Assembly (NCBI GenBank): GCA_039923455.1 | Contig: JBDTCS010000080.1 | Location: 12,079-76,078 of the forward strand | Direction of reading: 5' to 3' | DNA length: 64,000 nucleotides | From: Candidatus Kapaibacterium sp. | GTDB lineage: Bacteria > Bacteroidota > Ignavibacteria > Palsa-1295 | Part shown: positions 1-64,000 of the stretch, piece after piece | Layout of the letters: the number at the start of each line of letters is the position of its first letter | Numbering within the stretch: the first letter of the stretch is position 1 | The notes under the pieces: generated by a model | Told to the model about the DNA's origin: nothing | Database searches by the model: none | Seen by the model: the letters and a program-made list of their open reading frames with translations, nothing else | Translations under genes and position numbers: made by a program

Positions 1-1822
1 ACACGCGAGAGATCACTTGCTGCAAACTAATTTCGTCATGACGGCCTGGTGTATAGAGTCCGCCACCGGACGTGATGTCGGCATGCTGACCAAGCAGTGT
101 CCAATCGCCGCGAAAGAAATCATCCGGAAAACGAAAGCGACGACCGAGTGTAAGCGAAGCGCCCGTACGATCCACTACGTACTGATAGGCGTAGTGATTA
201 TTATATACTGTGAATCCGAGCGATGTTGGATGCTGAAACAACCACGGCTCCGTAAAGCTGATCGAAAAATTTCGGTACGCTTGTTGACCGAATTCCGCGG
301 TTACCGATAGCACCTGTCCGCCGCCACCATGGAGTGGATCGGACATATCAAAGTTGTTAAACGAAACACCGACCGAACCGGTGAGTCCGAGCGAACCGCC
401 ATAGCCAACCGATGCGTTGAACGTGTCGCTCGAACGCTCTTCGACGTTATACGTAACATCAACGTCCGTCGCGTCCGGCGGCATCTTCACTTCCGGCGAT
501 TGCAGCTTCTCTTGATTGAAATAGTTAAGCTGTGCAAGCTGACGTATCGAACGAATGATTGCTGCACGACTGAATGCTTCACCAGGCCGTGAATAGAGCT
601 CTCGGCGAACGACAAAGTCTTTCGTCTTCGTATTGCCTTGCACTTCTACAAATCGGAAAAAGTGCTGCTTTCCTTCTTGAATGCGAAGTGCGATATCGAG
701 TGAATCGCCAGGCAGGACAGTCTCTTCCTTGTTAATATTTACGAGATAGCCGCGATCGTAATAGAGCGAACCGACATCGTTAAAATCAGGTGTAGGTCCG
801 TGTGTGTTTAGCTCGAAGCGCTCGAGATTATAGATGTCGCCTTTGTTAAAACCAAGATGTTGACGAATCTCAGTTTCGGTGAACACTTCGTTCCCGAGGA
901 TCGCTATATTGCGAATACGATACTGCGGACCTTCATAGAGATGGATCAGAATGCTGAGATCATTTCCATTCTCGACCCAGACCGAATCACCGAGTATCGC
1001 GACATCACGAAATCCGTGCGATCGATAATAGGTAAGCAAGAGTTTTTTATCGATCGCGTATTTCTTCTCGTCGAAACTACCACTTGTAAAAATCTTATAC
1101 CAACGCTTCTCGTGCGTGTCATCGAAGGTACTGCGAAGATCAGCCGAAGGCACTTGCGTGTTACCTGTGAAGTCGATATGCCGAACCGTAACCTCGGCGC
1201 CCTCGCTGATATTTACATCAAGATCGACGTTGGCGGCATTCTCTTTTGTCGGAGTCTGAACAAACTTTACGTCCGCAAAATGGTAGCCTTCTTTTTCATA
1301 GAGCGCTTTGATGCGCCGACGCGCATCTTGCAACTCCCACGGACGAATGAATTCGTAATTGCGAGGATGAAAAGCTTTTTCGATCTCGGCTGTCTTGATC
1401 TCTTTGTTACCATTAATCGTAACCTTGCCGAGGCGCGGAAATTCTTTTACTTTAATGATGAGGAACACACCGAGTGAACCATCGGCTTGTGGTACTGCTT
1501 TGTCAATCGAAATTTCAACGTTGGAAAATATTCCTTGGGACCAGAGCTGCTGCATTCCTCGACGCGTCTCATCGCTTGGAATAGTAATTTTCTGACCCTT
1601 GAGCAATCCTGACTGACCGATGATTGTCTCTGCACTTCCGCTCAGATTACCTTCGACGGTGATGCCGAGAATTTTGTACTCTTGATCTACGGGTTGCGAG
1701 GGAGGTGGTGGCGCGTTGAGGCCGTTCGGACTCGATATCTGTGCAAAAGCGACCGGAAGGTTAAATGGCGCAAAAACAGCGAGAAGCGCCGCGAGCGCAA
1801 TCAATAACCGGGAAAATCGCAT
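1..1822 (-). CDS. bamA: Outer membrane protein assembly factor BamA (Omp85 family), partial: signal peptide, POTRA repeats and start of barrel; 3' end runs off the window
   Basis: Hand translation of the minus strand from ATG 1822..1820 gives MRFSRLLIALAALLAVFAPFNLPVAFAQ (signal peptide), then POTRA-like repeats, then FSISFTEPWLFQHPTSLGFTVYNNHY (barrel start). The frame stays open to position 1. The ORF track omits it because it is edge-truncated. uppS lies immediately upstream on the same strand, the conserved uppS...bamA arrangement. Confidence 0.85.
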   Translation of the reverse strand, partial: MRFSRLLIALAALLAVFAPFNLPVAFAQISSPNGLNAPPPPSQPVDQEYKILGITVEGNLSGSAETIIGQSGLLKGQKITIPSDETRRGMQQLWSQGIFSNVEISIDKAVPQADGSLGVFLIIKVKEFPRLGKVTINGNKEIKTAEIEKAFHPRNYEFIRPWELQDARRRIKALYEKEGYHFADVKFVQTPTKENAANVDLDVNISEGAEVTVRHIDFTGNTQVPSADLRSTFDDTHEKRWYKIFTSGSFDEKKYAIDKKLLLTYYRSHGFRDVAILGDSVWVENGNDLSILIHLYEGPQYRIRNIAILGNEVFTETEIRQHLGFNKGDIYNLERFELNTHGPTPDFNDVGSLYYDRGYLVNINKEETVLPGDSLDIALRIQEGKQHFFRFVEVQGNTKTKDFVVRRELYSRPGEAFSRAAIIRSIRQLAQLNYFNQEKLQSPEVKMPPDATDVDVTYNVEERSSDTFNASVGYGGSLGLTGSVGVSFNNFDMSDPLHGGGGQVLSVTAEFGQQAYRNFSISFTEPWLFQHPTSLGFTVYNNHYAYQYVVDRTGASLTLGRRFRFPDDFFRGDWTLLGQHADITSGGGLYTPGRHDEISLQQVISRV

Positions 1823-2101
1823 CAGATACTACTTTGTCTTGTAAGATTCGTGTAAACTACCCTGTTCAAATACCCCGCAATCGGCTCAATGTTTCACGCA
1901 AAAACCGTTTTTGGCATTTTAGCGTGAGGCGACATCTAACACCGCAGTCTCGGATAGAACTCCGCAAATTGGGGCTAAGCTTGCGTCAGCCTTGAAAGTG
2001 AGGATCGCTTTTATTGCGGTTGCAAAATAGGTCGCAGCTGAGCGGTAGGGTGCAATCCGGTCGGGTTATACCGCGATTCGGCTTAACGAAAAATCTTCGA
2101 G

Positions 2102-3022
2102 TTAAGAGTTCTTGCCCGTGATTGTGCTGATCAGACGTTCCACGTAGCTTTTGTGTTCTTCGCTGACCGCATCATCTTGCTTCACCTGAGCTCCGGTAAG
2201 GCCAAAGCGGCGCTCGCGTTTTTGGTAATCGCGGATCGCGTCATATAAATTCTCTCGACGGAAATCGGGCCAGTAGGTATTGGTTACATATATCTCGCTA
2301 TATGCAAGCTCCCAAAGCATAAAGTTCGAAAGCCGAAGTTCACCGGAGGTGCGAATCAGCAGATCGGGATCGGGTAAGTTCGCAGTTGTGAGATACGAGC
2401 GAACAAGATTATCGGTAATATCTTCGGGCGAAATTTTTCCACGGCGAACATCGAGTGCAAGCGTTTGCATTGCACGAACAAGGTCCCAGCGTCCGGAGTA
2501 TGAAAGTGCGAGTGTGAGTGTGAGGCGTGTGTTGTCGGAGGTTTTTTCCATCGCCTGAAAAAGCTCACGCTGTACTTCTTTCGGCAATGCGTTCGTCTGT
2601 CCGATTGTATTCAGCCGCACACCATTCTCCCGCATTTCATCCAGCTCTTCACGCAACATTTTAAGTAGCAGACGCATAAGCATGGAAATCTCTTTGCGCG
2701 GACGTTTCCAATTTTCCGTGCTGAAAGCATACACCGTTAAATATTCCAAACCCAACTCTCGGGATGCGCGCGTAGCATCACGCACACTTGCAATTCCGGC
2801 TTGATGCCCCGCAATGCGTGGCAGGCCGCGCTCTTCAGCCCAGCGACCATTTCCATCCATGATCACAGCGATGTGATTCGGTACTTTACCGGCGCGAAGA
2901 AGCTCCTGCTGTACTTCTTTATCCTCGGCCGTCTGTTTGTATGGTGTGCTTCTAAGAAATCGGCTCAAGAGTGGTTTGGGCTTTATTGATTCAGAATGCT
3001 TCAAGTTCCGAAACGTATACAA
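2102..3022 (-). CDS. uppS: Undecaprenyl diphosphate synthase (cis-prenyltransferase)
   Basis: Motifs HIAVIMDGNGRWA, YAFSTENWKRP and RTSGELRLSNFMLWELAYSEIYVT closely match E. coli UppS. The track start at 3022 is a TTG, so the true start is probably internal and is uncertain. Confidence 0.85.
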   Translation of the reverse strand: MYTFRNLKHSESIKPKPLLSRFLRSTPYKQTAEDKEVQQELLRAGKVPNHIAVIMDGNGRWAEERGLPRIAGHQAGIASVRDATRASRELGLEYLTVYAFSTENWKRPRKEISMLMRLLLKMLREELDEMRENGVRLNTIGQTNALPKEVQRELFQAMEKTSDNTRLTLTLALSYSGRWDLVRAMQTLALDVRRGKISPEDITDNLVRSYLTTANLPDPDLLIRTSGELRLSNFMLWELAYSEIYVTNTYWPDFRRENLYDAIRDYQKRERRFGLTGAQVKQDDAVSEEHKSYVERLISTITGKNS

Positions 3023-3112
3023 CAGAAGAAGAATGCACTTGTTTGGCTAAATGGTTCGGGAAAAATGGGTGCCTATAAGGTCGGTGGTTGATGTCCTGCG
3101 TCCTCGATCTAA

Positions 3113-3150
3113 TAAAAAAGAGGCAGCGAAGTTGTTACTTCACTGCCCCT
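3113..3150 (-). terminator. Rho-independent terminator after the Spy/CpxP-like gene
   Basis: Hairpin ggcagcgaag/cttcactgcc at 3123-3148. On the minus strand it is followed by a T-run (the plus-strand A-run at 3113-3119). Confidence 0.5.
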
Positions 3151-3205
3151 TCTAATCTGGGCTTAGCGCATTTCCTTACGCTTTTGCTAACTCGAGTCCG
3201 AGACT

Positions 3206-3655
3206 TTAGTGGCCTCTATGCTCGCGACGATCTTCGCGCATCTCCTTGAACTTCTTGAGTTGTTCCGGAGTAAGTACACCTTTGAGTTGTCCTCGCATCG
3301 CTTTCTGATCTGTGCGAAGTTGCATGCGTGCGGCTTTGCGATTAGCATCGGTTGCAGCATGTACGGCATCACGATCCGCACGAAGCCTTGCGGCATTTTG
3401 CTCAAGCACTGTGCGCATTTGCGCAGCTTGCTGATCGGTTAGGTTGAGCTTTTTCTGTAAGTGCTCCATCCGCTTTTGGATCTTCTCTTCCGGTGTGAGC
3501 TTCTGATAGGTTGTCGCCGGTGCAATCTGACCCGGCGGCGTTTGGGCGGCTGTTTGTGCGGATGCCTGCGTGTTCATCGCAGTCACACCCATTAGGCTCA
3601 AACCAAGAACCATCACTCCTGTGCGCATTCCAATCTTCATTCTGTTCGTATTCAT
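3206..3655 (-). CDS. Periplasmic LTXXQ-motif protein (Spy/CpxP/ZraP-like chaperone family)
   Basis: Signal peptide MRTGVMVLGLSLMGVTA. Two LTXXQ motifs (LTDQQAAQMRTVL, LTPEQLKKFKEMRE). Predicted all-helical charged protein of 149 aa. Confidence 0.6.
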   Translation of the reverse strand: MNTNRMKIGMRTGVMVLGLSLMGVTAMNTQASAQTAAQTPPGQIAPATTYQKLTPEEKIQKRMEHLQKKLNLTDQQAAQMRTVLEQNAARLRADRDAVHAATDANRKAARMQLRTDQKAMRGQLKGVLTPEQLKKFKEMREDRREHRGH

Positions 3656-3802
3656 AGCATTATCTCGTATTAATGTTCAGAGCCTTTTGCTCTTCTGAAA
3701 GACTAATGTCCTTCCCTCACGAATAGATAGAGCGATTAGGGTGCCATCGGTTTAAGCGCGTGGAATGAATTCTTTGTAAGCGAGAACAAATGCGATGCGA
3801 TG

Positions 3803-4177
3803 TTAAGATCGTTTTCGATGACGTTCCCCTTTCGTCTCCCAGTTCTCGTTACGAAGCGCGTTGAATTTTTTTATCTGTTCTGCAGTGAGAATGCTCTTTA
3901 GCTCGGCGAGCATCGACTTACGATCTGCATTTAGTTTTTTGCGAGCGGCTTTGCGATTGGTATCGGTCGCATTGTTATAGGCTTCGCGATCTTTGTGAAG
4001 CTGCGCTTGATCTTTCTCGAAGATCCTTCGCAGTGCCGCTGTCGCCTGATCGGAAAGTCCGAGTTCTTTTTTAAGAAATGCAACTCGCTGCTCCAACTGA
4101 GCACTTCGAGAAGGTTGCGCACTCACGGAACTTCCAACAAGCATGAGCACTACTAACACCAAAACCGATCGCACCAT
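3803..4177 (-). CDS. Periplasmic LTXXQ-motif protein, tandem paralog of the previous gene
   Basis: The internal ATG at 4177 gives the signal peptide MVRSVLVLVVLMLVGSSVSAQ (the track ORF extends upstream to 4273). Motifs LSDQATAALRRIF and LTAEQIKKFNALRNE. Same architecture as 3206..3655. Confidence 0.55.
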   Translation of the reverse strand: MVRSVLVLVVLMLVGSSVSAQPSRSAQLEQRVAFLKKELGLSDQATAALRRIFEKDQAQLHKDREAYNNATDTNRKAARKKLNADRKSMLAELKSILTAEQIKKFNALRNENWETKGERHRKRS

Positions 4178-4370
4178 AGTCTGAGTTAAATAAGTCGGAT
4201 AGGTCCGATGAGACCGATGAGTCCCATAATTCCCAATTACCGCGACCACTAACAAGCCAGCCCGAATCTTCATTCGAGGGAGGCTGCAATAAGGATAAGA
4301 TTGAATTTCGGAACCGCCGCTTGCTGAGGCCTGTTGCAGTCGTCCCTGTCAGAAAGCCGATGCAGGAACA

Positions 4371-4481
4371 GAGCTTGGGCCCAAGTCCCATGCAACGCGG
4401 GCGCGCCCAACCGAGTCAGGTCCGGAAGGAAGCAGCTCTCAGCGATTGCACGTGTGTGACGTGGTCAGCTTGGACCCGATT
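4371..4481 (+). ncRNA. ffs: Signal recognition particle RNA (small 4.5S-type SRP RNA)
   Basis: Contains the near-invariant domain IV sequence GUCAGGUCCGGAAGGAAGCAGC (4415-4436), flanked by CAUGCAACGC and ACGUGUGUGACGUGG. These align with E. coli 4.5S RNA (CCCGCAACGC...GUCAGGUCCGGAAGGAAGCAGCC...GCGUGUGCC). The ends (GGGCCCAAG / CUUGGACCC) can pair. Boundaries are approximate. Confidence 0.75.
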
Positions 4482-4487
4482 TTACAA

Positions 4488-4533
4488 AGACGCCCGCGGA
4501 AAGCATGAGCTTTTACCGCGGGCGTCTTTTTTT
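4488..4533 (+). terminator. Rho-independent terminator immediately downstream of ffs
   Basis: Perfect 12-bp stem agacgcccgcgg / ccgcgggcgtct with a 17-nt loop, followed by TTTTTTT (4527-4533). Confidence 0.75.
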
Positions 4534-5242
4534 GCAATATCGCTCCGCTCTTCCTACCTAAGTTTTCAGCAAACGAACGAATATGCAGAATTCCGTCCCT
4601 GGGAAGCTTTCTTAGTGCTCTTGCGGTTGTTAGTAGCGTAATGTGGAATGCTCCGCTCATTTGCAAGGAGGGTGTAGCTTTTAATAGGCTGAAAAACAGC
4701 GATTTTCGCATGAAAACAGCCAAAAAGTTAGTTTTCTCCCGAATGATCCGTATTTTGCGTACGAACGGATAAGATCGCGCAGGCGCGCAATCGGCGCTTT
4801 TTCGCTCTTTTTCCGGAATTGACTTAATGAACAGTGCTCGAACGGGTTAGCCTGTGAAGCCTTGCATCGAAATTGTTGTGCGATGTGTGAGCTTGCAGGA
4901 GGGTTTTCCCAAGCGAGTGGATGAATGCTTTGATAGCAGTGCAGCATGTTAGCGAGTTCTTGTGATCTTCGCGGTGCGGCACAGAGAAGAGGTTCAGTTG
5001 AATTACAACCAAACTATTTTATACCGATAACATTCTCTTCGTTTCAGGCACCACGCTCTCGTGAGCTTTTTTGGTGCAGTAGACGGAAGGGCATTCGGAA
5101 TAAATTGGAAGTGTACGCTGGGCAGTTGTTTTATATGTATTTGTAACCATGCAGTCGTTCGTTCTCTTTCTCATTTCTATGCTTGACCGCATCGCTCCGT
5201 GGCGTGCGGGTCTTTGCGCTTTCCCTTCGGGGAAAAAATCAT

Positions 5243-5305
5243 CGATGATCCATTACGGATCGACGATGATCCGTAGCGGATCGAGGACGATCCGTAGCGC
5301 AAAGC
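5243..5305. repeat. 21-bp imperfect tandem repeat (about 2.7 copies) inside a long non-coding region
   Basis: cgatgatccattacggatcga / cgatgatccgtagcggatcga / ggacgatccgtagcgcaaagc, read directly. Preceded by the small hairpin ttccc-ttcg-gggaa. Confidence 0.5.
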
Positions 5306-5820
5306 GAGCCACCGATGGGAGAACGCTCGTCCATATGCTCGCGCCGATCTTCGGCGACATCCGAACACATGCGAGACGGCCTGATGTGTGGCTACGATTC
5401 GTACCGAATCCAACCCCAAGTGACACTCGACGATTTTCAGGCTTGCAACTTTGTCCCGCACTCCTTGACGAGCGCACGACCAACTTGCGGCGAAGAACAT
5501 CTGTTACACATTATCCGGGAGCCGCTGTACATCGCAGCGATGGGCCCCCTGTGTTGCGGCGATCTTGCAACGATCTGCTGAAAATCTGTCGATAACGGTT
5601 TTGTGCTTCCTCTGAAAAAAGAGTGCAGCGTAATCGCGTGGACATTTTAGTGTCGCGTTGATGAAATCCGCACGCACTCGCAGGCTCTTGCTATTTCTAT
5701 CATTCGTCCCTCACGCGAAATCCCTAAGCTTTTTTCGAAAGCTTCAACCCTTACAGCGCTGTGGTTTGAACTCCAATAGCGGATTGGAAAGCTATTGGTT
5801 TTAGCTGAAGGAAACTATAC

Positions 5821-7848
5821 ATGCTCCGACTAAATAAGGAGATCATCATCAATGCTCAAAGTGATGATGAGATCCGAATAGCAATAACCGAGAACAACCG
5901 CCTGGTTGAGCTCTTTATCGAAACACCTGAGACCGAGCGCCATGTGGGCGATGTCTATCTCGGAAAAATCGCAAAGGTGATCCCTGGCATGAACGCCGCC
6001 TTTGTGAATGTAGGCTTGGAACAAGATGCCTTCCTCCATTTCTCCGACGTCGGCGATTCATTCGAATCCGCCACAGCCTTCATCTCCGGCGAAGATGCCG
6101 AGATGACCGATGATGACGACGAAGAAGATGAGGACAATGATTATCTCGTGGAAGAAGGCGCTACTGCCGCTGAGCAGAAAGTACTTCGTCCGCGAGGCCC
6201 CCGACCTGGTGCACCATCACGCGGGCAAGATCGCAACGGACGCGGACGCGCACCTGCTGCACCCGCAGAAGAGAGCGGCCCAAAGCCACTCGAACTTCGA
6301 TTGGCCAGTCAAAAAGAGGACAAGCCAGCACCGGCACCCGCATTTCGCGGACCGCAGAATAACAATTTCCCAACGATGCTCCAGCCCAACGTTACGCTGG
6401 AATCAGGGAAAAATATTCTCGTGCAAGTAACACGTGAAGCGTTCGCCAATAAAGGCGTGCGCGTTACGAGTCGCATTTCTTTGCCTGGCAGATTTCTGGT
6501 GCTCGTTCCATTCGAACCGGGTATCGGCATCAGCCGTAAAGTCTATTCGGTTCGCGAACGTAGCCGCTTGCGCCGCATCGTGCGTTCGCTTAAGCCACGT
6601 GAACTTGGCGTGATCATTCGAACGGTCGCGGAGAACAAAGAAGAATCTGCGCTTCGTGAAGATCTCGAGAAGCTTCTCGAACAATGGCGCGAGATCGAGA
6701 AAAAGATTAAAGAGGGCAACTCGCCACAACTCGTGTATCAGGATACGAGCCTCACGTCGAGCGTCATGCGTGACCTCTTCACGCCGGACATCACGCGCAT
6801 CATCATCGATTCGAAAAAGATGCATCGTGAAGTACTCGATTACGTCGAGTGGGCTGCGCCGAACTTGACGGGCACCGTTGAACTTTATCGCGATACGCAA
6901 CCGCTATTCGATTCGTTTAATATTGAGCGACAGATCGAGCAGACGCTCGTGCGTAAAATACCCTTGCCATCTGGCGGATATCTTTTCGTTGAACATACCG
7001 AAGCAATGGTGGTCATCGATGTCAACTCAGGCCGCTATGCTGCAAGACGTGAGCAAGAGCTGAACTCGCTCAAGACGAATCTGGAAGCTGCACGTGAAAT
7101 CTCAAGACAATTGCGTCTGCGAGATATCGGCGGTATCATCGTTGTCGATTTTATCGACATGAACGAAGAGCGCAACAAAAAGAAAGTCTATGATGAGATG
7201 AAGAAGGAGTTTCGCAAAGATCGCGCGAAATCATCCATACTTCCACTCACCGAATTCGGCTTGATGCAGATCACGCGTCAGCGTATTCGTCAGTCAATCG
7301 TGCAGGCACTCTCGGAGAAGTGTCCGGTTTGCGCGGGTACAGGCATGCTCGTTTCCAAGACGACGATCATCAAACAGATCGAACGCTGGCTCGAGCGCTT
7401 CCGCGCAGAATCCGGTGAGCGCAGGCTGGTACTATCGGTCCATCCGACGCTTGGAGATATGCTAAAATCAGGACTGATGTCGCCACTGCGTCATTTACAG
7501 ATGAGTTACTTTGTTCGCATCAAGCTTGAACTTGACGAAGCACTCACAGGCGATGACTTCCGATTTTATAGTCCGAAGCAGAAGAAAGATATCACCGAAG
7601 AATTTTCTTCCGGTGCAGAATCAACCGATCGCCCATACACGGATGAAGAAGATGATCTCGGCGAGAGCCGCATCAGTCACGTCGAAGATGCTCCTGTCAG
7701 TTCCGGCGGATTGCAACTCAAGCGCAAGAATGATCTTCCGGAAGCACCGGAACATGACACACACGGAGCGCCGACGAACAATCGTCGAGGACCACGTGAA
7801 CAGCGTGGCGGAGGCCGTCGTGAGTCGAGGGATCGCGGTAGAAAGTAA
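5821..7848 (+). CDS. Ribonuclease E/G family endoribonuclease (S1 domain, catalytic core, C-terminal Arg-rich tail)
   Basis: N-terminal S1 domain (GDVYLGKIAKVIPGMNAAFVNVG). RNase E/G catalytic core (GGYLFVEHTEAMVVIDVNSG, LRDIGGIIVVDFIDM). Zn-link-like CPVCAGTG. Acidic insert (DDDDEEDEDNDY) and an RG-rich C-terminus. 675 aa. Confidence 0.85.
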   Translation: MLRLNKEIIINAQSDDEIRIAITENNRLVELFIETPETERHVGDVYLGKIAKVIPGMNAAFVNVGLEQDAFLHFSDVGDSFESATAFISGEDAEMTDDDDEEDEDNDYLVEEGATAAEQKVLRPRGPRPGAPSRGQDRNGRGRAPAAPAEESGPKPLELRLASQKEDKPAPAPAFRGPQNNNFPTMLQPNVTLESGKNILVQVTREAFANKGVRVTSRISLPGRFLVLVPFEPGIGISRKVYSVRERSRLRRIVRSLKPRELGVIIRTVAENKEESALREDLEKLLEQWREIEKKIKEGNSPQLVYQDTSLTSSVMRDLFTPDITRIIIDSKKMHREVLDYVEWAAPNLTGTVELYRDTQPLFDSFNIERQIEQTLVRKIPLPSGGYLFVEHTEAMVVIDVNSGRYAARREQELNSLKTNLEAAREISRQLRLRDIGGIIVVDFIDMNEERNKKKVYDEMKKEFRKDRAKSSILPLTEFGLMQITRQRIRQSIVQALSEKCPVCAGTGMLVSKTTIIKQIERWLERFRAESGERRLVLSVHPTLGDMLKSGLMSPLRHLQMSYFVRIKLELDEALTGDDFRFYSPKQKKDITEEFSSGAESTDRPYTDEEDDLGESRISHVEDAPVSSGGLQLKRKNDLPEAPEHDTHGAPTNNRRGPREQRGGGRRESRDRGRK

Positions 7849-7870
7849 TACTATCGATATAAATTGGAAA

Positions 7871-7902
7871 CACCCTTTGAGTAATCAAAGGGTGTTTTTT
7901 TT
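7871..7902 (+). terminator. Rho-independent terminator after the RNase E/G gene
   Basis: Stem caccctttga / tcaaagggtg, loop gtaa, then TTTTTTTT. Confidence 0.75.
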
Positions 7903-8296
7903 GCGCACGAATCGAATTACGCTTGCAGCAACGTATTCCTACACTTGCAGTAGATGCTTTCCGTCTGATTACACTTCCATGAGTTCTCTTTCATTTCACT
8001 CTGATTGGAAATGACTTAGCGAAAATAATTTGTAGTGAAACGAGAACAATTGATTTCGTACAGAATTCGACCGCTCGAATTCATGATTTTTTGGCATTGC
8101 GAAATCTCTGGCACAGAAATGCGATATACTCTTTACAGCCAATCTGAGAAAGGCAGAATGTTTAAGTTGATGAGCAATCGTCCTTACATACTACCAATCA
8201 AAGAAAAGCTACAATGTGGTGAAGGTGAAAGAAGCGCATATGGCCTGAAGTGAATAACTTCGGGCTGTATGCGTTTAAAGCTTTTTGATTCGTGAG

Positions 8297-11200
8297 CTAA
8301 AAGTTTTGACGAACAAAGAAGTTCATTCGGAATGCATACTTGAGTCCGCTTTCCGGTTGACTGACATAAATAGGAAAATCGAGTTGGAATTCCGTGCGAT
8401 TGGGGTCGATACCATAATATGGAATGTTGAATCGCAGACCTGCGCCGAAATCATAGCGCATGAGTTCGCTCAAGTTGCAGGTGCAAAAGCGATCGGTCAC
8501 GAGTCCCGCATCGCCGAAGAGTGTGAGGCCCGTCAGGTTAAAGATCGGACCGAGGTATGGAATTTCACGCAAGAGTGCAAACGGGAAAAGCGAATAATTG
8601 CCAAGCTCAAATTGCGCACTTCCGGCAACGCGGCCGAAAGGATTTCCTTCCATCATGTATCCTCGAACAAGCGGCCCTGAGACCGCCGGATTCCGTATCT
8701 TACTGCCTTCGTGTGTTCCGAAGTTCGATGCATAGATATCTTCGAACGATTGCAAGAGCGAAGGCGAAGCAAGCCGATACATCGATTCGACCGGCAGATC
8801 AAGACTGTTCGCTGGCTGAGAGCTTCCTCCGAATATTCTCAGATATGCATTCCACTCTGCACCTAACTCCTGCCGAATATTCATCGCACCGGAGAGCTTT
8901 GTATAAGTTGTTCTGGGGTCTCCAAGTCCCGCTTCGGCATCTACGCCGAAACTGAATGAAGTAGATCCACCCTCGGTGTGAAATGCATAACCAAGTTCGA
9001 GTCGGTTGAGCGCGACGCCATCTTTATCATACTGTGACCAATCATAACCCAACTGAAGGTTATGATGTGGTGTCGAACCGGTCGGTGTGGAAAAAATTTG
9101 ATCGAATTTTATTCCAGCGTACGATCTGTTATCGGTGTGAATCGTAGCAAGATCAATATGTGTCTCCGGCGAAATCGCATCGAGTATTGTGTTATACTCT
9201 AGAACTCCACCAATCGAAACGCTCTCCGCTTGCGGTACATGCACACGAAGCCCAAGCGCAAGTCTATCCGTCCGTTCAAGAAAACTCCCGAGCACCGTCC
9301 AGCCATACGTTCGATTAAAAATAAACGGAGCGGTGCGAACGGAGTATGCATCGATCGGCTTGATATCCCGGCGATATTTTGGAAAGAGCTCTACATCCAT
9401 CTTCGGCAACCACGAACTGGAGTTGTTCAGCCTGTTAGTCTCGAGTAATTCACCGGATGGATTAATATCAACGTGCACCGGATGCTTTGCGAATGTATAA
9501 TGATACTTCCGCACTCGTGCCACGGTGCGAAGCCAATCATCAACCGGTATCCACTCTTGCTGTGTCGTGCCATCGGCAAATGTAAAGACGAGATCGATTG
9601 GCATGACACCACGCTCGACACGCTCGATCGTGACATCGGCCTCGTTCGCCTTTACATCGAAATCTGCGATCTTGTAATCCAGCTTCCACGTTTTTCGAAA
9701 CCACTCATCAAAGAACCAACGCAAATCCCCGCGGGCCTTGATGCGTGATGTATCGCCTTCCTTCCGATCGATCTCCTCGGCAACTTGCCTGAGATCATCG
9801 GGATAGGGATGCTTCATGTGCCAGCGATCATAATAGGTATGCAAGAAATGATCGAAGGCCGTATCTCCCATCGCATAACGTAGCATGAAAAAGATCGCAC
9901 CAGTCTTGCCATAGGTGGCTGTGGCGTACGTACTATAATCAAGATACATATCTGCTTTGGTCTCCGGAGGCTCTGCTCGACCGGAGAGATCCATTTCGAG
10001 CGCCCATCGATAATTACTCGTCCGTTCGTCGTCCTGAAATCCAAGACCGGGTGCATTCGAATTATTGTAGCGTCCGAACCATGCTTCAAATGCAAGCGTG
10101 GTTATGAACGTATTAAATCCCTCATCCATATATCCATAGTCGGTCTCGTTCGAGCCCATCATCATTGGGTACCACTCGTGACCTATTTCATGGATCATCG
10201 TGGCTTGCGGATAATGGTATTCTTCGCCGTGAGCATACGGACCGATGAAAACAATGCCGGGATACTCCATGCCACCTTCATATGTTTCACACATGAAGAG
10301 ATTTGGATAGAGATACTGTCCCTCATGTTTGGAATTGAATTGCACGGTGTGCTCGGCAATACGTGCAGCATCCTTCGCCCAAAATGCACGAGAGTTCTCC
10401 CAGTAGAATGCATGATGCATCGTGCCATTCTTGTAGATAGCATCCCAGATGTAGCCTTCATCAGCTACCCACGCAAAATCTCGAACGGAATCAGCATGAA
10501 AGCGCCATGTGACGAGAGATGTATCCGTGCCACGCGCGAAATTTGCATGGTCGCTGATATGCACAAGTGAATCAGGATGTGAGCGCGCAAAATCGAGATG
10601 CTGACGAACATCACTCGTGAGTATCTCCGGATTTTTTTGCCAACCTGTGCTGATCACTGTTGTTAGTGACGCTGGCAAATGCAGCGTGACATCATACATA
10701 CCATAATCGGTATAGAACTCACCCATTCCGATATATTGATCGGGATGCCAACCATGATTATCATACACGCAGATCTGCGGATACCATTGCGCTGTTGCAA
10801 AATTGCGAGCGCCTTGATCGTGATAGCCCCACGTTGAGCGAATTCCAAAGTTCGGCATTTGCCCGACCCACTCGAAACTAAAAACACGTTCCGCACCCGG
10901 GGCAAGCGGCACCTCAAGCTTCAAGTGCATGATCGTGTTATCTACTTCGATCTCGGAAGTATTATCGACATTGCCACTTGCGAGCAGCTGCCCGAACTTC
11001 TTGATCGTCGTACCTTTTGAGCCATACTTATCATTCTCGTCGTGATCGCGATTCGGTGCTGTCTCGCCATAGCTTCCATTTTTGAAGAGATTCCAATAGA
11101 GATGGAAATAGACTTCGTGGAGCGTGTCCGGTGAATTATTTTTATAGAAGAGCGAGCCTTGTCCATGTAACTCCGGGGCACCGGGCAGATCGACCATCGT

Positions 11201-11344
11201 CGCATCGAGTTGATAATAGACGTGCTGCTGAAAATACGGTTCAGCGGCGCTCTGCGCTCGTGCGCTAGTGGCATACAAGGCAGTCATACTTAATAGCATG
11301 AGGAGTATCCCAGACCAGATGCGCGAGAATTTGATTTCGATCAC
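8297..11344 (-). CDS. M1-family zinc metallopeptidase fused to a C-terminal outer-membrane beta-barrel-like domain
   Basis: Signal peptide. GxMEx-like GGMEYPG. HEIGHEW...YMDEGFNTF (HEXXH-X18-E, the M1 signature). The last ~350 aa are rich in alternating amphipathic strands and end in ...FRMNFFVRQNF (terminal Phe, an OMP signature). The start is GTG at 11344; an alternative ATG lies 15 codons in. Confidence 0.7.
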   Translation of the reverse strand: MIEIKFSRIWSGILLMLLSMTALYATSARAQSAAEPYFQQHVYYQLDATMVDLPGAPELHGQGSLFYKNNSPDTLHEVYFHLYWNLFKNGSYGETAPNRDHDENDKYGSKGTTIKKFGQLLASGNVDNTSEIEVDNTIMHLKLEVPLAPGAERVFSFEWVGQMPNFGIRSTWGYHDQGARNFATAQWYPQICVYDNHGWHPDQYIGMGEFYTDYGMYDVTLHLPASLTTVISTGWQKNPEILTSDVRQHLDFARSHPDSLVHISDHANFARGTDTSLVTWRFHADSVRDFAWVADEGYIWDAIYKNGTMHHAFYWENSRAFWAKDAARIAEHTVQFNSKHEGQYLYPNLFMCETYEGGMEYPGIVFIGPYAHGEEYHYPQATMIHEIGHEWYPMMMGSNETDYGYMDEGFNTFITTLAFEAWFGRYNNSNAPGLGFQDDERTSNYRWALEMDLSGRAEPPETKADMYLDYSTYATATYGKTGAIFFMLRYAMGDTAFDHFLHTYYDRWHMKHPYPDDLRQVAEEIDRKEGDTSRIKARGDLRWFFDEWFRKTWKLDYKIADFDVKANEADVTIERVERGVMPIDLVFTFADGTTQQEWIPVDDWLRTVARVRKYHYTFAKHPVHVDINPSGELLETNRLNNSSSWLPKMDVELFPKYRRDIKPIDAYSVRTAPFIFNRTYGWTVLGSFLERTDRLALGLRVHVPQAESVSIGGVLEYNTILDAISPETHIDLATIHTDNRSYAGIKFDQIFSTPTGSTPHHNLQLGYDWSQYDKDGVALNRLELGYAFHTEGGSTSFSFGVDAEAGLGDPRTTYTKLSGAMNIRQELGAEWNAYLRIFGGSSQPANSLDLPVESMYRLASPSLLQSFEDIYASNFGTHEGSKIRNPAVSGPLVRGYMMEGNPFGRVAGSAQFELGNYSLFPFALLREIPYLGPIFNLTGLTLFGDAGLVTDRFCTCNLSELMRYDFGAGLRFNIPYYGIDPNRTEFQLDFPIYVSQPESGLKYAFRMNFFVRQNF

Positions 11345-11514
11345 TTGCTTTCTTAATATTCCGAGGCGTACGACAACTTGGTTTCAAAAATAGCTCTTCC
11401 CCTGAGTCAATCTCCCAAAAAGCCGGAGATTATTCCACTCAGAATAATGCGAAGCATTTTGCAAATTTTTCGGTTATGCTCCCGCCAACTTGACTCGTGG
11501 CCAAACTGTAACCC

Positions 11515-12126
11515 ATGGATAATCAGACGAGACCAGTGCCTAAACCAAAAAAGCGAAACACAACGTGGCTCTACGTTGTGATATTCGTAGTGGTTTCAAC
11601 CGTGCTTATTTTGCACGAGTGGCACTGGCGGTATGATTCACCGTTCCGATATGTCGCCGAGCGTCAGTTGTTGTGGGGGCCTAAATCGGAGAAGCGCATG
11701 GTGCATATTGAGCAATTCACCCTGACTCCGGTCGATAGCTCTCGCCGCGAATTTAAAGATCCGCGAAACGGCGTGACCGATGTAACCATTTGGCAGCTGG
11801 ATCGCCCCGATACACTTCGCTTTAAAGCTCACGGACATTATTACTCCGGATTTCTTCCGGCAAAATTTACCAACGATGGCTCGGCGCAACTCTTTCTGAT
11901 CCCAAACACCGAACAAGATCTCGCGCTAGGTGTGGGGGAATTGATCTATCTTGATAGTGCGCAGAAGCTTGCCGTGCTGCACATCGAGAGCACCAATGTT
12001 GGCGATGCGGACAAAGACGGGGTGTTCGAAATTTATGATCGAGCGCTCGGCACGTTCGAACACTTGGATCCCATGCAAGGCAAGTGGATTCCGGTCGTGA
12101 TCAAGCCTGCGCCAAAGCAAGAGTAA
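11515..12126 (+). CDS. Hypothetical membrane-anchored protein
   Basis: N-terminal transmembrane helix WLYVVIFVVVSTVLIL. No recognisable motifs. 203 aa. Confidence 0.4.
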   Translation: MDNQTRPVPKPKKRNTTWLYVVIFVVVSTVLILHEWHWRYDSPFRYVAERQLLWGPKSEKRMVHIEQFTLTPVDSSRREFKDPRNGVTDVTIWQLDRPDTLRFKAHGHYYSGFLPAKFTNDGSAQLFLIPNTEQDLALGVGELIYLDSAQKLAVLHIESTNVGDADKDGVFEIYDRALGTFEHLDPMQGKWIPVVIKPAPKQE

Positions 12127-12137
12127 CATTGGCAGAC

Positions 12138-12176
12138 AAAAAGAAGGGATCGAACTGACGCGCTCGATCCCTTTTG
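12138..12176. terminator. Bidirectional terminator hairpin between convergent genes
   Basis: Stem aagggatcga / tcgatccctt flanked by an A-run (upstream) and TTTT (downstream). Confidence 0.45.
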
Positions 12177-12195
12177 AACTCTTACAATTGCGGAT

Positions 12196-13476
12196 TTATC
12201 CGCCGCGCTCTATTTTCTCAAGCTTCTCCTTCAGCGATGCAAGATCACCAATTGCGAAGCTCGACGCAGAAGAAGTTGCTTTGTAATTCTTAAGCGTTGT
12301 ACGTTGCGCTTCGCGTTCTGCGGCGATATAGGAGAGCGTTACCTTGCCGTTGCGTCTATCGTATTCGATAACACGCAGACCTTCAAGTGGCTTGCCTAAC
12401 TTGAATACATCCTCGAGGCGCTCGATGCGATCATGACTAAGCTCGCGACGCGGCACAAAGCCCTCTGCACCGCCCGGAAACTCGACCACAATTCCACCCT
12501 TCGTCACTTCTTTGATCGTACCATTATGATCGGTACCGACCTTGTAGGTGCTCTCGATTAGGCGCTGCGGATTTTCCACGAGTTGCTTTTTCGAAACGGT
12601 GAGTCTGCGCGATTCAGGATCGGAGACAGTCACCTTCACCTCGATCTCTTCACCCTCTTTGAGCGCACTCGAAGCAGTCGGAATGTGATGCCATGCGATC
12701 TCGGAGACGGGGAGATATGCTTGAATGCCCGGCTCAAACTCCACTTGCGCACCGTAATCATTGAAGCCAACTACTTTCGCATTCTGCACATGCCCGACCG
12801 GATACTTGCTGAAGCGCTCCAGATACGGATCGCCTGTGAGTTGACGAATGCCGAGAGTAACACGTCTGCGTTGTTTATCCAGATGCAACACTTTCGCATT
12901 CACCATCGCACCACGCTGAACTACTTCGTAGGGATGTGTGAATGTTTCCCAAGAAAGATCTTGTGTGCGTACAACGGCATCGACGCCCGGACCGATATCA
13001 ATCACTGCGCCAATATTGTTGAACGAACGAACTTTACCTTCGATCGTGTCACCAACGTTGATCGTCTCCATGCGTTCGCGGCCCTGTGTGCGAAGATCAT
13101 CCTCGATTACGGCACGATGCGATAGTGCAATCTCGGCTTTTTTACCGTTGCCTTTGATCGAAGTGATTCGAACGGGAAGCGTCTTTCCAAAATAATTTGC
13201 GATGTTCCGATTTGGATCGCGATCGATCATATCGTTCGGCATGAAGCCACGTGTGCCGTCTTCGAGCTCCATCTCCAGCCCGTTACGTTGCCACTTGATG
13301 ACTTTGGCCATCACGTTCTCACGCTGCTTACTTGCTTTGCGCAAGTGTGCGATAGGATCGTTATCCGCTATGGCGGATTCCGATGACGTCGATGATGGTG
13401 CGACGGTCGCAGAGCTTACGTTAGTTGCTACTTCCGGCGATTCAGCCGGCGAAATATTTTCTTGTTCTTCAGCCAC
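12196..13476 (-). CDS. S1 RNA-binding domain protein (ribosomal protein S1-like, about four S1 repeats)
   Basis: Repeated S1-fold motifs (GFMPNDMI, VGDTIEGKVRSFNNIGAVIDIG, GAMVNAKVLHLDKQRRRVTLGIRQ, GHVQNAKVVGFNDYGAQVEFEPGIQAYLPVSE). Low-complexity Ser/Ala/Pro N-terminus. GTG start, so the true N-terminus is uncertain. 426 aa is shorter than a canonical 6-domain RpsA. Confidence 0.6.
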   Translation of the reverse strand: MAEEQENISPAESPEVATNVSSATVAPSSTSSESAIADNDPIAHLRKASKQRENVMAKVIKWQRNGLEMELEDGTRGFMPNDMIDRDPNRNIANYFGKTLPVRITSIKGNGKKAEIALSHRAVIEDDLRTQGRERMETINVGDTIEGKVRSFNNIGAVIDIGPGVDAVVRTQDLSWETFTHPYEVVQRGAMVNAKVLHLDKQRRRVTLGIRQLTGDPYLERFSKYPVGHVQNAKVVGFNDYGAQVEFEPGIQAYLPVSEIAWHHIPTASSALKEGEEIEVKVTVSDPESRRLTVSKKQLVENPQRLIESTYKVGTDHNGTIKEVTKGGIVVEFPGGAEGFVPRRELSHDRIERLEDVFKLGKPLEGLRVIEYDRRNGKVTLSYIAAEREAQRTTLKNYKATSSASSFAIGDLASLKEKLEKIERGG

Positions 13477-13677
13477 GATATTTAGTGTTGCACGTTTCTA
13501 TTCTTGGGCCTTGCTCGGTTCTACGAGCGCTCCCCGAAATGAGTGAGATAGGCAAGGGAAAAGGAATAGCAGCCAAAGGCAGTTCCACGTTTTCCACTCC
13601 CCGTCCAATTACTGTGAATTATATAACATTGGATGACGCGATTCAATGCAAATTTAGGCTATCCGCGGGCCCCTAAA

Positions 13678-14148
13678 TTAATACGGAATCTCGAGCGAAA
13701 TATCCGGCTCCGACAAGTAATCCACGATGGCGCTGCGAAGAATCTCCGGCACGCGAACGGGCTTGTAGCGATCACGATCAACTGTGACAAGTACACAATT
13801 CCCCGTCATGAGCACTTCTCCGGGCTTTCCGCGGTCACTCTCGGCACGAACGATCTCGAACGAGAGCCTGAGCGACGAGGCGCCGAGATGATCCGCCCAG
13901 ATTTCCACGCGCAAAAGATCGTCCAGATATGCGGGGAGCTTAAAATCACAATGGAATTGCGCCCGCACGGTGTAGGCGTTCATTCGTTCAAAAACCTGCG
14001 AGTAGGGTAAACCCATCTCTCGGAATAACTCCGTCTCGGCAATCTCAAAAAAGCGCACATAGCTGCCGAAATAGATGATCCCCGCCCGATCGACATCCGA
14101 CCAGCGGACTCTATCTTCCACAAAAAACCGCTTTTTGCGTTCAGTCAT
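13678..14148 (-). CDS. Acyl-CoA thioesterase, YbgC / 4-hydroxybenzoyl-CoA thioesterase (hotdog) family
   Basis: VRWSDVDRAGIIYFGSYVRFFEIAETELFREMG is typical of 4HBT hotdog thioesterases. 156 aa. Confidence 0.7.
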   Translation of the reverse strand: MTERKKRFFVEDRVRWSDVDRAGIIYFGSYVRFFEIAETELFREMGLPYSQVFERMNAYTVRAQFHCDFKLPAYLDDLLRVEIWADHLGASSLRLSFEIVRAESDRGKPGEVLMTGNCVLVTVDRDRYKPVRVPEILRSAIVDYLSEPDISLEIPY

Positions 14149-14280
14149 ATTCTTATTTACACTGCCATCTTACAAACGCCGACCGATGATTTCGTATTTT
14201 CGCGACAGATTAGATGGAATCACACGCACCATCCAAGCTTTTTTTCAACAGTTTTTTACACAACGCTTTCTTAAAACGCA

Positions 14281-14580
14281 ATGAAACTCAGCGTAGATCA
14301 AGTCAACTATCTTCGTTCGTATCTTCAGAACTCCATTCGTGGTGGTTGCTCACTTTGTGGCAATACCAATTGGGAATTCGATGATGTGCTTTTCGAGCTT
14401 CGTCAATTCATGGGCGGTGGAGTTTCGACTGAAGGGCTAATCAAGCCGACTGTTGCTGTCACCTGCTCGGGCTGCGGTCATATTATTCTTTTGAACGCTC
14501 TTGCGACGGGTGTTATCCGTCTCGAGCAGCCAGCAGCAAGCGCCGAAAGCTTTACCTCTGCCGATCCTGACGAGAACTAA
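14281..14580 (+). CDS. Small hypothetical protein with a putative zinc ribbon (CSLC...CSGC)
   Basis: 99 aa. Two CxxC pairs about 50 residues apart. No signal peptide. Confidence 0.35.
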   Translation: MKLSVDQVNYLRSYLQNSIRGGCSLCGNTNWEFDDVLFELRQFMGGGVSTEGLIKPTVAVTCSGCGHIILLNALATGVIRLEQPAASAESFTSADPDEN

Positions 14581-14613
14581 GCGCTCGCAGCATTGCTGCA
14601 CTCGTGTATTTAT

Positions 14614-14660
14614 GATCGTCATTTCGTATCCTTGTACTAAGATACGGAATGACGATCTTT
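14614..14660. terminator. Long hairpin terminator between convergent genes
   Basis: 17-bp stem gatcgtcatttcgtatc / gatacggaatgacgatc (1 mismatch), then TTTATATT. Confidence 0.55.
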
Positions 14661-14707
14661 ATATTGCACAATTCCCCCGTCCGTGTTTCGAATTAGCCTT
14701 TTAGTCC

Positions 14708-15586
14708 TCAATCTTTTTCGGTATCAATGTGCTTGGTGCGCATCATCATAGAATCGGATTGTACGCGCTCATAATTCTCCGGAATCTGGAAGATCGCATC
14801 ATCGATCTTCTCCTCTTGTATCTCACTAACTTCGCTCGACATAATTACCTGACCGTTGGAAGTCACTTCTGTCTTGATCGGCACTTTGCCACCGGAGACT
14901 GGTGCGATCATAGCAAACAAACGCTCCAGACCGCCTGTACCGGTCCTTCCGCGACCTAAGAACGCATCACGAATCACATCATAAAACTTCATCCTCGGAT
15001 CTGAGGTGAGCCACATATCGACATCCATTCCATTGACCTTTCCTCGATATTCTTCGGTCTCAAATCCATGAATTGTCTGCTTCTTACCCGTTGGTTGGGG
15101 CAGATATGCGCTGAGTGAATCGAGTGCTTCGGGGTGTGCATTCATCGAATCTTTAAGCTTGTGATCGATCGAGTCCATTCCTTTCAAACTCGTAACAAGT
15201 GCCTGATGATTAGGAAGCAAAAGGGTCAGCGTTCGGGAGCCACGATCAATGATTGAGCGCATCTTGAAAAGTCCACCGAGCACGCTCACCTCGTAGGCAA
15301 CTTTATCCTCACGGACATACATCTTAAGCGAGACATTGCTCGCAGCGCCGAGCATTCCGGCAAGTCCCGAGCGCGATACATCGACACTGGTATCGGTCGA
15401 AGTGCTATCGGTCTTGATACCCTTTGATTTGTCCTGCATCATGCTTGTGAGGCCTTGGAGGTGGATGGTCTGCGTAATCGTCCCTTCGAAGGCATGCGCA
15501 GGTAGGGCTGTTTTGCCGGCACAAGCCCCAAGCAGGAGAGATGTCGCCAATAAAAGCAGGAATTGAATTTGGTAGCGTTGATGCAT
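14708..15586 (-). CDS. Hypothetical lipoprotein
   Basis: The internal ATG at 15586 exposes a lipobox signal peptide MHQRYQIQFLLLLATSLLLGAC (the track ORF extends upstream to 15718). No catalytic motifs. Confidence 0.5.
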   Translation of the reverse strand: MHQRYQIQFLLLLATSLLLGACAGKTALPAHAFEGTITQTIHLQGLTSMMQDKSKGIKTDSTSTDTSVDVSRSGLAGMLGAASNVSLKMYVREDKVAYEVSVLGGLFKMRSIIDRGSRTLTLLLPNHQALVTSLKGMDSIDHKLKDSMNAHPEALDSLSAYLPQPTGKKQTIHGFETEEYRGKVNGMDVDMWLTSDPRMKFYDVIRDAFLGRGRTGTGGLERLFAMIAPVSGGKVPIKTEVTSNGQVIMSSEVSEIQEEKIDDAIFQIPENYERVQSDSMMMRTKHIDTEKD

Positions 15587-15996
15587 AGTGGAAAGAGTAA
15601 AGAAGTATATCAGTGTTGCGACAAGCATCCAACAAATCTTTAGAGGATGCAATTCTTCGTCAAGTCGGTTCTGCGGGCTCGGTACGGAATATATGTTAAC
15701 GTGTTTCCATCGGAGCAAAATCGGTGTCTAAATGCATGTATCTCAGCGTCGGCAGCTTTAGTCGGTGTACCCGGCAACCCAAGACCCCGCGGACTTGTTC
15801 ACGGGGACGAATTCCGGGCGAAAACGATGGGCGCTTACCAAAATGGCTGCTTAGCAGAGAGCACCCCTCTACGTCTGTTAAAATTACGTAGAACTTCTAT
15901 TCAACTAATTACGCATTAACCGATTAGCAGAATCGTATTATGGCCACGTCTCCTCGGTCGCTTTTAGCACCACAATCATCTACCCCAAAGGGGGGT

Positions 15997-16374
15997 ATGC
16001 ATTTCTTTGCTTACGTCTTCGCAGTAGCACTTTTCGTTGGCTGCGCGGCGCAACAACTTCCGTTTCATGGATTCAGCGATGCTTCGGGGCTCGACAAAGC
16101 CGATACCTACGTTCTTTCCCAGTCGGTAGGTGGCAAGCTCGATCCAAACAATCTTGCGCAGGAAGACCAGCGTTATAATCATAACAACATCGCCTACAAC
16201 AGAACTGAAGAAGGCTACTATCAGTGGGGAGCAAAGCTCTACGGCATGGGCTACCGCGATATTTATTACGTCCGCGATCTCGAGCCTCGTGCATTTCGCC
16301 GCGCCTTGCTCGATGTCTATGATCAAGCGATACAAGCCGGCTTCGAAGATTCCGAGAAGATGAACGGTAAGTAG
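15997..16374 (+). CDS. Small hypothetical lipoprotein
   Basis: ATG at 15997 is preceded by the SD-like aaagggggg. Lipobox MHFFAYVFAVALFVGC. The stop codon TAG (16372-16374) lies inside the first unit of a 15-bp tandem repeat. Confidence 0.5.
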   Translation: MHFFAYVFAVALFVGCAAQQLPFHGFSDASGLDKADTYVLSQSVGGKLDPNNLAQEDQRYNHNNIAYNRTEEGYYQWGAKLYGMGYRDIYYVRDLEPRAFRRALLDVYDQAIQAGFEDSEKMNGK

Positions 16375-16418
16375 ATGAGCGGTAAGTAGATGAGCGGTAA
16401 GTAAATGAGCGGTAAGTA
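16359..16418. repeat. 15-bp tandem repeat x4 (GATGAGCGGTAAGTA) overlapping a gene stop codon
   Basis: Read directly: gatgaacggtaagta gatgagcggtaagta gatgagcggtaagta aatgagcggtaagta. Each unit carries an in-frame TAG/TAA. Confidence 0.85.
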
Positions 16419-16526
16419 ATTTATAATTGTGTTGAACAGAAACGAAGCGCTCCCTATCGTGAGGATGGGTGAGCCTTTCACGAATACGCACTGCACCTTA
16501 TCATATTAAGTTCGAGATAACAACCG

Positions 16527-18407
16527 ATGTCAGTCGATACCGAGAATATTCCATCCACTAACGCTGCACTTGCACTTAAAGCGATACTCGGCAGCGTACC
16601 TGCTTCGAGATCGAAAGCCGCAAGCGCGATTGAGAAATACATCGGCCTCACGAAAGAGGGAAAGCAGTGGAAGTTCGAATTAACCGAAGCCGGTGAAGCG
16701 ATTGATTCGCGCTATCGCCAGACCTTCCAACTCGCTGAGGAAAAAGGGCCTCGCGATCGTGACGTTGTTAGCCAAATGACGGAGCTTGCGAGCGAGTGGT
16801 CGAGCTATCCCGGTGTTGTCGAGAACACGGCTAACGATCATCTCGAAGCAGAGAAGCCAGAGCTTGCCGTAGACGTCGTAGCGACCGCGATGAAAGAGTG
16901 GGCATCACTCGTGAAAAAAGCTGGCGTAAAATTACCGGAGCAACTTATCGGCGGTACGCCGGGCAATGTGCTCTTTGTGCAATTGCTCGCGAACTACGAG
17001 TTCACACTCGAACGTGCAGGCGATCTCGAAAAAGCGCTCGGAGTTGCAAAGCTTGCACGTGCACTCGAGCCTTCAGATCCGGAGAATATTCTCAGTTCGA
17101 TCGTCTCGCTTTCTATTCGCGTCGGCGAGTGGGAAGAAGCGCTGAATGAACTTGACAGAGTTCCGGAATCAGTTGCGCCATTCGCACTCTATGGTCGCGC
17201 ACTTGCATTCTTCAAAGGTGGACAATTAGAGAACGCTTCCTCGGCAATTCAAAACGCGTTGCGTTACTGGCCTTCGGTTGCCGAGGGCATCAGCCGAGAG
17301 TGGAAGACCGGCACTCCGATGCCGAAACCTGGCGAAGCTGTCAGCGAACTTCAAGTGCTCTATGGCTATTTCGAAGTCTTCGGTCCGGCATGGGCCGCGG
17401 TCGAAGGGGCGTTGGAGTGGCTCCGTGGCGAAGAAAAGAAGTTCAAAGTCTCGGGTGGAAAACCTGCACAGCATGTTGGACTTACGCGCTCAGGTCTGAA
17501 GACCGATGGGCACGGGAATATACTTCCGCCGACGTCCGAGCAGGAAGATATGATTGCGAATGCGAAAGTCATTGGCAGCGACGAGTTCGTCCGATTCCTC
17601 GAAGTGCAACGCAACTCCTATGTGTATGATCTTACCGAGCGTGGCAAAGCGCTCGAAGATGAGTTGCTGGGTCTCTTCCGTAAGGACATGAAATTCCATG
17701 ACAGACTCGATGCGATCAAAGGCTTGCTCGAACAGTGGCCCGGGCACACGAGCGCTGCGGTTTCGCTCGCGAGATTTTATGTATCGGAAAAGAAGCTCGA
17801 TCAAGCGGTCGATACGTTAGAGAAGTCGATCTTCGCCTTGCAAACATTCTGGCCCGATGATCTGATCGAAACAGGCAAGCTGGAAATCGAGTGGGCTGGC
17901 AACAAACCGATGCTGACCGCATACGCGCACATGGTGCTCGATTGTGCCGAAGCCGGTGAATTGCAGGCGGGCAGAGATTTTGCGACCGATTATCTTACGA
18001 TCAATCCGAAGGACAATCTCGGTGTTCGTCAAAAAGCGATCGAGCTTGCCATTCGCACCGGCGACATTGATGGAGCGCTCACACTAATCGATAACGCATT
18101 CGATCCGCAGTCCGCACACAATATTTTTGGACGCGCACTTGCATACTTCATTCAAGGCAAACGCGATGAAGCAAATGTTGCGCTCACACTCGCTGTGCAA
18201 AACCGTCCGAAGATTTATCGCGAGTTGACGGCCGACAAACATCGCATGCCGCACAATTACAACCCGGGCTTCGTGCTGTATTTCAGCGCAGAAGAAGCGT
18301 ACAACTACAACGTACTATGGAGTACCCTATGGCGTAACACGCTCGGCGCCCTCGCGTGGCTCCGCAAAGATGGCCGCAAAGCGTTGCTGGAAGCACCCAA
18401 GGAGTAG
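16527..18407 (+). CDS. Large cytoplasmic helical-repeat (TPR-like) protein of unknown function
   Basis: 626 aa. No signal peptide. Ala/Leu/Glu-rich, with repeated helix-turn-helix-like segments (e.g. ALAFFKGGQLENASSAIQNALRYWP, ALAYFIQGKRDEANVALTLAVQNRP). No catalytic motif recognised. Confidence 0.45.
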   Translation: MSVDTENIPSTNAALALKAILGSVPASRSKAASAIEKYIGLTKEGKQWKFELTEAGEAIDSRYRQTFQLAEEKGPRDRDVVSQMTELASEWSSYPGVVENTANDHLEAEKPELAVDVVATAMKEWASLVKKAGVKLPEQLIGGTPGNVLFVQLLANYEFTLERAGDLEKALGVAKLARALEPSDPENILSSIVSLSIRVGEWEEALNELDRVPESVAPFALYGRALAFFKGGQLENASSAIQNALRYWPSVAEGISREWKTGTPMPKPGEAVSELQVLYGYFEVFGPAWAAVEGALEWLRGEEKKFKVSGGKPAQHVGLTRSGLKTDGHGNILPPTSEQEDMIANAKVIGSDEFVRFLEVQRNSYVYDLTERGKALEDELLGLFRKDMKFHDRLDAIKGLLEQWPGHTSAAVSLARFYVSEKKLDQAVDTLEKSIFALQTFWPDDLIETGKLEIEWAGNKPMLTAYAHMVLDCAEAGELQAGRDFATDYLTINPKDNLGVRQKAIELAIRTGDIDGALTLIDNAFDPQSAHNIFGRALAYFIQGKRDEANVALTLAVQNRPKIYRELTADKHRMPHNYNPGFVLYFSAEEAYNYNVLWSTLWRNTLGALAWLRKDGRKALLEAPKE

Positions 18408-18430
18408 ATCGATCGACCGCTCGATCCGAA

Positions 18431-18478
18431 GGATGATTTACAAAGAGTGATGTTTCGAAAGTTCGAGACATCACTCTT
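18431..18478. terminator. Terminator hairpin between convergent genes
   Basis: Stem aagagtgatgt / acatcactctt, then TTTTTCTTTTCT. Confidence 0.6.
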
Positions 18479-18505
18479 TTTCTTTTCTCACTCCAACACA
18501 ATTTC

Positions 18506-18904
18506 TTACTCCACTCCAAGTATCATGATGGGGAATTCCTTTTTTGTCACCCATTCATCCCTCTCGAGCGCCTGCATTGCGATCGAGGTGAATCCGTACT
18601 CTTGCAAATAGAGATCAGTGATGCGCTTATACCAAAGGACTTGTGGGCTTGTGAATTCGATAGTCCAGGTTTCGTTGCTCGGGTTGACCGTGCCATCTTT
18701 GAAAATGACGGCGATGCGTATCGTGATTGGTTTTTCGCTTGCGTGATCTTCGCTACGCCAGAGCGCCGCTATATCGACGCTGATTTTTCCGACGACAGGA
18801 ACGGTCGGCGTGTGCAATTCGAAGATGATGTCGCGCGCGTCGCAGAGTCCGTTTTCCTTTACGACAAATTCCTCACAACAGATTAGCCACGATACTTCAG
18901 CCAT
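18506..18904 (-). CDS. Hypothetical protein
   Basis: 132-aa ORF with no recognisable motifs. It sits between a terminator and arfB. Confidence 0.35.
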   Translation of the reverse strand: MAEVSWLICCEEFVVKENGLCDARDIIFELHTPTVPVVGKISVDIAALWRSEDHASEKPITIRIAVIFKDGTVNPSNETWTIEFTSPQVLWYKRITDLYLQEYGFTSIAMQALERDEWVTKKEFPIMILGVE

Positions 18905-18994
18905 AGTAGATTTTGAGAATGGGTTTTGAATGTTGATATTATCTGTGCAAAGTTACGAGGTAAAGTGGAGGGATGTGCGAGTGACGGGAATCGA

Positions 18995-19381
18995 TCAATC
19001 TTCTTCCTTCCTGCTTCGTGCTTTCTTTTTTGCCCCATGGATTTTCTTCGAGGCAATACGCGCTTCCTTGGCACCGCGGGTGGACTTCGTCGGTTTGCGG
19101 CGCTTAGGGCGTTTGAATCCATCGGCGAGTAGCTGCACGAGTTTACGCGTCGCTTCGGTCTTATTTCGAAGCTGACTGCGATGTTCTTGCGCGGTGATCT
19201 GCAAAACGCCGTCGGTGTCGAGCCTTGAGCTCAGGCGCTGCATCAGCCAAAGCCGGTCATCTTCGCGAATGCTGGGGCTATGCGCAAGATCAAACGTTAG
19301 TTCAACTTGCGTCGATGTTTTGTTGACATGCTGACCGCCCGGTCCGCTCGAACGGACGAAGCGAAAATTTATTTCGGCCAT
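18995..19381 (-). CDS. arfB: Alternative ribosome-rescue factor ArfB (YaeJ), a peptidyl-tRNA hydrolase
   Basis: SSGPGGQHVNKTSTQVEL (GGQ motif) and a basic C-terminal tail RPKRRKPTKSTRGAKEARIASKK align closely with E. coli ArfB. The ATG at 19381 (MAEINFRF) is preferred over the longer track ORF. Confidence 0.8.
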   Translation of the reverse strand: MAEINFRFVRSSGPGGQHVNKTSTQVELTFDLAHSPSIREDDRLWLMQRLSSRLDTDGVLQITAQEHRSQLRNKTEATRKLVQLLADGFKRPKRRKPTKSTRGAKEARIASKKIHGAKKKARSRKEED

Positions 19382-19467
19382 CGGAATTCGGAGGTTTGGC
19401 GTGACCTCTATTATATTCTGTCGTTCTGTCTCCTCGCTATTCACGCGACCTTCTCGCTTGTTATTCG

Positions 19468-19836
19468 TTACGCCGTCTTAAAAAACACTCGCACGTAACC
19501 AACAAAGATGAGGAAAAGAACGATCAAATGCAATCCGATCCGAATCAGCACTCCTCCGCCGCGATCGAGGTTTGCGATGAACTCCAGAATGAATTCGATT
19601 ACAGGTTCCAGCACGCGCACAGCTAATGCGAAGATTCCGACCACACCGATCATCAGCAATAGCGCCTTATAATAGGAATCCAGTTGCAGCGTCGTGATCA
19701 TGTTCCACATCACGCCCTCGGCCAAACCGAGCAAGAGCGCGCTCTCGAGCAAAATAAAACTTCGCCGTTGTGGTACAGCGCGCACAACCGGATTGCTGTG
19801 TACTCGCGGACTTACCTTCTTTTTTGATGGTGGCAT
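19468..19836 (-). CDS. Small integral membrane protein (hypothetical)
   Basis: Three predicted transmembrane segments. Basic N-terminus. Confidence 0.35.
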   Translation of the reverse strand: MPPSKKKVSPRVHSNPVVRAVPQRRSFILLESALLLGLAEGVMWNMITTLQLDSYYKALLLMIGVVGIFALAVRVLEPVIEFILEFIANLDRGGGVLIRIGLHLIVLFLIFVGYVRVFFKTA

Positions 19837-19914
19837 TATTTGTTGTCGCCGTGATATATTCTGCTACGAATATACCGAATGCAACACGGCTCAGGAGCGT
19901 ACGTGCAAAACCAA

Positions 19915-20667
19915 TCAATAATATCCTACTTGCACAGAAAGCAGTGCACCGTAATTTGTGTGCAATTTATTTATGTCAGCAAAAAGCGTGACACCCAAAC
20001 CGAGAAACGCGAACGGAGAGTAACTCGCTTGTATTTGAATCGGCACACCTATACCACCATCGTAGCTGTTCGGTGGAATTGCTCCGGTACTATCGATCGG
20101 TGGTGGGAAGCCGCGACGAAAGCGGGTACGGACCGAATACTCTTCGTAGCCTAAGCCAAGCGAGAATGCTGCGTAAAATCCATCGCCCTCTGGAGCGAGA
20201 AATCCAAGATCATATCCGCTGATCGCGTAGCCGTACAAGAGATCGAACTCATGATAGCTCGTGCGACTCGCACCGCGACCCGTGCTGCTCGCGCTCATAA
20301 AACTTGCGCTATAGACATCACTCCCGCGTTGATACGCAACACTGCCACCCATTGCAAGCGGAAGCGCATCCTTAAAAGCAAGATTGCCTCCCACCCCAAA
20401 GATGCCACGAAAGTGATCATGCTTCCGAATTGCCCGAGGTGGCAATCCGCGGCCCGGCTCAATCTCATCGGTAACCACGTCCTTGGTAACAACGTCTTTC
20501 GTGACAACGTCCTGTGACGCAGAACCGGAATCGAAAAAAGAGCTCAAACCCGCACGATCAATCTGCTGTGCGTGTGCGACCGGAATGAAAAAGACCGGAA
20601 GGAGCAGGAGCGGCCCGAGAGCCAATGCGATTAAAAAGTAGAAACCTGAATTAATTTTACTAACCAT
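19915..20667 (-). CDS. Hypothetical outer-membrane beta-barrel-like protein
   Basis: ATG at 20667 gives the signal peptide MVSKINSGFYFLIALALGPLLLLPVFFIPVAHAQ (the track start at 20691 is TTG). Contains a DVVTKDVVTKDVVTD repeat and Gly/Tyr-rich alternating strands. Ends in ...VQVGYY. Confidence 0.4.
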   Translation of the reverse strand: MVSKINSGFYFLIALALGPLLLLPVFFIPVAHAQQIDRAGLSSFFDSGSASQDVVTKDVVTKDVVTDEIEPGRGLPPRAIRKHDHFRGIFGVGGNLAFKDALPLAMGGSVAYQRGSDVYSASFMSASSTGRGASRTSYHEFDLLYGYAISGYDLGFLAPEGDGFYAAFSLGLGYEEYSVRTRFRRGFPPPIDSTGAIPPNSYDGGIGVPIQIQASYSPFAFLGLGVTLFADINKLHTNYGALLSVQVGYY

Positions 20668-20895
20668 CCTCAAAGCCAAGTGTAGATTCAATTCTATATA
20701 TATCTTACATCAAAACGAGCTAAATGCTCCCTATAATAAGACACTTTTCGGACGCAGTTTGCACAGTTGTAGCTCGAATCATTTTTTCGGGCAACCTCAC
20801 ATCCGAAACTCCGAGCTATTCTCCGCGTAGTTTTGCAGTTCAGCGGCAGAACGTCCCAACGCTTGGGAGCATCACACAATCAGCTTTTTTCGCTT

Positions 20896-22308
20896 ATGCA
20901 AAGGTATTTTCTTTCCTCGTCACTATTCCTGCTCCTTCTGGCAGGATCAGTTCTTGGCACGACTAATTCGTGCGGACAAACTTTGAAAAAGCAGCGAATG
21001 ACACCCGTCACGAGCAAAAGTATTTTTCAAAAAAAGACTTTAGCTAACGGACTGGAGATCATCGTAGTCGAGAATCATCTCGCACCGATCGCGACCGTCG
21101 TCTATGTTGCCAAGAACGGATCATTCACCGAACCGGATGAATTCGCCGGACTCTCGCATTTGTACGAGCACATGTTCTTCAAGAAGAACAAAGTGATCGC
21201 AAGCGAAGATGACTTCAACGAACGCAACCGCGAACTCGGCATGTCGAACAATGCATCGACAGGTGAAGAGGTCGTCGAGTATCATTTCACGATGCCGGCA
21301 GCACAACTCAAAGAAGGCATTGAGTTTATGTCATTCGCGATCAAGTCACCCGCGTTCGACTCCGGTGACATCGAGCGTGAACGTGAAGTTGTGCTCGGTG
21401 AGTTCGATCGGAACGAGGCCGATCCGTTCTTCGCACTATCTCGTGCGACAGACAGCGCAATGTGGGGCGATCTGCTTGTGCGAAAGGAGCCGCTCGGTCA
21501 ACGACCTGTGATCAAAGCCGCGACGCCTCCGAAGATGTTTGCGATACAACACAAGTTCTATATTCCGAATAATTCTGCGCTCCTGATTTCCGGTGATGTC
21601 GATCCGCAACAAGTCTATAAACTTGTTGAGCAATATTTAGGTGATTGGGAACGCGGACCTGCCCCGTTTCCAACATATTTGCCGCCACCTTTTGCGCCAC
21701 TGAAAAAACAGCTTATCGTTCGAGAGGCGCCGGATGTGCCGATTGTGGCGGTGTCACTCAACTACTTCGGACCGAGTGTGGGCAAAGACGATGAGAATAC
21801 GTATTGTGCCGATCTATTCTCGACGATCGTTAACAGCAGCACTTCGCATCTTTACAAAGCGCTCGTCGATTCCGGACTTGCGCAAGTTGTTAGCATGAGC
21901 TACTACACCCAACAGAATACCGGACCAATCACGATACAACTTCAGGCGGTACCATCGAAGGCAAAGCCGGCAATCGCGAAATTGCAGGAGGAGATGACAC
22001 ATTGGATGTCACCGGATTACTACACCGATCAGGAAATGCATAACGCAGCCGAGAAACTTGCAATTCAACGATTATATGATCAAGAGAACCCAGCGAGTTT
22101 CATAACATCATCCGGTTCGTTCGCTTGGGCGATCACTGGTCTTGATTACTACACGCATTACATCGAAAATGTACGGAGCGTGACGCGAGAGCAGCTCAAT
22201 CAGTATCTCGCAAAATATGTAATCGGCCAACCGTACGTTATGGCTGTCGGGGCAAGCAAGCCAACGCTCGATGCACTCCAACTCAAGGCAACGGAGGTAT
22301 TGAAATGA
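20896..22308 (+). CDS. M16 (pitrilysin/insulinase) family zinc peptidase, catalytic subunit
   Basis: Inverted zinc motif HLYEH (HxxEH) followed by NASTGEEVVEYHF. Signal peptide from the ATG at 20896. Confidence 0.8.
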   Translation: MQRYFLSSSLFLLLLAGSVLGTTNSCGQTLKKQRMTPVTSKSIFQKKTLANGLEIIVVENHLAPIATVVYVAKNGSFTEPDEFAGLSHLYEHMFFKKNKVIASEDDFNERNRELGMSNNASTGEEVVEYHFTMPAAQLKEGIEFMSFAIKSPAFDSGDIEREREVVLGEFDRNEADPFFALSRATDSAMWGDLLVRKEPLGQRPVIKAATPPKMFAIQHKFYIPNNSALLISGDVDPQQVYKLVEQYLGDWERGPAPFPTYLPPPFAPLKKQLIVREAPDVPIVAVSLNYFGPSVGKDDENTYCADLFSTIVNSSTSHLYKALVDSGLAQVVSMSYYTQQNTGPITIQLQAVPSKAKPAIAKLQEEMTHWMSPDYYTDQEMHNAAEKLAIQRLYDQENPASFITSSGSFAWAITGLDYYTHYIENVRSVTREQLNQYLAKYVIGQPYVMAVGASKPTLDALQLKATEVLK

Positions 22309-23654
22309 GAACTACACAAATCACCAATCTACAATCTTTCATGAAGCGTCGTAGCGGCCTACTCACTGTTCCCCTACTTGCGGTTTTCTTGCTATGTGCA
22401 GTCACACCGACGGTTCAAGCACAAGTGCAGGATTTCAAAGTCGATGGTATTCACGTAATCTTGCAGCCGTCAAAGGCCAATCAGATCGTCTCGGTGCTTG
22501 TTGGCATCGAAGGTGGGTATGGTCGCGGAGAAACGGAGAATCCGGCATTGGCGGATATCACCGCCAATCTAACAATCGCAAGTGGCTCGGAAAAATATCC
22601 GAAGAACACCTATCGTGATGAACTCTCGCGACTTGTCAGCTCGATCTCCGCAGGTGCCGGTTCGTACAGCACCACGTACTCACTCTCTTGCGTCAGACCG
22701 AAGTTCGATGAATCTTGGAATATTTTTTCGGATGTCATTCGAAATCCACTTTATGACCAAGACGAACTGGATCATTTGAAGGAGCAATTGGTCACCGAAA
22801 TTCTTGGCCGTAAAGCTGAACCCGAAGGCTACGCATCGTTCATGGTCGATAGCATTTGGTCTGCCGGGTATCGCACAGGACGTATCGTCGAGGCAGTAGA
22901 TGTTCAGGCCGTCACGACAGAATCTGCGAAGGCATTTCACGACAAAGAGATCGAGCGTTCGCGCATGACGATTGTTGTGGTCGGCGATATCACAGCGGAT
23001 ATTTTGAAAGCGAAAATCCACAAGGATTTTGGGCCTGTCAAAGCAGGCACGTATAAGCATCAACCGTTCGACAAGATACTCGGCAATCAGCGCACAGATC
23101 TGGTTGTCGATGATCGTGTCGTTCCGACAGCCTATATCTTTGGGCGTTATCGTGGCATCGGCCGCAAAGATGCGGACTACTTTCCGTTGCTCATCGGTGC
23201 ACTGATCCTTGACGACAGACTCTACGAAGAGGTGCGCACGAAACGCAATCTGAGCTATGCACCTCATTCGAGGCTCGGCGGTCGCGGTGGTAATTATTAC
23301 GGCTCGATCAGCGTGTCGACTACGATGCCGGACTCTACGATCAATGTCATCACTCGCGAGCTGAATAAAATTCGCACCGAAGGCGTGACACCAAAGGAGT
23401 TGAAAGACAGACGTGCCGAGTTCATAACGGAATTCTATATGGCTGGGCAGACAAATCTCGCCCAGGCGTTCCGATTGTTCAACGCAGAGATGGAGACGGG
23501 CAGTTGGAAGAACGCGCTCAACGTGCTACCGGAGCTAAACAAGGTCACCGTTGCTCAGGTGCAGGCCGCGATGGCGAAATACCTGCACAATGTACTATGG
23601 ACGGCAGTTGGTGAGCGCTCCAAAATGGATCGGAAGCTCTTTCTCTTCCAATAG
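22305..23654 (+). CDS. M16 family peptidase, non-catalytic partner subunit
   Basis: Overlaps the upstream gene (ATGA). Signal peptide. M16 fold-like sequence lacking HxxEH, which is typical of a heterodimeric partner. Confidence 0.7.
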   Translation: MRTTQITNLQSFMKRRSGLLTVPLLAVFLLCAVTPTVQAQVQDFKVDGIHVILQPSKANQIVSVLVGIEGGYGRGETENPALADITANLTIASGSEKYPKNTYRDELSRLVSSISAGAGSYSTTYSLSCVRPKFDESWNIFSDVIRNPLYDQDELDHLKEQLVTEILGRKAEPEGYASFMVDSIWSAGYRTGRIVEAVDVQAVTTESAKAFHDKEIERSRMTIVVVGDITADILKAKIHKDFGPVKAGTYKHQPFDKILGNQRTDLVVDDRVVPTAYIFGRYRGIGRKDADYFPLLIGALILDDRLYEEVRTKRNLSYAPHSRLGGRGGNYYGSISVSTTMPDSTINVITRELNKIRTEGVTPKELKDRRAEFITEFYMAGQTNLAQAFRLFNAEMETGSWKNALNVLPELNKVTVAQVQAAMAKYLHNVLWTAVGERSKMDRKLFLFQ

Positions 23655-23686
23655 GGTTAGTCTCTTTTCAGAACCAATACCGGATC

Positions 23687-24157
23687 ATGAAAAGAACAAA
23701 CTTTCTGTTTTTGCTCGCTTTTGCTATCGTGACGACTGCGGCTTTCCTATCGTGGGGCTGCAGTTCGACACAGGATATTCACAAAGGAGCGGTGAAGTAT
23801 GATATTGCTAAGATCGACACGAATCACGGCCTTGGGTATCCTTACGAGTTCAATCGAGCGTTCGATCTTCGCAAGGCAAAGCTCTTCGAGCCTGCTGCCT
23901 ATGTCTATATAAATCTCTATCCAAAATTCAAAGATAGCGTTGTACATCAGTGCATCGAGATGGAGGATGAGGTTCGCGCGTTCGATACGAATTACTCGGT
24001 GCCCTACTACATTCGGCAATCGCTTGCCACCGAAGGCTTGCAAGATCCGGAGATCGTGAATCACAAGACGATGCAAGTCAATAAGCCCGCGCTGAGCGTT
24101 CGTTACAAGTGGGCGGATGGCTTGCTCGAAGATCTCTATCAGTACGGCATCAAGTAA
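23687..24157 (+). CDS. Hypothetical lipoprotein
   Basis: Lipobox AAFLSWGC. 156 aa. Confidence 0.45.
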   Translation: MKRTNFLFLLAFAIVTTAAFLSWGCSSTQDIHKGAVKYDIAKIDTNHGLGYPYEFNRAFDLRKAKLFEPAAYVYINLYPKFKDSVVHQCIEMEDEVRAFDTNYSVPYYIRQSLATEGLQDPEIVNHKTMQVNKPALSVRYKWADGLLEDLYQYGIK

Positions 24158-24195
24158 TCGTAAGTAGTGTAGCAGTCAGAAATTTGAGAAACGAA

Positions 24196-24228
24196 AAAGC
24201 CCACGCATCAAATGCGTGGGCTTTTTTC
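24196..24228. terminator. Bidirectional rho-independent terminator
   Basis: Stem aaagcccacgcat / atgcgtgggcttt flanked by A-run and T-run. Lies between convergent genes. Confidence 0.75.
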
Positions 24229-24256
24229 CTGGTGTCCGGTCTTTCGACCTAAGATC

Positions 24257-24952
24257 TTACAATACCAATCCGTTCGTCTCAAGTGCAGCGCCTGCCTCGT
24301 CACCTTCGGTAAGGATCTCTCCTCCGTCCGGATGGCTAGACTTTCTGTGGCGCTCTTCCTCGACATTGTAGCCGCGAACGCGGGCGTACTCGATCAGCTT
24401 GTTCCGCAAAAGCTTTCTGCCGCGGTGCAAACGTGAACGCACTGTCCCTATCGGGCAATCGACAAACTCCGCAATCTCCTCGTAGGTGAATCCTTCGATA
24501 TCGCATAGGATCACCACAGTCCGGAAGTCCTCCGGGAGAGATTCGACAGCGCGTGTCAGATCGTCATCTAAAAGATTACGATAGAGCTTCGCCTCCATAT
24601 CGTTCGGATCGGTATATTCCGAACGGATGGTGTTGTAAAAATTTTGAATGTCTTCGTAATCAACTTTATCCGGCTCTTTGCTCTCTTTGCGATAAATGTT
24701 GATGTACGAGTTCTTCATGATGCGGAATAGCCACGCCTTGCAGTTCGTGCCAGGCTCAAACTTGTCCCAGAAACGATAGGCCTTCATGTAGGTCTCTTGT
24801 AAGAGATCGTTGGCATCGTCGGGATCACCTGTCATTCGAAGTGCGAAGTTATACAGCGCATTAATATGCGGCATAGCTTCACGCTCGAAATCACGGTGGC
24901 GGTCCCGTATTCCCTTCTCATCCAATTGGTTCAGCATCAATCCGTAACTCAC
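24257..24952 (-). CDS. ECF-type RNA polymerase sigma-70 family factor with a roughly 45-aa C-terminal extension
   Basis: Region 2 (DANDLLQETYMKAYRFWDKF) and region 4 HTH (FTYEEIAEFVDCPIGTVRSRLHRGRKLL). Extra acidic tail ...HPDGGEILTEGDEAGAALETNGLVL. Confidence 0.8.
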   Translation of the reverse strand: MSYGLMLNQLDEKGIRDRHRDFEREAMPHINALYNFALRMTGDPDDANDLLQETYMKAYRFWDKFEPGTNCKAWLFRIMKNSYINIYRKESKEPDKVDYEDIQNFYNTIRSEYTDPNDMEAKLYRNLLDDDLTRAVESLPEDFRTVVILCDIEGFTYEEIAEFVDCPIGTVRSRLHRGRKLLRNKLIEYARVRGYNVEEERHRKSSHPDGGEILTEGDEAGAALETNGLVL

Positions 24953-25858
24953 TTGCTCTTCTCCAGCTTACCTATCATTTCCTCACCGGGGAATTTGTCC
25001 CCTATTCACCACTCGCGCCTGTAATCTATATCAGGCAGCCTTTCCACGATCACTCGAATCCCAATACTCCCGAAACCTATTCTTTTCGGCAGATTTCCAC
25101 GTTTTTGCCCCTACAGACTCCCACTTACTACATATACGTACTGAGCGCTTCCTCAGATGTTCGATCTGCCGTCTTTGGCAGTCTGTCGTTGATACCGATC
25201 CAGGTGTTTAGCCTTTTACGGTATTTTGGGCTGGTTTTCGACATTCATGGAGCATGCCTGTCGAAACTCTCGACCGGGATTCTTTTTGAAGAGCCCGGAT
25301 GTTGTCAAATGTCATTGCGGAAAACCTATGACCACTTAATAAGAGCGGCAAAAGTACGAATTTTTTTGCCGTTTGGCAACTTTTTGGTCAAGATTACTTC
25401 AATTTTATTCCTAATTTCTCCATTTTCGCTCGTTCTACTCTATTTACGCCGATTTATTGTTACAACGAGTTTCGTAGACTGTTGTATTCGTAAACTCGCC
25501 TCGGATGTTTCATACTTGTCTCACTCGCCCCGGTATACCTCACGGCAAACTTGGTACCAGTCCTTCGCCGCTTTAGTTTAAGACACGCAATCGCTATTTT
25601 CTTTCCCAGCTAGTCCGTAGTATGAGATATTATTCACGGAGTTCGAGCGCGAAACGAGATGCACTCCTATATATAACGCTTTAAAGTGCCGAGAGTCACA
25701 GCTTAGCTTTCGAAAATTTTTACGAGGTTGTTCAAATGCACCTCACAAAGCGGGATTGACATTTTTTCCGCGTGCGTGGATTTTGGAGTAATCGATTCCA
25801 ATAGAAAACTTGGGGCTCCCCTCGGGTACCTGATTAACAGAGCGACTGCTCTTAAGTT

Positions 25859-27976
25859 ATGAATCGATACAAAACACGCACAACGAATATGAAAGCGCAA
25901 CACTTCACTCCAAAACTATTTCCGCAGCACTCGAGTAACTCCACGCAGTCTGAGACTCTTACACGTGCAAGCTCCGGCTTGATCTTTACACTATTCGCTT
26001 TATGTATGCTCTATATCGGTGTCCCACCGGTTTTGGCACAGACAGGTGCACTGCAGCTGAGCGTACACATTGCCCCAACAGGTTCGCCACTCAAGAAGGC
26101 TTACGTACGATTACTTGAGACGAACCAGTTAGCAATCACCGACGCGAACGGAATCGCTTGGATCAGACGCATTGCACCAGGAAGCTATACAGTTGAAGTA
26201 AAGCGGAAAGGATTTGGCACGCAGCGCTTCACGACTGTCGCAATTGACGCCGGGGACACGACGTTAATCGCAATCGCATTGGTGAGCGGACTCACCGACA
26301 CGATCTGCGCGACTGCATACGCAAAGACAGATAATATTTCCCGATTTGCAATCTCGGAGACCAACGAATCCAGTGCTGACTACGCCCCAATTGAGAAGCG
26401 TCGAGCTAACGAGAGTGGCGGTTCCGTTGTAGCAAACCGCGGATCAGTTACGGAGAGACAACAAATACTCCGCCTAACTCCCGGGGTCATTAGCGATGAC
26501 GCAACAATGGTCAGACGGTATATGCCGAATCCTGCGAGCAACGAGGAATATCATAAGCTCAATGATAACGAATATCTTGCAGCAAGAACGAATCCACTCT
26601 CGACATTCTCGATCGACGTGGACGTCGCCTCGTACGCTAATATTCGTCGCTTCCTAACTGCCAACAGCGCACCGCCGATCGATGCAGTTCGAATCGAGGA
26701 GATGGTGAATTATTTCAAATATGATTATCCGCAACCGACCGGTAAAGATCCATGCACGATCACGACCGAAGTTGCCGCGTGTCCATGGAACAGCGCACAC
26801 TCCATTATCGGTATCGGAGTGCAAGCTCGAGAAATCGCAAAGCAAGATCTACCGCCGTCGAATCTTGTTTTTCTGATCGATGTCTCTGGCTCGATGATGC
26901 CCGATAACAAGCTGCCGTTACTTAAGCGTGCGTTTCGGTTGCTTGTAAAGGAACTGCGCGCACAGGATCACGTCGCGATCGTTGTCTATGCCGGCAACGC
27001 CGGACTCGTACTGCCATCGACTTCCGGTACGCAAAAAGAGAAGATCATCTCCACGCTTGAACATCTCGAAGCTGGCGGATCGACGGCAGGCGGTGAAGGC
27101 ATTCTCCTTGCGTACAAAATCGCAAAAGAAAACTTCAACGCAAATGGCAACAACCGAGTCATCCTCGCGACTGATGGAGATTTCAACGTTGGACTTACCG
27201 GCGAAGGCGATCTTGTTCGCATGATGGAAGAGAAACGCAAAGAAGGAGTCTTCCTTTCTATCCTTGGCGTCGGCGAAGAAAACCTGAAGGACTCTCGTAT
27301 GGAGCAGATCGCAGATCAAGGAAACGGCAACTACGCGTACTTGGATAATATTCTCGAAGCGGAGAAAGTGCTCGTGACACAAATGGGTGGCACACTTTAC
27401 ACGATTGCAAAGGATGTTAAGATACAGGTCGAATTCAATCCTACAAAAGTCAAGGGTTATCGATTGATCGGCTATGAAGATAGAATGTTAGCAAAAGAAG
27501 ATTTTAATAATGACCAGAAAGATGCCGGTGAACTTGGCTCTGGACATACCGTGACTGCACTCTATGAATTGATACCGGCGAGTTCGAAAGAGGAAGTGCC
27601 GCAGAGCTCGGTGGATTCGCTAAAGTATCAAAAACCGGAGGCGCTCCCGACGGTGAGCACGTCGAACGAGCTACTGACCGTGAAACTGCGCTACAAAGAT
27701 CCTAAGGATACTGTGAGTAAGCTGATGGAGCATGTTGTCGCAAGCGCAGACGTTGCGAACATCAACGCGGCATCGGATAATTTACGATTCAGCTGTGCGG
27801 TTGCAAGCTTTGGTATGCTTTTGAGAAATTCAGAATTCAAAGGAGATGCCACATTAAGCTCGATCAAAGCTCTCGCCGATGGTGCTCGTGGACGAGACGC
27901 CGAAGGCTATCGCGCAGAGTTCATCCAAATGCTCAAACGTTACGAACTCATTCAAAGCGAGGCTGCTGCCAAGTAG
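25859..27976 (+). CDS. Secreted von Willebrand factor A (vWA) domain protein with an N-terminal CarboxypepD_reg-like domain (YfbK-like)
   Basis: Long n-region then an h-region GLIFTLFALCMLYIGVPPVLAQ. Ig-like domain (ITDANGIAWIRRIAPGSYTVEVKRKGFG). vWA MIDAS motif (LVFLIDVSGSM...ATDGDFN). Confidence 0.75.
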   Translation: MNRYKTRTTNMKAQHFTPKLFPQHSSNSTQSETLTRASSGLIFTLFALCMLYIGVPPVLAQTGALQLSVHIAPTGSPLKKAYVRLLETNQLAITDANGIAWIRRIAPGSYTVEVKRKGFGTQRFTTVAIDAGDTTLIAIALVSGLTDTICATAYAKTDNISRFAISETNESSADYAPIEKRRANESGGSVVANRGSVTERQQILRLTPGVISDDATMVRRYMPNPASNEEYHKLNDNEYLAARTNPLSTFSIDVDVASYANIRRFLTANSAPPIDAVRIEEMVNYFKYDYPQPTGKDPCTITTEVAACPWNSAHSIIGIGVQAREIAKQDLPPSNLVFLIDVSGSMMPDNKLPLLKRAFRLLVKELRAQDHVAIVVYAGNAGLVLPSTSGTQKEKIISTLEHLEAGGSTAGGEGILLAYKIAKENFNANGNNRVILATDGDFNVGLTGEGDLVRMMEEKRKEGVFLSILGVGEENLKDSRMEQIADQGNGNYAYLDNILEAEKVLVTQMGGTLYTIAKDVKIQVEFNPTKVKGYRLIGYEDRMLAKEDFNNDQKDAGELGSGHTVTALYELIPASSKEEVPQSSVDSLKYQKPEALPTVSTSNELLTVKLRYKDPKDTVSKLMEHVVASADVANINAASDNLRFSCAVASFGMLLRNSEFKGDATLSSIKALADGARGRDAEGYRAEFIQMLKRYELIQSEAAAK

Positions 27977-27998
27977 CAAACGCTGGTAAGCCATCTTA

Positions 27999-28043
27999 GA
28001 ATAGGACGGATAGGTCAGATAAGACCGATCCGTCCTATTTTTG
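27999..28043 (+). terminator. Rho-independent terminator after the vWA gene
   Basis: Stem aataggacgga / tccgtcctatt, then TTTTT. Confidence 0.65.
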
Positions 28044-28158
28044 GTAGGGCACAAATCCATCCCCTTTGCATCTTCGGAATCAATTTTCTTAGCGGCCCTG
28101 TTGCCAAATTAGAAGAAAGTTCGATATTCCGGTCACATTGTTTTTTGGGGTAACTCTT

Positions 28159-28863
28159 ATGCTGAAGAAACCAATCGTAATTATCGCGCTCGCTTTGTGC
28201 TGCACCGCGTTTCAATCGTGCACTTCGCTTGTGTACAGTCCGTTTTTGCATTTGCCTGCGGCCCCAATTCGACACGGGCAAGTTTCGATATCGGGCGATG
28301 GGAGCGCACTACCATACGCTGATAACTCGGGTGCTATCAGCGGAGTTGAGGGACGCATGACCTATGGAGTCACCGATCATTTTTCTATCTCAGGAGCGGC
28401 GTGGGTCAGGACAGACCATCTCGCGCCGTTTTATCTCGACGGAACATCCCTCGATGGCATCATCACACTCACTCATCCCGAGACGACATTCCGAATGGAG
28501 GACTACACTCCAGAAACATTTAGTCGATTCGATTTCGCGATCGTTCCAAGAGCGATGAGTCTCTATGGTGGAAACGAACTCGGTCTCGTCGGAAGTGTTA
28601 GTGGCGCACTCTGGATGCCCTCCTTCTGGGTGTTTCGCCCCTATGTTGCAACCGGTGCGATTGGGGGTCAAGTGGTAGCAACTAGACAATACGGTGGCAC
28701 TGGATACGGTTACGGAATGATCAACAATATTGGACTGACTACAACGCTGAATACACATTGGAGCGTCAACGCCGAGCTTGCAAACCCAATCATCTGGACA
28801 ACGCAATCAAAACTGCTCCATTCTCAGTTTGTACCGAGCTTGTCGTTCAACTACGCATTTTGA
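28159..28863 (+). CDS. Hypothetical outer-membrane protein or lipoprotein (beta-barrel-like, C-terminal Phe)
   Basis: Lipobox-like signal LALCCTAFQSC. Gly/aromatic-rich strands. Ends in ...LSFNYAF. Confidence 0.45.
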   Translation: MLKKPIVIIALALCCTAFQSCTSLVYSPFLHLPAAPIRHGQVSISGDGSALPYADNSGAISGVEGRMTYGVTDHFSISGAAWVRTDHLAPFYLDGTSLDGIITLTHPETTFRMEDYTPETFSRFDFAIVPRAMSLYGGNELGLVGSVSGALWMPSFWVFRPYVATGAIGGQVVATRQYGGTGYGYGMINNIGLTTTLNTHWSVNAELANPIIWTTQSKLLHSQFVPSLSFNYAF

Positions 28864-28889
28864 TCTGCTCCAGAAAAAATCTGTGAAGG

Positions 28890-30119
28890 TCACTTCGCAA
28901 ATTTGGCGATGAACAACTTGCCGGAAGTTGTCTGAAGCCTGACGAAATACGCACCGCTTGACAACCGAGAAATATCAAGAGCCTGCGTTGGATTCGCACC
29001 GCTGACATTTAAGATGATTCTTCCTTCTGCGTCGAGAATCTCGACATTGCGAGTGATCTCTGAAGCATCTGCAAGATTTGTGTAGATCCTTTCCTGAGCA
29101 GGATTCGGATAGAGCGTGAGACCATTTTCGATCGCGATGTTTTCTGCAACTCCATTTCCAGTATAGGTTACCACCTTGCCAATCGGAGTGTTGTGACCGG
29201 ATTGCGGTCCGGTATTTCCTGCTGGTAATGTTCCATAGTACGTCGCACCGAGCGTGTACGGATAGGTCGCTTTTAAGTTTGAATCGATTGTCGTGAAATA
29301 AGCATAGGTGCCATTTGGATAATCTGGTGTGACGCAGAATCTTCCGTTGTGTTCATCGAGATCACCTGAGGTGCTATCGAAAGAAAAATCCTCAATGTAA
29401 TACCCGAGTGGATATGTCGTTGAAATCGCTGGGCCATTTTGTGCTCCCGTTAATTGCGTGCCATCCGGAAGTGAACTACGGTCCGTAATAGTACGCAGCT
29501 TGAATCCTGAGTTCATTCGCTTGATACCTCCCGAACCGTTCTTCTCTGCAAACCCATACGCGCCATAGATCGGAAATCCATCGAATGCGAAACCAATGAT
29601 CGGCGAGTGATGCGTGCTATCAGTCTCGTCATAGAGGCATCGCGGACTCAGGTGATGATGATACTCCCCGTTCGGAGCAGGATGTCCGAGACACGAATCG
29701 AAGGATGCCCCTTCGACCAGAATCGCATTCTGATTCCAAACCCCTTGATTGTTGTAGCTTCGCGCGTCCTTTGCATTAAAAAGGCTGACACCATTCGTCC
29801 AAACACCCACGTGCCCAAGCGGTGTTGCGATCTTCCCGCTCCCCTTTTGTGGTGAGCGAGTGATCTTGAATTCGAAATTTTGATTTGCAGGAATGTTCGG
29901 ATTGCCGTTCCACGGTCCGATATCATAACCGGGAATGCATGAGCAAGTCACATAGACATCCGAATCACTGTACTGCACTTGCTGCACATTCGTCGGAAGT
30001 GCGTGATACCCGGTAGCGTGTGTCGTGTTGATGATCCAATGCGTGACGACCGGCGTCACTTGAGCATTTGAAACAGAAGCAGAAAATAGTGTGATGAGGA
30101 GTAGAGCAATTTTCTTCAT
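28890..30119 (-). CDS. YHYH-domain secreted protein with a T9SS (Por) C-terminal sorting domain
   Basis: Signal peptide from the ATG at 30119 (MKKIALLLITLFSASVSNAQ). YHYH-type motif NGEYHHHLSP. C-terminal LTLYPNPAQERIYTNL...GAYFVRLQTTSGKLFIAKFAK is a typical Por secretion CTD. Confidence 0.6.
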   Translation of the reverse strand: MKKIALLLITLFSASVSNAQVTPVVTHWIINTTHATGYHALPTNVQQVQYSDSDVYVTCSCIPGYDIGPWNGNPNIPANQNFEFKITRSPQKGSGKIATPLGHVGVWTNGVSLFNAKDARSYNNQGVWNQNAILVEGASFDSCLGHPAPNGEYHHHLSPRCLYDETDSTHHSPIIGFAFDGFPIYGAYGFAEKNGSGGIKRMNSGFKLRTITDRSSLPDGTQLTGAQNGPAISTTYPLGYYIEDFSFDSTSGDLDEHNGRFCVTPDYPNGTYAYFTTIDSNLKATYPYTLGATYYGTLPAGNTGPQSGHNTPIGKVVTYTGNGVAENIAIENGLTLYPNPAQERIYTNLADASEITRNVEILDAEGRIILNVSGANPTQALDISRLSSGAYFVRLQTTSGKLFIAKFAK

Positions 30120-30221
30120 AAATACAATAACCTGTTTACTTCGGAGCGTGCAAAGCACAAGTCTGATAACCTGTGGTTCAAATATAAAACGGAAAATTGT
30201 TCGGGACACGACGCAGTGGAT

Positions 30222-31631
30222 CTACACTCCGACTTTGCGATGCTTTATGCCGACTTCGCGACAGGAGTGATCGCTGGGTAGAAACTTTCCTGGGTTTAGC
30301 AAACCGTTCGGATTGAACACTTCGCGCACAGCTCTCATCATATCGATATCGACCGGCGCGAACATCCAGCCGAGCGCTTCCTGTTTTTCGATTCCAACTC
30401 CGTGCTCGCCCGTGATAGAGCCGCCCTGTGCAATGCAGAGTTTAAGGATCTCCGCGCTCGCTGCGAGGACTGCTGTCACTTGCGCCGGATCGCGCTCATC
30501 GTATAAAATCGCGGGATGCAGATTGCCATCTCCGGCATGAAAAATATTCGCGATACGAAGCGAATAGCGCTTGCCTATCTCTGCGATTTTTTCTAAGACA
30601 TCGGGCAAGGTGTGCCGCGGTATTACACCGTCCTGTGTGTAGTAACTTGGGCTAAGCCTTCCGAGCGCTCCGAATGCTCGCTTGCGTGCTTTCCAAAGTG
30701 CGTCCCGCTCCTTCTCGTCCTTGGCTCGACGAATGCTTTTTACTCCAAGCCGTTCAGCATGTTCGATGACTTGCGAAGTAAGACGCTCGATGGAATGTTT
30801 ACGACCATCGAGCTCGACGATCAGCAGTGCGCCGGCATCAAGCGGGAAGCCCAAATGGAAAGCAGCTTCGAGTGCGCCGAGCACTTCGCGATCGATCATC
30901 TCAAGCGCAGCCGGCACGATACCGGACTCAATGATCGCCGAGACTGTTTCCGAAGCCTGCCGTGGAGTCTCAAATTCCATCAGGAGCGTCACGACGGCTT
31001 CTGGAATTTGAAGGAGGCGAACGCGGGCTTCGGTTACAATTCCGAGCGTCCCCTCTGAGCCGATAAGCAGTGAGAAGAGCGCAGCGTTATGCTCGCCATC
31101 TACTATTCGAAGTTCGCCATTCGGAAAAAGTACTTCGAGTTCGAGAATGTGTTCGGCTGTAGCGCCATATTTTAGGCAATGCGGTCCCCCTGCATTCTCC
31201 GCTATATTCCCACCAATCGTACAAGCTGCACCACTTGAAGGATCCGGGGCGAAATAGAGTCCGTAAGGCTTAGCCGCACGTGAAAGATGTGTGTTGACTA
31301 CACCCGGCTCGACACGTGCCGAGAGATTCTCCCGATCGATCTCAAGAATCTTATTCAGGCGAGTGGTGACAAGCAGGACAGTGTTTTCCGCGACCGCAAG
31401 TGCTCCGCCACTCAAACCTGTTCCAGCACCTCGTGTAACAATCGGTAGTTTATGCTGAAGGCAAATTCGCGCTGCGGCTATGAGTTCAGCTTTCGTCTCG
31501 GGAATCAGTACAAGCGATGGAGAGAATTTTTCGAGCGTTACTCCATCGGCATCGTATGTGAGTCGATCGGCCTCGCGCCAAAGAATGCGCTCCGGTTTTA
31601 AGATACTTGCAAAGATCGCTCGATCGATCAT
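30222..31631 (-). CDS. FAD-linked oxidase (GlcD / D-lactate dehydrogenase family)
   Basis: FAD-binding PCMH-type N-terminal domain (VTRGAGTGLSGGA). C-terminal FAD-oxidase domain (GSITGEHGVGIEK). Confidence 0.8.
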   Translation of the reverse strand: MIDRAIFASILKPERILWREADRLTYDADGVTLEKFSPSLVLIPETKAELIAAARICLQHKLPIVTRGAGTGLSGGALAVAENTVLLVTTRLNKILEIDRENLSARVEPGVVNTHLSRAAKPYGLYFAPDPSSGAACTIGGNIAENAGGPHCLKYGATAEHILELEVLFPNGELRIVDGEHNAALFSLLIGSEGTLGIVTEARVRLLQIPEAVVTLLMEFETPRQASETVSAIIESGIVPAALEMIDREVLGALEAAFHLGFPLDAGALLIVELDGRKHSIERLTSQVIEHAERLGVKSIRRAKDEKERDALWKARKRAFGALGRLSPSYYTQDGVIPRHTLPDVLEKIAEIGKRYSLRIANIFHAGDGNLHPAILYDERDPAQVTAVLAASAEILKLCIAQGGSITGEHGVGIEKQEALGWMFAPVDIDMMRAVREVFNPNGLLNPGKFLPSDHSCREVGIKHRKVGV

Positions 31632-31640
31632 ATCAGAAGG

Positions 31641-32777
31641 CTACCGTGCTGATGGATCCATGACACACTTTTGTCGAAGTGCCCACGCGCGTACTCGCAT
31701 GACCTTCGACTCGACAAATTCCCACGTGTAGAGTGTAACGATCGCAAATAGCGCCCCGCCGATCACATCGATCACGTAATGATAGCGAAGATAAACCGTC
31801 GAGAATATCAGGCTAAGTCCGAGCACCAAGATCACCCAGCGTATCCTCGCTTTGAATTTGAATGCCAACAGCATCGTCAGGACTGTGATATCCACGTGAC
31901 CGCTTGGGAAAGCATCGCGAGTAACATTGGTGAGGATCGTCGTCATCGGCATCGTCTTATCGATGTTCTCCCCGCTATTTAAAATGTAGCGGAACACATC
32001 CGTCAGATAAAACCCCGGCAATTCGTTGGAAAGATTCGAAAAATCATGCAGCGTGAATCGTGGACCGATCGCTGGCAGAAAAAGGTAGCCAACGTACGAT
32101 AGGAAAAAACCGTAAACGATAATAAAGCGAAGGTCCTGAAGGTCGTCCGACTCTTTATCGTTAAAGTGATGCTCCGGATTTTCTTTGACGTTCCGTCGAT
32201 AGAGTTCAATCGCAAGCGCAACCGGAAGGAGATAGAACAGAAAATAGGTAAACTGCAAATACTCCGTTAGGATCGGACTCGTGCTAAAATGTGCGAAGAG
32301 CCATCGCGTCGGATCGTTACCATTAAAGAGCAGCCGATCAACATAAATCAATGTCGAATCGTAATCATGACCGTGTAAGGAGAAGGAGAGCTTCTCGGTG
32401 GTCTTGAAGAGTAACGGTATGAGGAGTCCGAAATAAAACGCGTGTACGAGTTGCATTGCTTCAGTCGCAATACGCGCACGCAAGGAATTGATGACGAGGA
32501 CAAACGCTAAAGCGATCGCGCTATTGCGAAGTACTAAGTCCCACTCGGTGACTCTTCCCGAGCCGAGCACTGTGACGACAAGCAGAAAACAAATGTAACC
32601 GATTGCGAAAACATCGACCGATGTCATCGCTTCGATGACTGGCAAAAATCCCTTCTGTGATCTTGGCGCTTCCGGAGGAACGGACATTCGAATACTGCCG
32701 CTGTTAGCCGAACGGGATGAGACACTCCCACTTGCTTGCGTTGGCTCGTTCACAATGTCCTTCTTATCAATCTGCAT
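31641..32777 (-). CDS. PAP2-superfamily integral membrane phosphatase
   Basis: Multiple transmembrane segments. PAP2 motifs FPSGH and LRYHYVIDVIGG. Confidence 0.65.
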   Translation of the reverse strand: MQIDKKDIVNEPTQASGSVSSRSANSGSIRMSVPPEAPRSQKGFLPVIEAMTSVDVFAIGYICFLLVVTVLGSGRVTEWDLVLRNSAIALAFVLVINSLRARIATEAMQLVHAFYFGLLIPLLFKTTEKLSFSLHGHDYDSTLIYVDRLLFNGNDPTRWLFAHFSTSPILTEYLQFTYFLFYLLPVALAIELYRRNVKENPEHHFNDKESDDLQDLRFIIVYGFFLSYVGYLFLPAIGPRFTLHDFSNLSNELPGFYLTDVFRYILNSGENIDKTMPMTTILTNVTRDAFPSGHVDITVLTMLLAFKFKARIRWVILVLGLSLIFSTVYLRYHYVIDVIGGALFAIVTLYTWEFVESKVMRVRAWALRQKCVMDPSAR

Positions 32778-32810
32778 CTTGACGGGTTAACTGCCTCGGA
32801 ACACACTTGA

Positions 32811-33650
32811 TTATGCGGTAGGTAAACCATGCGAGAGCGAAAAGAGGTCGATTAATTCGGGAATCGTGAGCTCCTCTGCCCGCTGTTTCAGATAAATTGC
32901 TCCCACGGCCTGAGCTCCCAGACCTTCGATCGCCTCCGTTGAGACCAGGCCTTTCAAATTATTCCGGATCGTCTTTCGGCGCATTCGAAATAACTGACGC
33001 ACGAACGTCTGAAAATTTCCATCCACGAATCCTTGTGGACGCTCGATTCCCGTTCGGGCAAAATAACCCCGCTCCAGATCGATCCGGACCACTGCCGAAT
33101 CCACTTTTGGAGCAGGTCGAAAGCTTCCGGCTTTGACTTTAAAGAGAAACTCGACCTCACCGAAAAAATTTGCGAGCACCGTGGGAATCCCATACTCCTT
33201 TGTTCTCGGTTTGGCACCGAGACGCTCGCCGACTTCGAGTTGCACGAGGAGCACAGCATCTTTGACGACCTCGCGTGCTTCGAGAAGTTTAAATAGGATC
33301 GGGGAGGTAATGTAGTACGGAATATTTCCGATTACTCGGATCTTCTCGCCGGCATTCGCCGAATATTTTGCTAAATCAACCTGCAAAAAATCTTCTTCGA
33401 CTATTACGAACCTGTCCCCTTCGCCTTCAAACATCGTGCGCAATTCGGGGACGGCACGCTCGTCGAGTTCGAAAGCAGTAAGTTGCTTTAATGGAGTCCG
33501 AAGCAGCGCTGTCGTGAGCAATCCTGTCCCGGGCCCGATCTCGATAAACGAATCACCCGGCTTAACAGCGGCTGCCTTAACGATCCGGTGATGGATCGCT
33601 GGGTCGATCAGGAAATGCTGCCCAAGTGATTTACGTGCGGCCAGTTGCAT
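32811..33650 (-). CDS. rsmA: 16S rRNA (adenine1518/1519-N6)-dimethyltransferase KsgA/RsmA
   Basis: LGQHFLIDPAIHHRIV...FIEIGPGTGLLT is the KsgA signature. ATG at 33650. Confidence 0.85.
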   Translation of the reverse strand: MQLAARKSLGQHFLIDPAIHHRIVKAAAVKPGDSFIEIGPGTGLLTTALLRTPLKQLTAFELDERAVPELRTMFEGEGDRFVIVEEDFLQVDLAKYSANAGEKIRVIGNIPYYITSPILFKLLEAREVVKDAVLLVQLEVGERLGAKPRTKEYGIPTVLANFFGEVEFLFKVKAGSFRPAPKVDSAVVRIDLERGYFARTGIERPQGFVDGNFQTFVRQLFRMRRKTIRNNLKGLVSTEAIEGLGAQAVGAIYLKQRAEELTIPELIDLFSLSHGLPTA

Positions 33651-33752
33651 AGTGAATGCCAGTTGGATTAGTGAATGCAAAGATACCGCGCAAAGTGTGA
33701 CGGTCGGCGGTATCTTTGCAAGAGATATCTGGACACATTTATTATTTTTCGA

Positions 33753-34739
33753 ATGCCGATAGCACTATCGACTTGGAAGCACGGATTTGAACCGAACCGT
33801 ATCACCTACGAAGCTCTCGCGGCGGGACGTTCGTCGCTCGATGCAGTGGAGTTCGGTGCAAAATATTGCGAGGCCGATCTGACCTGTATGTCGGTGGGCC
33901 GCGGTTCGATACCGGATGACATAGGCAAGCTTAGTCTTGATGCTTCGATCATGTCACATGATGGTTCGTGCGGATCGGTTGCCTTCGTGCAGCATTATCT
34001 CCACGTCATTTCGATCGCTCGACGAGTGATGGAACGTACACCTCACATCATGCTTGCCGGTGAAGGTGCCGAGCTATTCGCTATGCGCGAAGGATTTCCA
34101 CGCGAGGATCTTATCACCGAACGTGCTCGTACACTGTACGAACGTTGGCAGGCGCAGCCGAATAAACTTCGCGTTAGGTTACGTCGAGCCGGTGAAGGTG
34201 AACATGAATACGTTTTTGAAGAAACGGACGAAGCCGGCACGCATGAAGAAATTCCGCGTGAAGCACTGGATCACTCGCGCAATGCATCACATGATACTAT
34301 TGGATTATTGGGACTGGACAATGAAGGCAAACTTGCTGGGGCTTGCACAACCTCCGGGCTCGCGTTTAAAATGCATGGACGCGTGGGTGATTCACCGATT
34401 ATCGGCGCCGGACTCTATGTCGATGGCGAGGTTGCCGGTGCGGTTGCGACGGGGATTGGTGAACTGATGATGCGAGCTTGCTCCGCTTTTCATATCGTCG
34501 AACAAATACGTCAAGGCGCCGAACCCGCGCAAGCGTGTGAGGAGGCATTGCTCAGAATTCGAAAAGATAAACATCTCACCGATGACATGCAAGTCGGGGT
34601 GATGGTCATTCGTCGCGATGGTGTCTGGGCAGCGCGTGGGTTGCGTCCGGGGTTTCAGTTTGCCGCGGCAAGCAAAAAAATGGGCGGCGTCAATACACTC
34701 TATGACGCCAATTTTAATAGCTTCACACCTGCAACGTAA
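33753..34739 (+). CDS. Ntn-hydrolase isoaspartyl dipeptidase / L-asparaginase (plant-type asparaginase family)
   Basis: HDTIGLLGLD and GDSPIIGAGLYVD motifs. ATG at 33753. Confidence 0.7.
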   Translation: MPIALSTWKHGFEPNRITYEALAAGRSSLDAVEFGAKYCEADLTCMSVGRGSIPDDIGKLSLDASIMSHDGSCGSVAFVQHYLHVISIARRVMERTPHIMLAGEGAELFAMREGFPREDLITERARTLYERWQAQPNKLRVRLRRAGEGEHEYVFEETDEAGTHEEIPREALDHSRNASHDTIGLLGLDNEGKLAGACTTSGLAFKMHGRVGDSPIIGAGLYVDGEVAGAVATGIGELMMRACSAFHIVEQIRQGAEPAQACEEALLRIRKDKHLTDDMQVGVMVIRRDGVWAARGLRPGFQFAAASKKMGGVNTLYDANFNSFTPAT

Positions 34740-34742
34740 ACT

Positions 34743-35510
34743 ATGAGTGATCAGCCTCTTGCGGTTATTACCGGTGCAGGCCGCGGCATAGGTCGTGCGA
34801 TTGCCGATGTATTTGCTGCTTCGGGAATTCGTGTTACACTTTGTGCACGCACACTTTCTGAGGTGGAATCCGTTGCAGAAAATATTCGGCTCAGTGGTGG
34901 TGAGGCATTTGCCCTCAGGTGTGACGTCAGTTCTGCCGAAAGTGTGAGAGCACTCCACGCAGAAATTTCTTCGACCGTCGGGCTCGCGTCGATACTCGTA
35001 AACAATGCCGGCATCGCTACTTCGGCAAAACTGGAAGCGACGAGTGATGAGCTTTGGGAGCAGACGATCGGTGTAAATCTTCGCGGACCGTTTCTGATGA
35101 CGCGTGCTTTTGTACCGGATATGCGAACACTCGGTGGTGGTAGGATTATCTCCATCGCATCCACGGCTGCACTCGAAGGTTTTCCTTATACATCGGCCTA
35201 CACCGCATCGAAACACGGATTGCTTGGGCTCACTCGGGCTCTCGCGATAGAACTCCAACGCAGCAATATTTCCGCAAATGTGCTTTGCCCGGGATTCGTC
35301 CGAACCTCGATTCTGGAGGATAGCATTCGCAACATTGTCGCAAGGACAGGTAAATCTGAAGAGTCCGCAGAACAAGATCTGGCAAGGCTAAATAAGGAGG
35401 GGCGACTCATCGAGCCAATTGAGGTCGCAGAGGCCGCCTTGAAGCTCCTATTGCTTCCAAAAGAGACTACCGGCCTCGCTTTCGACCTCGACGGCAACGT
35501 GCTCGCGTAA
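34743..35510 (+). CDS. Short-chain dehydrogenase/reductase (SDR) family oxidoreductase
   Basis: TGAGRGIGRAIA (Rossmann TGxxxGxG), NNAG, and the Y-x3-K catalytic dyad (YTASKHG). Confidence 0.8.
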   Translation: MSDQPLAVITGAGRGIGRAIADVFAASGIRVTLCARTLSEVESVAENIRLSGGEAFALRCDVSSAESVRALHAEISSTVGLASILVNNAGIATSAKLEATSDELWEQTIGVNLRGPFLMTRAFVPDMRTLGGGRIISIASTAALEGFPYTSAYTASKHGLLGLTRALAIELQRSNISANVLCPGFVRTSILEDSIRNIVARTGKSEESAEQDLARLNKEGRLIEPIEVAEAALKLLLLPKETTGLAFDLDGNVLA

Positions 35511-35692
35511 GGTGGCAGCTGGAAAGCATTTCGCCCTTGAGCCGGATTCGCGGGCAGAGATTTTTATTAATTCCGTATTAGCACCCTCTGAAACTGAACT
35601 CCTCGAATCCCGTATTACGTTGTAATAGCATCACTTGTTCAGCATTAGCTTCCGTTTTTTTTTGACACCACTTCGAAGGCGCAAGATATTAG

Positions 35693-37000
35693 TTGAGAGA
35701 AACATTTCAATACTCCGAGACCCACACGCCGCGAGAGAAAGCGGCACTCGTTACGATCATTACCAAGAGCGATGCGCTCGGCAGGCGTACCGCTGAAGAG
35801 CATCTCGAAGAGCTCGGTCTGTTGGCCGATACCGCCGGAGCGGATATTCTTCTCAAGATCACACAAGAGAGAGCCAAACCTGATGGCGCACTTTATCTCG
35901 GCAAAGGAAAAGTCGAAGAGTTGAAGACGCACGTCGAGATGTTGGGCCTTCAGATCGTGATTTTCGATGATGATCTTTCTCCTGTCCAGATCCGAAATTT
36001 AGAGAAGGAGCTTGGTGTCAAAATTCTTGATCGCTCGGCGCTCATTCTCGACATCTTCGCATCGCGTGCAAGAACACGTGAAGCCAAAACGCAGATCGAA
36101 CTTGCGCAGCTTGAGTATTTGCTGCCACGTCTTACTCGTGCATGGACACATCTATCCAAACAATTCGGCGGCATCGGCACAAAAGGTCCCGGTGAAACAC
36201 AGATCGAAACCGATCGACGAATGATCGGTGTGCGGATCTCGCATCTGAAAGAGAAGCTTCTCGATATCGAGCAACAACAAAAGACGAGGCGCTTGAGCCG
36301 CAATGAAGAGCTATCACGCGTTGCACTCGTAGGTTATACGAATGCCGGAAAATCTTCGCTGCTTAATGTGCTCGCGATCGACAAACGCTCCGAAGTATTT
36401 GTCGAAGATAGGCTTTTTGCTACGCTCGATGCAACGACTCGCGCAGCCGAGCTTTCGCATGCGCGGAAAATACTCGTTACCGACACCGTAGGTTTTATTC
36501 GCAAACTTCCGGCAAAACTTGTTGCCTCGTTTCGCACAACGCTTTCGGAAGTTAAAGAAGCCGATATTCTTTTGCATGTCGTCGATGCCAGCAACTCGCA
36601 GTTCGAAGATCAGATCGATGTAGTAGATAAGACGCTTCGAGATCTCGGTGCCGATGATAAGCCTGTCATCATGGTTTTTAATAAGATCGATGCGATGACC
36701 GATGAAGATCGTGCTGCGACGCAGCATCTTCGTGTGCGATATCCGCACGCTGTTTTCATCAGCGCTGCGCGCGGAATTGGAATTGGTCAACTTAAAGACG
36801 AAATCGAAAAAGTGATCAGCGAAGGTTCGTTCGAGATCACCGTCGAAATTCCACTTACGCATTATGAGATCGCCTCACGCTTGCACGAACTCGGGCAAGT
36901 GAGCGAACGCATTTTCACCGACACACACGTGAGGCTCAAACTTCGTGTGCATATACGCAATAAAGAGCGCGTCGAGCGTTTGCTCGCAACCGCAGCCTAA
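35693..37000 (+). CDS. hflX: GTPase HflX
   Basis: HflX N-terminal domain plus G-domain motifs (GYTNAGKSSLLN, DTVGF, NKID). Confidence 0.85.
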   Translation: MRETFQYSETHTPREKAALVTIITKSDALGRRTAEEHLEELGLLADTAGADILLKITQERAKPDGALYLGKGKVEELKTHVEMLGLQIVIFDDDLSPVQIRNLEKELGVKILDRSALILDIFASRARTREAKTQIELAQLEYLLPRLTRAWTHLSKQFGGIGTKGPGETQIETDRRMIGVRISHLKEKLLDIEQQQKTRRLSRNEELSRVALVGYTNAGKSSLLNVLAIDKRSEVFVEDRLFATLDATTRAAELSHARKILVTDTVGFIRKLPAKLVASFRTTLSEVKEADILLHVVDASNSQFEDQIDVVDKTLRDLGADDKPVIMVFNKIDAMTDEDRAATQHLRVRYPHAVFISAARGIGIGQLKDEIEKVISEGSFEITVEIPLTHYEIASRLHELGQVSERIFTDTHVRLKLRVHIRNKERVERLLATAA

Positions 37001-37018
37001 GTATCCATACACAAAAAT

Positions 37019-37441
37019 ATGAAAGCATCACTTCGACTTGATCACGATCTGAGGTTTATCGGCAGAAGCGAGACCGGTCATGAGACAGCATTCGATACTA
37101 CCGTTGCCGGTGGCGGCTCAGACTCCGCCGGGAGTCCGATGGAGATCTTGCTCGAAGCCGCGAGCGCATGCGCATCGATGGATGTATTGATCATTCTGAG
37201 AAAAAAGCGCAGAACCGTCACGGCGCTAAACATCGAACTCGATTCCGAACGGGCAACGACGCATCCAAAAGTGTTTGTGAAGATACACATGTCATTTAAG
37301 GTGACGAGCCCGGACGCTACGCAAGAAGAACTTGAGCGGGCGGTCGATCTTTCCATGACAACCTATTGTAGTGTCGGCGGGTCGTTGCGTAAGGGTGGCT
37401 GCGACATCACTTGGGACGCGCAGATCATTCGGCCAGACTGA
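37019..37441 (+). CDS. OsmC/Ohr family peroxiredoxin-like protein
   Basis: Size, paired Cys residues (ASACASMD, TTYCSVG) and overall pattern fit OsmC. Confidence 0.7.
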   Translation: MKASLRLDHDLRFIGRSETGHETAFDTTVAGGGSDSAGSPMEILLEAASACASMDVLIILRKKRRTVTALNIELDSERATTHPKVFVKIHMSFKVTSPDATQEELERAVDLSMTTYCSVGGSLRKGGCDITWDAQIIRPD

Positions 37442-37571
37442 GCATTACGGTTCGCCAGTTTATCTCTCTCTTCTTTTTCAACTCTCGATTTGGACTGATC
37501 ACTCAAATAATTCAACAATATATTCGCTTGAGCTTATGGCCTTAGCGGTCTCTCTCCTTGACATTTCCGAA

Positions 37572-39812
37572 ATGAGAGTAGCAACGCTTACCTTACTTTT
37601 GCTTGTAGTATTATCCCTCACGGGCGAAGCAGCCGCGCAAACGGATAGCTTGCAAAGTCGGAGCGAGACCATCCGAGGTAAGGTGGTCAGCGTGCAATCG
37701 CACCTTCCGATACCACGCGCACGCGTGGCTATCGAAGGGACGAAGCTCGGTGCGATCGCTTCGGAAGAAGGCGAGTATCGCATTGCGAAAGTACCGGTTG
37801 GTCACTACACACTTCGCGCATCGTCGACAGGATACACGCAGGCGACGCAAGAGGTCGTTGTGCGTTCGGCACATCAAGTCGTGCTCGATTTTGAATTAGC
37901 AGAAAAAGCCGTTCAAGGTGATACGCTGACTGTTGTCGGTTCTGAAGCACTCGCTACGATCAACCGCATTGCTGTCGTCAGTGCAACACCATTCAGCGTT
38001 GAAGATGTGAACCGTTACGCTGCGGCGTTTCAGGATCCCTCACGCATGGCGGAGAATTTTGCAGGAGTCTTTGGTCGAGGTACGTCCAACAATTATATCG
38101 TTGTGCGTGGTGGATCGCCGAGTGAGTTGCTTTGGCGATTGGATGGTATTGATATACCAAATCCGAATCACTTCGGTAAAAGCGGATCGAGTGGCGGACT
38201 GATCAGCGCGATCAATAGCGCAACACTTGGGAACAGCGATTTTTTTACGGGCGCATTCCCAGCCGAATACGGCACACGACTCAGTGCGGTCTTTGATCTA
38301 CACACGCGTAACGGCAATACCGAACGACCTGAAGGCCGAGCGGAGATCAGTTTGAATGGGCTGGAAGCTTTAGGTGAAGCACCGCTTCCGGGTATTGCGG
38401 GCGGTTCGGTACTTGTGGGCTATCGCCACTCGACGCTTAGCGTGCTGCGTCAGATCGGACTCTTGAACTATGAAAAGCTTCCGAACTTTGATGATGCCTC
38501 GATGAAGCTACATGTTCCGATCGGTAGTTACGATGAGATTAATGGCACCGGATTATGGGGCACCGCAGCTCTGGACATAAAGAACAGCACGGATCAAGAG
38601 CTCGGTGCGGGCTCCGGAATTCTGGTGGGTGGTCTCGATTGGCAGCACATTTTTTCTTCTGAGGTAATAAGTCATTTGCGGATTAATCACGTCGAGAATA
38701 GATTTGATGAAGGGTTGGGTGACGGAACAGAGCGGACCAAGATAGCTTACAATACTGCAAAAGCGGAGCTCACGTTCACACCGAGTCTCGTGCATAGTTT
38801 TGAGATCGGCGCAACTGCACAGCACGCAATATTTGATCTGAGTCAGAGTGGTGCGCGTGTCTTTGACACCTCGCAGCATGCCAACTTTTACATGGCGTAT
38901 CTAAATTGGAATTGGCACGTGCTTCCGCAACTCACGCTCAATTCCGGAATCTACAGCCAATTTATTTCTCTGGATACCGGCAGTTCTTATGAGCCACGCG
39001 TTTCTCTGGAATGGGCACCGAGTGAGGAACATGCATTCGCGATTGCGTTCGGAGTGCATCGTCAGCCGGAGCCAATCGAGTTCACGCAAGCGCTGCATTA
39101 TGTCGCAGGTTATACCTATCGACCTGAACCAGACTTAATGCTTAAGGCAGAAGCATACCTGAAAGATTATTCTCATGTTCCCGTGCATCGGTACTCGCTG
39201 GATAGTTACTCATATCTCAACGAAGGATTTGCACAACGAAGGGATAACGCAAGCACGATAAGCACCGGCGTTGGGCGAGCATACGGTGCGGAGTTCACGC
39301 TGCTCAAACATTATGCTTCAGGTTATTATGTTACAGCAACGGCATCGCTTGTCCGGCAGGAGTTTGCAGGTTCGGATAACATCTGGCACTTTGGTTCATT
39401 CGACAATCGGTATATCCTAAATCTTGTTTCGGGTTATGATATTGCGCTCAGCACATCATCGACGCTCACACTTAGCGAAAAATTTACTGTCGCCGGTGGC
39501 GGAATGTACACACCGATCGATCTCGTCGCTTCACAAACGATTGGCCGAGAGGTCGCGGATTCCAGCAACGCTTATGGTGCGCGCAATCCCGCATACGTAC
39601 GTCTTGACGTGAACGCGGAATTCAGATTCAATTGGAGCGCCTCCGCACTCACGCTCTATGTGTCGATACTGAATGCACTGAATATTAAGAATATCACCAG
39701 CCGCTACTACGAGGAGACATTCGATCCGATCCGTGGAGGTGTGATCGGCAGCATTCATGAAGATTCGGATCTGCCTATTCTCCCAATCGTTGGAATTCGA
39801 TTCGAATTCTAA
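37572..39812 (+). CDS. TonB-dependent receptor-like outer-membrane protein with an N-terminal CarboxypepD_reg-like domain
   Basis: Signal peptide from the ATG at 37572. Ig-like domain (GKVVSVQSHLPIPRARVAIEGTKLGAIASEEGEYRIAKVPVGHYTLRAS), plug-like region, long barrel, terminal ...GIRFEF. Confidence 0.55.
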   Translation: MRVATLTLLLLVVLSLTGEAAAQTDSLQSRSETIRGKVVSVQSHLPIPRARVAIEGTKLGAIASEEGEYRIAKVPVGHYTLRASSTGYTQATQEVVVRSAHQVVLDFELAEKAVQGDTLTVVGSEALATINRIAVVSATPFSVEDVNRYAAAFQDPSRMAENFAGVFGRGTSNNYIVVRGGSPSELLWRLDGIDIPNPNHFGKSGSSGGLISAINSATLGNSDFFTGAFPAEYGTRLSAVFDLHTRNGNTERPEGRAEISLNGLEALGEAPLPGIAGGSVLVGYRHSTLSVLRQIGLLNYEKLPNFDDASMKLHVPIGSYDEINGTGLWGTAALDIKNSTDQELGAGSGILVGGLDWQHIFSSEVISHLRINHVENRFDEGLGDGTERTKIAYNTAKAELTFTPSLVHSFEIGATAQHAIFDLSQSGARVFDTSQHANFYMAYLNWNWHVLPQLTLNSGIYSQFISLDTGSSYEPRVSLEWAPSEEHAFAIAFGVHRQPEPIEFTQALHYVAGYTYRPEPDLMLKAEAYLKDYSHVPVHRYSLDSYSYLNEGFAQRRDNASTISTGVGRAYGAEFTLLKHYASGYYVTATASLVRQEFAGSDNIWHFGSFDNRYILNLVSGYDIALSTSSTLTLSEKFTVAGGGMYTPIDLVASQTIGREVADSSNAYGARNPAYVRLDVNAEFRFNWSASALTLYVSILNALNIKNITSRYYEETFDPIRGGVIGSIHEDSDLPILPIVGIRFEF

Positions 39813-39918
39813 AGTGCATTCCAAACAGTTTTGCACGAAAGGAGGTCTCGGTAGACAAGTACAAATTTCTTAGTATATTCGCGTTGAGTGTTGTCTCATC
39901 ACCAATTCAGAACTAAGC

Positions 39919-40320
39919 ATGATCAAGCAATTCAAATTGTTTCTCACAAGTACTAATGCCTTGGCCTTAGCCGTCGGCGTAATTATCGGCGCAGCTACAG
40001 GCAAGGTTGTCTCGGCGGTTGTCGGAGATCTCTTGATGCCGATCATTAGTCTGATCTTACCAGCCGGCGATTGGCGTAACGCAGAGTTCATCCTCAAATC
40101 GACCACGGATGCAGCTGGAAAGGTAAGTGTCACGTCGATCAAGTATGGCGATCTCGCCGGTACCGTAATTGATTTCCTAGTCATCGCGTATATCGTCTAC
40201 CTGATCGCGAAGTCATTTATTCCTAAGGTTGTTCCTGCTGCTACGAAGGTCTGCCCGGAATGTTTAGAAGTTGTACCACTCGCAGCGCGCAAGTGCAAAT
40301 CGTGTGGCTCACCGGTTTAA
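39919..40320 (+). CDS. mscL: Large-conductance mechanosensitive channel MscL with a C-terminal CxxC...CxxC zinc-ribbon extension
   Basis: MIKQFKLFL...LAVGVIIGAATGKVVSAVVGDLLMPII matches the MscL TM1 consensus. Extra tail CPECLEVVPLAARKCKSCGSPV. Confidence 0.8.
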   Translation: MIKQFKLFLTSTNALALAVGVIIGAATGKVVSAVVGDLLMPIISLILPAGDWRNAEFILKSTTDAAGKVSVTSIKYGDLAGTVIDFLVIAYIVYLIAKSFIPKVVPAATKVCPECLEVVPLAARKCKSCGSPV

Positions 40321-40341
40321 CTATGCCTCTTTAAAATGCAA

Positions 40342-40372
40342 AAGGGCCGCAACGATTGCGGCCCTTTTTTTT
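40342..40372 (+). terminator. Rho-independent terminator after mscL
   Basis: Stem gggccgcaa / ttgcggccc, then TTTTTTTTT. Confidence 0.8.
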
Positions 40373-40396
40373 CTCCCACTTATTCATTCTAATCCC

Positions 40397-42244
40397 TTAA
40401 AGCTTTTCGAGTATCGCTTCACGGATCGCGCGCTGCATTGGGGTTGCATCGGGATTCGGCTCGTAAGCGTGTGCCTCCTCTTTTGGCGAGCTTTCGCGTG
40501 CTGCATCAAGGTCAATCGTCACGTCCATCGGCTTACCGCCACGTAAAATACCAAGCTTCACGCTCTTTGCATCACCCGGACTTGTGAGCTTGTCGAGATT
40601 TTCGAGTGATAGTTTTTCGCCATTTATTGTCACGAGGTCGTCACCTGCTTGTAGACCTGCCTTCGCCAGCGCGCCCGAACTGCCAACATCGGCTAACGTA
40701 AGATTTCCTGTCGCGCTGTTGATACCAATGCGTGTGGACTGATGCAGCTTCGCACCATTCGCCGTATCGACGACGGTTTTGCGTAGTCCCATCTTTGTCA
40801 AGTATGTTTCGAGGGGCAGCGAATCTGTACCGGCAATATAGTGCGAATAAAAATCGGAAAGATCGGTACCGGAGAGTTTACTAATGTGCCCGATCAGATC
40901 AGCATCCTTAAATGTTTTGCCTTGCTTGGCTTCTTTGTTCAGTGCAAGCATGACATCATCGAGCGATTTCTTATTTTGCGTTTGCGTCCGGATTTCTATA
41001 TCAAGCAACAATCCAACCAACGGGCCCTTCGTGTAAAAGAGCTCTGCATATTCCAGATCGAAAGCGCTCTCCATGATCGAAAGCTGCTCGAGCGAATACT
41101 CTCTCGCACCTTTGGCATAAAGCATCGCATTCAACCAGTTACGAATATCATCGTAGAAATTCCATGTCGGTACGATCTTCGCGCGGGTCAGAAGTGTGTG
41201 TGCGTAATAATCGGTGATACCTTCTGCGAGCCAAAGACTTGTCGTCTTAACGCGCTCCGTATAATCAAACGGACCGAGTAGCGACGAATGAATTCGCTTC
41301 ACATTCCAAAGATGAAAAAATTCATGCGAGAGAATACTCAAGCCGAACGACTTGAAGGAATTCCACGGAAGATTCACGAGTAAATAATCGCTTGAGTTCG
41401 CATGCTCCAGAGCACCTTGTGCGCCGGAAGGCAAATTAAAAACGGTCGGTGCGTATATCAAGAATGTGTAATGCTTGAACGGAGTATCATGGAAGAACTC
41501 CGTCTCGGCACGCACAATTTGTTTTGTATATTCGGCTAAAGAATCCATCGGAAACGGACGGCTGCTCACAAGTACAACATCGTATTTTGCTGTGCCTTCA
41601 TCAAATGTGCGCGTCTGAAATTGTGGGCCCGCCATGATGGGTGCATCGACGAGTTCATCGTAGTCTTTTGCGACGAAATCAATGTGCCGAAATTCCCCGG
41701 CCTGTTCCGGCAACTTGGATGGAGCCGGGTCGAGTGCAGTAGCAAGATGCCAAGCTTCAGGCTTACTATAATGTACTGTTGCCGGCCACCCTTTGTGATC
41801 GTTCAAATACCCGAATAGACATGTTGCGTTCGCAAAAAAGAATGCCGAGTCCATGTTCGCCATACCAAAATAGAGACTCGTCGTATCCTTATGACTGTCC
41901 AGAATATCGTAGGATATCTCCGCAAGATGTTGCGCACCCGCAATCTCCCAACGATCATCGTTGATGCGCTTGATACTTAGTGCTTTGCCCTTCTCATCCA
42001 TTGCAGTAATGCCGTGCACATACAGGCCATAATGCGTGACGCTATACGCACCCGGCGCCCAGACAGGCATTTGAAACGAGGCAGTCGAAGCACCGGCACC
42101 AGTCGGACGAAGCGTGACGTGCACATAATGCTTTGCCGTTTCATGCAGATCGACTGTATAGTTCAATCGCTGAGCGCGAGTGAGGCCGTTCATCGAAACG
42201 GAGAAGAGTAGGAAAAAAGCGAGTAACTGGTACTTTGGTCTCAT
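40397..42244 (-). CDS. M61 glycyl aminopeptidase family metallopeptidase with a C-terminal PDZ domain
   Basis: HEFFHLWN (HExxH). PDZ-like GLQAGDDLVTINGEKL. Signal peptide from the ATG at 42244. Confidence 0.7.
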   Translation of the reverse strand: MRPKYQLLAFFLLFSVSMNGLTRAQRLNYTVDLHETAKHYVHVTLRPTGAGASTASFQMPVWAPGAYSVTHYGLYVHGITAMDEKGKALSIKRINDDRWEIAGAQHLAEISYDILDSHKDTTSLYFGMANMDSAFFFANATCLFGYLNDHKGWPATVHYSKPEAWHLATALDPAPSKLPEQAGEFRHIDFVAKDYDELVDAPIMAGPQFQTRTFDEGTAKYDVVLVSSRPFPMDSLAEYTKQIVRAETEFFHDTPFKHYTFLIYAPTVFNLPSGAQGALEHANSSDYLLVNLPWNSFKSFGLSILSHEFFHLWNVKRIHSSLLGPFDYTERVKTTSLWLAEGITDYYAHTLLTRAKIVPTWNFYDDIRNWLNAMLYAKGAREYSLEQLSIMESAFDLEYAELFYTKGPLVGLLLDIEIRTQTQNKKSLDDVMLALNKEAKQGKTFKDADLIGHISKLSGTDLSDFYSHYIAGTDSLPLETYLTKMGLRKTVVDTANGAKLHQSTRIGINSATGNLTLADVGSSGALAKAGLQAGDDLVTINGEKLSLENLDKLTSPGDAKSVKLGILRGGKPMDVTIDLDAARESSPKEEAHAYEPNPDATPMQRAIREAILEKL

Positions 42245-42381
42245 AACAAAAGAAAATATATGCGCAATACAGGGATGCGCAAAAATTACCGAGTGCAGAA
42301 GAGTAGCCACTACTGACGAAATAGGATCGGAAATTGTTTCAGCAATCTACCCCCGAAATGTAGTAACGTCCTAGAGCAAGA

Positions 42382-43062
42382 TTAAGAAAGTTTGGCTCCG
42401 ATGAGCGTCATGAATTCCGCCCGAGTCTGTGACTCCTTGAACGATCCAAGCATCGTGCTCGTAACCGTCAGAGAGTTTTGCTTTTCGACACCACGCATCA
42501 TCATACACATGTGCCTCGCTTCGCAAACAACTGCCACTCCTTGCGGATCAAGGTATTTTTGGATCGTGTCCGCTATTTCTCGAGTCATGCGTTCCTGTAC
42601 CTGCAATCTGCGACTGAACACGTCGACAATACGCGGTAACTTTGAAAGTCCGACGATACGGCCTTTCGGAATGTAGGCAATATGTGCACGACCGAAGAAT
42701 GGCAGCAAATGATGCTCGCACATCGAGAAGAAATCGATGTCTTTGACGATCACCATTTCGTCATACGGTTCTTCGAAGATGGCACCGTTGAGCACCTTCT
42801 CGATATCCATCGTATAGCCACTCGTCAGAAACTCCGCAGCTTTGGCAGCACGATGTGGCGTGCGTCGAAGTCCGACACGCGTCGGATCCTCTCCGATCTC
42901 TTCGAGCAATGCGTGATAGATTTTTCTCAGGGCTGGTGAGGAATCCACCTCCCCTTCAGCGGCTCCGCTAAAACACGTAGAAGATTCGATCGCATCGCGC
43001 CTCGCAGACGGGACGCCTGACATATCCTCAGAACGTGAAGGCAAAACAGTAACTGGTGCCAT
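42382..43062 (-). CDS. folE: GTP cyclohydrolase I
   Basis: [21 protein letters not shown] and [14 protein letters not shown] are FolE signatures. The track start at 43071 is TTG; the ATG at 43062 is more likely. Confidence 0.85.
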
Positions 43063-43120
43063 ATCGGTCAAAAATAAAAGAAAAAGTTGTAAATAGCTTG
43101 TGAGTACGTATTCGCTTCGA

Positions 43121-43188
43121 TCTATTTTACCGTGCGCTCTATTTTACCGTGCGCTCTATTTTACCGTGCACTCTATTTTACGCTGCGC
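43121..43188. repeat. 17-bp tandem repeat x4 (TCTATTTTACCGTGCGC; on the queD coding strand GCGCACGGTAAAATAGA) overlapping the queD stop and lying in the folE 5' region
   Basis: Read directly: tctattttaccgtgcgc x2, tctattttaccgtgcac, tctattttacgctgcgc. The queD stop TAG (complement of 43173-43175) lies inside the last unit. Confidence 0.85.
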
Positions 43189-43643
43189 TCACTATCGAGC
43201 ATGGCTTTTTCGGAGAACTGTGGAATCCTGCCGACAGGTTCACCACGATACTCGACAAAATTATTCTCACTCTCGAATACTCTGATCGCGAACAACTTGC
43301 CATCCGTGATCGCCGGTTGCAGCATGCCCCAAAAGACGATCGCGATATTCTCGGCTGTCGGAATAATGCCTCGCAACTCCGGTACATCATGATTCAAATG
43401 CTTGTGATCGACTTTATCGATGATGTGCTCATCCATCAATCTCGATAATTTTTTTAGGTCGATGACGTATCCGGTATCTTCGTGCGGCACACCCGCTACC
43501 GTGACTTCGATAGTATAGTTGTGCCCGTGACCTCGCGGATTGTTGCACTTATCAAATATTGCCTCGTTCTGCGCTTCCGAAAAGCCGGGGTTGTAGAGGC
43601 GATGCGCCGCCGAAAAATGTGCTTTGCGTGTGACGTAAACCAT
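43173..43643 (-). CDS. queD: 6-carboxy-tetrahydropterin synthase / 6-pyruvoyl-tetrahydropterin synthase (QueD/PTPS family)
   Basis: AHRLYNPGFSEAQNEAIFDKCNNPRGHGHNY is the PTPS signature. The C-terminal about 20 aa are read-through into the repeat array. Confidence 0.8.
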   Translation of the reverse strand: MVYVTRKAHFSAAHRLYNPGFSEAQNEAIFDKCNNPRGHGHNYTIEVTVAGVPHEDTGYVIDLKKLSRLMDEHIIDKVDHKHLNHDVPELRGIIPTAENIAIVFWGMLQPAITDGKLFAIRVFESENNFVEYRGEPVGRIPQFSEKAMLDSERSVK

Positions 43644-43704
43644 AGTAACTTCCTAATTTAATAAGCTTTTGTTTTTTCACCACATCCTTTACCCGCCGTA
43701 AACG

Positions 43705-44295
43705 CTACGCCAGCACTTCGCTGAGATCCGCAAGCAAGGATGCTCGTTGCTCGTTTGTGAGTGTTGTTGAGTACGCATAATTCTTATGTCGCGAGATCAT
43801 CGTGACGGGCGCTTGCGATGAACGCATCTGCTCGACATCTGTCTCGTTCAACTGCCAGCGCAAGTATTGCACAGCGCTTATACGGTCAACCGACGATTGC
43901 GCTTCGTCGAATATTGCGGGAATCTCGTGCTCGCCGATAACAAGAAAAATAGAATTATGACCGAGCCCTACGAGCGAATCAAGGATCGGGCGAATTTGAT
44001 CTTTGTCGGTGATCTCGACAAGCAGCGTCGCCGAGAGCTCTGAATCGCCAGGTATTAGTGCATTATACACGTCCACCTCGGATTGCATTCCTTCGTCGGT
44101 AATGATGCGCTCCGTTCGAAGCATCTCTTGAATCTGAAACAGAACAGTGTTGCGATTCTCAAATATAAAAGTCATGTTTGGTCCGAGTGCAACGCGGCGA
44201 TTCTTCTTTTCCGCGATGATGCTTGTCCGGTTGTCATTCCGAATTTTTTCGTACTCGTAAATATTCTTAACGTCAGATAACTCGATTGGTCTCAT
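43705..44295 (-). CDS. DUF3501-like hypothetical protein
   Basis: 196 aa. Positional partner of the Fe-S protein below. The family assignment is from memory of this conserved gene pair and carries low confidence. Confidence 0.4.
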   Translation of the reverse strand: MRPIELSDVKNIYEYEKIRNDNRTSIIAEKKNRRVALGPNMTFIFENRNTVLFQIQEMLRTERIITDEGMQSEVDVYNALIPGDSELSATLLVEITDKDQIRPILDSLVGLGHNSIFLVIGEHEIPAIFDEAQSSVDRISAVQYLRWQLNETDVEQMRSSQAPVTMISRHKNYAYSTTLTNEQRASLLADLSEVLA

Positions 44296-44320
44296 ATTGG
44301 ATATCTCCTTTGTATTAGTA

Positions 44321-45661
44321 TTAAACTATGTTTGCTCTTTCGTGCACATGCTCCTTGAGTCCCATTGCGACGTAGAGCAGTTCGATCGGATGCAACGGAT
44401 CTTCCCCTGTGCCTTCTTCGATGTGCAAATGTGCGAGCACACAATCGCTCACGACTGTTGCTGGTCGGTTCTTCTCGATCGCGGTGAATAATTTCTTCCC
44501 CACTTCGAGCGAAATCTCATAATACTCTTTCTTCATCGACCACGATCCATCGTGCCCGGAACATTGCTGAATCATTGTGACGGTTGCTCCTGGCAAGAGC
44601 TTCAACAGTTCTCGCGATGGAAAACCGATGCTCTGAAATTTTAGATGACACGGCAGATGATACGAGATCGACTCCCCAACTGCCACCGGAAATTCGAGCT
44701 TGATCTTTTTTTGTTTATGTAGAAAAAGTAGGTACTCGCACGGATCCATTACCGCCGCCTGTATCTCCTTCGCGGCAGCCTTATCTGTCGCATAATTTTC
44801 GTACTCATCGCGTGTCATCAGCGAGCAACTTGGGCTCATCGCAATGAGCTTATATCCTCTGCGAACAACCGGCAACAATCTTGCTACGTTACGATCCACC
44901 TTTTGTGTTACAGCTTTGATATCGCCCGTGCCGAGCTCCGGCATTCCGCAACATTCCTGTTCAGGAGCCACGACTTGCACTCCGTGCTTTTCCAGCATCT
45001 CGACGTACTGCTTGCCAATCCACGGCTTGTTGTTGTTCACCATGCAGGTGTAGAAGATCGCTGCATACGCAACCGGCTCTTTGATCTCTACTTTCGGTCG
45101 GTTGTCGATCCAATCACGAAACGTATCGCCATAATATTTCGGAAGCTTTTTGTCGCGATGGATTCCGATTGTCTTTTCCATCAACATGCGAACGCTCGGG
45201 TTGTTATTCGCCCAGTTCATCACTGCCGGAATTGCAGAGCCGATCGCACCCGTTCGGTCGGCATCACCGAGAAATTCGTCCCGAATGGTTTCGCTGAGAT
45301 TTTTACCGCTCTCTTTCACATCGATCGCTTGTGCACGCAAAAGCAGCCTCGGAAAATCAAGCATGTATTCATGCGGAGGCGTATAGGGACACTTCGGATA
45401 GCAGAGCTTGCATTGATAGCAATAATCGACTACCTTTTTGTAATCCTTCTGATCAAGTTGTAAGACCGGATCGTCGCTACCATGACCTGCGGCAGTTTGG
45501 ACATTATCGATCTCTTCGAGTCGATCGAAAACGTCATTGAACGGTGGGCACAATCCATCACACAATCTGCAACCATTGCAGACATCCATCACTCTTGTGA
45601 ATTCCTGATCCAGATCTTGCTTATTCCAATAGCGCACATCGTGCGGATCAAATACCATCAT
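44321..45661 (-). CDS. (Fe-S)-binding protein, heterodisulfide reductase D / GlcF-like (two 4Fe-4S motifs plus CCG domains)
   Basis: CNGCRLCDGLCP and CYQCKLCYPKCP ferredoxin-type motifs. Cys-rich CCG-like repeats (MSPSCSLM..., YHLPCHLKFQS). Confidence 0.7.
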   Translation of the reverse strand: MMVFDPHDVRYWNKQDLDQEFTRVMDVCNGCRLCDGLCPPFNDVFDRLEEIDNVQTAAGHGSDDPVLQLDQKDYKKVVDYCYQCKLCYPKCPYTPPHEYMLDFPRLLLRAQAIDVKESGKNLSETIRDEFLGDADRTGAIGSAIPAVMNWANNNPSVRMLMEKTIGIHRDKKLPKYYGDTFRDWIDNRPKVEIKEPVAYAAIFYTCMVNNNKPWIGKQYVEMLEKHGVQVVAPEQECCGMPELGTGDIKAVTQKVDRNVARLLPVVRRGYKLIAMSPSCSLMTRDEYENYATDKAAAKEIQAAVMDPCEYLLFLHKQKKIKLEFPVAVGESISYHLPCHLKFQSIGFPSRELLKLLPGATVTMIQQCSGHDGSWSMKKEYYEISLEVGKKLFTAIEKNRPATVVSDCVLAHLHIEEGTGEDPLHPIELLYVAMGLKEHVHERANIV

Positions 45662-45985
45662 AGCGTTTGCCTATCTTGTCTTAACCATTGCCTATTCGTC
45701 TTCGCAACAGAGTATCCTAAAAAATACACTACCCTGCACCGCAGTAGACTTCCCTTCTTTGACTATTCTTGCGACATGGCTCGTTTGCACGAACACAACT
45801 TCGCTTGCACGATCTCAAAAGTTCAGAATTTCACGGTGCGTGTACAGGGTAGCGACGTGATATATTATTTATATGTTGAGCGAGTATACTTGCGTACTAT
45901 CCCTCCCGCGCTATGAGCTTTGGCCCATAGAACATTTTTGTGTTGTCCATATTCGCAGAACATCATCTTACACGAACACCACCCA

Positions 45986-46408
45986 TCACGCGTCGATAGT
46001 GTCGGAAGCCTTTTGGAAACGGCCGGCATGCGATTTCTCCGCGCGGGCAAGTGTCTCGAACCACTGCGCGATCTCATCGAAGCCTTCTTCACGAGCCATC
46101 TTGCTGAAGCCCGGGTACATTTCCGTGTACTCGTAGGTTTCACCGGCGATAGCCGATTGAAGATTAATCGCAGTATCGCCCACCGGCAAACCGGTTGCTG
46201 GGTCACCGACCTCTGAAAGGAATTCCATGTGACCGAACGCATGCCCTGTTTCGCCTTCTGCCGTATCACGGAACACACCAGCGATATCCGGATAGCCTTC
46301 GATGTCGGCCTGACGTGCAAAATAAAGATAACGTCGGTTCGCCTGCGATTCGCCGGCAAAACCTTCCTTCAGATTCTCGAATGTCTTTGATCCTTTGAGA
46401 GTTGCCAT
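45986..46408 (-). CDS. Rubrerythrin-family diiron protein (ferritin-like domain only)
   Basis: [33 protein letters not shown] and [12 protein letters not shown] (E-x2-H diiron ligands). AAGGAG RBS 8 nt upstream. Confidence 0.8.
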
Positions 46409-46455
46409 ATTCTTTTTTACTCCTTGAAAAACGTGAAATGAATGTTAACTAAAAT

Positions 46456-46512
46456 CTATCTTTCTGCCTATCTGTCTTTCTGACTATCTATCCTTCTGCC
46501 TATCTATTCTAC
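46456..46512. repeat. Degenerate 12-16-bp direct repeats (CTATCT(N)TTCTGC x4) in the rubrerythrin upstream region
   Basis: ctatctttctgc ctatctgtctttctga ctatctatccttctgc ctatctattctac, read directly between the glycosyltransferase stop and the rubrerythrin start. Confidence 0.5.
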
Positions 46513-47873
46513 TACACTTTGTTGCTTAGCTGGGCAAGCCGCTTGGATCGCCACGTGTTGATCAACCCGTCAACACCAAACACGACGATCGGGAAGTATA
46601 GCCCTTCTAATAGTATCTGAATCCGTGGCAATGAAAAAAAAGCCATCACCAGAAGTGTATACCCGATGCACCACAATCCGATCAATTGAATTCCGACGAT
46701 CTGCGGTGAAGCTAAGCGTGCACGGCTCTTTCGCAGGCGCACACATCCATAAATTAGCAACCCAAGCGTGGGCAAATAAATCAGCACGTAAGCTGGCGTT
46801 CTTGCGGCCGCACTATACCAATCAATACCCCACAACAACACCGCTTTTTTCCACGCAAGTACGAACGCATCAACCGGATTTGCTTTGATCCATTCAGAAG
46901 AAGCTTGCGCATTAAATGCAGCATACCTTGCCTCAATGTCCTTTTCGACGATGCCATTCGGTAGAATGATATTCCACATCGAGTCGGTGGTCCAGATAGC
47001 TTGTCCGTGCTCATCCCATGAACTACCTGTTGCGCCGGGATGATTGCCTCTCCAAAAATTAAAACTGCCGCTCGAACTTCCCGGAATCAGTTTGTGAAAC
47101 ACCTGATAATTTCGAATCGTCCACGGCGCGAGCACACAAACCATCGCAATCAGAGTGACTACAATACTTGATTTGAATTTCCGAATTAAGTCACGCTCTC
47201 GATACCCGATGAATGTGATCGTGAGCACCACAAATGCAGGTGACTCCGCACGAAAATATCCGAGCAGCCCTGCAACCACGCCCCATTGCAGCGCCGCTTG
47301 CATAACGCCGTTTCCACTGCGAATGCGCTCGATCAATCGCAGCGAGCACAACATCAAGAGTGCATTTAAAAAGAGAACGGGCGTAGCAACTCCAAATGTT
47401 GTTACTGCAAATACGAATGGCGGATAGATCGCTGCGAGCCACAGCCCAAGTTTCTCGATACGCGAATCGCTAAAGAGTCGATCTAAGATTCTGCCGATCA
47501 GGTAAACGAACAGCACCGCAAGAATAACTTGCTCGAGGTATATGGCGATGTAACCGAAAAGATTATCACCGAATAGAAAAAGTCCAACCGATTGTAGTAG
47601 CACTTCGCCGGGTGGCATGAATGCTGTCGGAAGTGTAACCTTTGGCAACCCTCCGACCCACCATGTGTACGAGTACCCTTCGCCATGTATTAAGTGGCGC
47701 GCAATATCACCATATTCCCAAAGATTTGGATTGGTGATATGAGCAAATGTCATCGCACCCACTCTTACAATAAACGCAACCAACAACGGAATACCATAGC
47801 CCGCCGGAAGCAGCGTGCGCTTTGGCGTCGAAGGGTGCATTGTAGTCATCGATGGATTCGAACTTCGTGGCAT
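46512..47873 (-). CDS. Polytopic membrane protein, putative GT39/GT83-type (ArnT/PMT-like) glycosyltransferase
   Basis: About 12 transmembrane helices. N-terminal loop with DIARHLIHGEGYSY, resembling PMT_2/ArnT-like family glycosyltransferases. Assignment is tentative. Confidence 0.5.
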   Translation of the reverse strand: MPRSSNPSMTTMHPSTPKRTLLPAGYGIPLLVAFIVRVGAMTFAHITNPNLWEYGDIARHLIHGEGYSYTWWVGGLPKVTLPTAFMPPGEVLLQSVGLFLFGDNLFGYIAIYLEQVILAVLFVYLIGRILDRLFSDSRIEKLGLWLAAIYPPFVFAVTTFGVATPVLFLNALLMLCSLRLIERIRSGNGVMQAALQWGVVAGLLGYFRAESPAFVVLTITFIGYRERDLIRKFKSSIVVTLIAMVCVLAPWTIRNYQVFHKLIPGSSSGSFNFWRGNHPGATGSSWDEHGQAIWTTDSMWNIILPNGIVEKDIEARYAAFNAQASSEWIKANPVDAFVLAWKKAVLLWGIDWYSAAARTPAYVLIYLPTLGLLIYGCVRLRKSRARLASPQIVGIQLIGLWCIGYTLLVMAFFSLPRIQILLEGLYFPIVVFGVDGLINTWRSKRLAQLSNKV

Positions 47874-47875
47874 TA

Positions 47876-48304
47876 TTATGCAGCGTTGCAGGTAGCACAG
47901 AGTCCGTAGAGGTCAAGACGATAATCGGTGACGAGTGCATTTCGCAACGGTCCACCACGCTTCTTAATCAACTTCGTTTCGAGGGAGCGCGGCAAGTCAT
48001 GTACGGCACCGCATTTAGTGCAAACAAAATGCTCGTGCTGCTCCGTCATGCCATCGTAGCGAGCGGCTCCACCGATAAATTGCACCTCGCGAATCCTGCC
48101 ATCTTCGACCAACAGTCCCAAATTACGATACACCGTCCCGAGCGAAAGCGAAGGAAGCTTTCGTTTAGCAACGCGATAGACCTCTTCGGCCGAAGGGTGC
48201 GAGTGCGATCGTTTGACGACCTCGAGCACAACGGTCCGCTGATTTGTTGAACGGCGTTGTGGGATTTCGGTAGGGGTAGAAGTTCTTTGAGTCGGCATAT
48301 TCAC
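47876..48304 (-). CDS. Fur-family metalloregulator (probably PerR-like, given the rubrerythrin and Fe-S neighbours)
   Basis: DNA-binding helix region (RSHSHPSAEEVYRVAK...LSLGTVYRNL). Metal sites HEHFVCTKCG and CATC. GTG start at 48304; an ATG lies 2 codons in. Confidence 0.8.
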   Translation of the reverse strand: MNMPTQRTSTPTEIPQRRSTNQRTVVLEVVKRSHSHPSAEEVYRVAKRKLPSLSLGTVYRNLGLLVEDGRIREVQFIGGAARYDGMTEQHEHFVCTKCGAVHDLPRSLETKLIKKRGGPLRNALVTDYRLDLYGLCATCNAA

Positions 48305-48329
48305 GTTCTGCGTTTACCATTAGCTAATA

Positions 48330-48348
48330 AATAGTAATAATTACTATT
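48330..48348. promoter_or_regulatory. Perfect 9-1-9 inverted repeat AATAGTAAT-A-ATTACTATT (Fur/PerR-box-like operator) upstream of the fur-like gene
   Basis: Read directly. It lies 26-44 bp upstream of the regulator start codon, in the divergent fur/metH intergenic region. Confidence 0.5.
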
Positions 48349-48540
48349 AGTGATATAGTGAAAGCCGTTCTCACGTATAATGATTCCAAAGGGGCGGTGT
48401 ATCCGTCCCGAACTCTTCATTCACTCACGAGCGTTTGATCTATCCGTGGTGCTTTGACCTATCGCAACAGCTTGCTGCCACGTTAAAGAAAAGCTAAAGC
48501 GTTGCACCGCCAGAGCCCATTTGCGGCCCCGAGCGTAACA

Positions 48541-48572
48541 CCCGATAGGTCAACAGCCTTATCGGGTTTTTT
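48541..48572 (+). promoter_or_regulatory. Intrinsic terminator/attenuator hairpin in the metH 5' leader (candidate riboswitch expression platform)
   Basis: Stem cccgatagg / ccttatcggg, then TTTTTT, ending 43 nt before the metH ATG. It follows roughly 200 nt of GC-rich structured leader. Confidence 0.55.
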
Positions 48573-48614
48573 GATGGACTTTTGTTGAATGGACTATTCT
48601 TGGATAGCGATCGT

Positions 48615-50441
48615 ATGAGCTTCTTATCTTTTCTGAACGAGCGTGTGCTCGTGTTCGATGGTGCTACCGGCACCAATTTACAAACGCAGGATCTTACGCC
48701 GGATGATTTTGGCGGTGAACATTTTGCGGGTTGCAATGAATATCTTATTCGTACAAAGCCCTCGGCCGTTGAGAAAGTCCATACCGATTTTCTCGAAGCC
48801 GGTGCAGATGTAATCGAGACGGATACGTTCGGTACATCATCGATCGTGCTTGCAGAGTATGGCCTCGAAAGCATTGCCTATGAGCTTTCGAAAGAGGGCG
48901 CTGCGATCGCAAAGAAACTCGCGATGCAATATTCGACCAAAGCGAAACCAAGATTTGTCGCTGGCTCCATCGGTCCAACGACAAAGCTTCCATCGCTCTT
49001 GCACATTTCCTTTGACGCGATGCGTGATAGCTACTACGAGCAGATGAACGGACTGCTCGATGGTGGTGCTGATCTTTTTATTATCGAGACGTGTCAAGAT
49101 CTATTGCAGATCAAAGCTGCACTTGCGGCAGCGCAAGATCTTTTTCGCGATAAGCGCGTACAACTTCCGGTCATCACATCTGTCACAATCGAGACGATGG
49201 GCACGATGCTCATGGGTACCGAGATCGGGGCGGCACTCACTACGCTTGAGCCCTATGACCTGATCACATCTATCGGTATGAACTGTGCAACAGGACCGCA
49301 AGAGATGGAAGAGAACGTGCGGTACTTAACACAGAACTCTCCGCTGCCCGTATTCTGCATGCCGAATGCAGGATTGCCGGAGAATGTCGGCGGTGTCGCA
49401 CACTATCACTTGAGTCCGGAGGATCTTGAAAAATGGATGAGCCATTTTGTCGGTGATCTCGGCGTCTCTATTGTCGGTGGTTGCTGCGGAACAACTGTGG
49501 CGCACATCAAGCGCCTCGCCGATCTTGCAACACGTATCACTCCCGCTCGTCGCGAAGTGACATGGACTCCCTCTGCATCTTCGATCTATTCGAGCGTTCC
49601 ATTGCATCTGGAGCCCGCACCCGTTATCGTCGGTGAGCGCTGCAATACGAACGGCTCAAAGAAATTCCGTGATCTGATTCTTGCTGAAGATTATGACGCA
49701 GCGGTTGCAATGGCTAAAGAGCAAGTCAAAGAGGGTGCGCACATGCTTGACATTTGCGTTGCGTATGTCGGACGTGATGAGGTTCGCGATATGCACGAAG
49801 TCATGACACGTTTAAATACGCAGATCTCCGTGCCACTGGTCATCGACTCCACCGAGTATCCCGTCATCGAAGAAGCGTTGAAACTCTATGCAGGCCGGTC
49901 GATCGTCAACTCGATCAACATGGAAGATGGCGAAGAGCGTATGGCGCATGTTTTGCCCCTATGTAAGAAATATGGTGCGGCGGTTATCGCGCTCACCATC
50001 GACGAAGATGGCATGGCAAAAACGCGTGAGAAGAAATTTGAGATCGCTGAGCGTATCATTGATATCTCAGTCAACAAATATGGCATGCGTGAAGAAGATA
50101 TTCTCTTCGATACGCTTACCTTCACACTTGGCTCCGGCGACGATGAGTTTCGCAAGGCGGGAATCGAGACGATTGAAGCAATTCGTATGATCAAGGCTGC
50201 CCATCCAAAGTGCCGGACAATACTTGGCGTATCGAATATTTCATTCGGTCTAAATCCGCATTCACGCCACGTGCTCAACTCCGTGTTCCTCCATTTTGCT
50301 ATCGAGGCGGGGCTTGATATGGCGATTGTCCATGGCGCTAAGATCATGCCACTACACAAGATAGACGAAAAGGGCCGCGAACTTTCACGCCAAATAATCT
50401 ATGACGAGCGCGTCTTCCAATATGGAGCAGTGGCGGCATAG
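48615..50441 (+). CDS. metH: Methionine synthase, homocysteine-binding plus pterin-binding modules only (split MetH lacking B12 and AdoMet domains)
   Basis: LNERVLVFDGATGTNLQ aligns with the E. coli MetH N-terminus. A Hcy S-methyltransferase domain and a pterin-binding domain are present. The ORF ends at about 609 aa with no cobalamin-binding motif. Confidence 0.8.
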   Translation: MSFLSFLNERVLVFDGATGTNLQTQDLTPDDFGGEHFAGCNEYLIRTKPSAVEKVHTDFLEAGADVIETDTFGTSSIVLAEYGLESIAYELSKEGAAIAKKLAMQYSTKAKPRFVAGSIGPTTKLPSLLHISFDAMRDSYYEQMNGLLDGGADLFIIETCQDLLQIKAALAAAQDLFRDKRVQLPVITSVTIETMGTMLMGTEIGAALTTLEPYDLITSIGMNCATGPQEMEENVRYLTQNSPLPVFCMPNAGLPENVGGVAHYHLSPEDLEKWMSHFVGDLGVSIVGGCCGTTVAHIKRLADLATRITPARREVTWTPSASSIYSSVPLHLEPAPVIVGERCNTNGSKKFRDLILAEDYDAAVAMAKEQVKEGAHMLDICVAYVGRDEVRDMHEVMTRLNTQISVPLVIDSTEYPVIEEALKLYAGRSIVNSINMEDGEERMAHVLPLCKKYGAAVIALTIDEDGMAKTREKKFEIAERIIDISVNKYGMREEDILFDTLTFTLGSGDDEFRKAGIETIEAIRMIKAAHPKCRTILGVSNISFGLNPHSRHVLNSVFLHFAIEAGLDMAIVHGAKIMPLHKIDEKGRELSRQIIYDERVFQYGAVAA

Positions 50442-50528
50442 AACAGGTCAAATCATTCAGGAATGCTGGGTGTTGTCTTTAATAGTAGGATATCTAAAAT
50501 GGTCACTACATTTGCCAATGCACAGCCA

Positions 50529-51104
50529 ATGAACAAGAAAACACTCATGCGAAAATTGCCGCTTTTATTTACTCTCGGAGTTTTAGCCGCCGGAGTAACG
50601 ACATGCAAAATGACACCTTCGAAGGCGGAGGCTCCTGCTCGTATCGAGATCCCTGCTGCACCCGCAGAGACTCCGGTTGCATCTACCGTCGAGGAAGGTA
50701 GTGCTGCACCCGATTTTAATCTCAAAGACGTGCATGGCAAAACAATACATCTTGCCGATTACAAAGGCAAAGTTGTCGTACTCAATTTCTGGGCAACCTG
50801 GTGCCCACCTTGCCGCAAGGAGATTCCTGATTTTATGGAACTTCAGAGTCAGTTTGGCTCAAAGATCCAGTTCATCGGTGTTGCGCTTGATGATGAAGGA
50901 CTCGCAAAGGTCAAACCATTCGTCGATGCGAACAATATTTCCTATCCTATCGTGATCGGAGATAAGCTCACCGTCGATAAGTATGGCGATATGAGTGCGA
51001 TCCCAGTCACATTCGTGATCGATAAGAACGGCAAGATCGCTGCTCGTTACGTCGGCATGCGACAGAAGGCAACCGTCGAGACAATGGTGAAGCCCTTGCT
51101 TTGA
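50529..51104 (+). CDS. TlpA/ResA-like periplasmic thiol:disulfide oxidoreductase (thioredoxin fold)
   Basis: Signal peptide MNKKTLMRKLPLLFTLGVLAAG. WATWCPPCRKEIP active site. Confidence 0.75.
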   Translation: MNKKTLMRKLPLLFTLGVLAAGVTTCKMTPSKAEAPARIEIPAAPAETPVASTVEEGSAAPDFNLKDVHGKTIHLADYKGKVVVLNFWATWCPPCRKEIPDFMELQSQFGSKIQFIGVALDDEGLAKVKPFVDANNISYPIVIGDKLTVDKYGDMSAIPVTFVIDKNGKIAARYVGMRQKATVETMVKPLL

Positions 51105-51132
51105 GCCGAACGTAGGTCATTGGAATATTTTC

Positions 51133-51175
51133 GAACCCCGTTCGCACAAAGGCGAACGGGGTTCCTTGTTTTTTG
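51133..51175 (+). terminator. Rho-independent terminator after the tlpA-like gene
   Basis: 13-bp stem gaaccccgttcgc / gcgaacggggttc, then CTTGTTTTTTG. Confidence 0.75.
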
Positions 51176-51256
51176 TCCCTGACACAATCGACTCTGCAAG
51201 CGGGACACTAACCTTTTCATTGCTCCGTTGCAAGTGTTAAACATTCCAATCCATTT

Positions 51257-53608
51257 GTGAGAGAACGAGCAAAAGTAGTACTCCGAAAGCTTCGACGCGA
51301 AGCCGCACAACCAAAATGGCGGCGTTCGAAAACTGTCCGGTGGTCGATAGGAATTATCCTAACGCTCGCTGTAGCCGCACTTTTTCCACGTCCCGGAACG
51401 CAGACGATCTCGGGTTATTCTGTCGGTTCACTTTGGACCAACGAAGATGTGGTTGCACCGTTTTCTTTTCCAATCAACAAAGACATAAATCGCTATCGGC
51501 AGGAAGTTCGTGCAGCTGAAGAGAACCTCTATCCCGTCTATGTGCCGGATACAACGGCACCACGCGAGACAATCACCGCATTCCAAACGAACTGGCAGCA
51601 AGTGATCGACTGCGTCACGCGTGCCGGCACTGATACACTCCGTGAGGTCGCTCTGCGTGACAGTCTGCCGAAAATCGGACTTTCGAAAGACGAGTGGCAC
51701 GCACTCGCCTTATATGATCAAAGCGGTCCTCGAACGGTGAAGAGTTCGAAGCGGGCACTGACAAGTCCCGAGACGAATTCACCGCTCGCTGCGATCGAGC
51801 CTATCGTGAGCCTAGCGATAAACAATCTCGAGCATGCGGAGATCATCGCAAAGAATACTCCGGCGAGTGATTCGTTTAGTTCAAGTGCATTCATCTCCTA
51901 TCGTTCGCACGCCAACGAAGAGACGATCCTTGCACGCACCTCACTTATCCCGATCGAAGAGGCACAGAACAGAATCTACTCACAACTCGAACAGAAATTC
52001 AAACAGAGCCCGGATCTTGTTCGGGCGATCGGAAAAGTTGTTGCGGTTTCGCTCCAGCCGAATGCGATCTTTAGCACAGAGCGTACACAAGAAAATCACG
52101 ATGCACTTGTGAACCGCGTCATGCGAACCGAAGGTATCATCAAAGAAGGGCAGCGAATCGTAGAGCGTGGAGAGGTCGTAACTCCGCAGAGCAAGTCCGC
52201 GCTGGAGAGTCTCTCGCAAGCTCGGCTTGATCGTGGTGGCGTTGCTGCGCAAGCCGCACGTGTGATCGGTACGGTCGGACATGCCGCGATCATTCTCTTA
52301 TTGCTGGTGCTCTATCTTCGATTCATACGAAGAAAAATTTACAACGACAACGCGCAGCTCTTGTTGCTTGGCCTCGTGTTACTCTTTCCGGCAGTACTTG
52401 CCTATCTCTCGTTGCATATCCGACTCGCGTTTCCGTTCGAGTATCTCATTCTGATCCCTGTCGCCTCGATGCTTCTCACGATTTTGTTCGATTCACGAAC
52501 AGGATTTTATGGTACGGTGATTTGTGCGTTGATGGTTGCGGGTATTCGAGGCAATGATTATACTGTCGCGCTCGCAGGGCTTTCTGCCGGAGCGTTTGCG
52601 GCTTATACCGTGCGCGATCTTCGAAGCCGCGCTCAACTTTTTCAAAGTATCGGTTATATTTTTCTTGGGTATCTGATCGCCATTATCGCGCTCTCGCTGG
52701 AGAAATCTTCGCCGTTCTCGGAGATGGGCTACGATTTGCTCGCGGCATCTATTAATGCATTGCTTTCGCCTGTACTCACGTTCGGAATGCTGTATGTTGT
52801 CGAGTCCATTTTCGATACGATGAGCGATCTTCGATTGACGGAATACGACAATATCAATCATCCGCTGCTTCGAGAGCTTGCAATGCGTGCGCCCGGCACC
52901 TATCAGCATACGATGCTTGTAGCGCAACTTTCCGAGAACGCTGCGATCGCGATCGGTGCGAATGCGCTGCTCGCGAAGGTTGGCGCATTCTTTCATGACA
53001 TCGGCAAGCTTGCAGAGCCAACCGATTTTATCGAGAATCAGCCGGCGGAACTCGGAAATATTCATGACTCGATTTCGCCACTCGAAAGTGCTGAGCGTAT
53101 TCGCAATCATGTGATCGAGGGAATTGCTTTAGCAAGAGCGCATCACTTGCCCGAAAAGATTATCGAGTTTATTCCGATGCATCACGGCACGCTCCGCATT
53201 TCGTTTTTTTATGATCGCGCACTTGCGGCCTCCGTCTCCGGTATTGTTCCGAACGAGGAGATATTCCGTTACCCGGGTCCGAAGCCCGCTTCGAAAGAAA
53301 CCGCGATCGTGATGCTTGCTGACGCGTCGGAAGCGGTTGCGCGAACGCTCGCGACTGTCCATTCCGAGCCGACTATCGAGACAATCGAAGAGTCGTTAGA
53401 AAAGCTTATTCGCGCACGTTTTGCTGATGGGCAGTTGGATGATTGCGATCTCACGATTCGAGATCTCACCATCATTCGAAAAGTGTTTGCTCGCCTGCTT
53501 GCTGGTTTGCACCATACGCGAATTCTGTATCCGACGCCCTCAGTCACGGTGCCAATTCCGGTTTCGGCGAGACTCACAGAAACTCCTCGGGAGCAAGCAG
53601 CAACTTGA
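51257..53608 (+). CDS. 7TM receptor with intracellular HD hydrolase (7TMR-HD / HDIG) membrane protein
   Basis: Extracytoplasmic N-terminal domain, 7 transmembrane helices, HD/HDIG motif ([15 protein letters not shown]). Confidence 0.75.
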
Positions 53609-54567
53609 AGCGGTCCAATCGAACGCTCGCTTCGCTTAGCGAAGAACTTGATAGCGTACCGAAGCAACAGCAAGCTAAGCGCTCATCGGTTGAGCTTTAT
53701 CTCAGCTACCTAAAGCTCGAGCGAGGGCTTTCGAAAAATTCGCTCGAAGCCTATCGTCGAGATCTTACGAAGCTAGAGGAGTTTCTCTCTATCGAGAAAA
53801 AGCAAATTGTTCGAACGACCAATCGTGACTTGCAGCAATTTTTGCGAGCGCTGGGTGAAGTTGGTTTGGAGCGCTCGAGCATCACACGTATCGTTTCGGC
53901 GCTTCGAGGGTTTTTCCGATATTTGCTGACAGAGAAGATCATTCTCAGCGATCCGACAGAAAATCTTGAGCTTAAAACGCCGAGGCGCAAGCTTCCGGAT
54001 GTGCTCTCGATCGAAGAAGTCGAACGCATACTCACCTCTCCGGATATCGGCACTCCCAAAGGCATTCGTGACCGCGCACTTCTCGAATTTTTGTATGCCG
54101 CAGGCGCCCGCGTATCCGAGGCGACGAACTTGACGCTCTCGCAACTTCGCACAAAAGATGGCCTGGTCAAACTATTTGGCAAGGGAAGCAAAGAGCGTAT
54201 TGTCCCACTCGGAAAAATTTCTGCACGTGCACTTGATGAGTATATTGCAACCGTACGTCCCCGTTTTCTAAGGCCGGGAAAGAATACGGACGCCGTCTTC
54301 TTGAATCAAGAGCGTGGCACCGGAATCTCCCGTATGACGGTTTGGAATATCATTCAGGAATATGTTTCGAAGGCGAAGATCGAGAAGAATATTTCGCCGC
54401 ATACCTTTCGGCATTCCTTCGCAACACATTTGCTCGAAGGTGGTGCGGATCTGAGAGTCGTGCAAGAACTACTTGGACACGCGGATATATCCACGACCGA
54501 AATCTACACGCACATCGATCGTAAGTATATTCAAGAAGTCCACCACCGCTTTCATCCGAGAGGTTAA
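53605..54567 (+). CDS. xerD: Site-specific tyrosine recombinase XerD/XerC
   Basis: [22 protein letters not shown] (XerD N-terminus). Catalytic R...HxxR...Y ([35 protein letters not shown]). No ATG in frame after the upstream stop. A TTG at 53605 overlaps the upstream TGA (cTTGAa). Confidence 0.8.
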
Positions 54568-54643
54568 ATTTGCATCGGTGTATTTCTGTTTTTCGTTTTC
54601 CTGTTTTACATATCCCTGTTCTTCGTACTTCCCAATCATTTTG

Positions 54644-56218
54644 ATGGCAAGCATTTCGAGAGAAGATCATTCGGCACGCAAGATACTTTGGTTACTCGTA
54701 ATCGCGGGGCTGGTGCTTCGCGTGGTTGCACTTTGCGCATCGCGTGATTTCCTCATCGCGTACCGACTGCCGGACGATGCACTCTATTATTTCGGCATCG
54801 CAAAACACATCGCTCTCGGACAAGGAATCTCGGTTGACGGCGTGCATACGAATAATGGCTTTCATCCATTTTGGCTTGTCGCGATTCTGCCCGTTTTTCT
54901 GCTGCACCTTTCGGAGTGGAGTGCCATTTATGGCGTGCTCGTTTTGCAAACGGTTCTTGATGCAATTATTATTTGGCTGATCGGAGTAATCGTTTTGCGT
55001 TTGCTCTCCGGTCGGACACGAAAGGAATTGATTGCGGGTGTCGTGCTGAGTGCCGGAAGTTATGCGCTGAATCCGATAGCGATCATTCGTGGCATCAATG
55101 GACTGGAGACAACCATCACCGCCGCGTTCCTTCTTCTTTGGTCACTTGCTTTCGTTCGGCTTTGGAAACTCGAATGGAATGCAAAGCGAATAACGGCGCT
55201 TTCGGTAATAAGTGGATTGCTCTTCCTCGCGCGGACCGACATGGCGGTCATCATGGCATTTAGTTTATTTTTTCTATGCATCTATCGCTGGAGCGAGCTT
55301 GCCGCGACTTGGAGGCAAGCACTTTTTTCTGCGGTGTTTGCGCTTGCAATAATTTTTCCGTGGTTACTTTGGAATTTCGCGACGTTCGGAAGCATACTCC
55401 AAGTGAGTGCAGAGTCCGTGCCGTTTGTGGCGCAAAGGAAGTTTGATCTGCTCTATGGCCCGACAGGTAAGTATGGATTTTTGAGCATGGAGGCGCTCAG
55501 AAATATGCTCAAGCCATTTGTCTATACATGTCTCGGTCTTCCGATCCTAACGATCATTGCCTGGATATTCACACGTAGGCGAACTGCGCAAGATCAAAAC
55601 CAGTCAGGACTTGAACGATCACTCAGCGGGCTACTCGTCATTGTGTGTGGCGCTCTCTTTCTCCTTGCGTTTCATACGATCGTTCGCGGGTTTATTCGCG
55701 ATTGGTACATCGAAGATCTCATGCCGTTCTTCGCAATCGTCTTTGCAATCTCAGGTGTACTCGTGCTCACAAGATGGACTGGCAATGCCCTCAGAACAAT
55801 TCTCTACCTCGTAAGCTTCGCGACTCTAGTCGTGATCGGTTACGGTGAGCTGCGATCACCTCGGTACGATTCTCAAAAAGCTATTGTGTATGAGGGCGTC
55901 GAATTTGTTCGGCACCTTCCAGCGGGCAGTCGGGTGGGTGCTTTTAATTCCGGTTGGTACGCCTATTTCGCTCCGGAGAATGTTCGGGTAGTGAATCTGG
56001 ACGGGGTTGTCAATCCGGACGCATTCCATTTCATCAAAACCGGAAAGCTCCACGAGTACCTGCGAGGGGATTCGATTGGATATCTGCTTGATTTTCGAGG
56101 CGATATCGATGGATTTCGAGGGCTGATGGATAAGGAGTTCACCGCAGAATATGCACTCGACTCCACGCTTTCTTCTCCAAAATCGGTCGATTCCCTATTG
56201 GTTTTGAAGCGGAAGTAG
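54644..56218 (+). CDS. Polytopic membrane protein, putative ArnT/PMT-like glycosyltransferase (second copy)
   Basis: ATG at 54644 (MASISRED...). About 11 transmembrane helices and a C-terminal soluble domain. Architecture is similar to 46512..47873. Confidence 0.45.
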   Translation: MASISREDHSARKILWLLVIAGLVLRVVALCASRDFLIAYRLPDDALYYFGIAKHIALGQGISVDGVHTNNGFHPFWLVAILPVFLLHLSEWSAIYGVLVLQTVLDAIIIWLIGVIVLRLLSGRTRKELIAGVVLSAGSYALNPIAIIRGINGLETTITAAFLLLWSLAFVRLWKLEWNAKRITALSVISGLLFLARTDMAVIMAFSLFFLCIYRWSELAATWRQALFSAVFALAIIFPWLLWNFATFGSILQVSAESVPFVAQRKFDLLYGPTGKYGFLSMEALRNMLKPFVYTCLGLPILTIIAWIFTRRRTAQDQNQSGLERSLSGLLVIVCGALFLLAFHTIVRGFIRDWYIEDLMPFFAIVFAISGVLVLTRWTGNALRTILYLVSFATLVVIGYGELRSPRYDSQKAIVYEGVEFVRHLPAGSRVGAFNSGWYAYFAPENVRVVNLDGVVNPDAFHFIKTGKLHEYLRGDSIGYLLDFRGDIDGFRGLMDKEFTAEYALDSTLSSPKSVDSLLVLKRK

Positions 56219-56379
56219 CATTCGGAGGTTTTTGGTGACGGAAATTTACCCTTTCCAAAGAGAACCCGCTTAAAGAGAACTTTGCTTACAACTGTCAGCC
56301 CGGGTGAAATGCTTGTAGTGAAATGCCGGGAGTTATGCGCCCCATGACGGCGCCGATACAGTGCAACGAATTTTATCCT

Positions 56380-57453
56380 ATGAAGAAATCGGTCACAGCA
56401 TCTGTTGTCAAGTCTATCGTTACGAAGTTTATCGTTCTCAGAAATTCTCTTTTGATTTGTGTGCTCATCGCAGCTGCGTTTGGCGCTCGGACTGCCGTTG
56501 CGCAGGATGTGGTCGAGTCGAGTCGTGCGCACGTGTATGATTTTTTGAATGTCGTTGCGAATCCTCGCTCGTCGGCACTTGGCAATTCCTTTGTTGCGAT
56601 GAAGAACGATGTCAACGTGATCTTTTCAAATCCGGGTGCGCTTTCTACTTTGGGGGTGAACGATTCAATTGGAGTTGCACGTGTGCTCTCGGTCGGGTTC
56701 ACGAAATACATTCTTGATATCAACGAGGGATATCTCTCGTATGCACAGCCGATTGCTGATAGCGCAAGTTGGATCGGTGCAGGTGTGCAATATATGGACT
56801 ACGGGACATTTCAAGGCTATGACACGAAGGGATTAGCTACCGGAGATTTTGGTGCGTCTGATTTTGCACTTTCGGTTGCGTATTCCGGCACTGCGAAGCA
56901 TGCGATACATTATGGTGTGGCGCTCAAGTATATTATTTCGCACCTTGTGTCGGGCTCTTCTGTCGAGAATTATAGCTCCACTGCTTTGGCAGCAGATGCC
57001 GGACTATTTTATGAGTTCGAACCTGCGCTGATGACCTTCGGTGTTTCGGTGCTTAATGTTGGATCTCAGCTCACAACCTACGCTGGTGTTCGCGAAGCAC
57101 TGCCACTCGATGTACAAATTGGTGTTTCGAAAAAGCTTGAGCGCTTGCCGCTTACATTGCATCTTGCGTTTCACAACTTGACGCGCGATCGTGAAGGGCG
57201 CAGTATATTCTACGCGCTCAATGATTTCTCTTTCGGTGGTGAGTTTGTGCTCGGAAAAGTCGTGCGACTTCGTGTCGGTTACGAAAACCAAAAACGACAC
57301 GATCTAAAACTGCCAACAGGCTCCGGACTTGCCGGATTTTCTCTCGGAGCAGGCTTCGTTGTCAAGCGTTACCAATTCGACTACGCATTCAATTCACTCG
57401 GCCTTGCCTTCCAACCGCTACACCGTCTCGGTGCTACGATCACCTTTGATTAG
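56380..57453 (+). CDS. Outer-membrane beta-barrel protein (possibly T9SS-associated PorV/PorP-like)
   Basis: Signal peptide, alternating-strand pattern, ends in ...GATITFD. Assignment beyond OMP is a guess. Confidence 0.4.
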   Translation: MKKSVTASVVKSIVTKFIVLRNSLLICVLIAAAFGARTAVAQDVVESSRAHVYDFLNVVANPRSSALGNSFVAMKNDVNVIFSNPGALSTLGVNDSIGVARVLSVGFTKYILDINEGYLSYAQPIADSASWIGAGVQYMDYGTFQGYDTKGLATGDFGASDFALSVAYSGTAKHAIHYGVALKYIISHLVSGSSVENYSSTALAADAGLFYEFEPALMTFGVSVLNVGSQLTTYAGVREALPLDVQIGVSKKLERLPLTLHLAFHNLTRDREGRSIFYALNDFSFGGEFVLGKVVRLRVGYENQKRHDLKLPTGSGLAGFSLGAGFVVKRYQFDYAFNSLGLAFQPLHRLGATITFD

Positions 57454-57527
57454 CGTTTATTCCCCAAAACCCTAATAAAATAAGGCTCTGGAACCTTGAG
57501 ATAGGGTGTCCCGTTACAACCGCGCTA

Positions 57528-57563
57528 TAGAAATGATCGCGGGGTGGAGTCCGCCGCGGCGGA
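57528..57563 (+). other. 5' fragment of a tRNA-fMet-like unit (acceptor stem plus D arm with the GC-palindrome insertion)
   Basis: cgcggggtggag-tccgccgcggcgg-agtagctcgtc, then agtgcaggtttcaaaatgat before the intact tRNA restarts. Confidence 0.4.
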
Positions 57564-57583
57564 GTAGCTCGTCAGTGCAGGTT

Positions 57584-57656
<73 letters not shown>

Positions 57657-57659
57657 ACC

Positions 57660-57702
57660 CCCGCTACAAAAAAGACTTAATCGTACGATGTGCGATTAAG
57701 TC
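57660..57702 (+). terminator. Terminator-like hairpin after the tRNA (aagacttaatcg...cgattaagtctt + T-run)
   Basis: 12-bp stem then TTTTGTTTT. The same hairpin recurs after the next unit. Coordinates are approximate. Confidence 0.55.
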
Positions 57703-57753
57703 TTTTGTTTTGAAAAATTTTAAGCAGCGCACCGGTTAAGATCCCCTTAGCAG

Positions 57754-57855
57754 CTCGGGGTGGAGTCCGCCAGGGCGGAGTAGCTCATCGGACTCAGAAC
57801 CCGAAGTCAACGATCCGACGCGGCGGAGTCGTAGGTTCAAGTCCTACCCCCGCTA
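57754..57855 (+). pseudogene. tRNA-fMet-derived repeat unit with two insertions and a degenerate anticodon arm (CAG)
   Basis: ctcgggg-tggag-[tccgccagggcgg]-agtagctcatcggactcagaacccgaag-[tcaacgatccgacgcggcgga]-gtcgtaggttcaagtcctacccccgcta. Preceded by the leader agcgcaccggtt...cttagc and followed by the same terminator hairpin (57851-57890). Confidence 0.5.
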
Positions 57856-57942
57856 CAAAAAAGACTTAATCGTACGATGCGCGATTAAGTCTTTTGTTTT
57901 GCAAAAATTAAAGGAGCGCACCGGTTGAGACCCACTTAGCTC

Positions 57943-58044
57943 CACGGGGTGGAGTCCGCCGCGGCGGAGTAGCTCGTCGGGCTCATAACCCGAAGTCAAC
58001 GATCCGACGAGGCGGAGTCGTAGGTTCAAGTCCTACCCCCGCTA
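57943..58044 (+). ncRNA. tRNA-fMet-like repeat unit retaining CAU anticodon arm and T arm, with a 13-nt D-loop palindrome and a 21-nt variable-region insertion
   Basis: cacgggg-tggag-[tccgccgcggcgg]-agtagctcgtcgggctcataacccgaag-[tcaacgatccgacgaggcgga]-gtcgtaggttcaagtcctacccccgcta. Position 2 is A, which breaks one acceptor pair. It is followed by a weaker hairpin. Confidence 0.45.
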
Positions 58045-58261
58045 CAAAAAAGACTTAATCTTACAAAGTGCGGTCGAGTCTTTTGTTTTTGCTAAATTCT
58101 AATCCCGTATCTCCTTCACTGCATATCGCTGAGCACAATTCCGGTACAACGCATTCGACAAAACATGCAAAGAATTGGAAAGTCGTGTATACATAGCCAT
58201 ACGACAGGAGTGGTAAGAAATAATACGCAACTAATCTGTCCAGAACAAGTTGTGAAGTGGA

Positions 58262-60670
58262 ATGAAACACTTGTTACTCATCGGGCTTCTGACCATCCTG
58301 TGCGCAACGCGGGTTTGCGCGCAACCCCAGCTTTTAGTATACCCTACGATTAATTCGATCGGTTATGAACTGACGATTCCATCTGGATATGACCCAGATA
58401 CTTCCGCGCACCTTCGGGTTCGCTATCGAATGGGTTCTGGAACATGGCACGAAGGCTTTGAAGCAACACGACTCACGATTGATCGCCTCGATCAGTTTCG
58501 AGGTAGTCTATTCCAACTCAACGCAGGTTCGAGCTATTTTCTTGAGCTGACGTTAACCGATTCAACACCGAGTTATCACAGCGAGGTCTTCAGCGCAACC
58601 GTGTTAACGAGAACCGACCCTGTGATCACACCGACGGAGCATACCCTCTTTGTTGCACCCCACGGCAGCGGGACCTCGTACACGCGCGATAACCCAGGCG
58701 ATCTAAAGCGGCTGCTCACCACAGGAGTTGATTGCGGCACTACGGTCGTACTCCGTGGTGGCGATTACGACGCCGGAGAAATGACGCTCAAACTCAAAGC
58801 AGGGTGCAACACTCCAATCATTTTGATGGCAGAACCTGGTGAGACTCCCGTGATCGACGGTGGCGACTACCAACAATATCATTGGACTCCATCGACGAGC
58901 GATCCGGCACTCTACAGCACGACAATCAAAGACTCGCTCGCCTATAATGCGCTCTGCCTGTTCGATTCCACGCGATTGTATCCTTATGCGTTCCTCACGC
59001 CGAATTCGATCGACCCTTCCTATCCATCGCTCAGCACGCTCGGATATGCCCAATCGGGTTTTTATAGAAAAGGCAGCAACGCGTGGATCAAAACACTCGA
59101 TCACCGCGATCCTAACTCTGCAAGGATCGTCTTTTCAAAATACTTTTGGTGTCTGAATGTCGAAGCCGACGATTCACTTGCATCCATACAGATTAAGGGG
59201 ATTACGTTTCGCTACTATAACAAGGGCAAATCCGATTTCGATATCTTCGGCAATCCGACAGCATCCTATCCTTCGTGGACGCTTCGATTCACAAACATAA
59301 GCAATGCCGTTGTCGATAGCTGCACGTTTCTCTACACGAACCTGCCCATCGTTTTTGATGGTCTATGCAACGGCAATATCGTTCAGCGATGCGTGATGAC
59401 GGATGGAACCGGATACTGGTCGCATGGAGCATTCAAACAAACTCGCGATCAGTATTTTTTTGAAGCGGGAAGCTATGGGCGCTACCTCGAAAGCTCCGGC
59501 ATTTTCTATTCACCGGGTGATAGCACCACTCTGCATGGAAATATCATTCGCGACAATCACATCACAGGTATCGTAAACGCCGTCGGACTTGCCTTCGGAC
59601 AATCCTATCGCATGACGGAGTGGGATATCTATCGCAATGCGATCGACTATTGTTACGATGGGCTCGATCCGACCGCAGCATGCATCAACACCCGGCTGTG
59701 GCAGAACACAATCGCGCATTGTCCGGTAGCGATCTCGCTTATCCTCCCAACGTTTGGCCCGACCTATATTTTTCGAAATCTGATTCATCATATCGCCGAA
59801 CGGGAGAATCAGCACAATGATATCTTCTACGCGGATTGCAACGGCTCGCTCAGTTCGAAGACTTGGGGCACCGGACTAAAGCTCAATGCGGGAAATGGAA
59901 TTCACGAGCCGGGCGTCATCTATTTCATGCACAACACAATCCACTCAAGCGATTCGCTTGGCTTTAACCTGTATCTCTGGAATTCGACGTGGCGTAAGTT
60001 GGTCACCCGCAATAATATTTTTTATAGCGAAGGCACCGCAAATTTAATGTTTGATGGTGTCGCCGGTGATTCATCCTATTCCTTCGATTCAAAAGGCGAT
60101 AATTTCTTTAATCGCCGAACCGGCGACATCGCAATCATTCGGCCCACGCATGGTGTGCAGGATTGCGAAACAGTGAGAGATCCCGCAAGTCTGGACGCTC
60201 GACTAACGGCGATCACGCTAAGCCCGCTCGTTGCCGTCTCAGGAATGAATGTCGATCCAGAGTTCATCGACATTGCTCGTGGCAATTTTCGCCTATTGCA
60301 TTCCAGTCCGATGATCGATCGTGGCATGCTTTTGCCTGGGATCAACGATGAGTACAAGAACAATGCGCCGGACCTTGGCGCATTCGAGGAGGACACCGCT
60401 CAAGCACAAGTCGCACGCACGGTAGCTGTCGCGGACGATTGGCTCACACTCTCTCCAAATCCTGCGTCCACTGTGCTTCACGTCAGCATCAACGGCGAGG
60501 CGGTCGATGCGTTCACGATGCATGATCTTCTCGGTAGAGAAGTCCCGATCAAATTCGCAAACAACGGGCGAGAAATCTCGATCCATGTCGAAGCCTTGCC
60601 AACGGGAGTTTATTTTCTCGATGCGATCAGCAAAAAGCGGATGACGCAGATTCGTTGGATGAAGAAGTAG
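58262..60670 (+). CDS. Secreted right-handed beta-helix (pectin-lyase-fold) protein with a T9SS C-terminal sorting domain
   Basis: Signal peptide. Repeated NxxIxxN/beta-helix rungs (HGNIIRDNHITGIVNAVG, MHNTIHSSDSLGFN). C-terminal LTLSPNPASTVLHVSING...GVYFLDAISKKRMTQIRWMKK is a Por CTD. Confidence 0.6.
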   Translation: MKHLLLIGLLTILCATRVCAQPQLLVYPTINSIGYELTIPSGYDPDTSAHLRVRYRMGSGTWHEGFEATRLTIDRLDQFRGSLFQLNAGSSYFLELTLTDSTPSYHSEVFSATVLTRTDPVITPTEHTLFVAPHGSGTSYTRDNPGDLKRLLTTGVDCGTTVVLRGGDYDAGEMTLKLKAGCNTPIILMAEPGETPVIDGGDYQQYHWTPSTSDPALYSTTIKDSLAYNALCLFDSTRLYPYAFLTPNSIDPSYPSLSTLGYAQSGFYRKGSNAWIKTLDHRDPNSARIVFSKYFWCLNVEADDSLASIQIKGITFRYYNKGKSDFDIFGNPTASYPSWTLRFTNISNAVVDSCTFLYTNLPIVFDGLCNGNIVQRCVMTDGTGYWSHGAFKQTRDQYFFEAGSYGRYLESSGIFYSPGDSTTLHGNIIRDNHITGIVNAVGLAFGQSYRMTEWDIYRNAIDYCYDGLDPTAACINTRLWQNTIAHCPVAISLILPTFGPTYIFRNLIHHIAERENQHNDIFYADCNGSLSSKTWGTGLKLNAGNGIHEPGVIYFMHNTIHSSDSLGFNLYLWNSTWRKLVTRNNIFYSEGTANLMFDGVAGDSSYSFDSKGDNFFNRRTGDIAIIRPTHGVQDCETVRDPASLDARLTAITLSPLVAVSGMNVDPEFIDIARGNFRLLHSSPMIDRGMLLPGINDEYKNNAPDLGAFEEDTAQAQVARTVAVADDWLTLSPNPASTVLHVSINGEAVDAFTMHDLLGREVPIKFANNGREISIHVEALPTGVYFLDAISKKRMTQIRWMKK

Positions 60671-60804
60671 AAGCTTGGGAGAAGTATCCGCACCTTGCGC
60701 ACAAATCCTTTCGCTTCCGTGGTGCTGCATTCGGTTGATGAACCAAACTCCATTTATCCCGTTGCTTATCTTGGTCGTGTACGTACCTTCGTCCGCAAGA
60801 TCTT

Positions 60805-61620
60805 ATGATGTATAATTACGCGACCATCAAACACTCCGACTATAGCGTCTGGCCGAGCATGACGATAAGAAGTTGCTTTGCGCCGGACGGATCCAAGCTC
60901 TACACCTCCGATACTTCTGGGTTCGATATTTTTGATGCGAATACCGGGAAGGTTCAGTTTCATGGCTTGACTCGTAGCCGATATTGTACCTCACTTCATA
61001 TTAGCCACGATGGCAAATGGTTGCTGTTCGCTTCGGACGATGGAAAGATTGAGGTGTTGTCAACTTTAGACAATTCGTCTCTGAAATGTTTTCAGGCCCA
61101 CACGGGATCTGTTGGCGCGGCACAATTTTCCGCAGATGATCGCCTAATCATCTCATCGGGGGAAGACAGCACTATCAAATTCTGGGACGCAAAAACCTTC
61201 GCGCTGCTTGCCACCATCCACGGGCCCGATCGATTTACTGGCGTCGAGATTGCGGACGATGGGAAAGATTTGCTTGGTATTACGCAGAATGCTCTGATTG
61301 ATTATGATTCATTGCCAGCGGGACTGGCCGTTGGTTCGGCTAAGTCAACAGCCGAGGAATTTTCGCTCGATCAAAATTATCCGAATCCGTTTCATGATCA
61401 GAGTACGATCGAATATTCGGTGCCAAGCACTACGCATGTATCGGTTCGCATTGTTGACGAACTCGGTCGAACTATCGGCGATATCATAAGCGCAAATGTT
61501 CAGGCCGGAAAGCACAGCGTGACGCTCACGAGCAAGATGCTGCCCGCGCAGCACGGCGTTTACTTTTATGAAATGACCACACGCTTTGGTGCTAAGGCGA
61601 AGATGTTTCAGGTTTGGTGA
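60805..61620 (+). CDS. WD40-repeat beta-propeller protein with a T9SS C-terminal sorting domain; apparent frameshift separates it from its signal peptide
   Basis: WD-like repeats (HDGKWLLFASDDGKIEV, SADDRLIISSGEDSTIKFWDAKT). CTD NYPNPFHDQSTIEY...GVYFYEMTTRFGAKAKMFQVW. The ORF has no signal peptide. A signal-peptide-like ORF MNQTPFIPLLILVVYVPSSA (60738-60815) lies in the adjacent frame. Confidence 0.5.
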   Translation: MMYNYATIKHSDYSVWPSMTIRSCFAPDGSKLYTSDTSGFDIFDANTGKVQFHGLTRSRYCTSLHISHDGKWLLFASDDGKIEVLSTLDNSSLKCFQAHTGSVGAAQFSADDRLIISSGEDSTIKFWDAKTFALLATIHGPDRFTGVEIADDGKDLLGITQNALIDYDSLPAGLAVGSAKSTAEEFSLDQNYPNPFHDQSTIEYSVPSTTHVSVRIVDELGRTIGDIISANVQAGKHSVTLTSKMLPAQHGVYFYEMTTRFGAKAKMFQVW

Positions 61621-61712
61621 CAAGATGAAGCACTGCTTCAATTAGTGAAAGACCAAACAATGTCTCTGTCGTCTTTTTCTAGCGGTTCGTGTGCGTTCGT
61701 TCGCCGAATGTT

Positions 61713-62765
61713 ATGAATAAATTAAAGTTTGTCGCCGCTTCGCGTTGCATTGTATTCAGCATCTTCCTCGTCTCTCTTTTGCATGTCTTTACAGTTCAGG
61801 CCGTTCAGGCTCAAACTGCATGGCGATATGCAAACCCTCGGCCTTATTGGGGAGCGCTTGAGATGCGGATTGAGAAGTTAAGCACATATCCCCCGATATC
61901 GATTCTCACTCGACCAGAGGTTCTCGCTGGCTATCTCTATTTGAATGACTATGTAAGAAATCGCTCGGTTGCACAGGTAGATTCCTTCTTTGTTGGAATT
62001 ACTTATTCCGATACCCTTCGCGCTTTTGCAAAATATCTTTATATAATTGACGACGAAGACCCACTGCGCTTTTCGCAGTGGCTTACAACAGATCCGTCCC
62101 CCGGATATTATAAATGCACACCAGCACACATGCGGTTTGCTCTCGAAAGTGCAATCGAACGTACGTTCCCAGATACCTTAACTACATCATTTCTGGTTAC
62201 GAGTGATATTATCGCACGCGTAAAGATCATTCGCACGACGGACGTCTTCGATTCTGCCGCAGCTCGGACAAAAAGGGCAGTCCGTGTTGACGCAATCATT
62301 ACTGATGTGATTAAGGGAAAACATGTTCCGACCTGTTTGAATATTTTTTCAACAACAAAAAGCAGAACTTCCACACAACCCGTTGGAACAGTCGGTGTTG
62401 ATACTGCCATAACCGGAAAATGTCTACAATTTGAGTACCGACTCGATTGGTCCCGAATCAAGATTCACGGATCCGATGTGTGGTCTAATGACTCGTTAAT
62501 GGTATCTCCTAGCGGGAAGGAATGGGTACAGAAAGATTCAGAGTATGTTGTCTTTCTGAGATTTTCAGATTTAGGAGAAGATTCAACATATAACTATCGA
62601 GGCCTTAGGTCCAATTGGGGCTACACCCGCTCAGGAGGGATATTCCCGATTAGGGATGGCAAAATTTACGATCCGCAAAACCAGATGAGGTTCGGTACAA
62701 ACGCACCCGCCACTCTTTGGATCAATGCGATTCGTTCAAAGATTTATAGTATCACTAACCCATAA
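61713..62765 (+). CDS. Hypothetical secreted protein
   Basis: Signal peptide MNKLKFVAASRCIVFSIFLVSLLHVFTVQAVQAQ. No recognisable motifs. Confidence 0.4.
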   Translation: MNKLKFVAASRCIVFSIFLVSLLHVFTVQAVQAQTAWRYANPRPYWGALEMRIEKLSTYPPISILTRPEVLAGYLYLNDYVRNRSVAQVDSFFVGITYSDTLRAFAKYLYIIDDEDPLRFSQWLTTDPSPGYYKCTPAHMRFALESAIERTFPDTLTTSFLVTSDIIARVKIIRTTDVFDSAAARTKRAVRVDAIITDVIKGKHVPTCLNIFSTTKSRTSTQPVGTVGVDTAITGKCLQFEYRLDWSRIKIHGSDVWSNDSLMVSPSGKEWVQKDSEYVVFLRFSDLGEDSTYNYRGLRSNWGYTRSGGIFPIRDGKIYDPQNQMRFGTNAPATLWINAIRSKIYSITNP

Positions 62766-63090
62766 AGGAGGCCTCGCATGTTGAATAAGACGCTCAATTC
62801 TATTTAAAGTCAGGCACAAGGATAGACTTCTTCGGCGACACTCTGCGTGACAATGACGAGGTCCACGAAGCTCTAGTGGTCACTATATAGATGACTCCGT
62901 ACGCAGTGTTGAATTTCTCGCCTTCAGAGAGAGTTCTGGCGGTTATTTGGGCTTAGAAATCAGTTAAATTTGCTGTGGAACAATTAAGTTAGCAATCAGT
63001 ACCATTGATAATCTTAGCAATTATGCGAGGTGCGGACTCGAGTGTCTCAGTATCTAACGATCGTCAATCATTTTAATTACGTCAGTACAT

Positions 63091-63498
63091 ATGTACCTCA
63101 TAAAACATTGGGTCACGCTAATTTGTGTTCTTGGATTATCGCAATCGTTATTTGATGTGCTGGGAGCAAATGCGCAAACGCATTCTCATATTGGAGATGA
63201 CTTCCCTCAAATTAGTCAAAGCGCAGACTCCAAGATGCCTTTCGATCCGCTCGATACCTTGCATGGCCCAACCCAGACTGACTTGAACTCCAGTCCTTAT
63301 CCCCGTACACTTAATTCCGTTATGGAAGTTCTCTATTCGGACATAATTGAAGACCACCAATCCATTGGAGATACTACGTTTATCAAGGAGTTTGCACTAG
63401 CGCAAACTGCTTGGCTGAAGTATCGCGAGGCCGAACTCAGGGCGATTCTTCCACCACCCTATACTCGGGAGGCTAGGGGGCAGTATTTTCCCATCTAG
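63091..63498 (+). pseudogene. DUF1311 (LprI-like lysozyme-inhibitor) family secreted protein, probably frameshifted
   Basis: Signal peptide. AQTAWLKYREAEL resembles the DUF1311 AW..YRDAEC core. The expected C-terminal part (YEGDACGSS...ELKELRLKKRL) continues in the +1 frame at 63480-63654, after an A7 run. Confidence 0.35.
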
Positions 63499-63821
63499 TT
63501 GGGGAGAATATTATGTAGCGTTGACAAAAAAACGTCTTGAAGAATTTATGATGCGGTACAATGGAAGTCCTTATGAAGGAGACGCATGCGGCAGCAGCTA
63601 TCTGCCGACCAGTGAGTTGAAGGAACTTCGCCTGAAGAAGCGTTTGAGCCGGTGATGGTGTTTCTCAAATAATTACCAATGCTTTTGATGAATCCATTGA
63701 TTCTGCTGGCTTGCAGCAGAGACCGAGGAAGGGACAGAGTATTAAGTATATTGCAAGGACTATTTAACAAGAAGGACAAGCGTGTGAGAGAGTTCGAACG
63801 ATCGCACAGTGGAGATTAGTT

Positions 63822-64000
63822 ATGAATAGACGTGATGTGCTCACAGGAATCGGCGCTGGTGCTGCGATGTTGCTCGCAGATGGTTTCAGAATAAGAGCTT
63901 CTCCACGAAGCGAGTTCAGGTCTGCCGATCTACCAAAGTTGGCCATAACGATAGATGATCCCACCACGAATGCACCAGCACTGTACGATGCTAATAAGAA
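63822..64000 (+). CDS. Tat-signal secreted protein, partial (polysaccharide-deacetylase-like N-terminus); runs off the window
   Basis: GGAGA RBS then ATG at 63822. MNRRDVLTGIGAGAAMLLA twin-arginine signal. LAITIDDP resembles the NodB TFDDG motif. Truncated at 64000. Confidence 0.5.
   Translation, partial: MNRRDVLTGIGAGAAMLLADGFRIRASPRSEFRSADLPKLAITIDDPTTNAPALYDANK

Follow-up and report, generated by a model that had tools for sequence, protein, structure and literature searches.

The question raised by this locus is what occupies the gap between ffs, which encodes the small SRP RNA (4379-4478, plus strand), and the gene for an Rne/Rng family ribonuclease of 675 aa (rng/rne, 5821-7848, plus strand; PF10150 in homologues). 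At 1342 nt, this is the largest gene-free gap of the window, meaning the whole 64-kb stretch of DNA analyzed in this study, and no second copy of the region was found there. An earlier sequence-only reading had reported the gap as real and as lacking coding-like composition; both points were borne out, with a best-frame codon-usage score of at most 0.03 from 4300 to 5800, compared to 0.12-0.36 inside rng. On its upstream side the element is bounded by ffs (Rfam RF00169, 60.6 bits), which lies outside it, and by the ffs intrinsic terminator (4486-4535, plus strand; -32.4 kcal/mol, z -7.7), an inverted repeat consisting of a hairpin (4486-4529) and a seven-U run. Given this strong terminator, read-through from ffs is unlikely. 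The gap is best explained as the long 5' leader and regulatory region of the RNase E/G gene that is present clade-wide and contains a translated regulatory upstream ORF (5149-5595), a reading to which we assign a probability of about one half.

A known non-coding RNA within the gap was not supported. At gathering thresholds, Rfam identified only ffs and tRNAs in the whole window; in permissive mode (4300-6000, both strands, E up to 10) it returned ffs and chance matches only; and neither rne5, rne-II nor any other family matched by covariance model within the gap. A sigma-70 consensus scan of the region gave 0 sites, and a search for the Bacteroidetes -7 motif TAnnTTTG found none here and no enrichment across the window.

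The stretch upstream of rng across the Kapabacteria clade

In the window's lineage and in ten other lineages of the Kapabacteria clade (L001, L163, L164, L166, L167, L168, L169, L170, L171 and L172), rng is preceded by 0.8-1.4 kb without a domain-bearing gene. Six or more different genes are found as upstream neighbors across ten lineages, and since the long stretch is present whatever the upstream neighbor, it belongs to rng and not to ffs. Ignavibacteria-like relatives have only 220-350 nt upstream of rng, or a GIY-YIG insertion. The stretch is long, lies on the same strand directly upstream of the gene and is conserved with it, as is characteristic of rne/rng leaders. A long regulatory rng leader, an idea that had been raised with a reservation about its length, is the best-supported reading; all of these lineages have 0.8-1.4 kb. 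L001, the nearest species-level relative (70% amino-acid identity), gave no match to the gap by blastn or nhmmer, and a metagenome scan found no relative closer than L001; closer strains were reached solely via protein search and contig look-ups.

Comparison of the window with L161 reveals a blockwise pattern of constraint. Divergence at four-fold sites of the flanking genes is 23% (range 0.20-0.27), while three leader blocks (4686-5031, 5082-5233 and 5286-5628) differ by 2.3-4.6% and the linkers by 18-24%. The gap begins with a fast-evolving spacer (4536-4685) that diverges at approximately the four-fold-site rate (27 mismatches in 150 nt, or 18%, plus 2 insertions). This is followed by a conserved non-coding block A (4686-5031, plus strand; 11 differences in 346 nt, 3.2%), a fast-evolving linker (5032-5081; 12 differences in 50 nt, 24%), a conserved block B that spans the start region of the upstream ORF (5082-5233, plus strand; 7 differences in 152 nt, 4.6%) and a conserved block C composed of upstream-ORF codons 47-148 plus 33 nt (5286-5628, plus strand; 8 differences in 343 nt, 2.3%). 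The stretch from the end of the upstream ORF to the beginning of rng (5596-5820, plus strand) is a spacer that is again fast-evolving, with 29 differences in the 159 nt of 5629-5787 (18%). With parts of the leader far more conserved than synonymous sites, the comparison shows that its blocks are under strong purifying selection. Recombination as a source of the conserved blocks was rejected, as divergence is uniform. The suspicion of recombination had originated with an ORF at 857-1477 that has 0 of 77 four-fold differences and is a shadow ORF of bamA, which lies on the other strand.

Block A is probably the promoter together with the 5' part of the leader. A coding frame in this block is excluded by a 1-nt deletion at 4798 in L161. 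The sequence CCGTATTTTGCG (4748-4759) within block A is identical in L163 and was considered as a candidate promoter element, but was rejected because the k-mer is not significant across lineages. Within block C, the differences from L161 fall on first, second and third codon positions in numbers of 5, 1 and 2, respectively, indicating constraint at all three positions. In L164/L166, by contrast, the ORF body evolves at a near-neutral rate; the constraint on block C in the window's lineage is either lineage-specific or not understood.

The possibility that the gap is the remnant of a decayed gene or mobile element was suggested by a long gene-free stretch with overlapping short ORFs and a tandem repeat. 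However, searches with segments from all six frames gave no match to Pfam or, by tblastn, to 160 related loci, no frame was found to retain similarity to a known protein, and homologues of the ORF are confined to its own strain cluster. In addition, there is no second copy in the window, a matching architecture is found in ten other lineages, and blocks of the region are under strong purifying selection. On these sequence comparisons, the remnant reading is already contradicted and must be regarded as very improbable.

The spacer upstream of rng contains two small hairpins on the plus strand (5726-5744 and 5773-5798), with z-scores of -2.0 and -1.5, respectively. The second of these, ccaatagc...gctattgg, had been singled out from the sequence; it is present, but 17 of 200 shuffles fold equally well, so that taken by itself it does not exceed chance. 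By inspection, a hairpin lies in the approximately 70 nt that precede the rng start codon in most lineages. A search for a common structure joining the upstream-ORF stop to the rng start gave no pairing that was consistent across lineages.

A maintained upstream ORF and its 5' module

The upstream ORF (5149-5595, plus strand) has 148 codons, an ATG start and a TAA stop, and begins 672 nt before rng. Although non-coding by composition, it is open and in frame clade-wide, which overturns the earlier claim that there is no credible ORF on either strand. In every lineage a corresponding ORF of 84-148 codons is found, and its stop lies 111-225 nt ahead of rng. Sequence similarity places the start in ten lineages, which use ATG, GTG or TTG at this homologous site, with the first base varying among A, G and T and the TG kept; in L172, where the start lacks such similarity, the ORF begins at GTG. 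The ORF frame is open over these 84-148 codons, compared to approximately 3 stops per 100 codons in the other frames (Fisher's combined P 9.6e-7 for seven independent lineages that were not used for discovery). Three independent pairs have zero gap columns inside the ORF, whereas the flanks hold many indels. All 7 indel events between the window and L161 lie outside the ORF; those between L164 and L166 number 14 upstream, 2 downstream and none within; and in L169/L170 the flanks have 35 and 8 gap columns compared to zero in the ORF. These comparisons show that the start codon, the open frame and the freedom from frame-breaking indels are maintained across the clade, as in a conventional gene. 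The GC-richer block noticed earlier (GC 0.55-0.57 at 5200-5600 vs 0.43-0.49 in the flanks) is, on the evidence of these alignments, the evolutionarily maintained ORF, which had been overlooked.

The 21-bp tandem repeat described previously (5238-5299, plus strand) was recovered by TRF at 5243-5293 (x2.4) and 5256-5299 (x2.1), with scores of 67 and 74. It is an in-frame heptad inside the upstream ORF, again overlooked, and reads as IRSGSRT-like units in the ORF frame. The repeat is partly palindromic and self-complementary (-31.9 kcal/mol, z -4.8). Its copy number varies among near-identical strains (+42 nt in L162, +7 aa in P0122/P0123), giving ORF products of 148, 155 and 162 aa; the expansions are multiples of 21 nt and therefore occur in frame only.

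Conservation of the ORF across lineages is restricted to its first 25 or so codons and the hairpin at 5185-5212. This RNA hairpin occupies codons 11-24 (5180-5218, plus strand), with a main helix at 5185-5196/5201-5212 and an outer helix at 5180-5182/5216-5218. RNAalifold predicts 14 pairs, of which 4 have compensatory double changes; 98.6% of cells are paired, and the covariation score is reached by 0 of 500 shuffles. In 10 of the 11 lineages, a hairpin is located at +36 to +80 of the ORF. A covariance model of the module finds only the window's subclade (the window, L161, L162, L163, L164 and L166), while hairpins of unrelated sequence occupy the corresponding place in the other subclade. 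When folding energy was scanned along the two strands in sliding windows, nothing but the ffs terminator and the palindromic repeat stood out, and blocks A and C had z-scores near 0; as ffs itself also scored near 0, this is an insensitive test.

An alternative to the translated leader preferred here is an untranslated structured leader or independent non-coding RNA (e.g., block A, 4686-5031), in which base composition and constraint on the RNA would have left the frame open incidentally. Consistent with the untranslated alternative, blocks A and C are conserved regardless of codon phase, block A is non-coding, conservation within the ORF is highest in an RNA hairpin that shows compensatory changes, a coding signature is lacking in the ORF body, and the hydrophobic N-terminus of the product could be a U-rich tract read in frame. 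However, the frame that is fixed by homology is open in every lineage, against a stop density of approximately 3 per 100 codons in other frames (P 1e-6), the start codon varies in its first base while TG is kept, and indels are absent from the ORF yet frequent on both sides of it. The unremarkable folding energies of blocks A and C and the lack of an Rfam match also argue against this alternative, which we regard as improbable.

Evidence for and against a protein product

The maintained frame could instead indicate that the ORF is a gene, co-transcribed with rng, for a real but very rapidly evolving small protein, with an N-terminal hydrophobic segment (membrane anchor or signal peptide) and a basic, disordered, arginine-rich tail, which might work with RNase E/G. 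The start codon, the open frame and the freedom from frame-breaking indels are expected of such a gene, as is the N-terminal segment of approximately 25 residues, which is conserved and hydrophobic in all lineages and which in L001 reads like a lipoprotein signal, MKFVHFFLLFLIGISGC. However, this hydrophobic stretch measures just 9-16 residues, and in the window's subclade it is broken by Asp-Arg. The GC content of the ORF resembles that of coding sequence, but its codon-usage scores are negative or non-coding, and the ORF frame scores best in only 4 of the 11 lineages. Gene callers treat the ORF inconsistently: it is annotated as a hypothetical protein in several assemblies, but is skipped or called in another frame in most lineages.

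The pattern of substitution differs markedly from that of rng. Mismatches at first, second and third codon positions of the ORF are.50/.35/.41 in L164/L166 and.38/.29/.41 in L169/L170, compared to.12/.07/.52 in rng, and a third-position excess is absent from the ORF in every pair compared. In three pairs, conservation is slightly highest at the second position, and the ORF frame gives a net charge of +5 to +16, above that of the other frames; together, these two features leave room for some protein-level selection on the ORF. Past approximately residue 25, no amino-acid alignment could be made between lineages whose RNase E/G proteins are 70-77% identical. Homologues were limited to the ORF's own strain cluster in both a word search of 5.8 billion clusters and an exhaustive phmmer/HMMER search of 1.84 billion representatives, neither the ORF nor its counterparts have a Pfam match, and AlphaFold2 predicted no fold (mean pLDDT 35). 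Purifying selection on amino acids, a coding signal, homologues and a fold, as would be expected of a conventional gene, were thus not found. Also in favor of a small protein is the situation in Bacteroidales, where the corresponding position upstream of rng is taken by a basic, HU-like gene of 91 aa. Overall, the comparisons show that the ORF body is not a conventional protein and evolves without detectable protein-level constraint after about codon 25, and we consider the small-protein explanation unlikely, if less so than the untranslated one.

Proposed mechanism and comparison with known systems

In the translated-leader reading, transcription would start somewhere in block A, and ribosomes would load at the conserved start and translate approximately 450 nt of the leader. 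The passage of ribosomes through this stretch would matter, whereas the peptide made would not. Ribosome traffic would protect the leader against RNase E/G, whether this acts by endonucleolytic attack or by 5'-end scanning, and also against premature transcription termination. The 5' module, a run of U-rich codons followed by the hairpin, may be where RNase E/G activity or structure governs translation of the ORF, and gating of this kind would provide feedback control of rng. The transcript boundaries, the translation and the link to RNase E/G autoregulation are what we infer, and the position of the gene is the one observation that points to a tie between the element and RNase E/G activity. 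In its full form, with the essential RNase E/G of Kapabacteria controlled through a leader of approximately 1 kb, a long ORF free to vary by drift and translated purely for ribosome cover, and a start, U-rich tract and hairpin acting as a gate that is opened or closed by RNase E/G or a partner, the mechanism is offered as a tentative one. In a variant that is less likely, the product of the ORF, with its hydrophobic anchor and arginine-rich tail, would supply in trans the membrane-targeting and RNA-binding segments that the RNase E of E. coli has in its own C-terminal half.

If this full form of the mechanism is true, it would represent ribonuclease autoregulation by ribosome shielding, which has not been described for rne/rng. 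RNase E/G sets global mRNA lifetime, its feedback via a long 5' UTR has been established for the most part in proteobacteria and cyanobacteria, and no description of RNase E/G control in the Bacteroidota/Ignavibacteria/Chlorobi group was found in the literature. The finding offers a specific candidate, present clade-wide, whose defined parts are accessible to mutation, namely the start codon, the frame, the hairpin at 5185-5212 and the conserved blocks. An ORF that is apparently selected for its openness and not for its product also helps to separate "translated" from "protein-coding" in annotation.

The closest parallels are the leaders of rne genes. As summarized in PMC10989929, E. coli rne has a feedback-controlled 5' UTR of 361 nt, and the feedback-controlled rne 5' UTRs of cyanobacteria extend over 458-622 nt, where the mechanism in Synechocystis combines premature termination with cleavage in a U tract. 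The same type of feedback by way of a long leader has been reported for Caulobacter (PMC11321048), and obstacles hinder RNase E as it scans from the 5' end (PMC9943677). The Kapabacteria leader resembles the rne5 element of E. coli and other gamma-proteobacteria and the Caulobacter 5' UTR in being unusually long, directly upstream of an Rne/Rng gene and equipped with conserved hairpins (PMC10989929, PMC11321048). It differs from rne5 in matching no Rfam model in sequence or structure, in its size (672 nt from ORF start to rng alone and approximately 1.1 kb for the whole conserved region, compared to 361 nt) and in holding a maintained ORF of 84-148 codons. A maintained long ORF is, to our knowledge, not a feature of the rne5 element. 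With the cyanobacterial leaders it shares great length, a U-rich tract beside a structure and a proposed mechanism of that class, but those belong to another phylum, have no sequence similarity to it and are presented without mention of an upstream ORF in the parts of PMC10989929 consulted.

Other comparisons concern the ORF. The Bacteroidales arrangement of mutY, HU-like gene and rng also places a small basic ORF (91 aa in L039) on the same strand approximately 240 nt upstream of rng; unlike that gene, judged by eye to be of HU type, the Kapabacteria ORFs have neither a Pfam match nor protein-like evolution. SecM, MifM and VemP are upstream ORFs of approximately 100-170 codons in which an N-terminal segment of hydrophobic or signal type precedes a middle part of low conservation. 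The Kapabacteria ORF resembles them in length, in its N-terminal hydrophobic segment, in the low conservation that follows and in lying upstream of a regulated gene, but the downstream gene is a ribonuclease and not a Sec or YidC component, the spacer measures 111-225 nt, and no conserved C-terminal arrest motif was found in the ORF, so that neither the motif nor the secretion or insertion gene typical of arrest peptides is present. The GPP/APP found in some ORF products was rejected as an arrest motif, being expected by chance in proline-rich sequence.

Operons such as those of tnaC and pyrL are examples of control by a leader ORF. The ORFs of this class are shorter than approximately 40 codons and sense a metabolite or charged tRNA, whereas the Kapabacteria ORF has no evident sensing codons and, at 84-148 codons, is much longer than classical leader peptides, which are typically under 50 codons. 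It shares with leader peptides a same-strand location within a leader, a conserved start and frame, and a largely unconstrained peptide. The Salmonella mgtCBR leader also has short ORFs within it (PMC3641672). The likeness to mgtCBR, tnaC and pyrL lies in the principle of control, in which translation of an ORF in a long leader is thought to set downstream expression and the identity of most of the peptide is unimportant.

The stretch between ffs and rng

The small SRP RNA gene ffs (4379-4478, + strand; Rfam RF00169, 60.6 bits) is followed by a strong intrinsic terminator (hairpin 4486-4529, then a run of seven U, + strand; -32.4 kcal/mol, z -7.7), and the Rne/Rng-family ORF, rng (5821-7848, + strand; ORF call, homologues with PF10150), begins after 1342 nt, the biggest gap in a compact window. 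The sequence-only reading had singled out this gap together with a 21-bp tandem repeat, found at 5243-5299, and a GC-richer block, where GC reaches 0.55-0.57 across 5200-5600. The repeat, a palindrome in part, forms two hairpins when folded (z -4.8); the small hairpins reported before rng are present at 5726-5744 and 5773-5798, although individually they are unremarkable (z -2.0 and -1.5). The proposed contents fared less well. A permissive Rfam search of the gap region for an ncRNA of known family returned ffs only, and six-frame segments matched nothing in Pfam and, by tblastn, nothing in 160 related loci; a decayed gene or mobile element is essentially excluded. No part of the gap has a second copy elsewhere in the window, and a search of the gap yielded no assignable promoter. 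Under a codon-usage model trained on 32 window genes, the best frame of the gap scored at most 0.03, compared to 0.12-0.36 for rng and a 5th percentile of 0.105 for windows of real genes.

Compared to L161 (GCA_038246045.1, a strain with 92% nucleotide identity to the window), 20-27% of four-fold sites differ uniformly in the flanking genes. An apparent exception, ORF 857-1477 (+ strand, 206 codons), was rejected, its 0% four-fold divergence being spurious because it is a shadow ORF inside bamA (- strand; POTRA/Omp85 in L161). Within the gap, differences amount to 18% at 4536-4685, 24% at 5032-5081, 19% at 5234-5285 (the repeat) and 18% at 5629-5787, but to only 3.2% in block A (4686-5031), 4.6% in block B (5082-5233) and 2.3% in block C (5286-5628), a pattern showing strong purifying selection on parts of the gap. 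Block A cannot be coding, as 1 nt at position 4798 is deleted in L161. The 79 nt upstream of ffs (4300-4378) are as conserved as ffs itself (one mismatch to L161 across 4300-4499; 74% match to the related locus L164 across 4305-4483) and may represent the ffs promoter or a longer precursor.

Several other features were observed in the window and related loci. Two tandem genes for LTXXQ/Spy-like periplasmic proteins (3206-3655 and 3803-4273, - strand) lie just upstream of ffs, and L163 has the same neighbour. In rng, a low-complexity insertion in the catalytic region (6090-6400, codons ~90-190), acidic and then Arg/Pro-rich, varies in length between strains (6-nt gap relative to L161). The near-identical strain L162 has rng split into two overlapping gene calls (1802-3756; 389 and 280 aa), owing to a frameshift or an assembly error. 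The 448-nt AT-rich gap between the convergent rng and peptidase M1 genes (7849-8296, GC 0.38-0.41) diverges rapidly from L161 (identity 0.77 at 7900-7999). A cluster at 57594-58045 holds tRNA-Met, tRNA-Leu(CAG) and tRNA-Met, the last two being 98 nt by ARAGORN with low Rfam scores (33-38 bits).

Source names of RNase E/G protein homologues group the window with uncultured Kapabacteria. A stretch without a domain-bearing gene precedes rng in the window's lineage and in all ten other lineages compared (RNase E/G 57-77% identical), measuring 827 nt in L001, 1041 nt in L163 and 908 nt in L166 (both after ffs), 1391 nt in L164, 1089 nt in L167, 1025 nt in L168, 1362 nt in L169, 1296 nt in L170, 1037 nt in L171 and 810 nt in L172. 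The upstream neighbour varies among lineages (ffs, an esterase operon, glucosamine-6-phosphate isomerase, an ABC-F ATPase, a peroxiredoxin operon or a secreted protein); therefore, the long stretch travels with rng, and between ffs and rng it appears to be a conserved leader region linked to that gene. Ignavibacteria-like relatives (~50% identity) have only 220-350 nt between ffs and rng, or ~700 nt in some because of an inserted small GIY-YIG-like ORF (MFYVYI...GQT...; L002 5264-5641, L006 3730-4011).

An upstream ORF with a maintained frame

Contrary to the sequence-only reading, which saw no credible ORF here, the frame of ORF 5149-5595 (+ strand, 148 codons) is held open across lineages without frame-breaking indels. 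Nucleotide similarity between lineages survives only around window positions 5150-5221, which in frame are the start of this ORF. Its product begins MQSFVLFLISMLDRIAPWRAG... in the window, (L)QTFISFLMYLLDCLTSWWAGP in L163, (V)NPLVLTLIILLDRLTAWWTGP in L166, (L)NSLVTTLFVLLDRLTAWWLGP in L164, (V)KFV... in L001, L169 and L171, (V)TFV... in L170, (V)KFVLYLL... in L167 and MKFVYYLL... in L168. The start codon is ATG, GTG or TTG in the 10 lineages where similarity locates it, with a variable first base and constant TG; the counterpart in L172, found without sequence similarity, starts with GTG. In every lineage the open frame spans 84-148 codons and stops 111-225 nt short of rng, while ~3 stops per 100 codons occur in the remaining five frames of this DNA; for seven lineages outside the ORF's discovery, open frames of this kind have a combined probability of 9.6e-7. 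None of the seven indel events separating the window and L161 leaders falls in the ORF. Likewise, L164 and L166 differ by 14 indels upstream and two downstream but none in 366 nt of ORF, and in L169 and L170 the flanking sequence contains 35 and 8 gap columns and 315 nt of ORF contain none. The ORF changes in length only where the tandem repeat has grown by 21 or 42 nt, and near-identical strains accordingly have products of 148, 155 and 162 residues. It is considered improbable that the leader is wholly untranslated or that block A holds an independent sRNA.

The body of the ORF is not protein-like. Mismatches by codon position are.50/.35/.41 between L164 and L166, compared to.12/.07/.52 in rng, and.38/.29/.41 between L169 and L170; the 21 substitutions between the window and L161 fall 9, 8 and 4 at positions 1, 2 and 3. 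Codon usage in the ORF scores below zero, and in only 4 of 11 lineages does this frame outscore the others. Products from different lineages do not align past approximately residue 25 and have no Pfam match. A word-indexed search found homologues of the ORF in the same strain cluster only, and an exhaustive phmmer search of 1.84 billion representatives added one repeat-driven match. AlphaFold2 gave a mean pLDDT of 35, and gene callers are inconsistent, annotating the ORF in some assemblies, skipping it in most and choosing another frame in L166. The main rival explanation, regarded as rather unlikely, is that rng is co-transcribed with a gene for a real small protein, basic, hydrophobic at its N-terminus and evolving extremely fast. 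Three weak signals would fit it: divergence at second positions is slightly lower, the ORF frame is consistently more positively charged, and GC content is coding-like. Taken on sequence comparison, start, openness and frame appear to be selected, and the peptide past its first ~25 residues does not.

A U-rich run and hairpin at the 5' end

A U-rich codon run, translating as the hydrophobic N-terminus, precedes an RNA hairpin at codons 13-22 (5185-5196 with 5201-5212; outer helix 5180-5182 with 5216-5218, + strand). RNAalifold on five sequences gave 14 pairs, of which four show compensatory double changes, with a single broken cell; 98.6% of cells are paired in this structure, its covariation score was reached by none of 500 shuffles, and slid registers of the alignment all dropped to 29-50% paired. 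The covariation, from four independent lineages, is suggestive but short of proof. A covariance model of the module matched in the window's subclade only; in the other subclade that position (+36 to +80 of the ORF) is taken by a stable hairpin whose sequence is unrelated, and z is below zero in 10 of 11 lineages, down to -4.4. Approximately 260 nt upstream of the ORF, L169 (~3230-3300) and L170 (~2235-2305) have hairpins alike in shape and different in sequence (GATCACTTcggaAAGTGATC versus AATCTCTTcgtaAAAGAGATT), followed by a conserved CAGCTTTTTTGAAAACAT..TTCATTGCACTTYGGACGC; L001 has the same 19-mer at ~5336-5354. These may constitute a promoter or leader element of the other subclade.

A possible regulatory leader and its precedents

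The best explanation, to which we assign a probability of roughly one half, is that rng has a very long leader with an upstream ORF that is translated and regulatory. Ribosomes passing through would shield ~450 nt of leader against endonucleolytic attack or scanning and also guard against premature termination, and the module of start, U-tract and hairpin would set how often ribosomes pass. The signal from comparison is unusual and clean and yields testable parts, although none of the organisms is in culture and all functional steps are inferred. Literature searches turned up no work on leaders of rne/rng in this group and none on rne leaders with an upstream ORF. In Phocaeicola (Bacteroidales; L039), a 91-aa HU-like gene 244 nt upstream of rng (5481-5756), adjoining a divergent gene resembling mutY (both recognised by eye), occupies a position equivalent to the Kapabacteria ORF but has no sequence similarity to it.

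Feedback on a ribonuclease gene is plausible because there are precedents. The E. coli rne 5' UTR is 361 nt long, and cyanobacterial rne 5' UTRs measure 458-622 nt, with U-tract cleavage and ~96% premature termination in Synechocystis (PMC10989929). The Caulobacter 5' UTR is another precedent for such feedback (PMC11321048), and RNase E scans from the 5' end, with obstacles impeding scanning (PMC9943677). Long regulatory leaders of RNase E genes are an already known kind, of which the rng leader described here would be a variant.

What the first reader, a model, noticed from the sequence alone, without database searches (positions are those of the whole stretch)
8297..11344. M1-family metallopeptidase fused to a C-terminal outer-membrane beta-barrel-like domain
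The N-terminal ~650 aa carry the M1 signatures (GGMEYPG; HEIGHEW...x18...E; YMDEGFN). The last ~350 aa are Gly/aromatic-rich alternating strands ending in ...FFVRQNF, as in OMP/Omp85-type barrels. This is not the usual Por CTD seen on the neighbouring T9SS cargo. An aminopeptidase-N-like enzyme built into, or autotransported through, its own barrel would be an unusual surface-display architecture.
Basis: partly seen in the sequence, partly recalled or inferred. Interest (0 to 1): 0.55.

Follow-up and report, generated by a model that had tools for sequence, protein, structure and literature searches.

The report
M1 aminopeptidase fused to Omp85 barrel
This gene encodes a zinc aminopeptidase permanently joined to a BamA-type outer-membrane barrel, a widespread but undescribed architecture in Ignavibacteria/Bacteroidota-group bacteria that probably tethers the enzyme to the inner face of the outer membrane, not the cell surface.

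Summary
ORF 8297-11344 (-) encodes a 1015-aa protein with a Sec signal peptide. Residues ~37-641 form M1 aminopeptidase domains I-III, with every catalytic residue invariant in 58 homologs. Residues 667-1015 are predicted to form a 16-stranded barrel.

The barrel is Omp85-type, not a generic porin and not a soluble sandwich or T9SS CTD:
- All 50 top Foldseek hits are Sam50, BamA or TamA.
- A 60%-identical homolog passes Pfam's Omp85 threshold.
- The family keeps the L6 VRGY and beta13 FxDxG motifs and a terminal Phe.

There is no POTRA domain. The barrel takes the place of M1 helical domain IV. Short, unfused I-II-III relatives dominate in other phyla. The fusion forms at least 297 clusters at 50% identity, annotated only as "M1 family metallopeptidase". 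I found no paper describing it.

Most likely mechanism (inferred): the barrel anchors a periplasm-facing aminopeptidase under the outer membrane, as was shown experimentally for PlpD. Surface display by autotransport is possible but less likely. I rate it a new variant of a known kind, of moderate interest.

The parts
8297..11344 (-). Whole ORF, 1015 aa plus stop: the M1 peptidase-Omp85 barrel fusion protein
   Evidence: P0001 is 100% identical, but its gene call starts at Met16.
11255..11344 (-). Sec (type I) signal peptide, aa 1-30 (MIEIKFSRIWSGILLMLLSMTALYATSARA|QS). There is no lipobox Cys.
   Evidence: Read directly from the sequence. Homologs all have comparable signal peptides ending ...AQ. 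AF2 predicts a helix at aa 8-31. The cleavage site is inferred.
10400..11236 (-). M1 domain I (N-terminal beta-sandwich), aa ~37-315
   Evidence: Strands in the full-length AF2 model. Foldseek aligns ~640-670 columns to IRAP, ERAP1 and PepN. Boundaries are approximate.
9695..10399 (-). M1 catalytic (thermolysin-like) domain II, aa ~316-550
   Evidence: Pfam PF01433, E 2.6e-12, aa 337-548. The family profile hits PDB M1 enzymes at E 2e-15.
10259..10276 (-). GGMEYP, aa 357-362: a variant of the GXMEN exopeptidase motif (Asn replaced by Tyr)
   Evidence: Aligned to GGMENP of LTA4H and ColAP. G358, E360, Y361 and P362 are invariant in 58/58 sequences.
10121..10192 (-). Zinc site HEIGH-X18-E (H385, E386, H389, E408)
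   Evidence: All four residues are invariant in 58/58 sequences.
9911..9913 (-). Y478, the catalytic tyrosine
   Evidence: Aligns with Y383 of LTA4H in the PYEKG motif. Invariant in 58/58 sequences.
9422..9694 (-). M1 domain III-like small beta-sandwich, aa ~551-641, ending in the conserved NRLNN (637-641). It is not a POTRA domain.
   Evidence: Six strands and one short helix in both AF2 models. The domain is shared with unfused relatives, whose matches end at aa ~641. No POTRA Pfam hit.
9347..9421 (-). Linker, aa 642-666, with conserved P647 and D665-A-Y667
8300..9346 (-). Omp85-type 16-stranded beta-barrel, aa 667-1015, ending in Phe
8630..8815 (-). Long loop between strands 11 and 12 (L6 equivalent), aa 844-905, carrying VRGY at 893-896 (nt 8657-8668)
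   Evidence: Conservation: R894 46/58, G895 43/58, Y or F at 896 in 54/58. Equivalence to the Omp85 L6 (V/I)RG(F/Y) motif is inferred from its position and sequence.
8504..8518 (-). FGDAG, aa 943-947, on strand 13: the Omp85 (F/G)xDxG motif
   Evidence: F943 56/58, D945 55/58, G947 51/58. HMMER aligned this stretch with FWDVG of a BamA (9pxj).

Best explanation
The gene encodes a Sec-exported, outer-membrane-anchored zinc aminopeptidase. An M1 enzyme made of domains I-III has lost the usual helical domain IV. In its place it carries a POTRA-less, 16-stranded Omp85-superfamily barrel. [quoted passage not shown] In Omp85 barrels strand 1 starts on the periplasmic side, so the ~600-aa enzyme module hangs from the inner face of the outer membrane. 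There it trims N-terminal residues from peptides in the periplasm, for example oligopeptides that have just crossed the outer membrane. Shown here: the ORF, M1 membership with an intact active site, the Omp85 fold and motifs of the barrel, the absence of POTRA, and the wide distribution of the fusion. Inferred: outer-membrane insertion, the periplasmic orientation, aminopeptidase activity and the physiological substrates.
For: M1 module:
- Pfam scores above its threshold.
- The family profile hits PDB M1 enzymes at E 2e-15.
- Foldseek gives E 5e-22 to IRAP, ERAP1 and PepN over ~650 columns.
- E360, H385, E386, H389, E408 and Y478 are invariant in 58/58 sequences, and Y478 aligns with LTA4H Y383.

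Barrel:
- Both AF2 models predict 16 strands, with a 62-residue loop between strands 11 and 12.
- All 50 top Foldseek hits are Sam50, BamA or TamA.
- PF01103 matches 8 of 31 family C-termini. In full-length scans P0004 (60% identical to the query), P0046 and P0053 score above the 24-bit cutoff, at 25.1, 34.1 and 33.3 bits.
- VRGY, FxDxG and a terminal aromatic residue are conserved.

Periplasmic orientation:
- The loop pattern of the model fits canonical Omp85 topology, with L6 after strand 11 and a conserved 'PF' turn after strand 12 as in BamA.
- Unfused relatives (~620-650 aa, from Gemmatimonadota, Chitinophagaceae, Planctomycetota and Caulobacter) have plain Sec signal peptides. They have no T9SS CTD or other outer-membrane-crossing signal.
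- This organism does use T9SS CTDs for other proteins.
- PlpD, the only studied enzyme-Omp85 fusion, has a periplasmic enzyme domain (PMC11116518).
- The full-length pTM of 0.86 suggests the enzyme packs rigidly against the barrel.
- No conserved neighbouring gene exists that could be a secreted partner.
Against: - No experiment or coordinate-level inspection fixes the orientation. I could not view the model's coordinates or PAE.
- The query's own barrel has no Pfam Omp85 hit at E<=1. The sequence-profile match to BamA in PDB is weak (E 0.063).
- HMMER's weak alignment placed BamA's VRGF opposite a different stretch (SPxExF) than the family's RGY, so which motif corresponds to the L6 tip is not settled.
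- The GXMEN Asn is replaced by Tyr in the whole family, and domain IV is absent. Specificity could therefore differ from classical aminopeptidases.
- The 25-residue linker before strand 1 is long enough in principle to thread a barrel lumen.
Confidence: 0.6

Rival explanations
1. Surface display by self-export, a type V-like autotransporter. The Omp85 barrel, alone or as a hybrid barrel with BamA during assembly, translocates the unfolded N-terminal M1 module to the cell surface. The module stays tethered there by the aa 642-666 linker running through the lumen, and digests extracellular peptides for nutrition.
Against: There is no POTRA domain, which all characterised Omp85 translocases need to recruit substrate. 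The cargo is a ~600-aa globular alpha/beta zinc enzyme, not a beta-helix. Unfused relatives carry no outer-membrane-crossing signal. The organism already has T9SS for surface proteins. The PlpD 'type Vd' precedent was overturned experimentally (PMC11116518). AF2 predicts a compact, confident whole-protein arrangement (pTM 0.86).
Confidence: 0.2
2. A working Omp85 machine with a built-in protease. The barrel keeps an insertase or lateral-gate activity, or binds beta-signals of client proteins. The periplasmic M1 module replaces POTRA as a substrate-handling or quality-control domain, degrading stalled or misassembled outer-membrane proteins in the manner of BepA at BAM.
For: Omp85 functional motifs are retained. 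Heinz & Lithgow proposed periplasmic quality control for another Omp85-enzyme class (PMC4104836). Strand 1 of PlpD binds a beta-signal-like segment (PMC11116518). The barrel sits where domain IV normally caps the M1 active site.
Against: M1 enzymes with an intact GXME motif are exopeptidases that need a free N-terminus, so they are poorly suited to clearing stalled barrel proteins. A canonical BamA is encoded separately. No conserved partner genes were found. The same peptidase module works without any barrel in most lineages.
Confidence: 0.12
3. The C-terminal region is not a membrane barrel but a soluble beta domain (an ERAP-like domain IV substitute, a beta-sandwich or a CTD variant).
For: The query itself has no Pfam hit in aa 549-1015 at E<=1. 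The simple alternating-hydrophobicity test did not separate these strands from soluble sandwich strands.
Confidence: 0.02

Closest known systems
PlpD / FplA (patatin-like Omp85 proteins, formerly 'type Vd secretion')
   Same: A single polypeptide with an N-terminal hydrolase and a C-terminal 16-stranded Omp85 barrel. It is a paralog of BamA and is not known to be an assembly machine. In PlpD the enzyme domain is periplasmic and the Omp85 scaffold serves as a platform (PMC11116518).
   Different: The enzyme here is an M1 zinc aminopeptidase (~600 aa, three domains), not a ~300-aa patatin lipase. No POTRA domain lies between enzyme and barrel. The taxa are Ignavibacteriota, Chlorobi, Bacteroidota and Rhodothermales, not Proteobacteria and Fusobacteria. 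Dimerisation was not examined.
BamA / TamA / Sam50 (Omp85 insertases)
   Different: There are no POTRA domains. Sequence identity is only 9-15%. The query falls below Pfam's Omp85 threshold. The genome has its own canonical BamA next to uppS.
'noNterm' and alternative-N-terminus Omp85 classes (Heinz & Lithgow 2014; Leptospira noNterm Omp85s)
   Same: These are Omp85 barrels that lack POTRA or carry non-POTRA N-terminal domains (WD40, metallophosphoesterase). That survey noted expanded Omp85 diversity in Bacteroidetes/Chlorobi and Ignavibacteria (PMC4104836).
   Different: That survey has no M1-peptidase class; the word 'peptidase' does not occur in its text. Its 'Metallo' class is PF00149.
Four-domain M1 aminopeptidases (PepN, ERAP1, IRAP, PfA-M1, APN) and three-domain LTA4H / ColAP
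   Same: Domains I, II and III superpose (Foldseek E ~5e-22, ~650 aligned columns). HEXXH-X18-E, the GXME Glu and the catalytic Tyr are conserved.
   Different: Helical domain IV is absent and is replaced by a membrane barrel. GXMEN reads GGMEY in the whole family. The protein has a signal peptide and is envelope-located, not cytosolic or a type II membrane protein.
Unfused 'GMEYP' M1-like peptidases (~620-650 aa) of Gemmatimonadota, Chitinophagaceae, Flavobacterium, Planctomycetota and Caulobacter
   Same: They share the I-II-III module and end just after the NRLNN-type motif. They are 28-33% identical to the query.
   Different: They have no barrel. Some carry other C-terminal add-ons of ~85 or ~215 aa and unknown function.

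Membership tests
Peptidase family M1 (gluzincin aminopeptidases) | HEXXH-X18-E zinc-binding motif | tested here: met
   H385, E386, H389 and E408 are present and invariant in 58/58 homologs.
Peptidase family M1 (gluzincin aminopeptidases) | GXMEN exopeptidase motif | tested here: inconclusive
   GGMEYP aligns with GGMENP of LTA4H and ColAP. Gly, Met and Glu are kept, but Asn is replaced by an invariant Tyr. The functional consequence is unknown.
Peptidase family M1 (gluzincin aminopeptidases) | Catalytic tyrosine downstream of the zinc site | tested here: met
   Y478 aligns with LTA4H Y383 and is invariant in 58/58 sequences.
Peptidase family M1 (gluzincin aminopeptidases) | Profile match above the curated threshold, and the M1 fold (N-terminal sandwich plus thermolysin-like domain) | tested here: met
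   PF01433 scores 47.2 bits against a 27.7-bit cutoff. Foldseek gives E 4.9e-22 to IRAP, ERAP1 and PepN over ~650 columns.
Peptidase family M1 (gluzincin aminopeptidases) | Metal-dependent aminopeptidase activity | not testable with these tools
   This needs an enzyme assay of aa 31-641.
Omp85/TpsB superfamily | 16-stranded transmembrane beta-barrel structurally closest to Omp85 proteins | tested here: met
Omp85/TpsB superfamily | Pfam PF01103 (Omp85 / Bac_surface_Ag) profile match | tested here: inconclusive
   The query has no hit at E<=1. Family members do: 8 of 31 C-termini match. In full-length scans P0004 (60% identical to the query) scores 25.1 bits against a 24-bit cutoff, P0046 34.1 and P0053 33.3. 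Homology is therefore established through close homologs.
Omp85/TpsB superfamily | Conserved L6 loop with the (V/I)RG(F/Y) motif between strands 11 and 12 | tested here: met
   The loop is 62 residues (844-905) with VRGY at 893-896. Conservation: R 46/58, G 43/58, Y or F 54/58. Caveat: the weak HMMER alignment to BamA put VRGF opposite another segment. Lumen insertion could not be checked.
Omp85/TpsB superfamily | (F/G)xDxG motif on strand 13 | tested here: met
   FGDAG at 943-947 lies on predicted strand 13. Conservation: F 56/58, D 55/58, G 51/58. HMMER aligned it to FWDVG of a BamA (9pxj).
Omp85/TpsB superfamily | [quoted passage not shown] | tested here: not met
   No POTRA Pfam hit in the query or in 31 family C-termini. 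The segment before the barrel is an all-beta sandwish-type fold shared with unfused M1 relatives and superposing on M1 domain III. The protein is thus a POTRA-less member of the barrel superfamily, not a canonical BamA, TamA or TpsB.
Type V secretion (autotransporter; type Vd in particular) | Passenger domain shown to reach the cell surface or the medium | not testable with these tools
   This needs protease-shaving or labelling experiments. The Vd archetype PlpD was itself shown to be periplasmic (PMC11116518).
Type V secretion (autotransporter; type Vd in particular) | Passenger - POTRA - 16-strand barrel order | tested here: not met
   The order enzyme then barrel is present, but POTRA is absent.
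T9SS cargo | C-terminal Por_Secre_tail / CTD sorting domain | tested here: not met
   No PF18962 hit in the query or in unfused relatives. The positive control in the same window, ORF 58262..60670, hits PF18962 at 4.6e-7.

The most novel reading that the evidence does not exclude
The barrel is more than an anchor. Because it takes the place of M1 domain IV, which normally caps the active-site chamber, its periplasmic mouth could form a closed chamber with the catalytic domain. Peptides passing the outer membrane through or beside the Omp85 barrel would then be fed straight into an aminopeptidase. In the alternative version the barrel exports the enzyme, giving a POTRA-independent, Omp85-based surface-display route. 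Either reading would be a new function for the Omp85 scaffold.
Probability: 0.15. Interest if true: 0.8.

Novelty: new variant of a known kind. Interest (0 to 1): 0.52.

Why it matters
Omp85 proteins are usually viewed as POTRA-bearing machines that insert or translocate other proteins. PlpD recently showed that the scaffold can instead carry a periplasmic enzyme. This family would be a second, independent and much larger case: at least 297 clusters at 50% identity across Ignavibacteriota, Chlorobi, Bacteroidota and Rhodothermales. It has a different enzyme class and no POTRA at all. That supports the idea that the Omp85 barrel has been reused repeatedly as an outer-membrane platform. It also gives a natural test case for how a POTRA-less Omp85 barrel with a 600-aa N-terminal domain is assembled, and for where peptide trimming takes place in the envelope of proteolytic FCB-group (Fibrobacteres-Chlorobi-Bacteroidetes) bacteria. 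On the practical side, current annotation ("M1 family metallopeptidase") misses the membrane domain in most members, because Pfam PF01103 fails on the query and on most relatives.

Tried and rejected
- Pfam and NCBIfam on the query gave nothing for the C-terminal 470 aa. Homologs and structure prediction were needed.
- A sequence profile of the C-terminal region against PDB gave only weak BamA hits (E 0.063 and 1), plus a spurious capsid protein at E 0.035. This is not convincing alone.
- The full-length profile against PDB was swamped by M1 hits.
I used the full-length alignment instead.
- Alternating hydrophobicity of the 16 strands (mean face difference 2.56) did not differ from soluble sandwich strands of the same protein (2.66). 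It is uninformative about membrane embedding.
- A search for conserved neighbours across 14 fusion loci found no partner shared beyond close relatives. The four-locus cluster was antisense shadow ORFs inside the gene.
- No TpsA-like, TamB-like or transporter partner is present. The window neighbours are housekeeping genes: RNase E/G, an S1-domain protein and a thioesterase.
- The C-terminal extensions of unfused relatives were scanned with Pfam: no hit outside Peptidase_M1, so no T9SS CTD. By eye the ~85-aa extension does not look like a CTD either.
- Three literature searches found no description of an M1-Omp85 fusion. A domain-combination preprint that mentions both domains does so in unrelated contexts.
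- I could not inspect model coordinates or PAE. The side of the barrel on which AF2 places the enzyme remains unread.
Full report
**Observation**

The quoted motifs are all present:
- GGMEYPG at aa 357-363
- HEIGHEW at 385-391
- YMDEGFN at 405-411
- the C-terminal ...FFVRQNF at 1009-1015

It is a real, conserved gene. The homolog search returned 4775 proteins at E<=1e-3. The best 120 are mostly ~1000-1050 aa and align over 95-100% of the query. Where a source names them, it is only "M1 family metallopeptidase/aminopeptidase", from Kapabacteria, Ignavibacteriae, Kryptoniota, Chlorobiota and Bacteroidota MAGs.

The N-terminus is a typical type I Sec signal peptide (…ATSARA|QS) with no lipobox. 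Homologs have the same kind of signal. One metagenomic gene call (P0001, 100% identical) starts at Met16 instead. The GTG start gives the more canonical positively charged n-region.

**The peptidase module**

Pfam Peptidase_M1 matches aa 337-548 at 47.2 bits, against a cutoff of 27.7. A profile of 58 homologs hits solved M1 enzymes at E down to 2e-15. The full-length AlphaFold2 model has pLDDT 88.0 and pTM 0.86. It superposes on IRAP, ERAP1, ERAP2, PepN, PfA-M1 and APN with Foldseek E ~5e-22 over ~640-670 columns.

That span covers M1 domains I (N-terminal sandwich), II (catalytic) and III (small sandwich). The all-beta segment at aa ~557-627 is therefore M1 domain III, not a POTRA domain.

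The active site is intact. In pairwise HMMER alignments GGMEYP lies opposite GGMENP of LTA4H and the cold-active aminopeptidase, HEIGHEW opposite HEISHSW, and TYGKTG opposite PYEKG, whose Tyr is LTA4H Y383. G358, E360, Y361, P362, H385, E386, H389, E408 and Y478 are invariant in all 58 aligned homologs.

Two features depart from classical M1 enzymes:
- The GXMEN Asn is a Tyr in the whole family.
- The helical domain IV is missing.

**The C-terminal domain**

The query's last 470 aa have no Pfam hit even at E<=1. The family does show the relationship. Eight of 31 homolog C-termini hit PF01103 (Omp85), best E 1.6e-8. In full-length scans three members score above the 24-bit cutoff:
- P0004, 60% identical to the query, at 25.1 bits
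- P0046 at 34.1 bits
- P0053 at 33.3 bits, covering model positions 6-298 of 325

AlphaFold2 on aa 545-1015 with a 31-sequence alignment gave pLDDT 82.8 and pTM 0.74. After the domain III sandwich the model has exactly 16 long antiparallel strands, from 667-676 through 1008-1013. Most connections are short. The exception is a 62-residue, partly helical loop between strands 11 and 12. That is the position of loop L6 in Omp85 proteins.

Structure searches agree:
- Foldseek against PDB returned only Omp85 proteins in the top 50 (Sam50, BamA, TamA), with E 9e-8 to 4e-6.

Two sequence hallmarks of the superfamily are present and conserved:
- VRGY at 893-896 inside the L6-like loop (R in 46/58, G in 43/58, Y or F in 54/58)
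- FGDAG at 943-947 on strand 13 (F in 56/58, D in 55/58, G in 51/58)

HMMER aligned the second motif with FWDVG of a BamA. The family ends in an aromatic or hydrophobic residue (F 39, L 11, W 4 of 58), as expected for a BAM beta-signal.

One caveat applies. The weak HMMER alignment to BamA placed BamA's VRGF opposite a different family segment (SPxExF). The exact L6 correspondence is therefore inferred, not shown.

**What is missing**

No POTRA domain is detectable by Pfam in the query or in any of the 31 C-termini. The predicted structure leaves no room for one. Domain III ends at the conserved NRLNN (637-641), and 25 residues later strand 1 begins. The protein therefore belongs to the Omp85 barrel superfamily but is not a canonical BamA, TamA or TpsB.

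The genome has its own BamA. The left end of the window (minus strand, directly downstream of uppS) encodes the signal peptide, POTRA repeats and barrel start of a BamA that runs off the window.

**Evolutionary context**

Among the best 80 loci:
- About 57 encode short proteins (~620-650 aa) that stop right after the NRLNN-type motif. They come from Gemmatimonadota, Chitinophagaceae, Mucilaginibacter, Planctomycetota, Rhodothermales and Caulobacter.
- Three Flavobacterium-type loci carry an ~85-aa extension.
- Four Mucilaginibacter or Chitinophaga loci carry a ~215-aa extension of unknown type.
- Fifteen carry the barrel. They come from Ignavibacteria, a Chlorobiaceae MAG, Cytophagia, Flavobacteriales, Flavipsychrobacter, a Chryseobacterium-labelled MAG and Rhodothermales.

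One Ignavibacteriae locus has two tandem fusion paralogs. None of the unfused forms tested has a T9SS CTD.

A profile of domain III plus barrel, searched against 1.84 billion cluster representatives, found 2466 proteins at E<=1e-3, 826 at <=1e-10 and 297 at <=1e-30. Most of the best 150 are 980-1100 aa long. The fusion is thus a sizeable, old family in the FCB (Fibrobacteres-Chlorobi-Bacteroidetes) group, derived from a secreted, soluble three-domain M1 enzyme.

No gene neighbour is conserved across fusion loci. In the window the gene stands alone between a convergent RNase E/G gene and a divergent small ORF.

**Mechanism**

The following points are shown here:
- The protein has an intact M1 active site.
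- It has an Omp85-type barrel with the family's functional motifs.
- It has a Sec signal peptide.
- It has no POTRA and no CTD.

The rest is inferred. The barrel is presumably inserted by BAM. In every solved Omp85 protein strand 1 starts at the periplasmic face. The loop pattern of the model keeps that register: L6 follows strand 11, and a conserved "PF" turn follows strand 12 as in BamA. The simplest topology therefore leaves the enzyme in the periplasm, held against the inner face of the outer membrane.

Three further observations support this:
- The ancestral unfused enzymes have only Sec signals, so by default they are periplasmic in diderm bacteria.
- This organism marks surface or secreted proteins with T9SS CTDs, for example ORF 58262..60670. 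This protein has none.
- For PlpD, the only studied enzyme-Omp85 fusion, Hanson et al. 2024 (PMC11116518) showed experimentally that the patatin domain stays in the periplasm. They argued that pushing a folded enzyme through a closed Omp85 barrel is energetically implausible.

The high whole-protein pTM (0.86) suggests a fixed enzyme-barrel arrangement. I could not read the coordinates to see which face is involved.

The likely role is trimming of N-terminal residues from periplasmic peptides close to where they enter. Confidence by layer:
- Architecture: about 0.9.
- Periplasmic orientation: about 0.6-0.65.
- Physiological role: lower.

**Rivals**

- Surface display by self-export is about 0.2 likely. 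It is not excluded, because TpsB relatives are real translocases and the 25-residue linker could span a lumen. The lack of POTRA, the nature of the cargo and the PlpD precedent argue against it.
- A functional Omp85 machine with a built-in quality-control protease is about 0.12 likely. Heinz & Lithgow (PMC4104836) proposed this for another Omp85-enzyme class. An exopeptidase is a poor tool for that job, and the same module works without a barrel in most lineages.
- A soluble C-terminal domain is about 0.02 likely and is effectively refuted.

**Comparison with the known, and novelty**

The nearest functional analogue is PlpD/FplA: an enzyme plus an Omp85 barrel. The nearest structural relatives of the barrel are Sam50, TamA and BamA. 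The nearest relatives of the enzyme are the unfused GMEYP-type M1 peptidases and, among solved structures, IRAP, ERAP1 and PepN.

The 2014 survey of Omp85/TpsB architectures lists ten subfamilies, including WD40, metallophosphoesterase, patatin, lipoprotein and noNterm forms. It has no peptidase class. Three full-text searches found no description of an M1-Omp85 protein. Databases name these proteins only as M1 peptidases.

I therefore rate it a new variant of a known kind: a second, POTRA-less, enzyme-bearing branch of the Omp85 superfamily. Interest is moderate at 0.52. It is a clean and widespread architecture that current annotation misses, and it bears on how the Omp85 scaffold has been repurposed. 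The concept already has a precedent, and the mechanism here rests on inference.

Noticed in passing
window 1..~1830 (-), downstream of uppS at 2102..3022 (-): This stretch encodes the N-terminal ~600 aa of a canonical BamA (signal peptide, POTRA repeats, start of the barrel) that runs off the left end of the window. It follows the uppS-bamA arrangement I recalled as typical of the Bacteroidetes/Chlorobi group, which is why I looked here (recalled, not tested). The M1-Omp85 protein is therefore a paralog, not the cell's BamA.
   Followed up: partly
window 58262..60670 (+): An 802-aa protein with a C-terminal Por_Secre_tail (PF18962, E 4.6e-7). The rest of the protein had no Pfam hit at E<=1e-4.
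   Followed up: partly
window 40397..42310 (-) and 20833..23654 (+): More envelope or secreted peptidase candidates sit in the same window: an M61 glycyl aminopeptidase with a weak, sub-threshold PDZ_2 match (23.9 bits against a 27-bit cutoff), and an M16 (insulinase-like) protein at 20833..22308 overlapping a second ORF (22305..23654) that I did not scan. The organism looks rich in peptidases.
   Followed up: no
L001 2476..5790 and 5971..9090 (Ignavibacteriae MAG PLYO01000045.1): Two tandem paralogs of the M1-Omp85 fusion (1105 and 1040 codon stop-to-stop frames). Both have GGMEYP and HExxH motifs and the barrel. The window has only one copy.
   Followed up: partly
L058 5797..8427 (Mucilaginibacter), L066 (Chitinophaga), L038/L052/L078 (Flavobacterium-type): Unfused relatives of the peptidase module carry other C-terminal add-ons after the NRLNN-type motif. 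One is a ~215-aa domain and another an ~85-aa domain. Neither has a Pfam hit. The position after domain III seems to be a hot spot for domain accretion.
   Followed up: partly
window 11299..11344 (-): The start codon is ambiguous. The identical metagenomic protein P0001 is called from Met16 (1000 aa). The GTG at 11344 adds a K/R-containing n-region that makes a more canonical signal peptide.
   Followed up: partly
window 11515..12126 (+) and 54473..56218 (+), 46512..47873 (-): Three sizeable ORFs (203, 581 and 453 aa) have no Pfam hit at the thresholds used. The first is transcribed divergently from the M1-Omp85 gene.
   Followed up: no
window 25859..27976 (+) and 37371..39812 (+): The first is a YfbK-like VWA protein with an N-terminal CarboxypepD_reg domain. 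The second is a CarboxypepD_reg protein with a borderline TonB-receptor Plug match (23.6 bits against a 23.9-bit cutoff), possibly a TonB-dependent receptor; no barrel domain was detected. Both are typical FCB-group envelope proteins.
   Followed up: no

Follow-up and report, generated by a model that had tools for sequence, protein, structure and literature searches.

Organization of the interval upstream of metH

The stretch of DNA analysed here (64 000 nt from Candidatus Kapaibacterium sp., hereafter the window) contains a short metH gene, separated from a divergent gene for a Fur-family regulator by the interval 48305–48614. A preliminary description had seen in this interval a structured leader of about 310 nt, in which an AT-rich operator-like segment is followed by roughly 200 nt of GC-rich sequence and by an intrinsic terminator before the ATG, and had read this as the architecture of a transcription-attenuating riboswitch. 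The AT-rich segment was found as described (48305–48384, 80 nt, with 30% GC compared with 49.5% in the window) and holds a 19-bp palindrome. The GC-rich character stood in part, since the GC content of 48385–48540 is raised to 53.8%, which is only a mild enrichment over the 49.5% of the window. The terminator was also recovered, as the sole such site in 48200–48700, where 0.5 would be expected by chance, and the end of its T-run lies 42 nt ahead of the ATG at 48615. The features of the locus are as follows.

47876–48304, minus strand: divergent gene for a Fur-family regulator (Pfam FUR, 87.3 bits)
48330–48348, no strand assigned: Fur-type 9-1-9 perfect palindrome of 19 bp, AATAGTAAT-A-ATTACTATT, read directly from the sequence
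48410–48435, plus strand: promoter-like box GAACTCT-N-CGTT (type GAAC-N16-18-YGTT), ending about 9 nt before P1
48445–48504, plus strand: SAM-II aptamer, an H-type pseudoknot (Rfam SAM_alpha match, our own model R1, P1 covariation and P2 pairing)
48445–48450 with 48477–48482, plus strand: P1, CGUGGU / GCCACG (aptamer layout, coordinates verified)
48451–48464, plus strand: L1 triplex strand GCUUUGACCUAUCG (aptamer layout)
48454–48464, plus strand: proposed 5' strand of an antiterminator, the 3' part of L1, UUGACCUAUCG (complementarity, covariation and folding snapshot)
48465–48473, plus strand: 5' strand of P2a/P2b, CAAC-A-GCUU (aptamer layout)
48483–48496, plus strand: L3 loop (aptamer layout)
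48497–48504, plus strand: 3' strand of P2b/P2a, AAGC-GUUG (aptamer layout)
48540–48572, plus strand: intrinsic terminator, a 10-pair stem at 48540–48567 (−14.1 kcal/mol) with a T-run to 48572
48543–48553, plus strand: proposed 3' strand of the antiterminator, CGAUAGGUCAA, equal to the terminator 5' arm and part of its loop
48615–50441, plus strand: metH N-half, 608 amino acids, homocysteine S-methyltransferase and pterin-binding modules (Pfam S-methyl_trans PF02574 and Pterin_bind PF00809 only)

On the Fur side, the best NCBIfam matches of the 47876–48304 product were PerR models, every one of them below cut-off. The palindrome sits 26–44 bp upstream of this PerR-like gene and is likely to be the operator of the Fur-family gene itself, a function suggested by its sequence; it thus falls within the interval originally described as the leader and outside the riboswitch. 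In the window, metH is followed by a gene for an AhpC/TSA-type thiol oxidoreductase, and the gene order fur / metH / AhpC-TSA / 7TM-HD was repeated on three metagenome contigs. Folding of 48380–48580 gave a stability not significantly above that of shuffled sequences (z = −1.69, with 12 of 200 shuffles folding as well), and the evidence for structure in the leader therefore comes from homology and covariation instead of from folding energy.

A SAM-II aptamer in the metH leader

A scan of the whole window with Rfam at gathering scores reported no match in the metH leader. When 48250–48700 (451 nt) was scanned permissively, with permissive filters and E ≤ 10, the SAM_alpha model RF00521 matched 48436–48517 over its full length (model positions 1–79) at 33.7 bits and an E-value of 5.7e-6. 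This is 2.3 bits short of the gathering score of 36 bits, which is an operational cut-off and no structural feature. The only other family matched was the SAM-II long-loop model RF01726, at 21.8 bits where its gathering score is 44, and SAM-I, SAM-V, SAH, THF, T-box and cobalamin models gave no match even at E ≤ 10. Our own covariance model R1 scored the window aptamer at 67.6 bits, as its single match in the whole window.

The preliminary description had left the ligand open, with SAM among the candidates, and had seen a loose resemblance to the cobalamin-riboswitch core, for which no RF00174 match was found at E ≤ 10. The scan of Rfam riboswitch models that it had suggested matched SAM-II, although below threshold, and together with the conservation of the leader this resolved the ligand class, with SAM supported by the 33.7-bit match and by five orthologues above the gathering score. 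Among the fragments that it had quoted, GGTGCTTTGACC and GCTGCCACG turned out to be P1/L1 and the 3' strand of P1 of the SAM-II element, whereas GGGGCGGTG...CCGTCCCG lies outside the conserved element. Judged by its sequence, the metH leader carries an ordinary SAM-II riboswitch aptamer with a terminator, just under the standard database threshold, and its predicted ligand class is SAM. Automated Rfam annotation at curated thresholds would overlook this leader by those 2.3 bits.

Conservation and covariation among related loci

Using the MetH protein we gathered 80 related loci, the nearest of which came from Candidatus Kapaibacterium and Ignavibacteriota metagenome-assembled genomes (MAGs). 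Of these, 31 loci of Kapaibacteria, Ignavibacteriota and Bacteroidota had the aptamer ahead of metH; 30 of them form alignment A1, and the covariance model built from A1 also detected one locus outside it. Orthologous leaders in the same register scored 50.6 (L068), 45 (L009), 41.2 (L003), 38.3 (L001) and 38.1 (L013) bits with RF00521, and since these five exceed the gathering score, the window copy can be seen as a slightly sub-threshold member of a SAM-II set that Rfam does recognise. The earlier reading of a transcription-attenuating riboswitch before metH was hence upheld, in the form of a SAM-II aptamer and a terminator that are conserved in relatives, and the comparison of homologous leaders that had been suggested with it also gave covariation in P1.

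P1 was paired in 96.7% of cases in the 30 sequences of A1, with changes on both sides at three of its six pairs, one of which was G-C in 20 sequences and C-G in 10. Slid controls of the A1 helices made pairing collapse to 25–55%. In P2, the strands AC-A-GCUU and AAGC-GU were paired in 30 of 30 sequences, with P2b and the first two pairs of P2a at 100%, and P2a reached 4 bp in the window (CAAC/GUUG) as in 19 of the 30. Because P2 never varies it carries no informative covariation and is seen by complementarity alone. The core nucleotides UUUGA, ACAGCUUGC and GCUAAAGCGU were invariant columns of A1, aligned to upper-case consensus positions of RF00521. One position sets the Kapaibacteria-type aptamers apart, as these read GCUUUG, with C for A just before the U-run compared with the GAUUUG of the Rfam consensus and of the Bacteroidota relatives.

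A pattern scan of metagenome sequences was unspecific, with only about 14 of its 81 matches being genuine aptamers, all of which stood ahead of a metH-like start codon. Together, some 44 aligned examples (30 genomic and about 14 metagenomic) could join the family seed and thereby raise its sensitivity.

The related loci also showed variation in layout. An extra hairpin of 25–55 nt was found in L3, between the 3' strand of P1 and the UUAAA box, in seven loci (L004–L008, L012 and L056), and one of the same size inside L1 in two (L013 and L150); such insertions account for the lower Rfam scores of those SAM-II copies. In about 10 Bacteroidota loci the riboswitch and terminator lay some 550 nt upstream of metH, as in L029 (2594–2950), where a 118-aa open reading frame (ORF) occupies the gap between terminator and metH; the same far-upstream position was seen in L023, L025, L026, L028, L032, L036, L044, L045, L051 and L059.

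A promoter-like box and the likely start of the leader

The sequence GAACTCT-N(14-18)-(C/T)GTT was found about 9–11 nt upstream of P1 in 10 of 14 Kapaibacteria-type leaders; L005, L008 and L009 have diverged forms of it, while the Bacteroidota-type leaders have a TTG...TAnnTTT element where this box stands. In the window, the general form GAAC-N16-18-YGTT had 12 matches, five of which were intergenic (six with the match preceding the SRP RNA), with intergenic DNA making up 15% of the window (binomial P 0.025 and 0.005, respectively). GAAC-N16-18-YGTT may thus be a general promoter type in the Kapaibacterium of this window. As for 48410–48435, we infer from sequence only that it would be the metH promoter, with transcription starting at about 48441–48444.

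As the promoter-like box ends some 9 nt short of P1, the functional leader probably measures about 175 nt (about 48441–48614), and the length of some 310 nt first given to it did not hold. A start near 48441 would also place the hairpin GGGGCGGTGTATCCGTCCC (48391–48409), which lies upstream of the likely promoter and is not conserved in relatives, outside the RNA. A sigma-70 promoter for metH was considered and rejected, as the candidate TTTACC-N17-AATAAT (48313–48341) runs into the Fur-type palindrome, and no −35 element matches the TATAAT at 48376. We also considered a long-range helix around the aptamer, between GGCGGTG (48393–48399) and CACCGCC (48506–48512), which could enclose the aptamer only if transcription began upstream of 48393. 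It was set aside because the aligned 5' flanks of the relatives hold no conserved counterpart and because its 5' strand is probably upstream of the transcription start.

Boxes of this type lie at 393–418, 4311–4335, 35596–35621, 48410–48435, 57491–57515 and 60740–60763 in the window, and those that are intergenic precede genes on the same strand, including a tRNA cluster, the SRP RNA and the riboswitch; they resemble promoters of ECF sigma factors. The tRNA cluster (region 57540–58090, plus strand) has features of its own. An initiator-type tRNA-Met (57594–57667) is followed by two tRNA-like genes of 98 nt, at 57759–57856 with anticodon CAG and at 57948–58045 with anticodon CAT, which scored 33 and 38 bits with the Rfam tRNA model. 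Both keep the acceptor and T arms of the tRNA-Met, but a GUCCGCC..GGCGGAGU hairpin stands in place of the D-arm, and the variable region is longer by an insertion of about 22 nt. Region 57540–57575 holds a partial copy, and the same terminator hairpin closes each unit.

Terminator and candidate antiterminator

Most of the 30 homologous leaders have a terminator hairpin with T-run 10–50 nt beyond the aptamer; L040 and L056 showed no canonical one, and a few others were marginal. In the window, the 3' part of L1 (48454–48464), with two U's of the SAM-binding triplex strand among its nucleotides, can pair without mismatch over 11 nt with 48543–48553 in the terminator 5' arm, at a duplex energy of −15.7 kcal/mol compared with −14.1 kcal/mol for the terminator itself. 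The same relation was seen throughout the Kapaibacteria-type leaders, where in an anchored alignment of 14 loci the 3' part of L1, GACCnnC, complements the arm GnnGGUC and the core seven pairs hold. At one of the L1-to-arm pairs, A-U was found five times, G-C five times and U-A three times among the 14 loci, with slid controls being 14–47% paired, and the rule was also kept in seven more metagenome copies. This covariation probably goes back to no more than two or three independent events, each in its own clade.

Folding gave a more divided picture. In a co-transcriptional snapshot taken before the terminator 3' arm has emerged, nine of the 14 Kapaibacteria-type leaders, the window included, had the 5' arm paired with L1, and when the aptamer strands were locked the terminator formed in every locus folded. 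Equilibrium folding was rejected as proof of the antiterminator, because a first fold of the window showed it whereas a systematic run on full leaders retained the terminator in the minimum-energy fold of 27 of 29 loci, and with other ends in the window too. The two competing states of the window were near-isoenergetic (−42.1 against −40.8 kcal/mol), with values that vary with the chosen ends. The energy of the aptamer with its own terminator arm was −10.4 kcal/mol compared with −8.6 kcal/mol for swapped arms, which is a weak separation, and per locus neither the aptamer-arm duplexes nor the snapshot pairing were clearly better than with shuffled arms, the window reaching 0.06. Since the systematic folding keeps the terminator, we have downgraded the antiterminator to a kinetic, co-transcriptional hypothesis, which the folding snapshots support; as such, the covarying complement between L1 and the terminator arm suggests a kinetic antiterminator in the Kapaibacteria group.

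The Bacteroidota-type leaders showed another complementarity, in which a 3' tail GCGUCG, an extension of P2a when SAM is bound, complements the terminator 5' arm CG(A/G)CGC. With L1 against arm in one group and tail against arm in its sister group, these two platforms make up a small natural experiment in the wiring of aptamer to terminator.

In one subgroup of the Kapaibacteria, a linker box, ACTACTTGCA, is conserved in the segment that joins the SAM-II tail to the terminator (L002–L004, L006, L008, L009 and L011, and the metagenome copies L092, L106, L108, L112, L137, L138, L144 and L158); the window is without it. The box resembles the AGCUUGC of the aptamer and is no complement of it.

The regulated gene

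The product of 48615–50441 (NCBI MEO6939118.1, Candidatus Kapaibacterium sp.) had been described beforehand as a MetH with homocysteine and pterin modules only, and this proved correct: S-methyl_trans and Pterin_bind were its sole Pfam domains, and its 608 residues aligned to positions 1–612 of the 1182-position metH model TIGR02082, without the B12-cap, B12-binding and activation modules. The protein ends exactly at the junction between the N-half and C-half of five relatives in which MetH is encoded by two genes, the next gene encoding the C-half with cap, B12-binding and activation modules. Full-length MetH occurs in Bacteroidota relatives, such as the 1168-aa protein of L029.

The two adjacent genes (L022, L024, L037, L039 and L078) often have overlapping stop and start codons, with split junctions near 4800 (near 2413 in L037), an N-half of about 605 aa and a C-half of about 560–630 aa, and this arrangement was found in several Ignavibacteriota, Bacteroidota and Kryptoniota MAGs.

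Stand-alone MetH C-halves made up more than 100 protein clusters, some of them adjoining an N-half, and at least one C-half (615 aa, in L084) was unlinked from any N-half on a 443-kb contig. Within 3 kb downstream of metH, C-half modules were absent in the 21 closest loci, and no B12 module was found in the 64-kb window by tblastn, family HMM or the DxHxxG..SxL..GG motif. By its sequence, the short MetH is best explained as one half, the N-half, of a cobalamin-dependent MetH that is split, an arrangement of which the two-gene form is common in relatives. By analogy with these, in which C-halves are adjacent or unlinked, it is plausible that the corrinoid protein is encoded separately, none being present in the 64-kb window.

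Proposed mechanism and alternative explanations

What this analysis shows is which aptamer the leader contains and that it is conserved, that a terminator is likewise conserved, and that L1 is complementary to the terminator arm and covaries with it. We consider it highly probable that the leader is a SAM-II riboswitch that acts as an OFF switch by transcription termination; the binding of SAM, the point at which transcription starts and the kinetic competition are the steps that we infer. The transcript would probably begin at about 48441, a few nucleotides ahead of P1 (48445–48450 with 48477–48482), which would form in the nascent RNA. When SAM is abundant, it would bind in the major-groove triplex formed by the U-run of L1 (48453–48455) and P2b (GCUU at 48470–48473 with AAGC at 48497–48500), and the bound ligand would lock the pseudoknot, including P2a (CAAC with GUUG). 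With the pseudoknot locked, L1 would be unavailable, so that the terminator hairpin at 48540–48567 could form and RNA polymerase would stop ahead of metH, at the T-run. With little SAM present, the pseudoknot would lack this stabilisation, and free L1 (48454–48464) could pair with the emerging 5' arm of the terminator (48543–48553); this alternative pseudoknot would serve as the antiterminator, allowing metH to be transcribed.

The same aptamer could instead work mainly or additionally at the level of translation, through a SAM-dependent hairpin that occludes the translation-initiation region, which we regard as unlikely in view of the window itself, where the ATG lies 42 nt beyond the T-run and the hairpin thus leaves the start region uncovered, and of the hairpin with T-run being a canonical intrinsic terminator in most loci. 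What speaks for translational control is that the T-run abuts the start codon in most close relatives, as in GAGGTGTTTTTTTATG of L002, L004–L007, L009 and L011, which places the hairpin on the ribosome landing site in a lineage where Shine-Dalgarno sequences are not obvious. Translational control is, moreover, known for all SAM-V riboswitches and for a minority of the SAM-II class (PMC6061858), and a dual-regulation SAM-II riboswitch is reported from Sinorhizobium (PMC9373788). A change of ligand, to SAH or another adenosyl compound, through the lineage-specific A-to-C exchange by the U-run seems more improbable still. The exchange is present in all 14 Kapaibacteria-type aptamers, and ligand change in close variants of SAM aptamers has a reported precedent (PMC10853860); all other core positions are nevertheless retained, among them those of the U-run and of the GCUU/AAGC pairs, which build the U:A.U triples surrounding the sulfonium (PMC6061858), the regulated gene is a methionine synthase and as such an expected target of SAM feedback, and the C-bearing Kapaibacteria members L001, L003, L009 and L013 still exceed the Rfam SAM-II threshold.

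Attenuators outside SAM-II, such as a cobalamin riboswitch, a T-box or a leader peptide, have a negligible likelihood in our judgement. A cobalamin riboswitch has in its favour a likeness to the core seen by eye only (GGTG..ATCC..CCCG; GCCAC), and was rejected because 48250–48700 gave no matches to cobalamin, T-box or Rfam families other than the two SAM-II models at E ≤ 10 and the whole window had no RF00174 match at gathering score; nor is the 5' hairpin quoted in the preliminary description conserved in relatives. Leader-peptide attenuation could point to an ORF of 25 codons (48380–48457), which is the sole ORF there, has no internal Met codons and begins upstream of the likely promoter, and was discarded for these reasons. 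The SAM-II OFF switch acting by termination is thus the reading that we retain. Two bolder readings go beyond it, and we hold them to be improbable. In one, the Kapaibacteria-type SAM-II would use a distinct platform, the triplex strand L1 itself being the antiterminator in place of the 3' pseudoknot strand, through an alternative pseudoknot with the terminator 5' arm. In the other, the genome would lack any C-half partner for the 608-aa MetH N-half, which would work with another corrinoid carrier or with free cobalamin. If true, a MetH N-half without a C-half would be a non-canonical methionine synthase under SAM control.

Comparison with known systems

The finding widens the range of SAM-II, which now takes in Kapaibacteria and Ignavibacteriota, a lineage that has received little study, for which we know of no cultured model organisms, and in which methionine synthase would, judging from these leaders, be under direct SAM feedback. 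The general understanding of riboswitches and of methionine synthesis is unchanged by it.

SAM-II, originally the metA motif, was described as a P1 stem with a pseudoknot and a promoter a few nucleotides before P1, with P2 and the ORF in many instances separated by an intrinsic terminator, as acting as an OFF switch and as occurring in the Bacteroides group (Corbino et al. 2005, PMC1273637). It is mostly transcriptional, with a P2a helix and with a major-groove triplex of U:A.U type that binds SAM (Barrick and Breaker 2007, PMC2258182; Huang and Lilley 2018, PMC6061858). The promoter-aptamer-terminator layout of an OFF switch as seen in the window is in this sense one already described for SAM-II in 2005–2007. 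Like RF00521, the window has a single P1 with an H-type pseudoknot of P2a and P2b and a U-rich L1 triplex strand, the GCUUGC and GCUAAAG boxes, a promoter-like box before P1, a terminator between P2 and the ORF, and a gene of methionine/SAM biosynthesis downstream. It differs from that family in being 2.3 bits below threshold, in having C for A before the U-run and an L1 that is 5 nt longer, and in that the competitor of the terminator in the Kapaibacteria group appears to be L1 and not the 3' pseudoknot strand. The host also differs, as published SAM-II hosts belong to the alpha-, beta- and gamma-Proteobacteria and Bacteroidetes and that of the window to Kapaibacteria/Ignavibacteriota; no pairing of SAM-II with Ignavibacteria was found in the literature searched.

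Two related families, RF01726, described from Bacteroidetes and marine metagenomes, and SAM-V (RF01826), share the pseudoknot fold and the SAM-binding triplex with the window. SAM-V is translational and has a P2a of 2 bp (PMC6061858), whereas the window has a P2a of 4 bp and a terminator. As for the regulated enzyme, a MetH split into three parts is known from Phaeobacter inhibens (Price et al. 2018, PMC5764234), and as in that case the modules of the window-type MetH reside on separate polypeptides in relatives. In Phaeobacter the homocysteine and pterin modules are separate and reactivation is RamA-like (PMC5764234), whereas in the window those two modules are fused in one protein.
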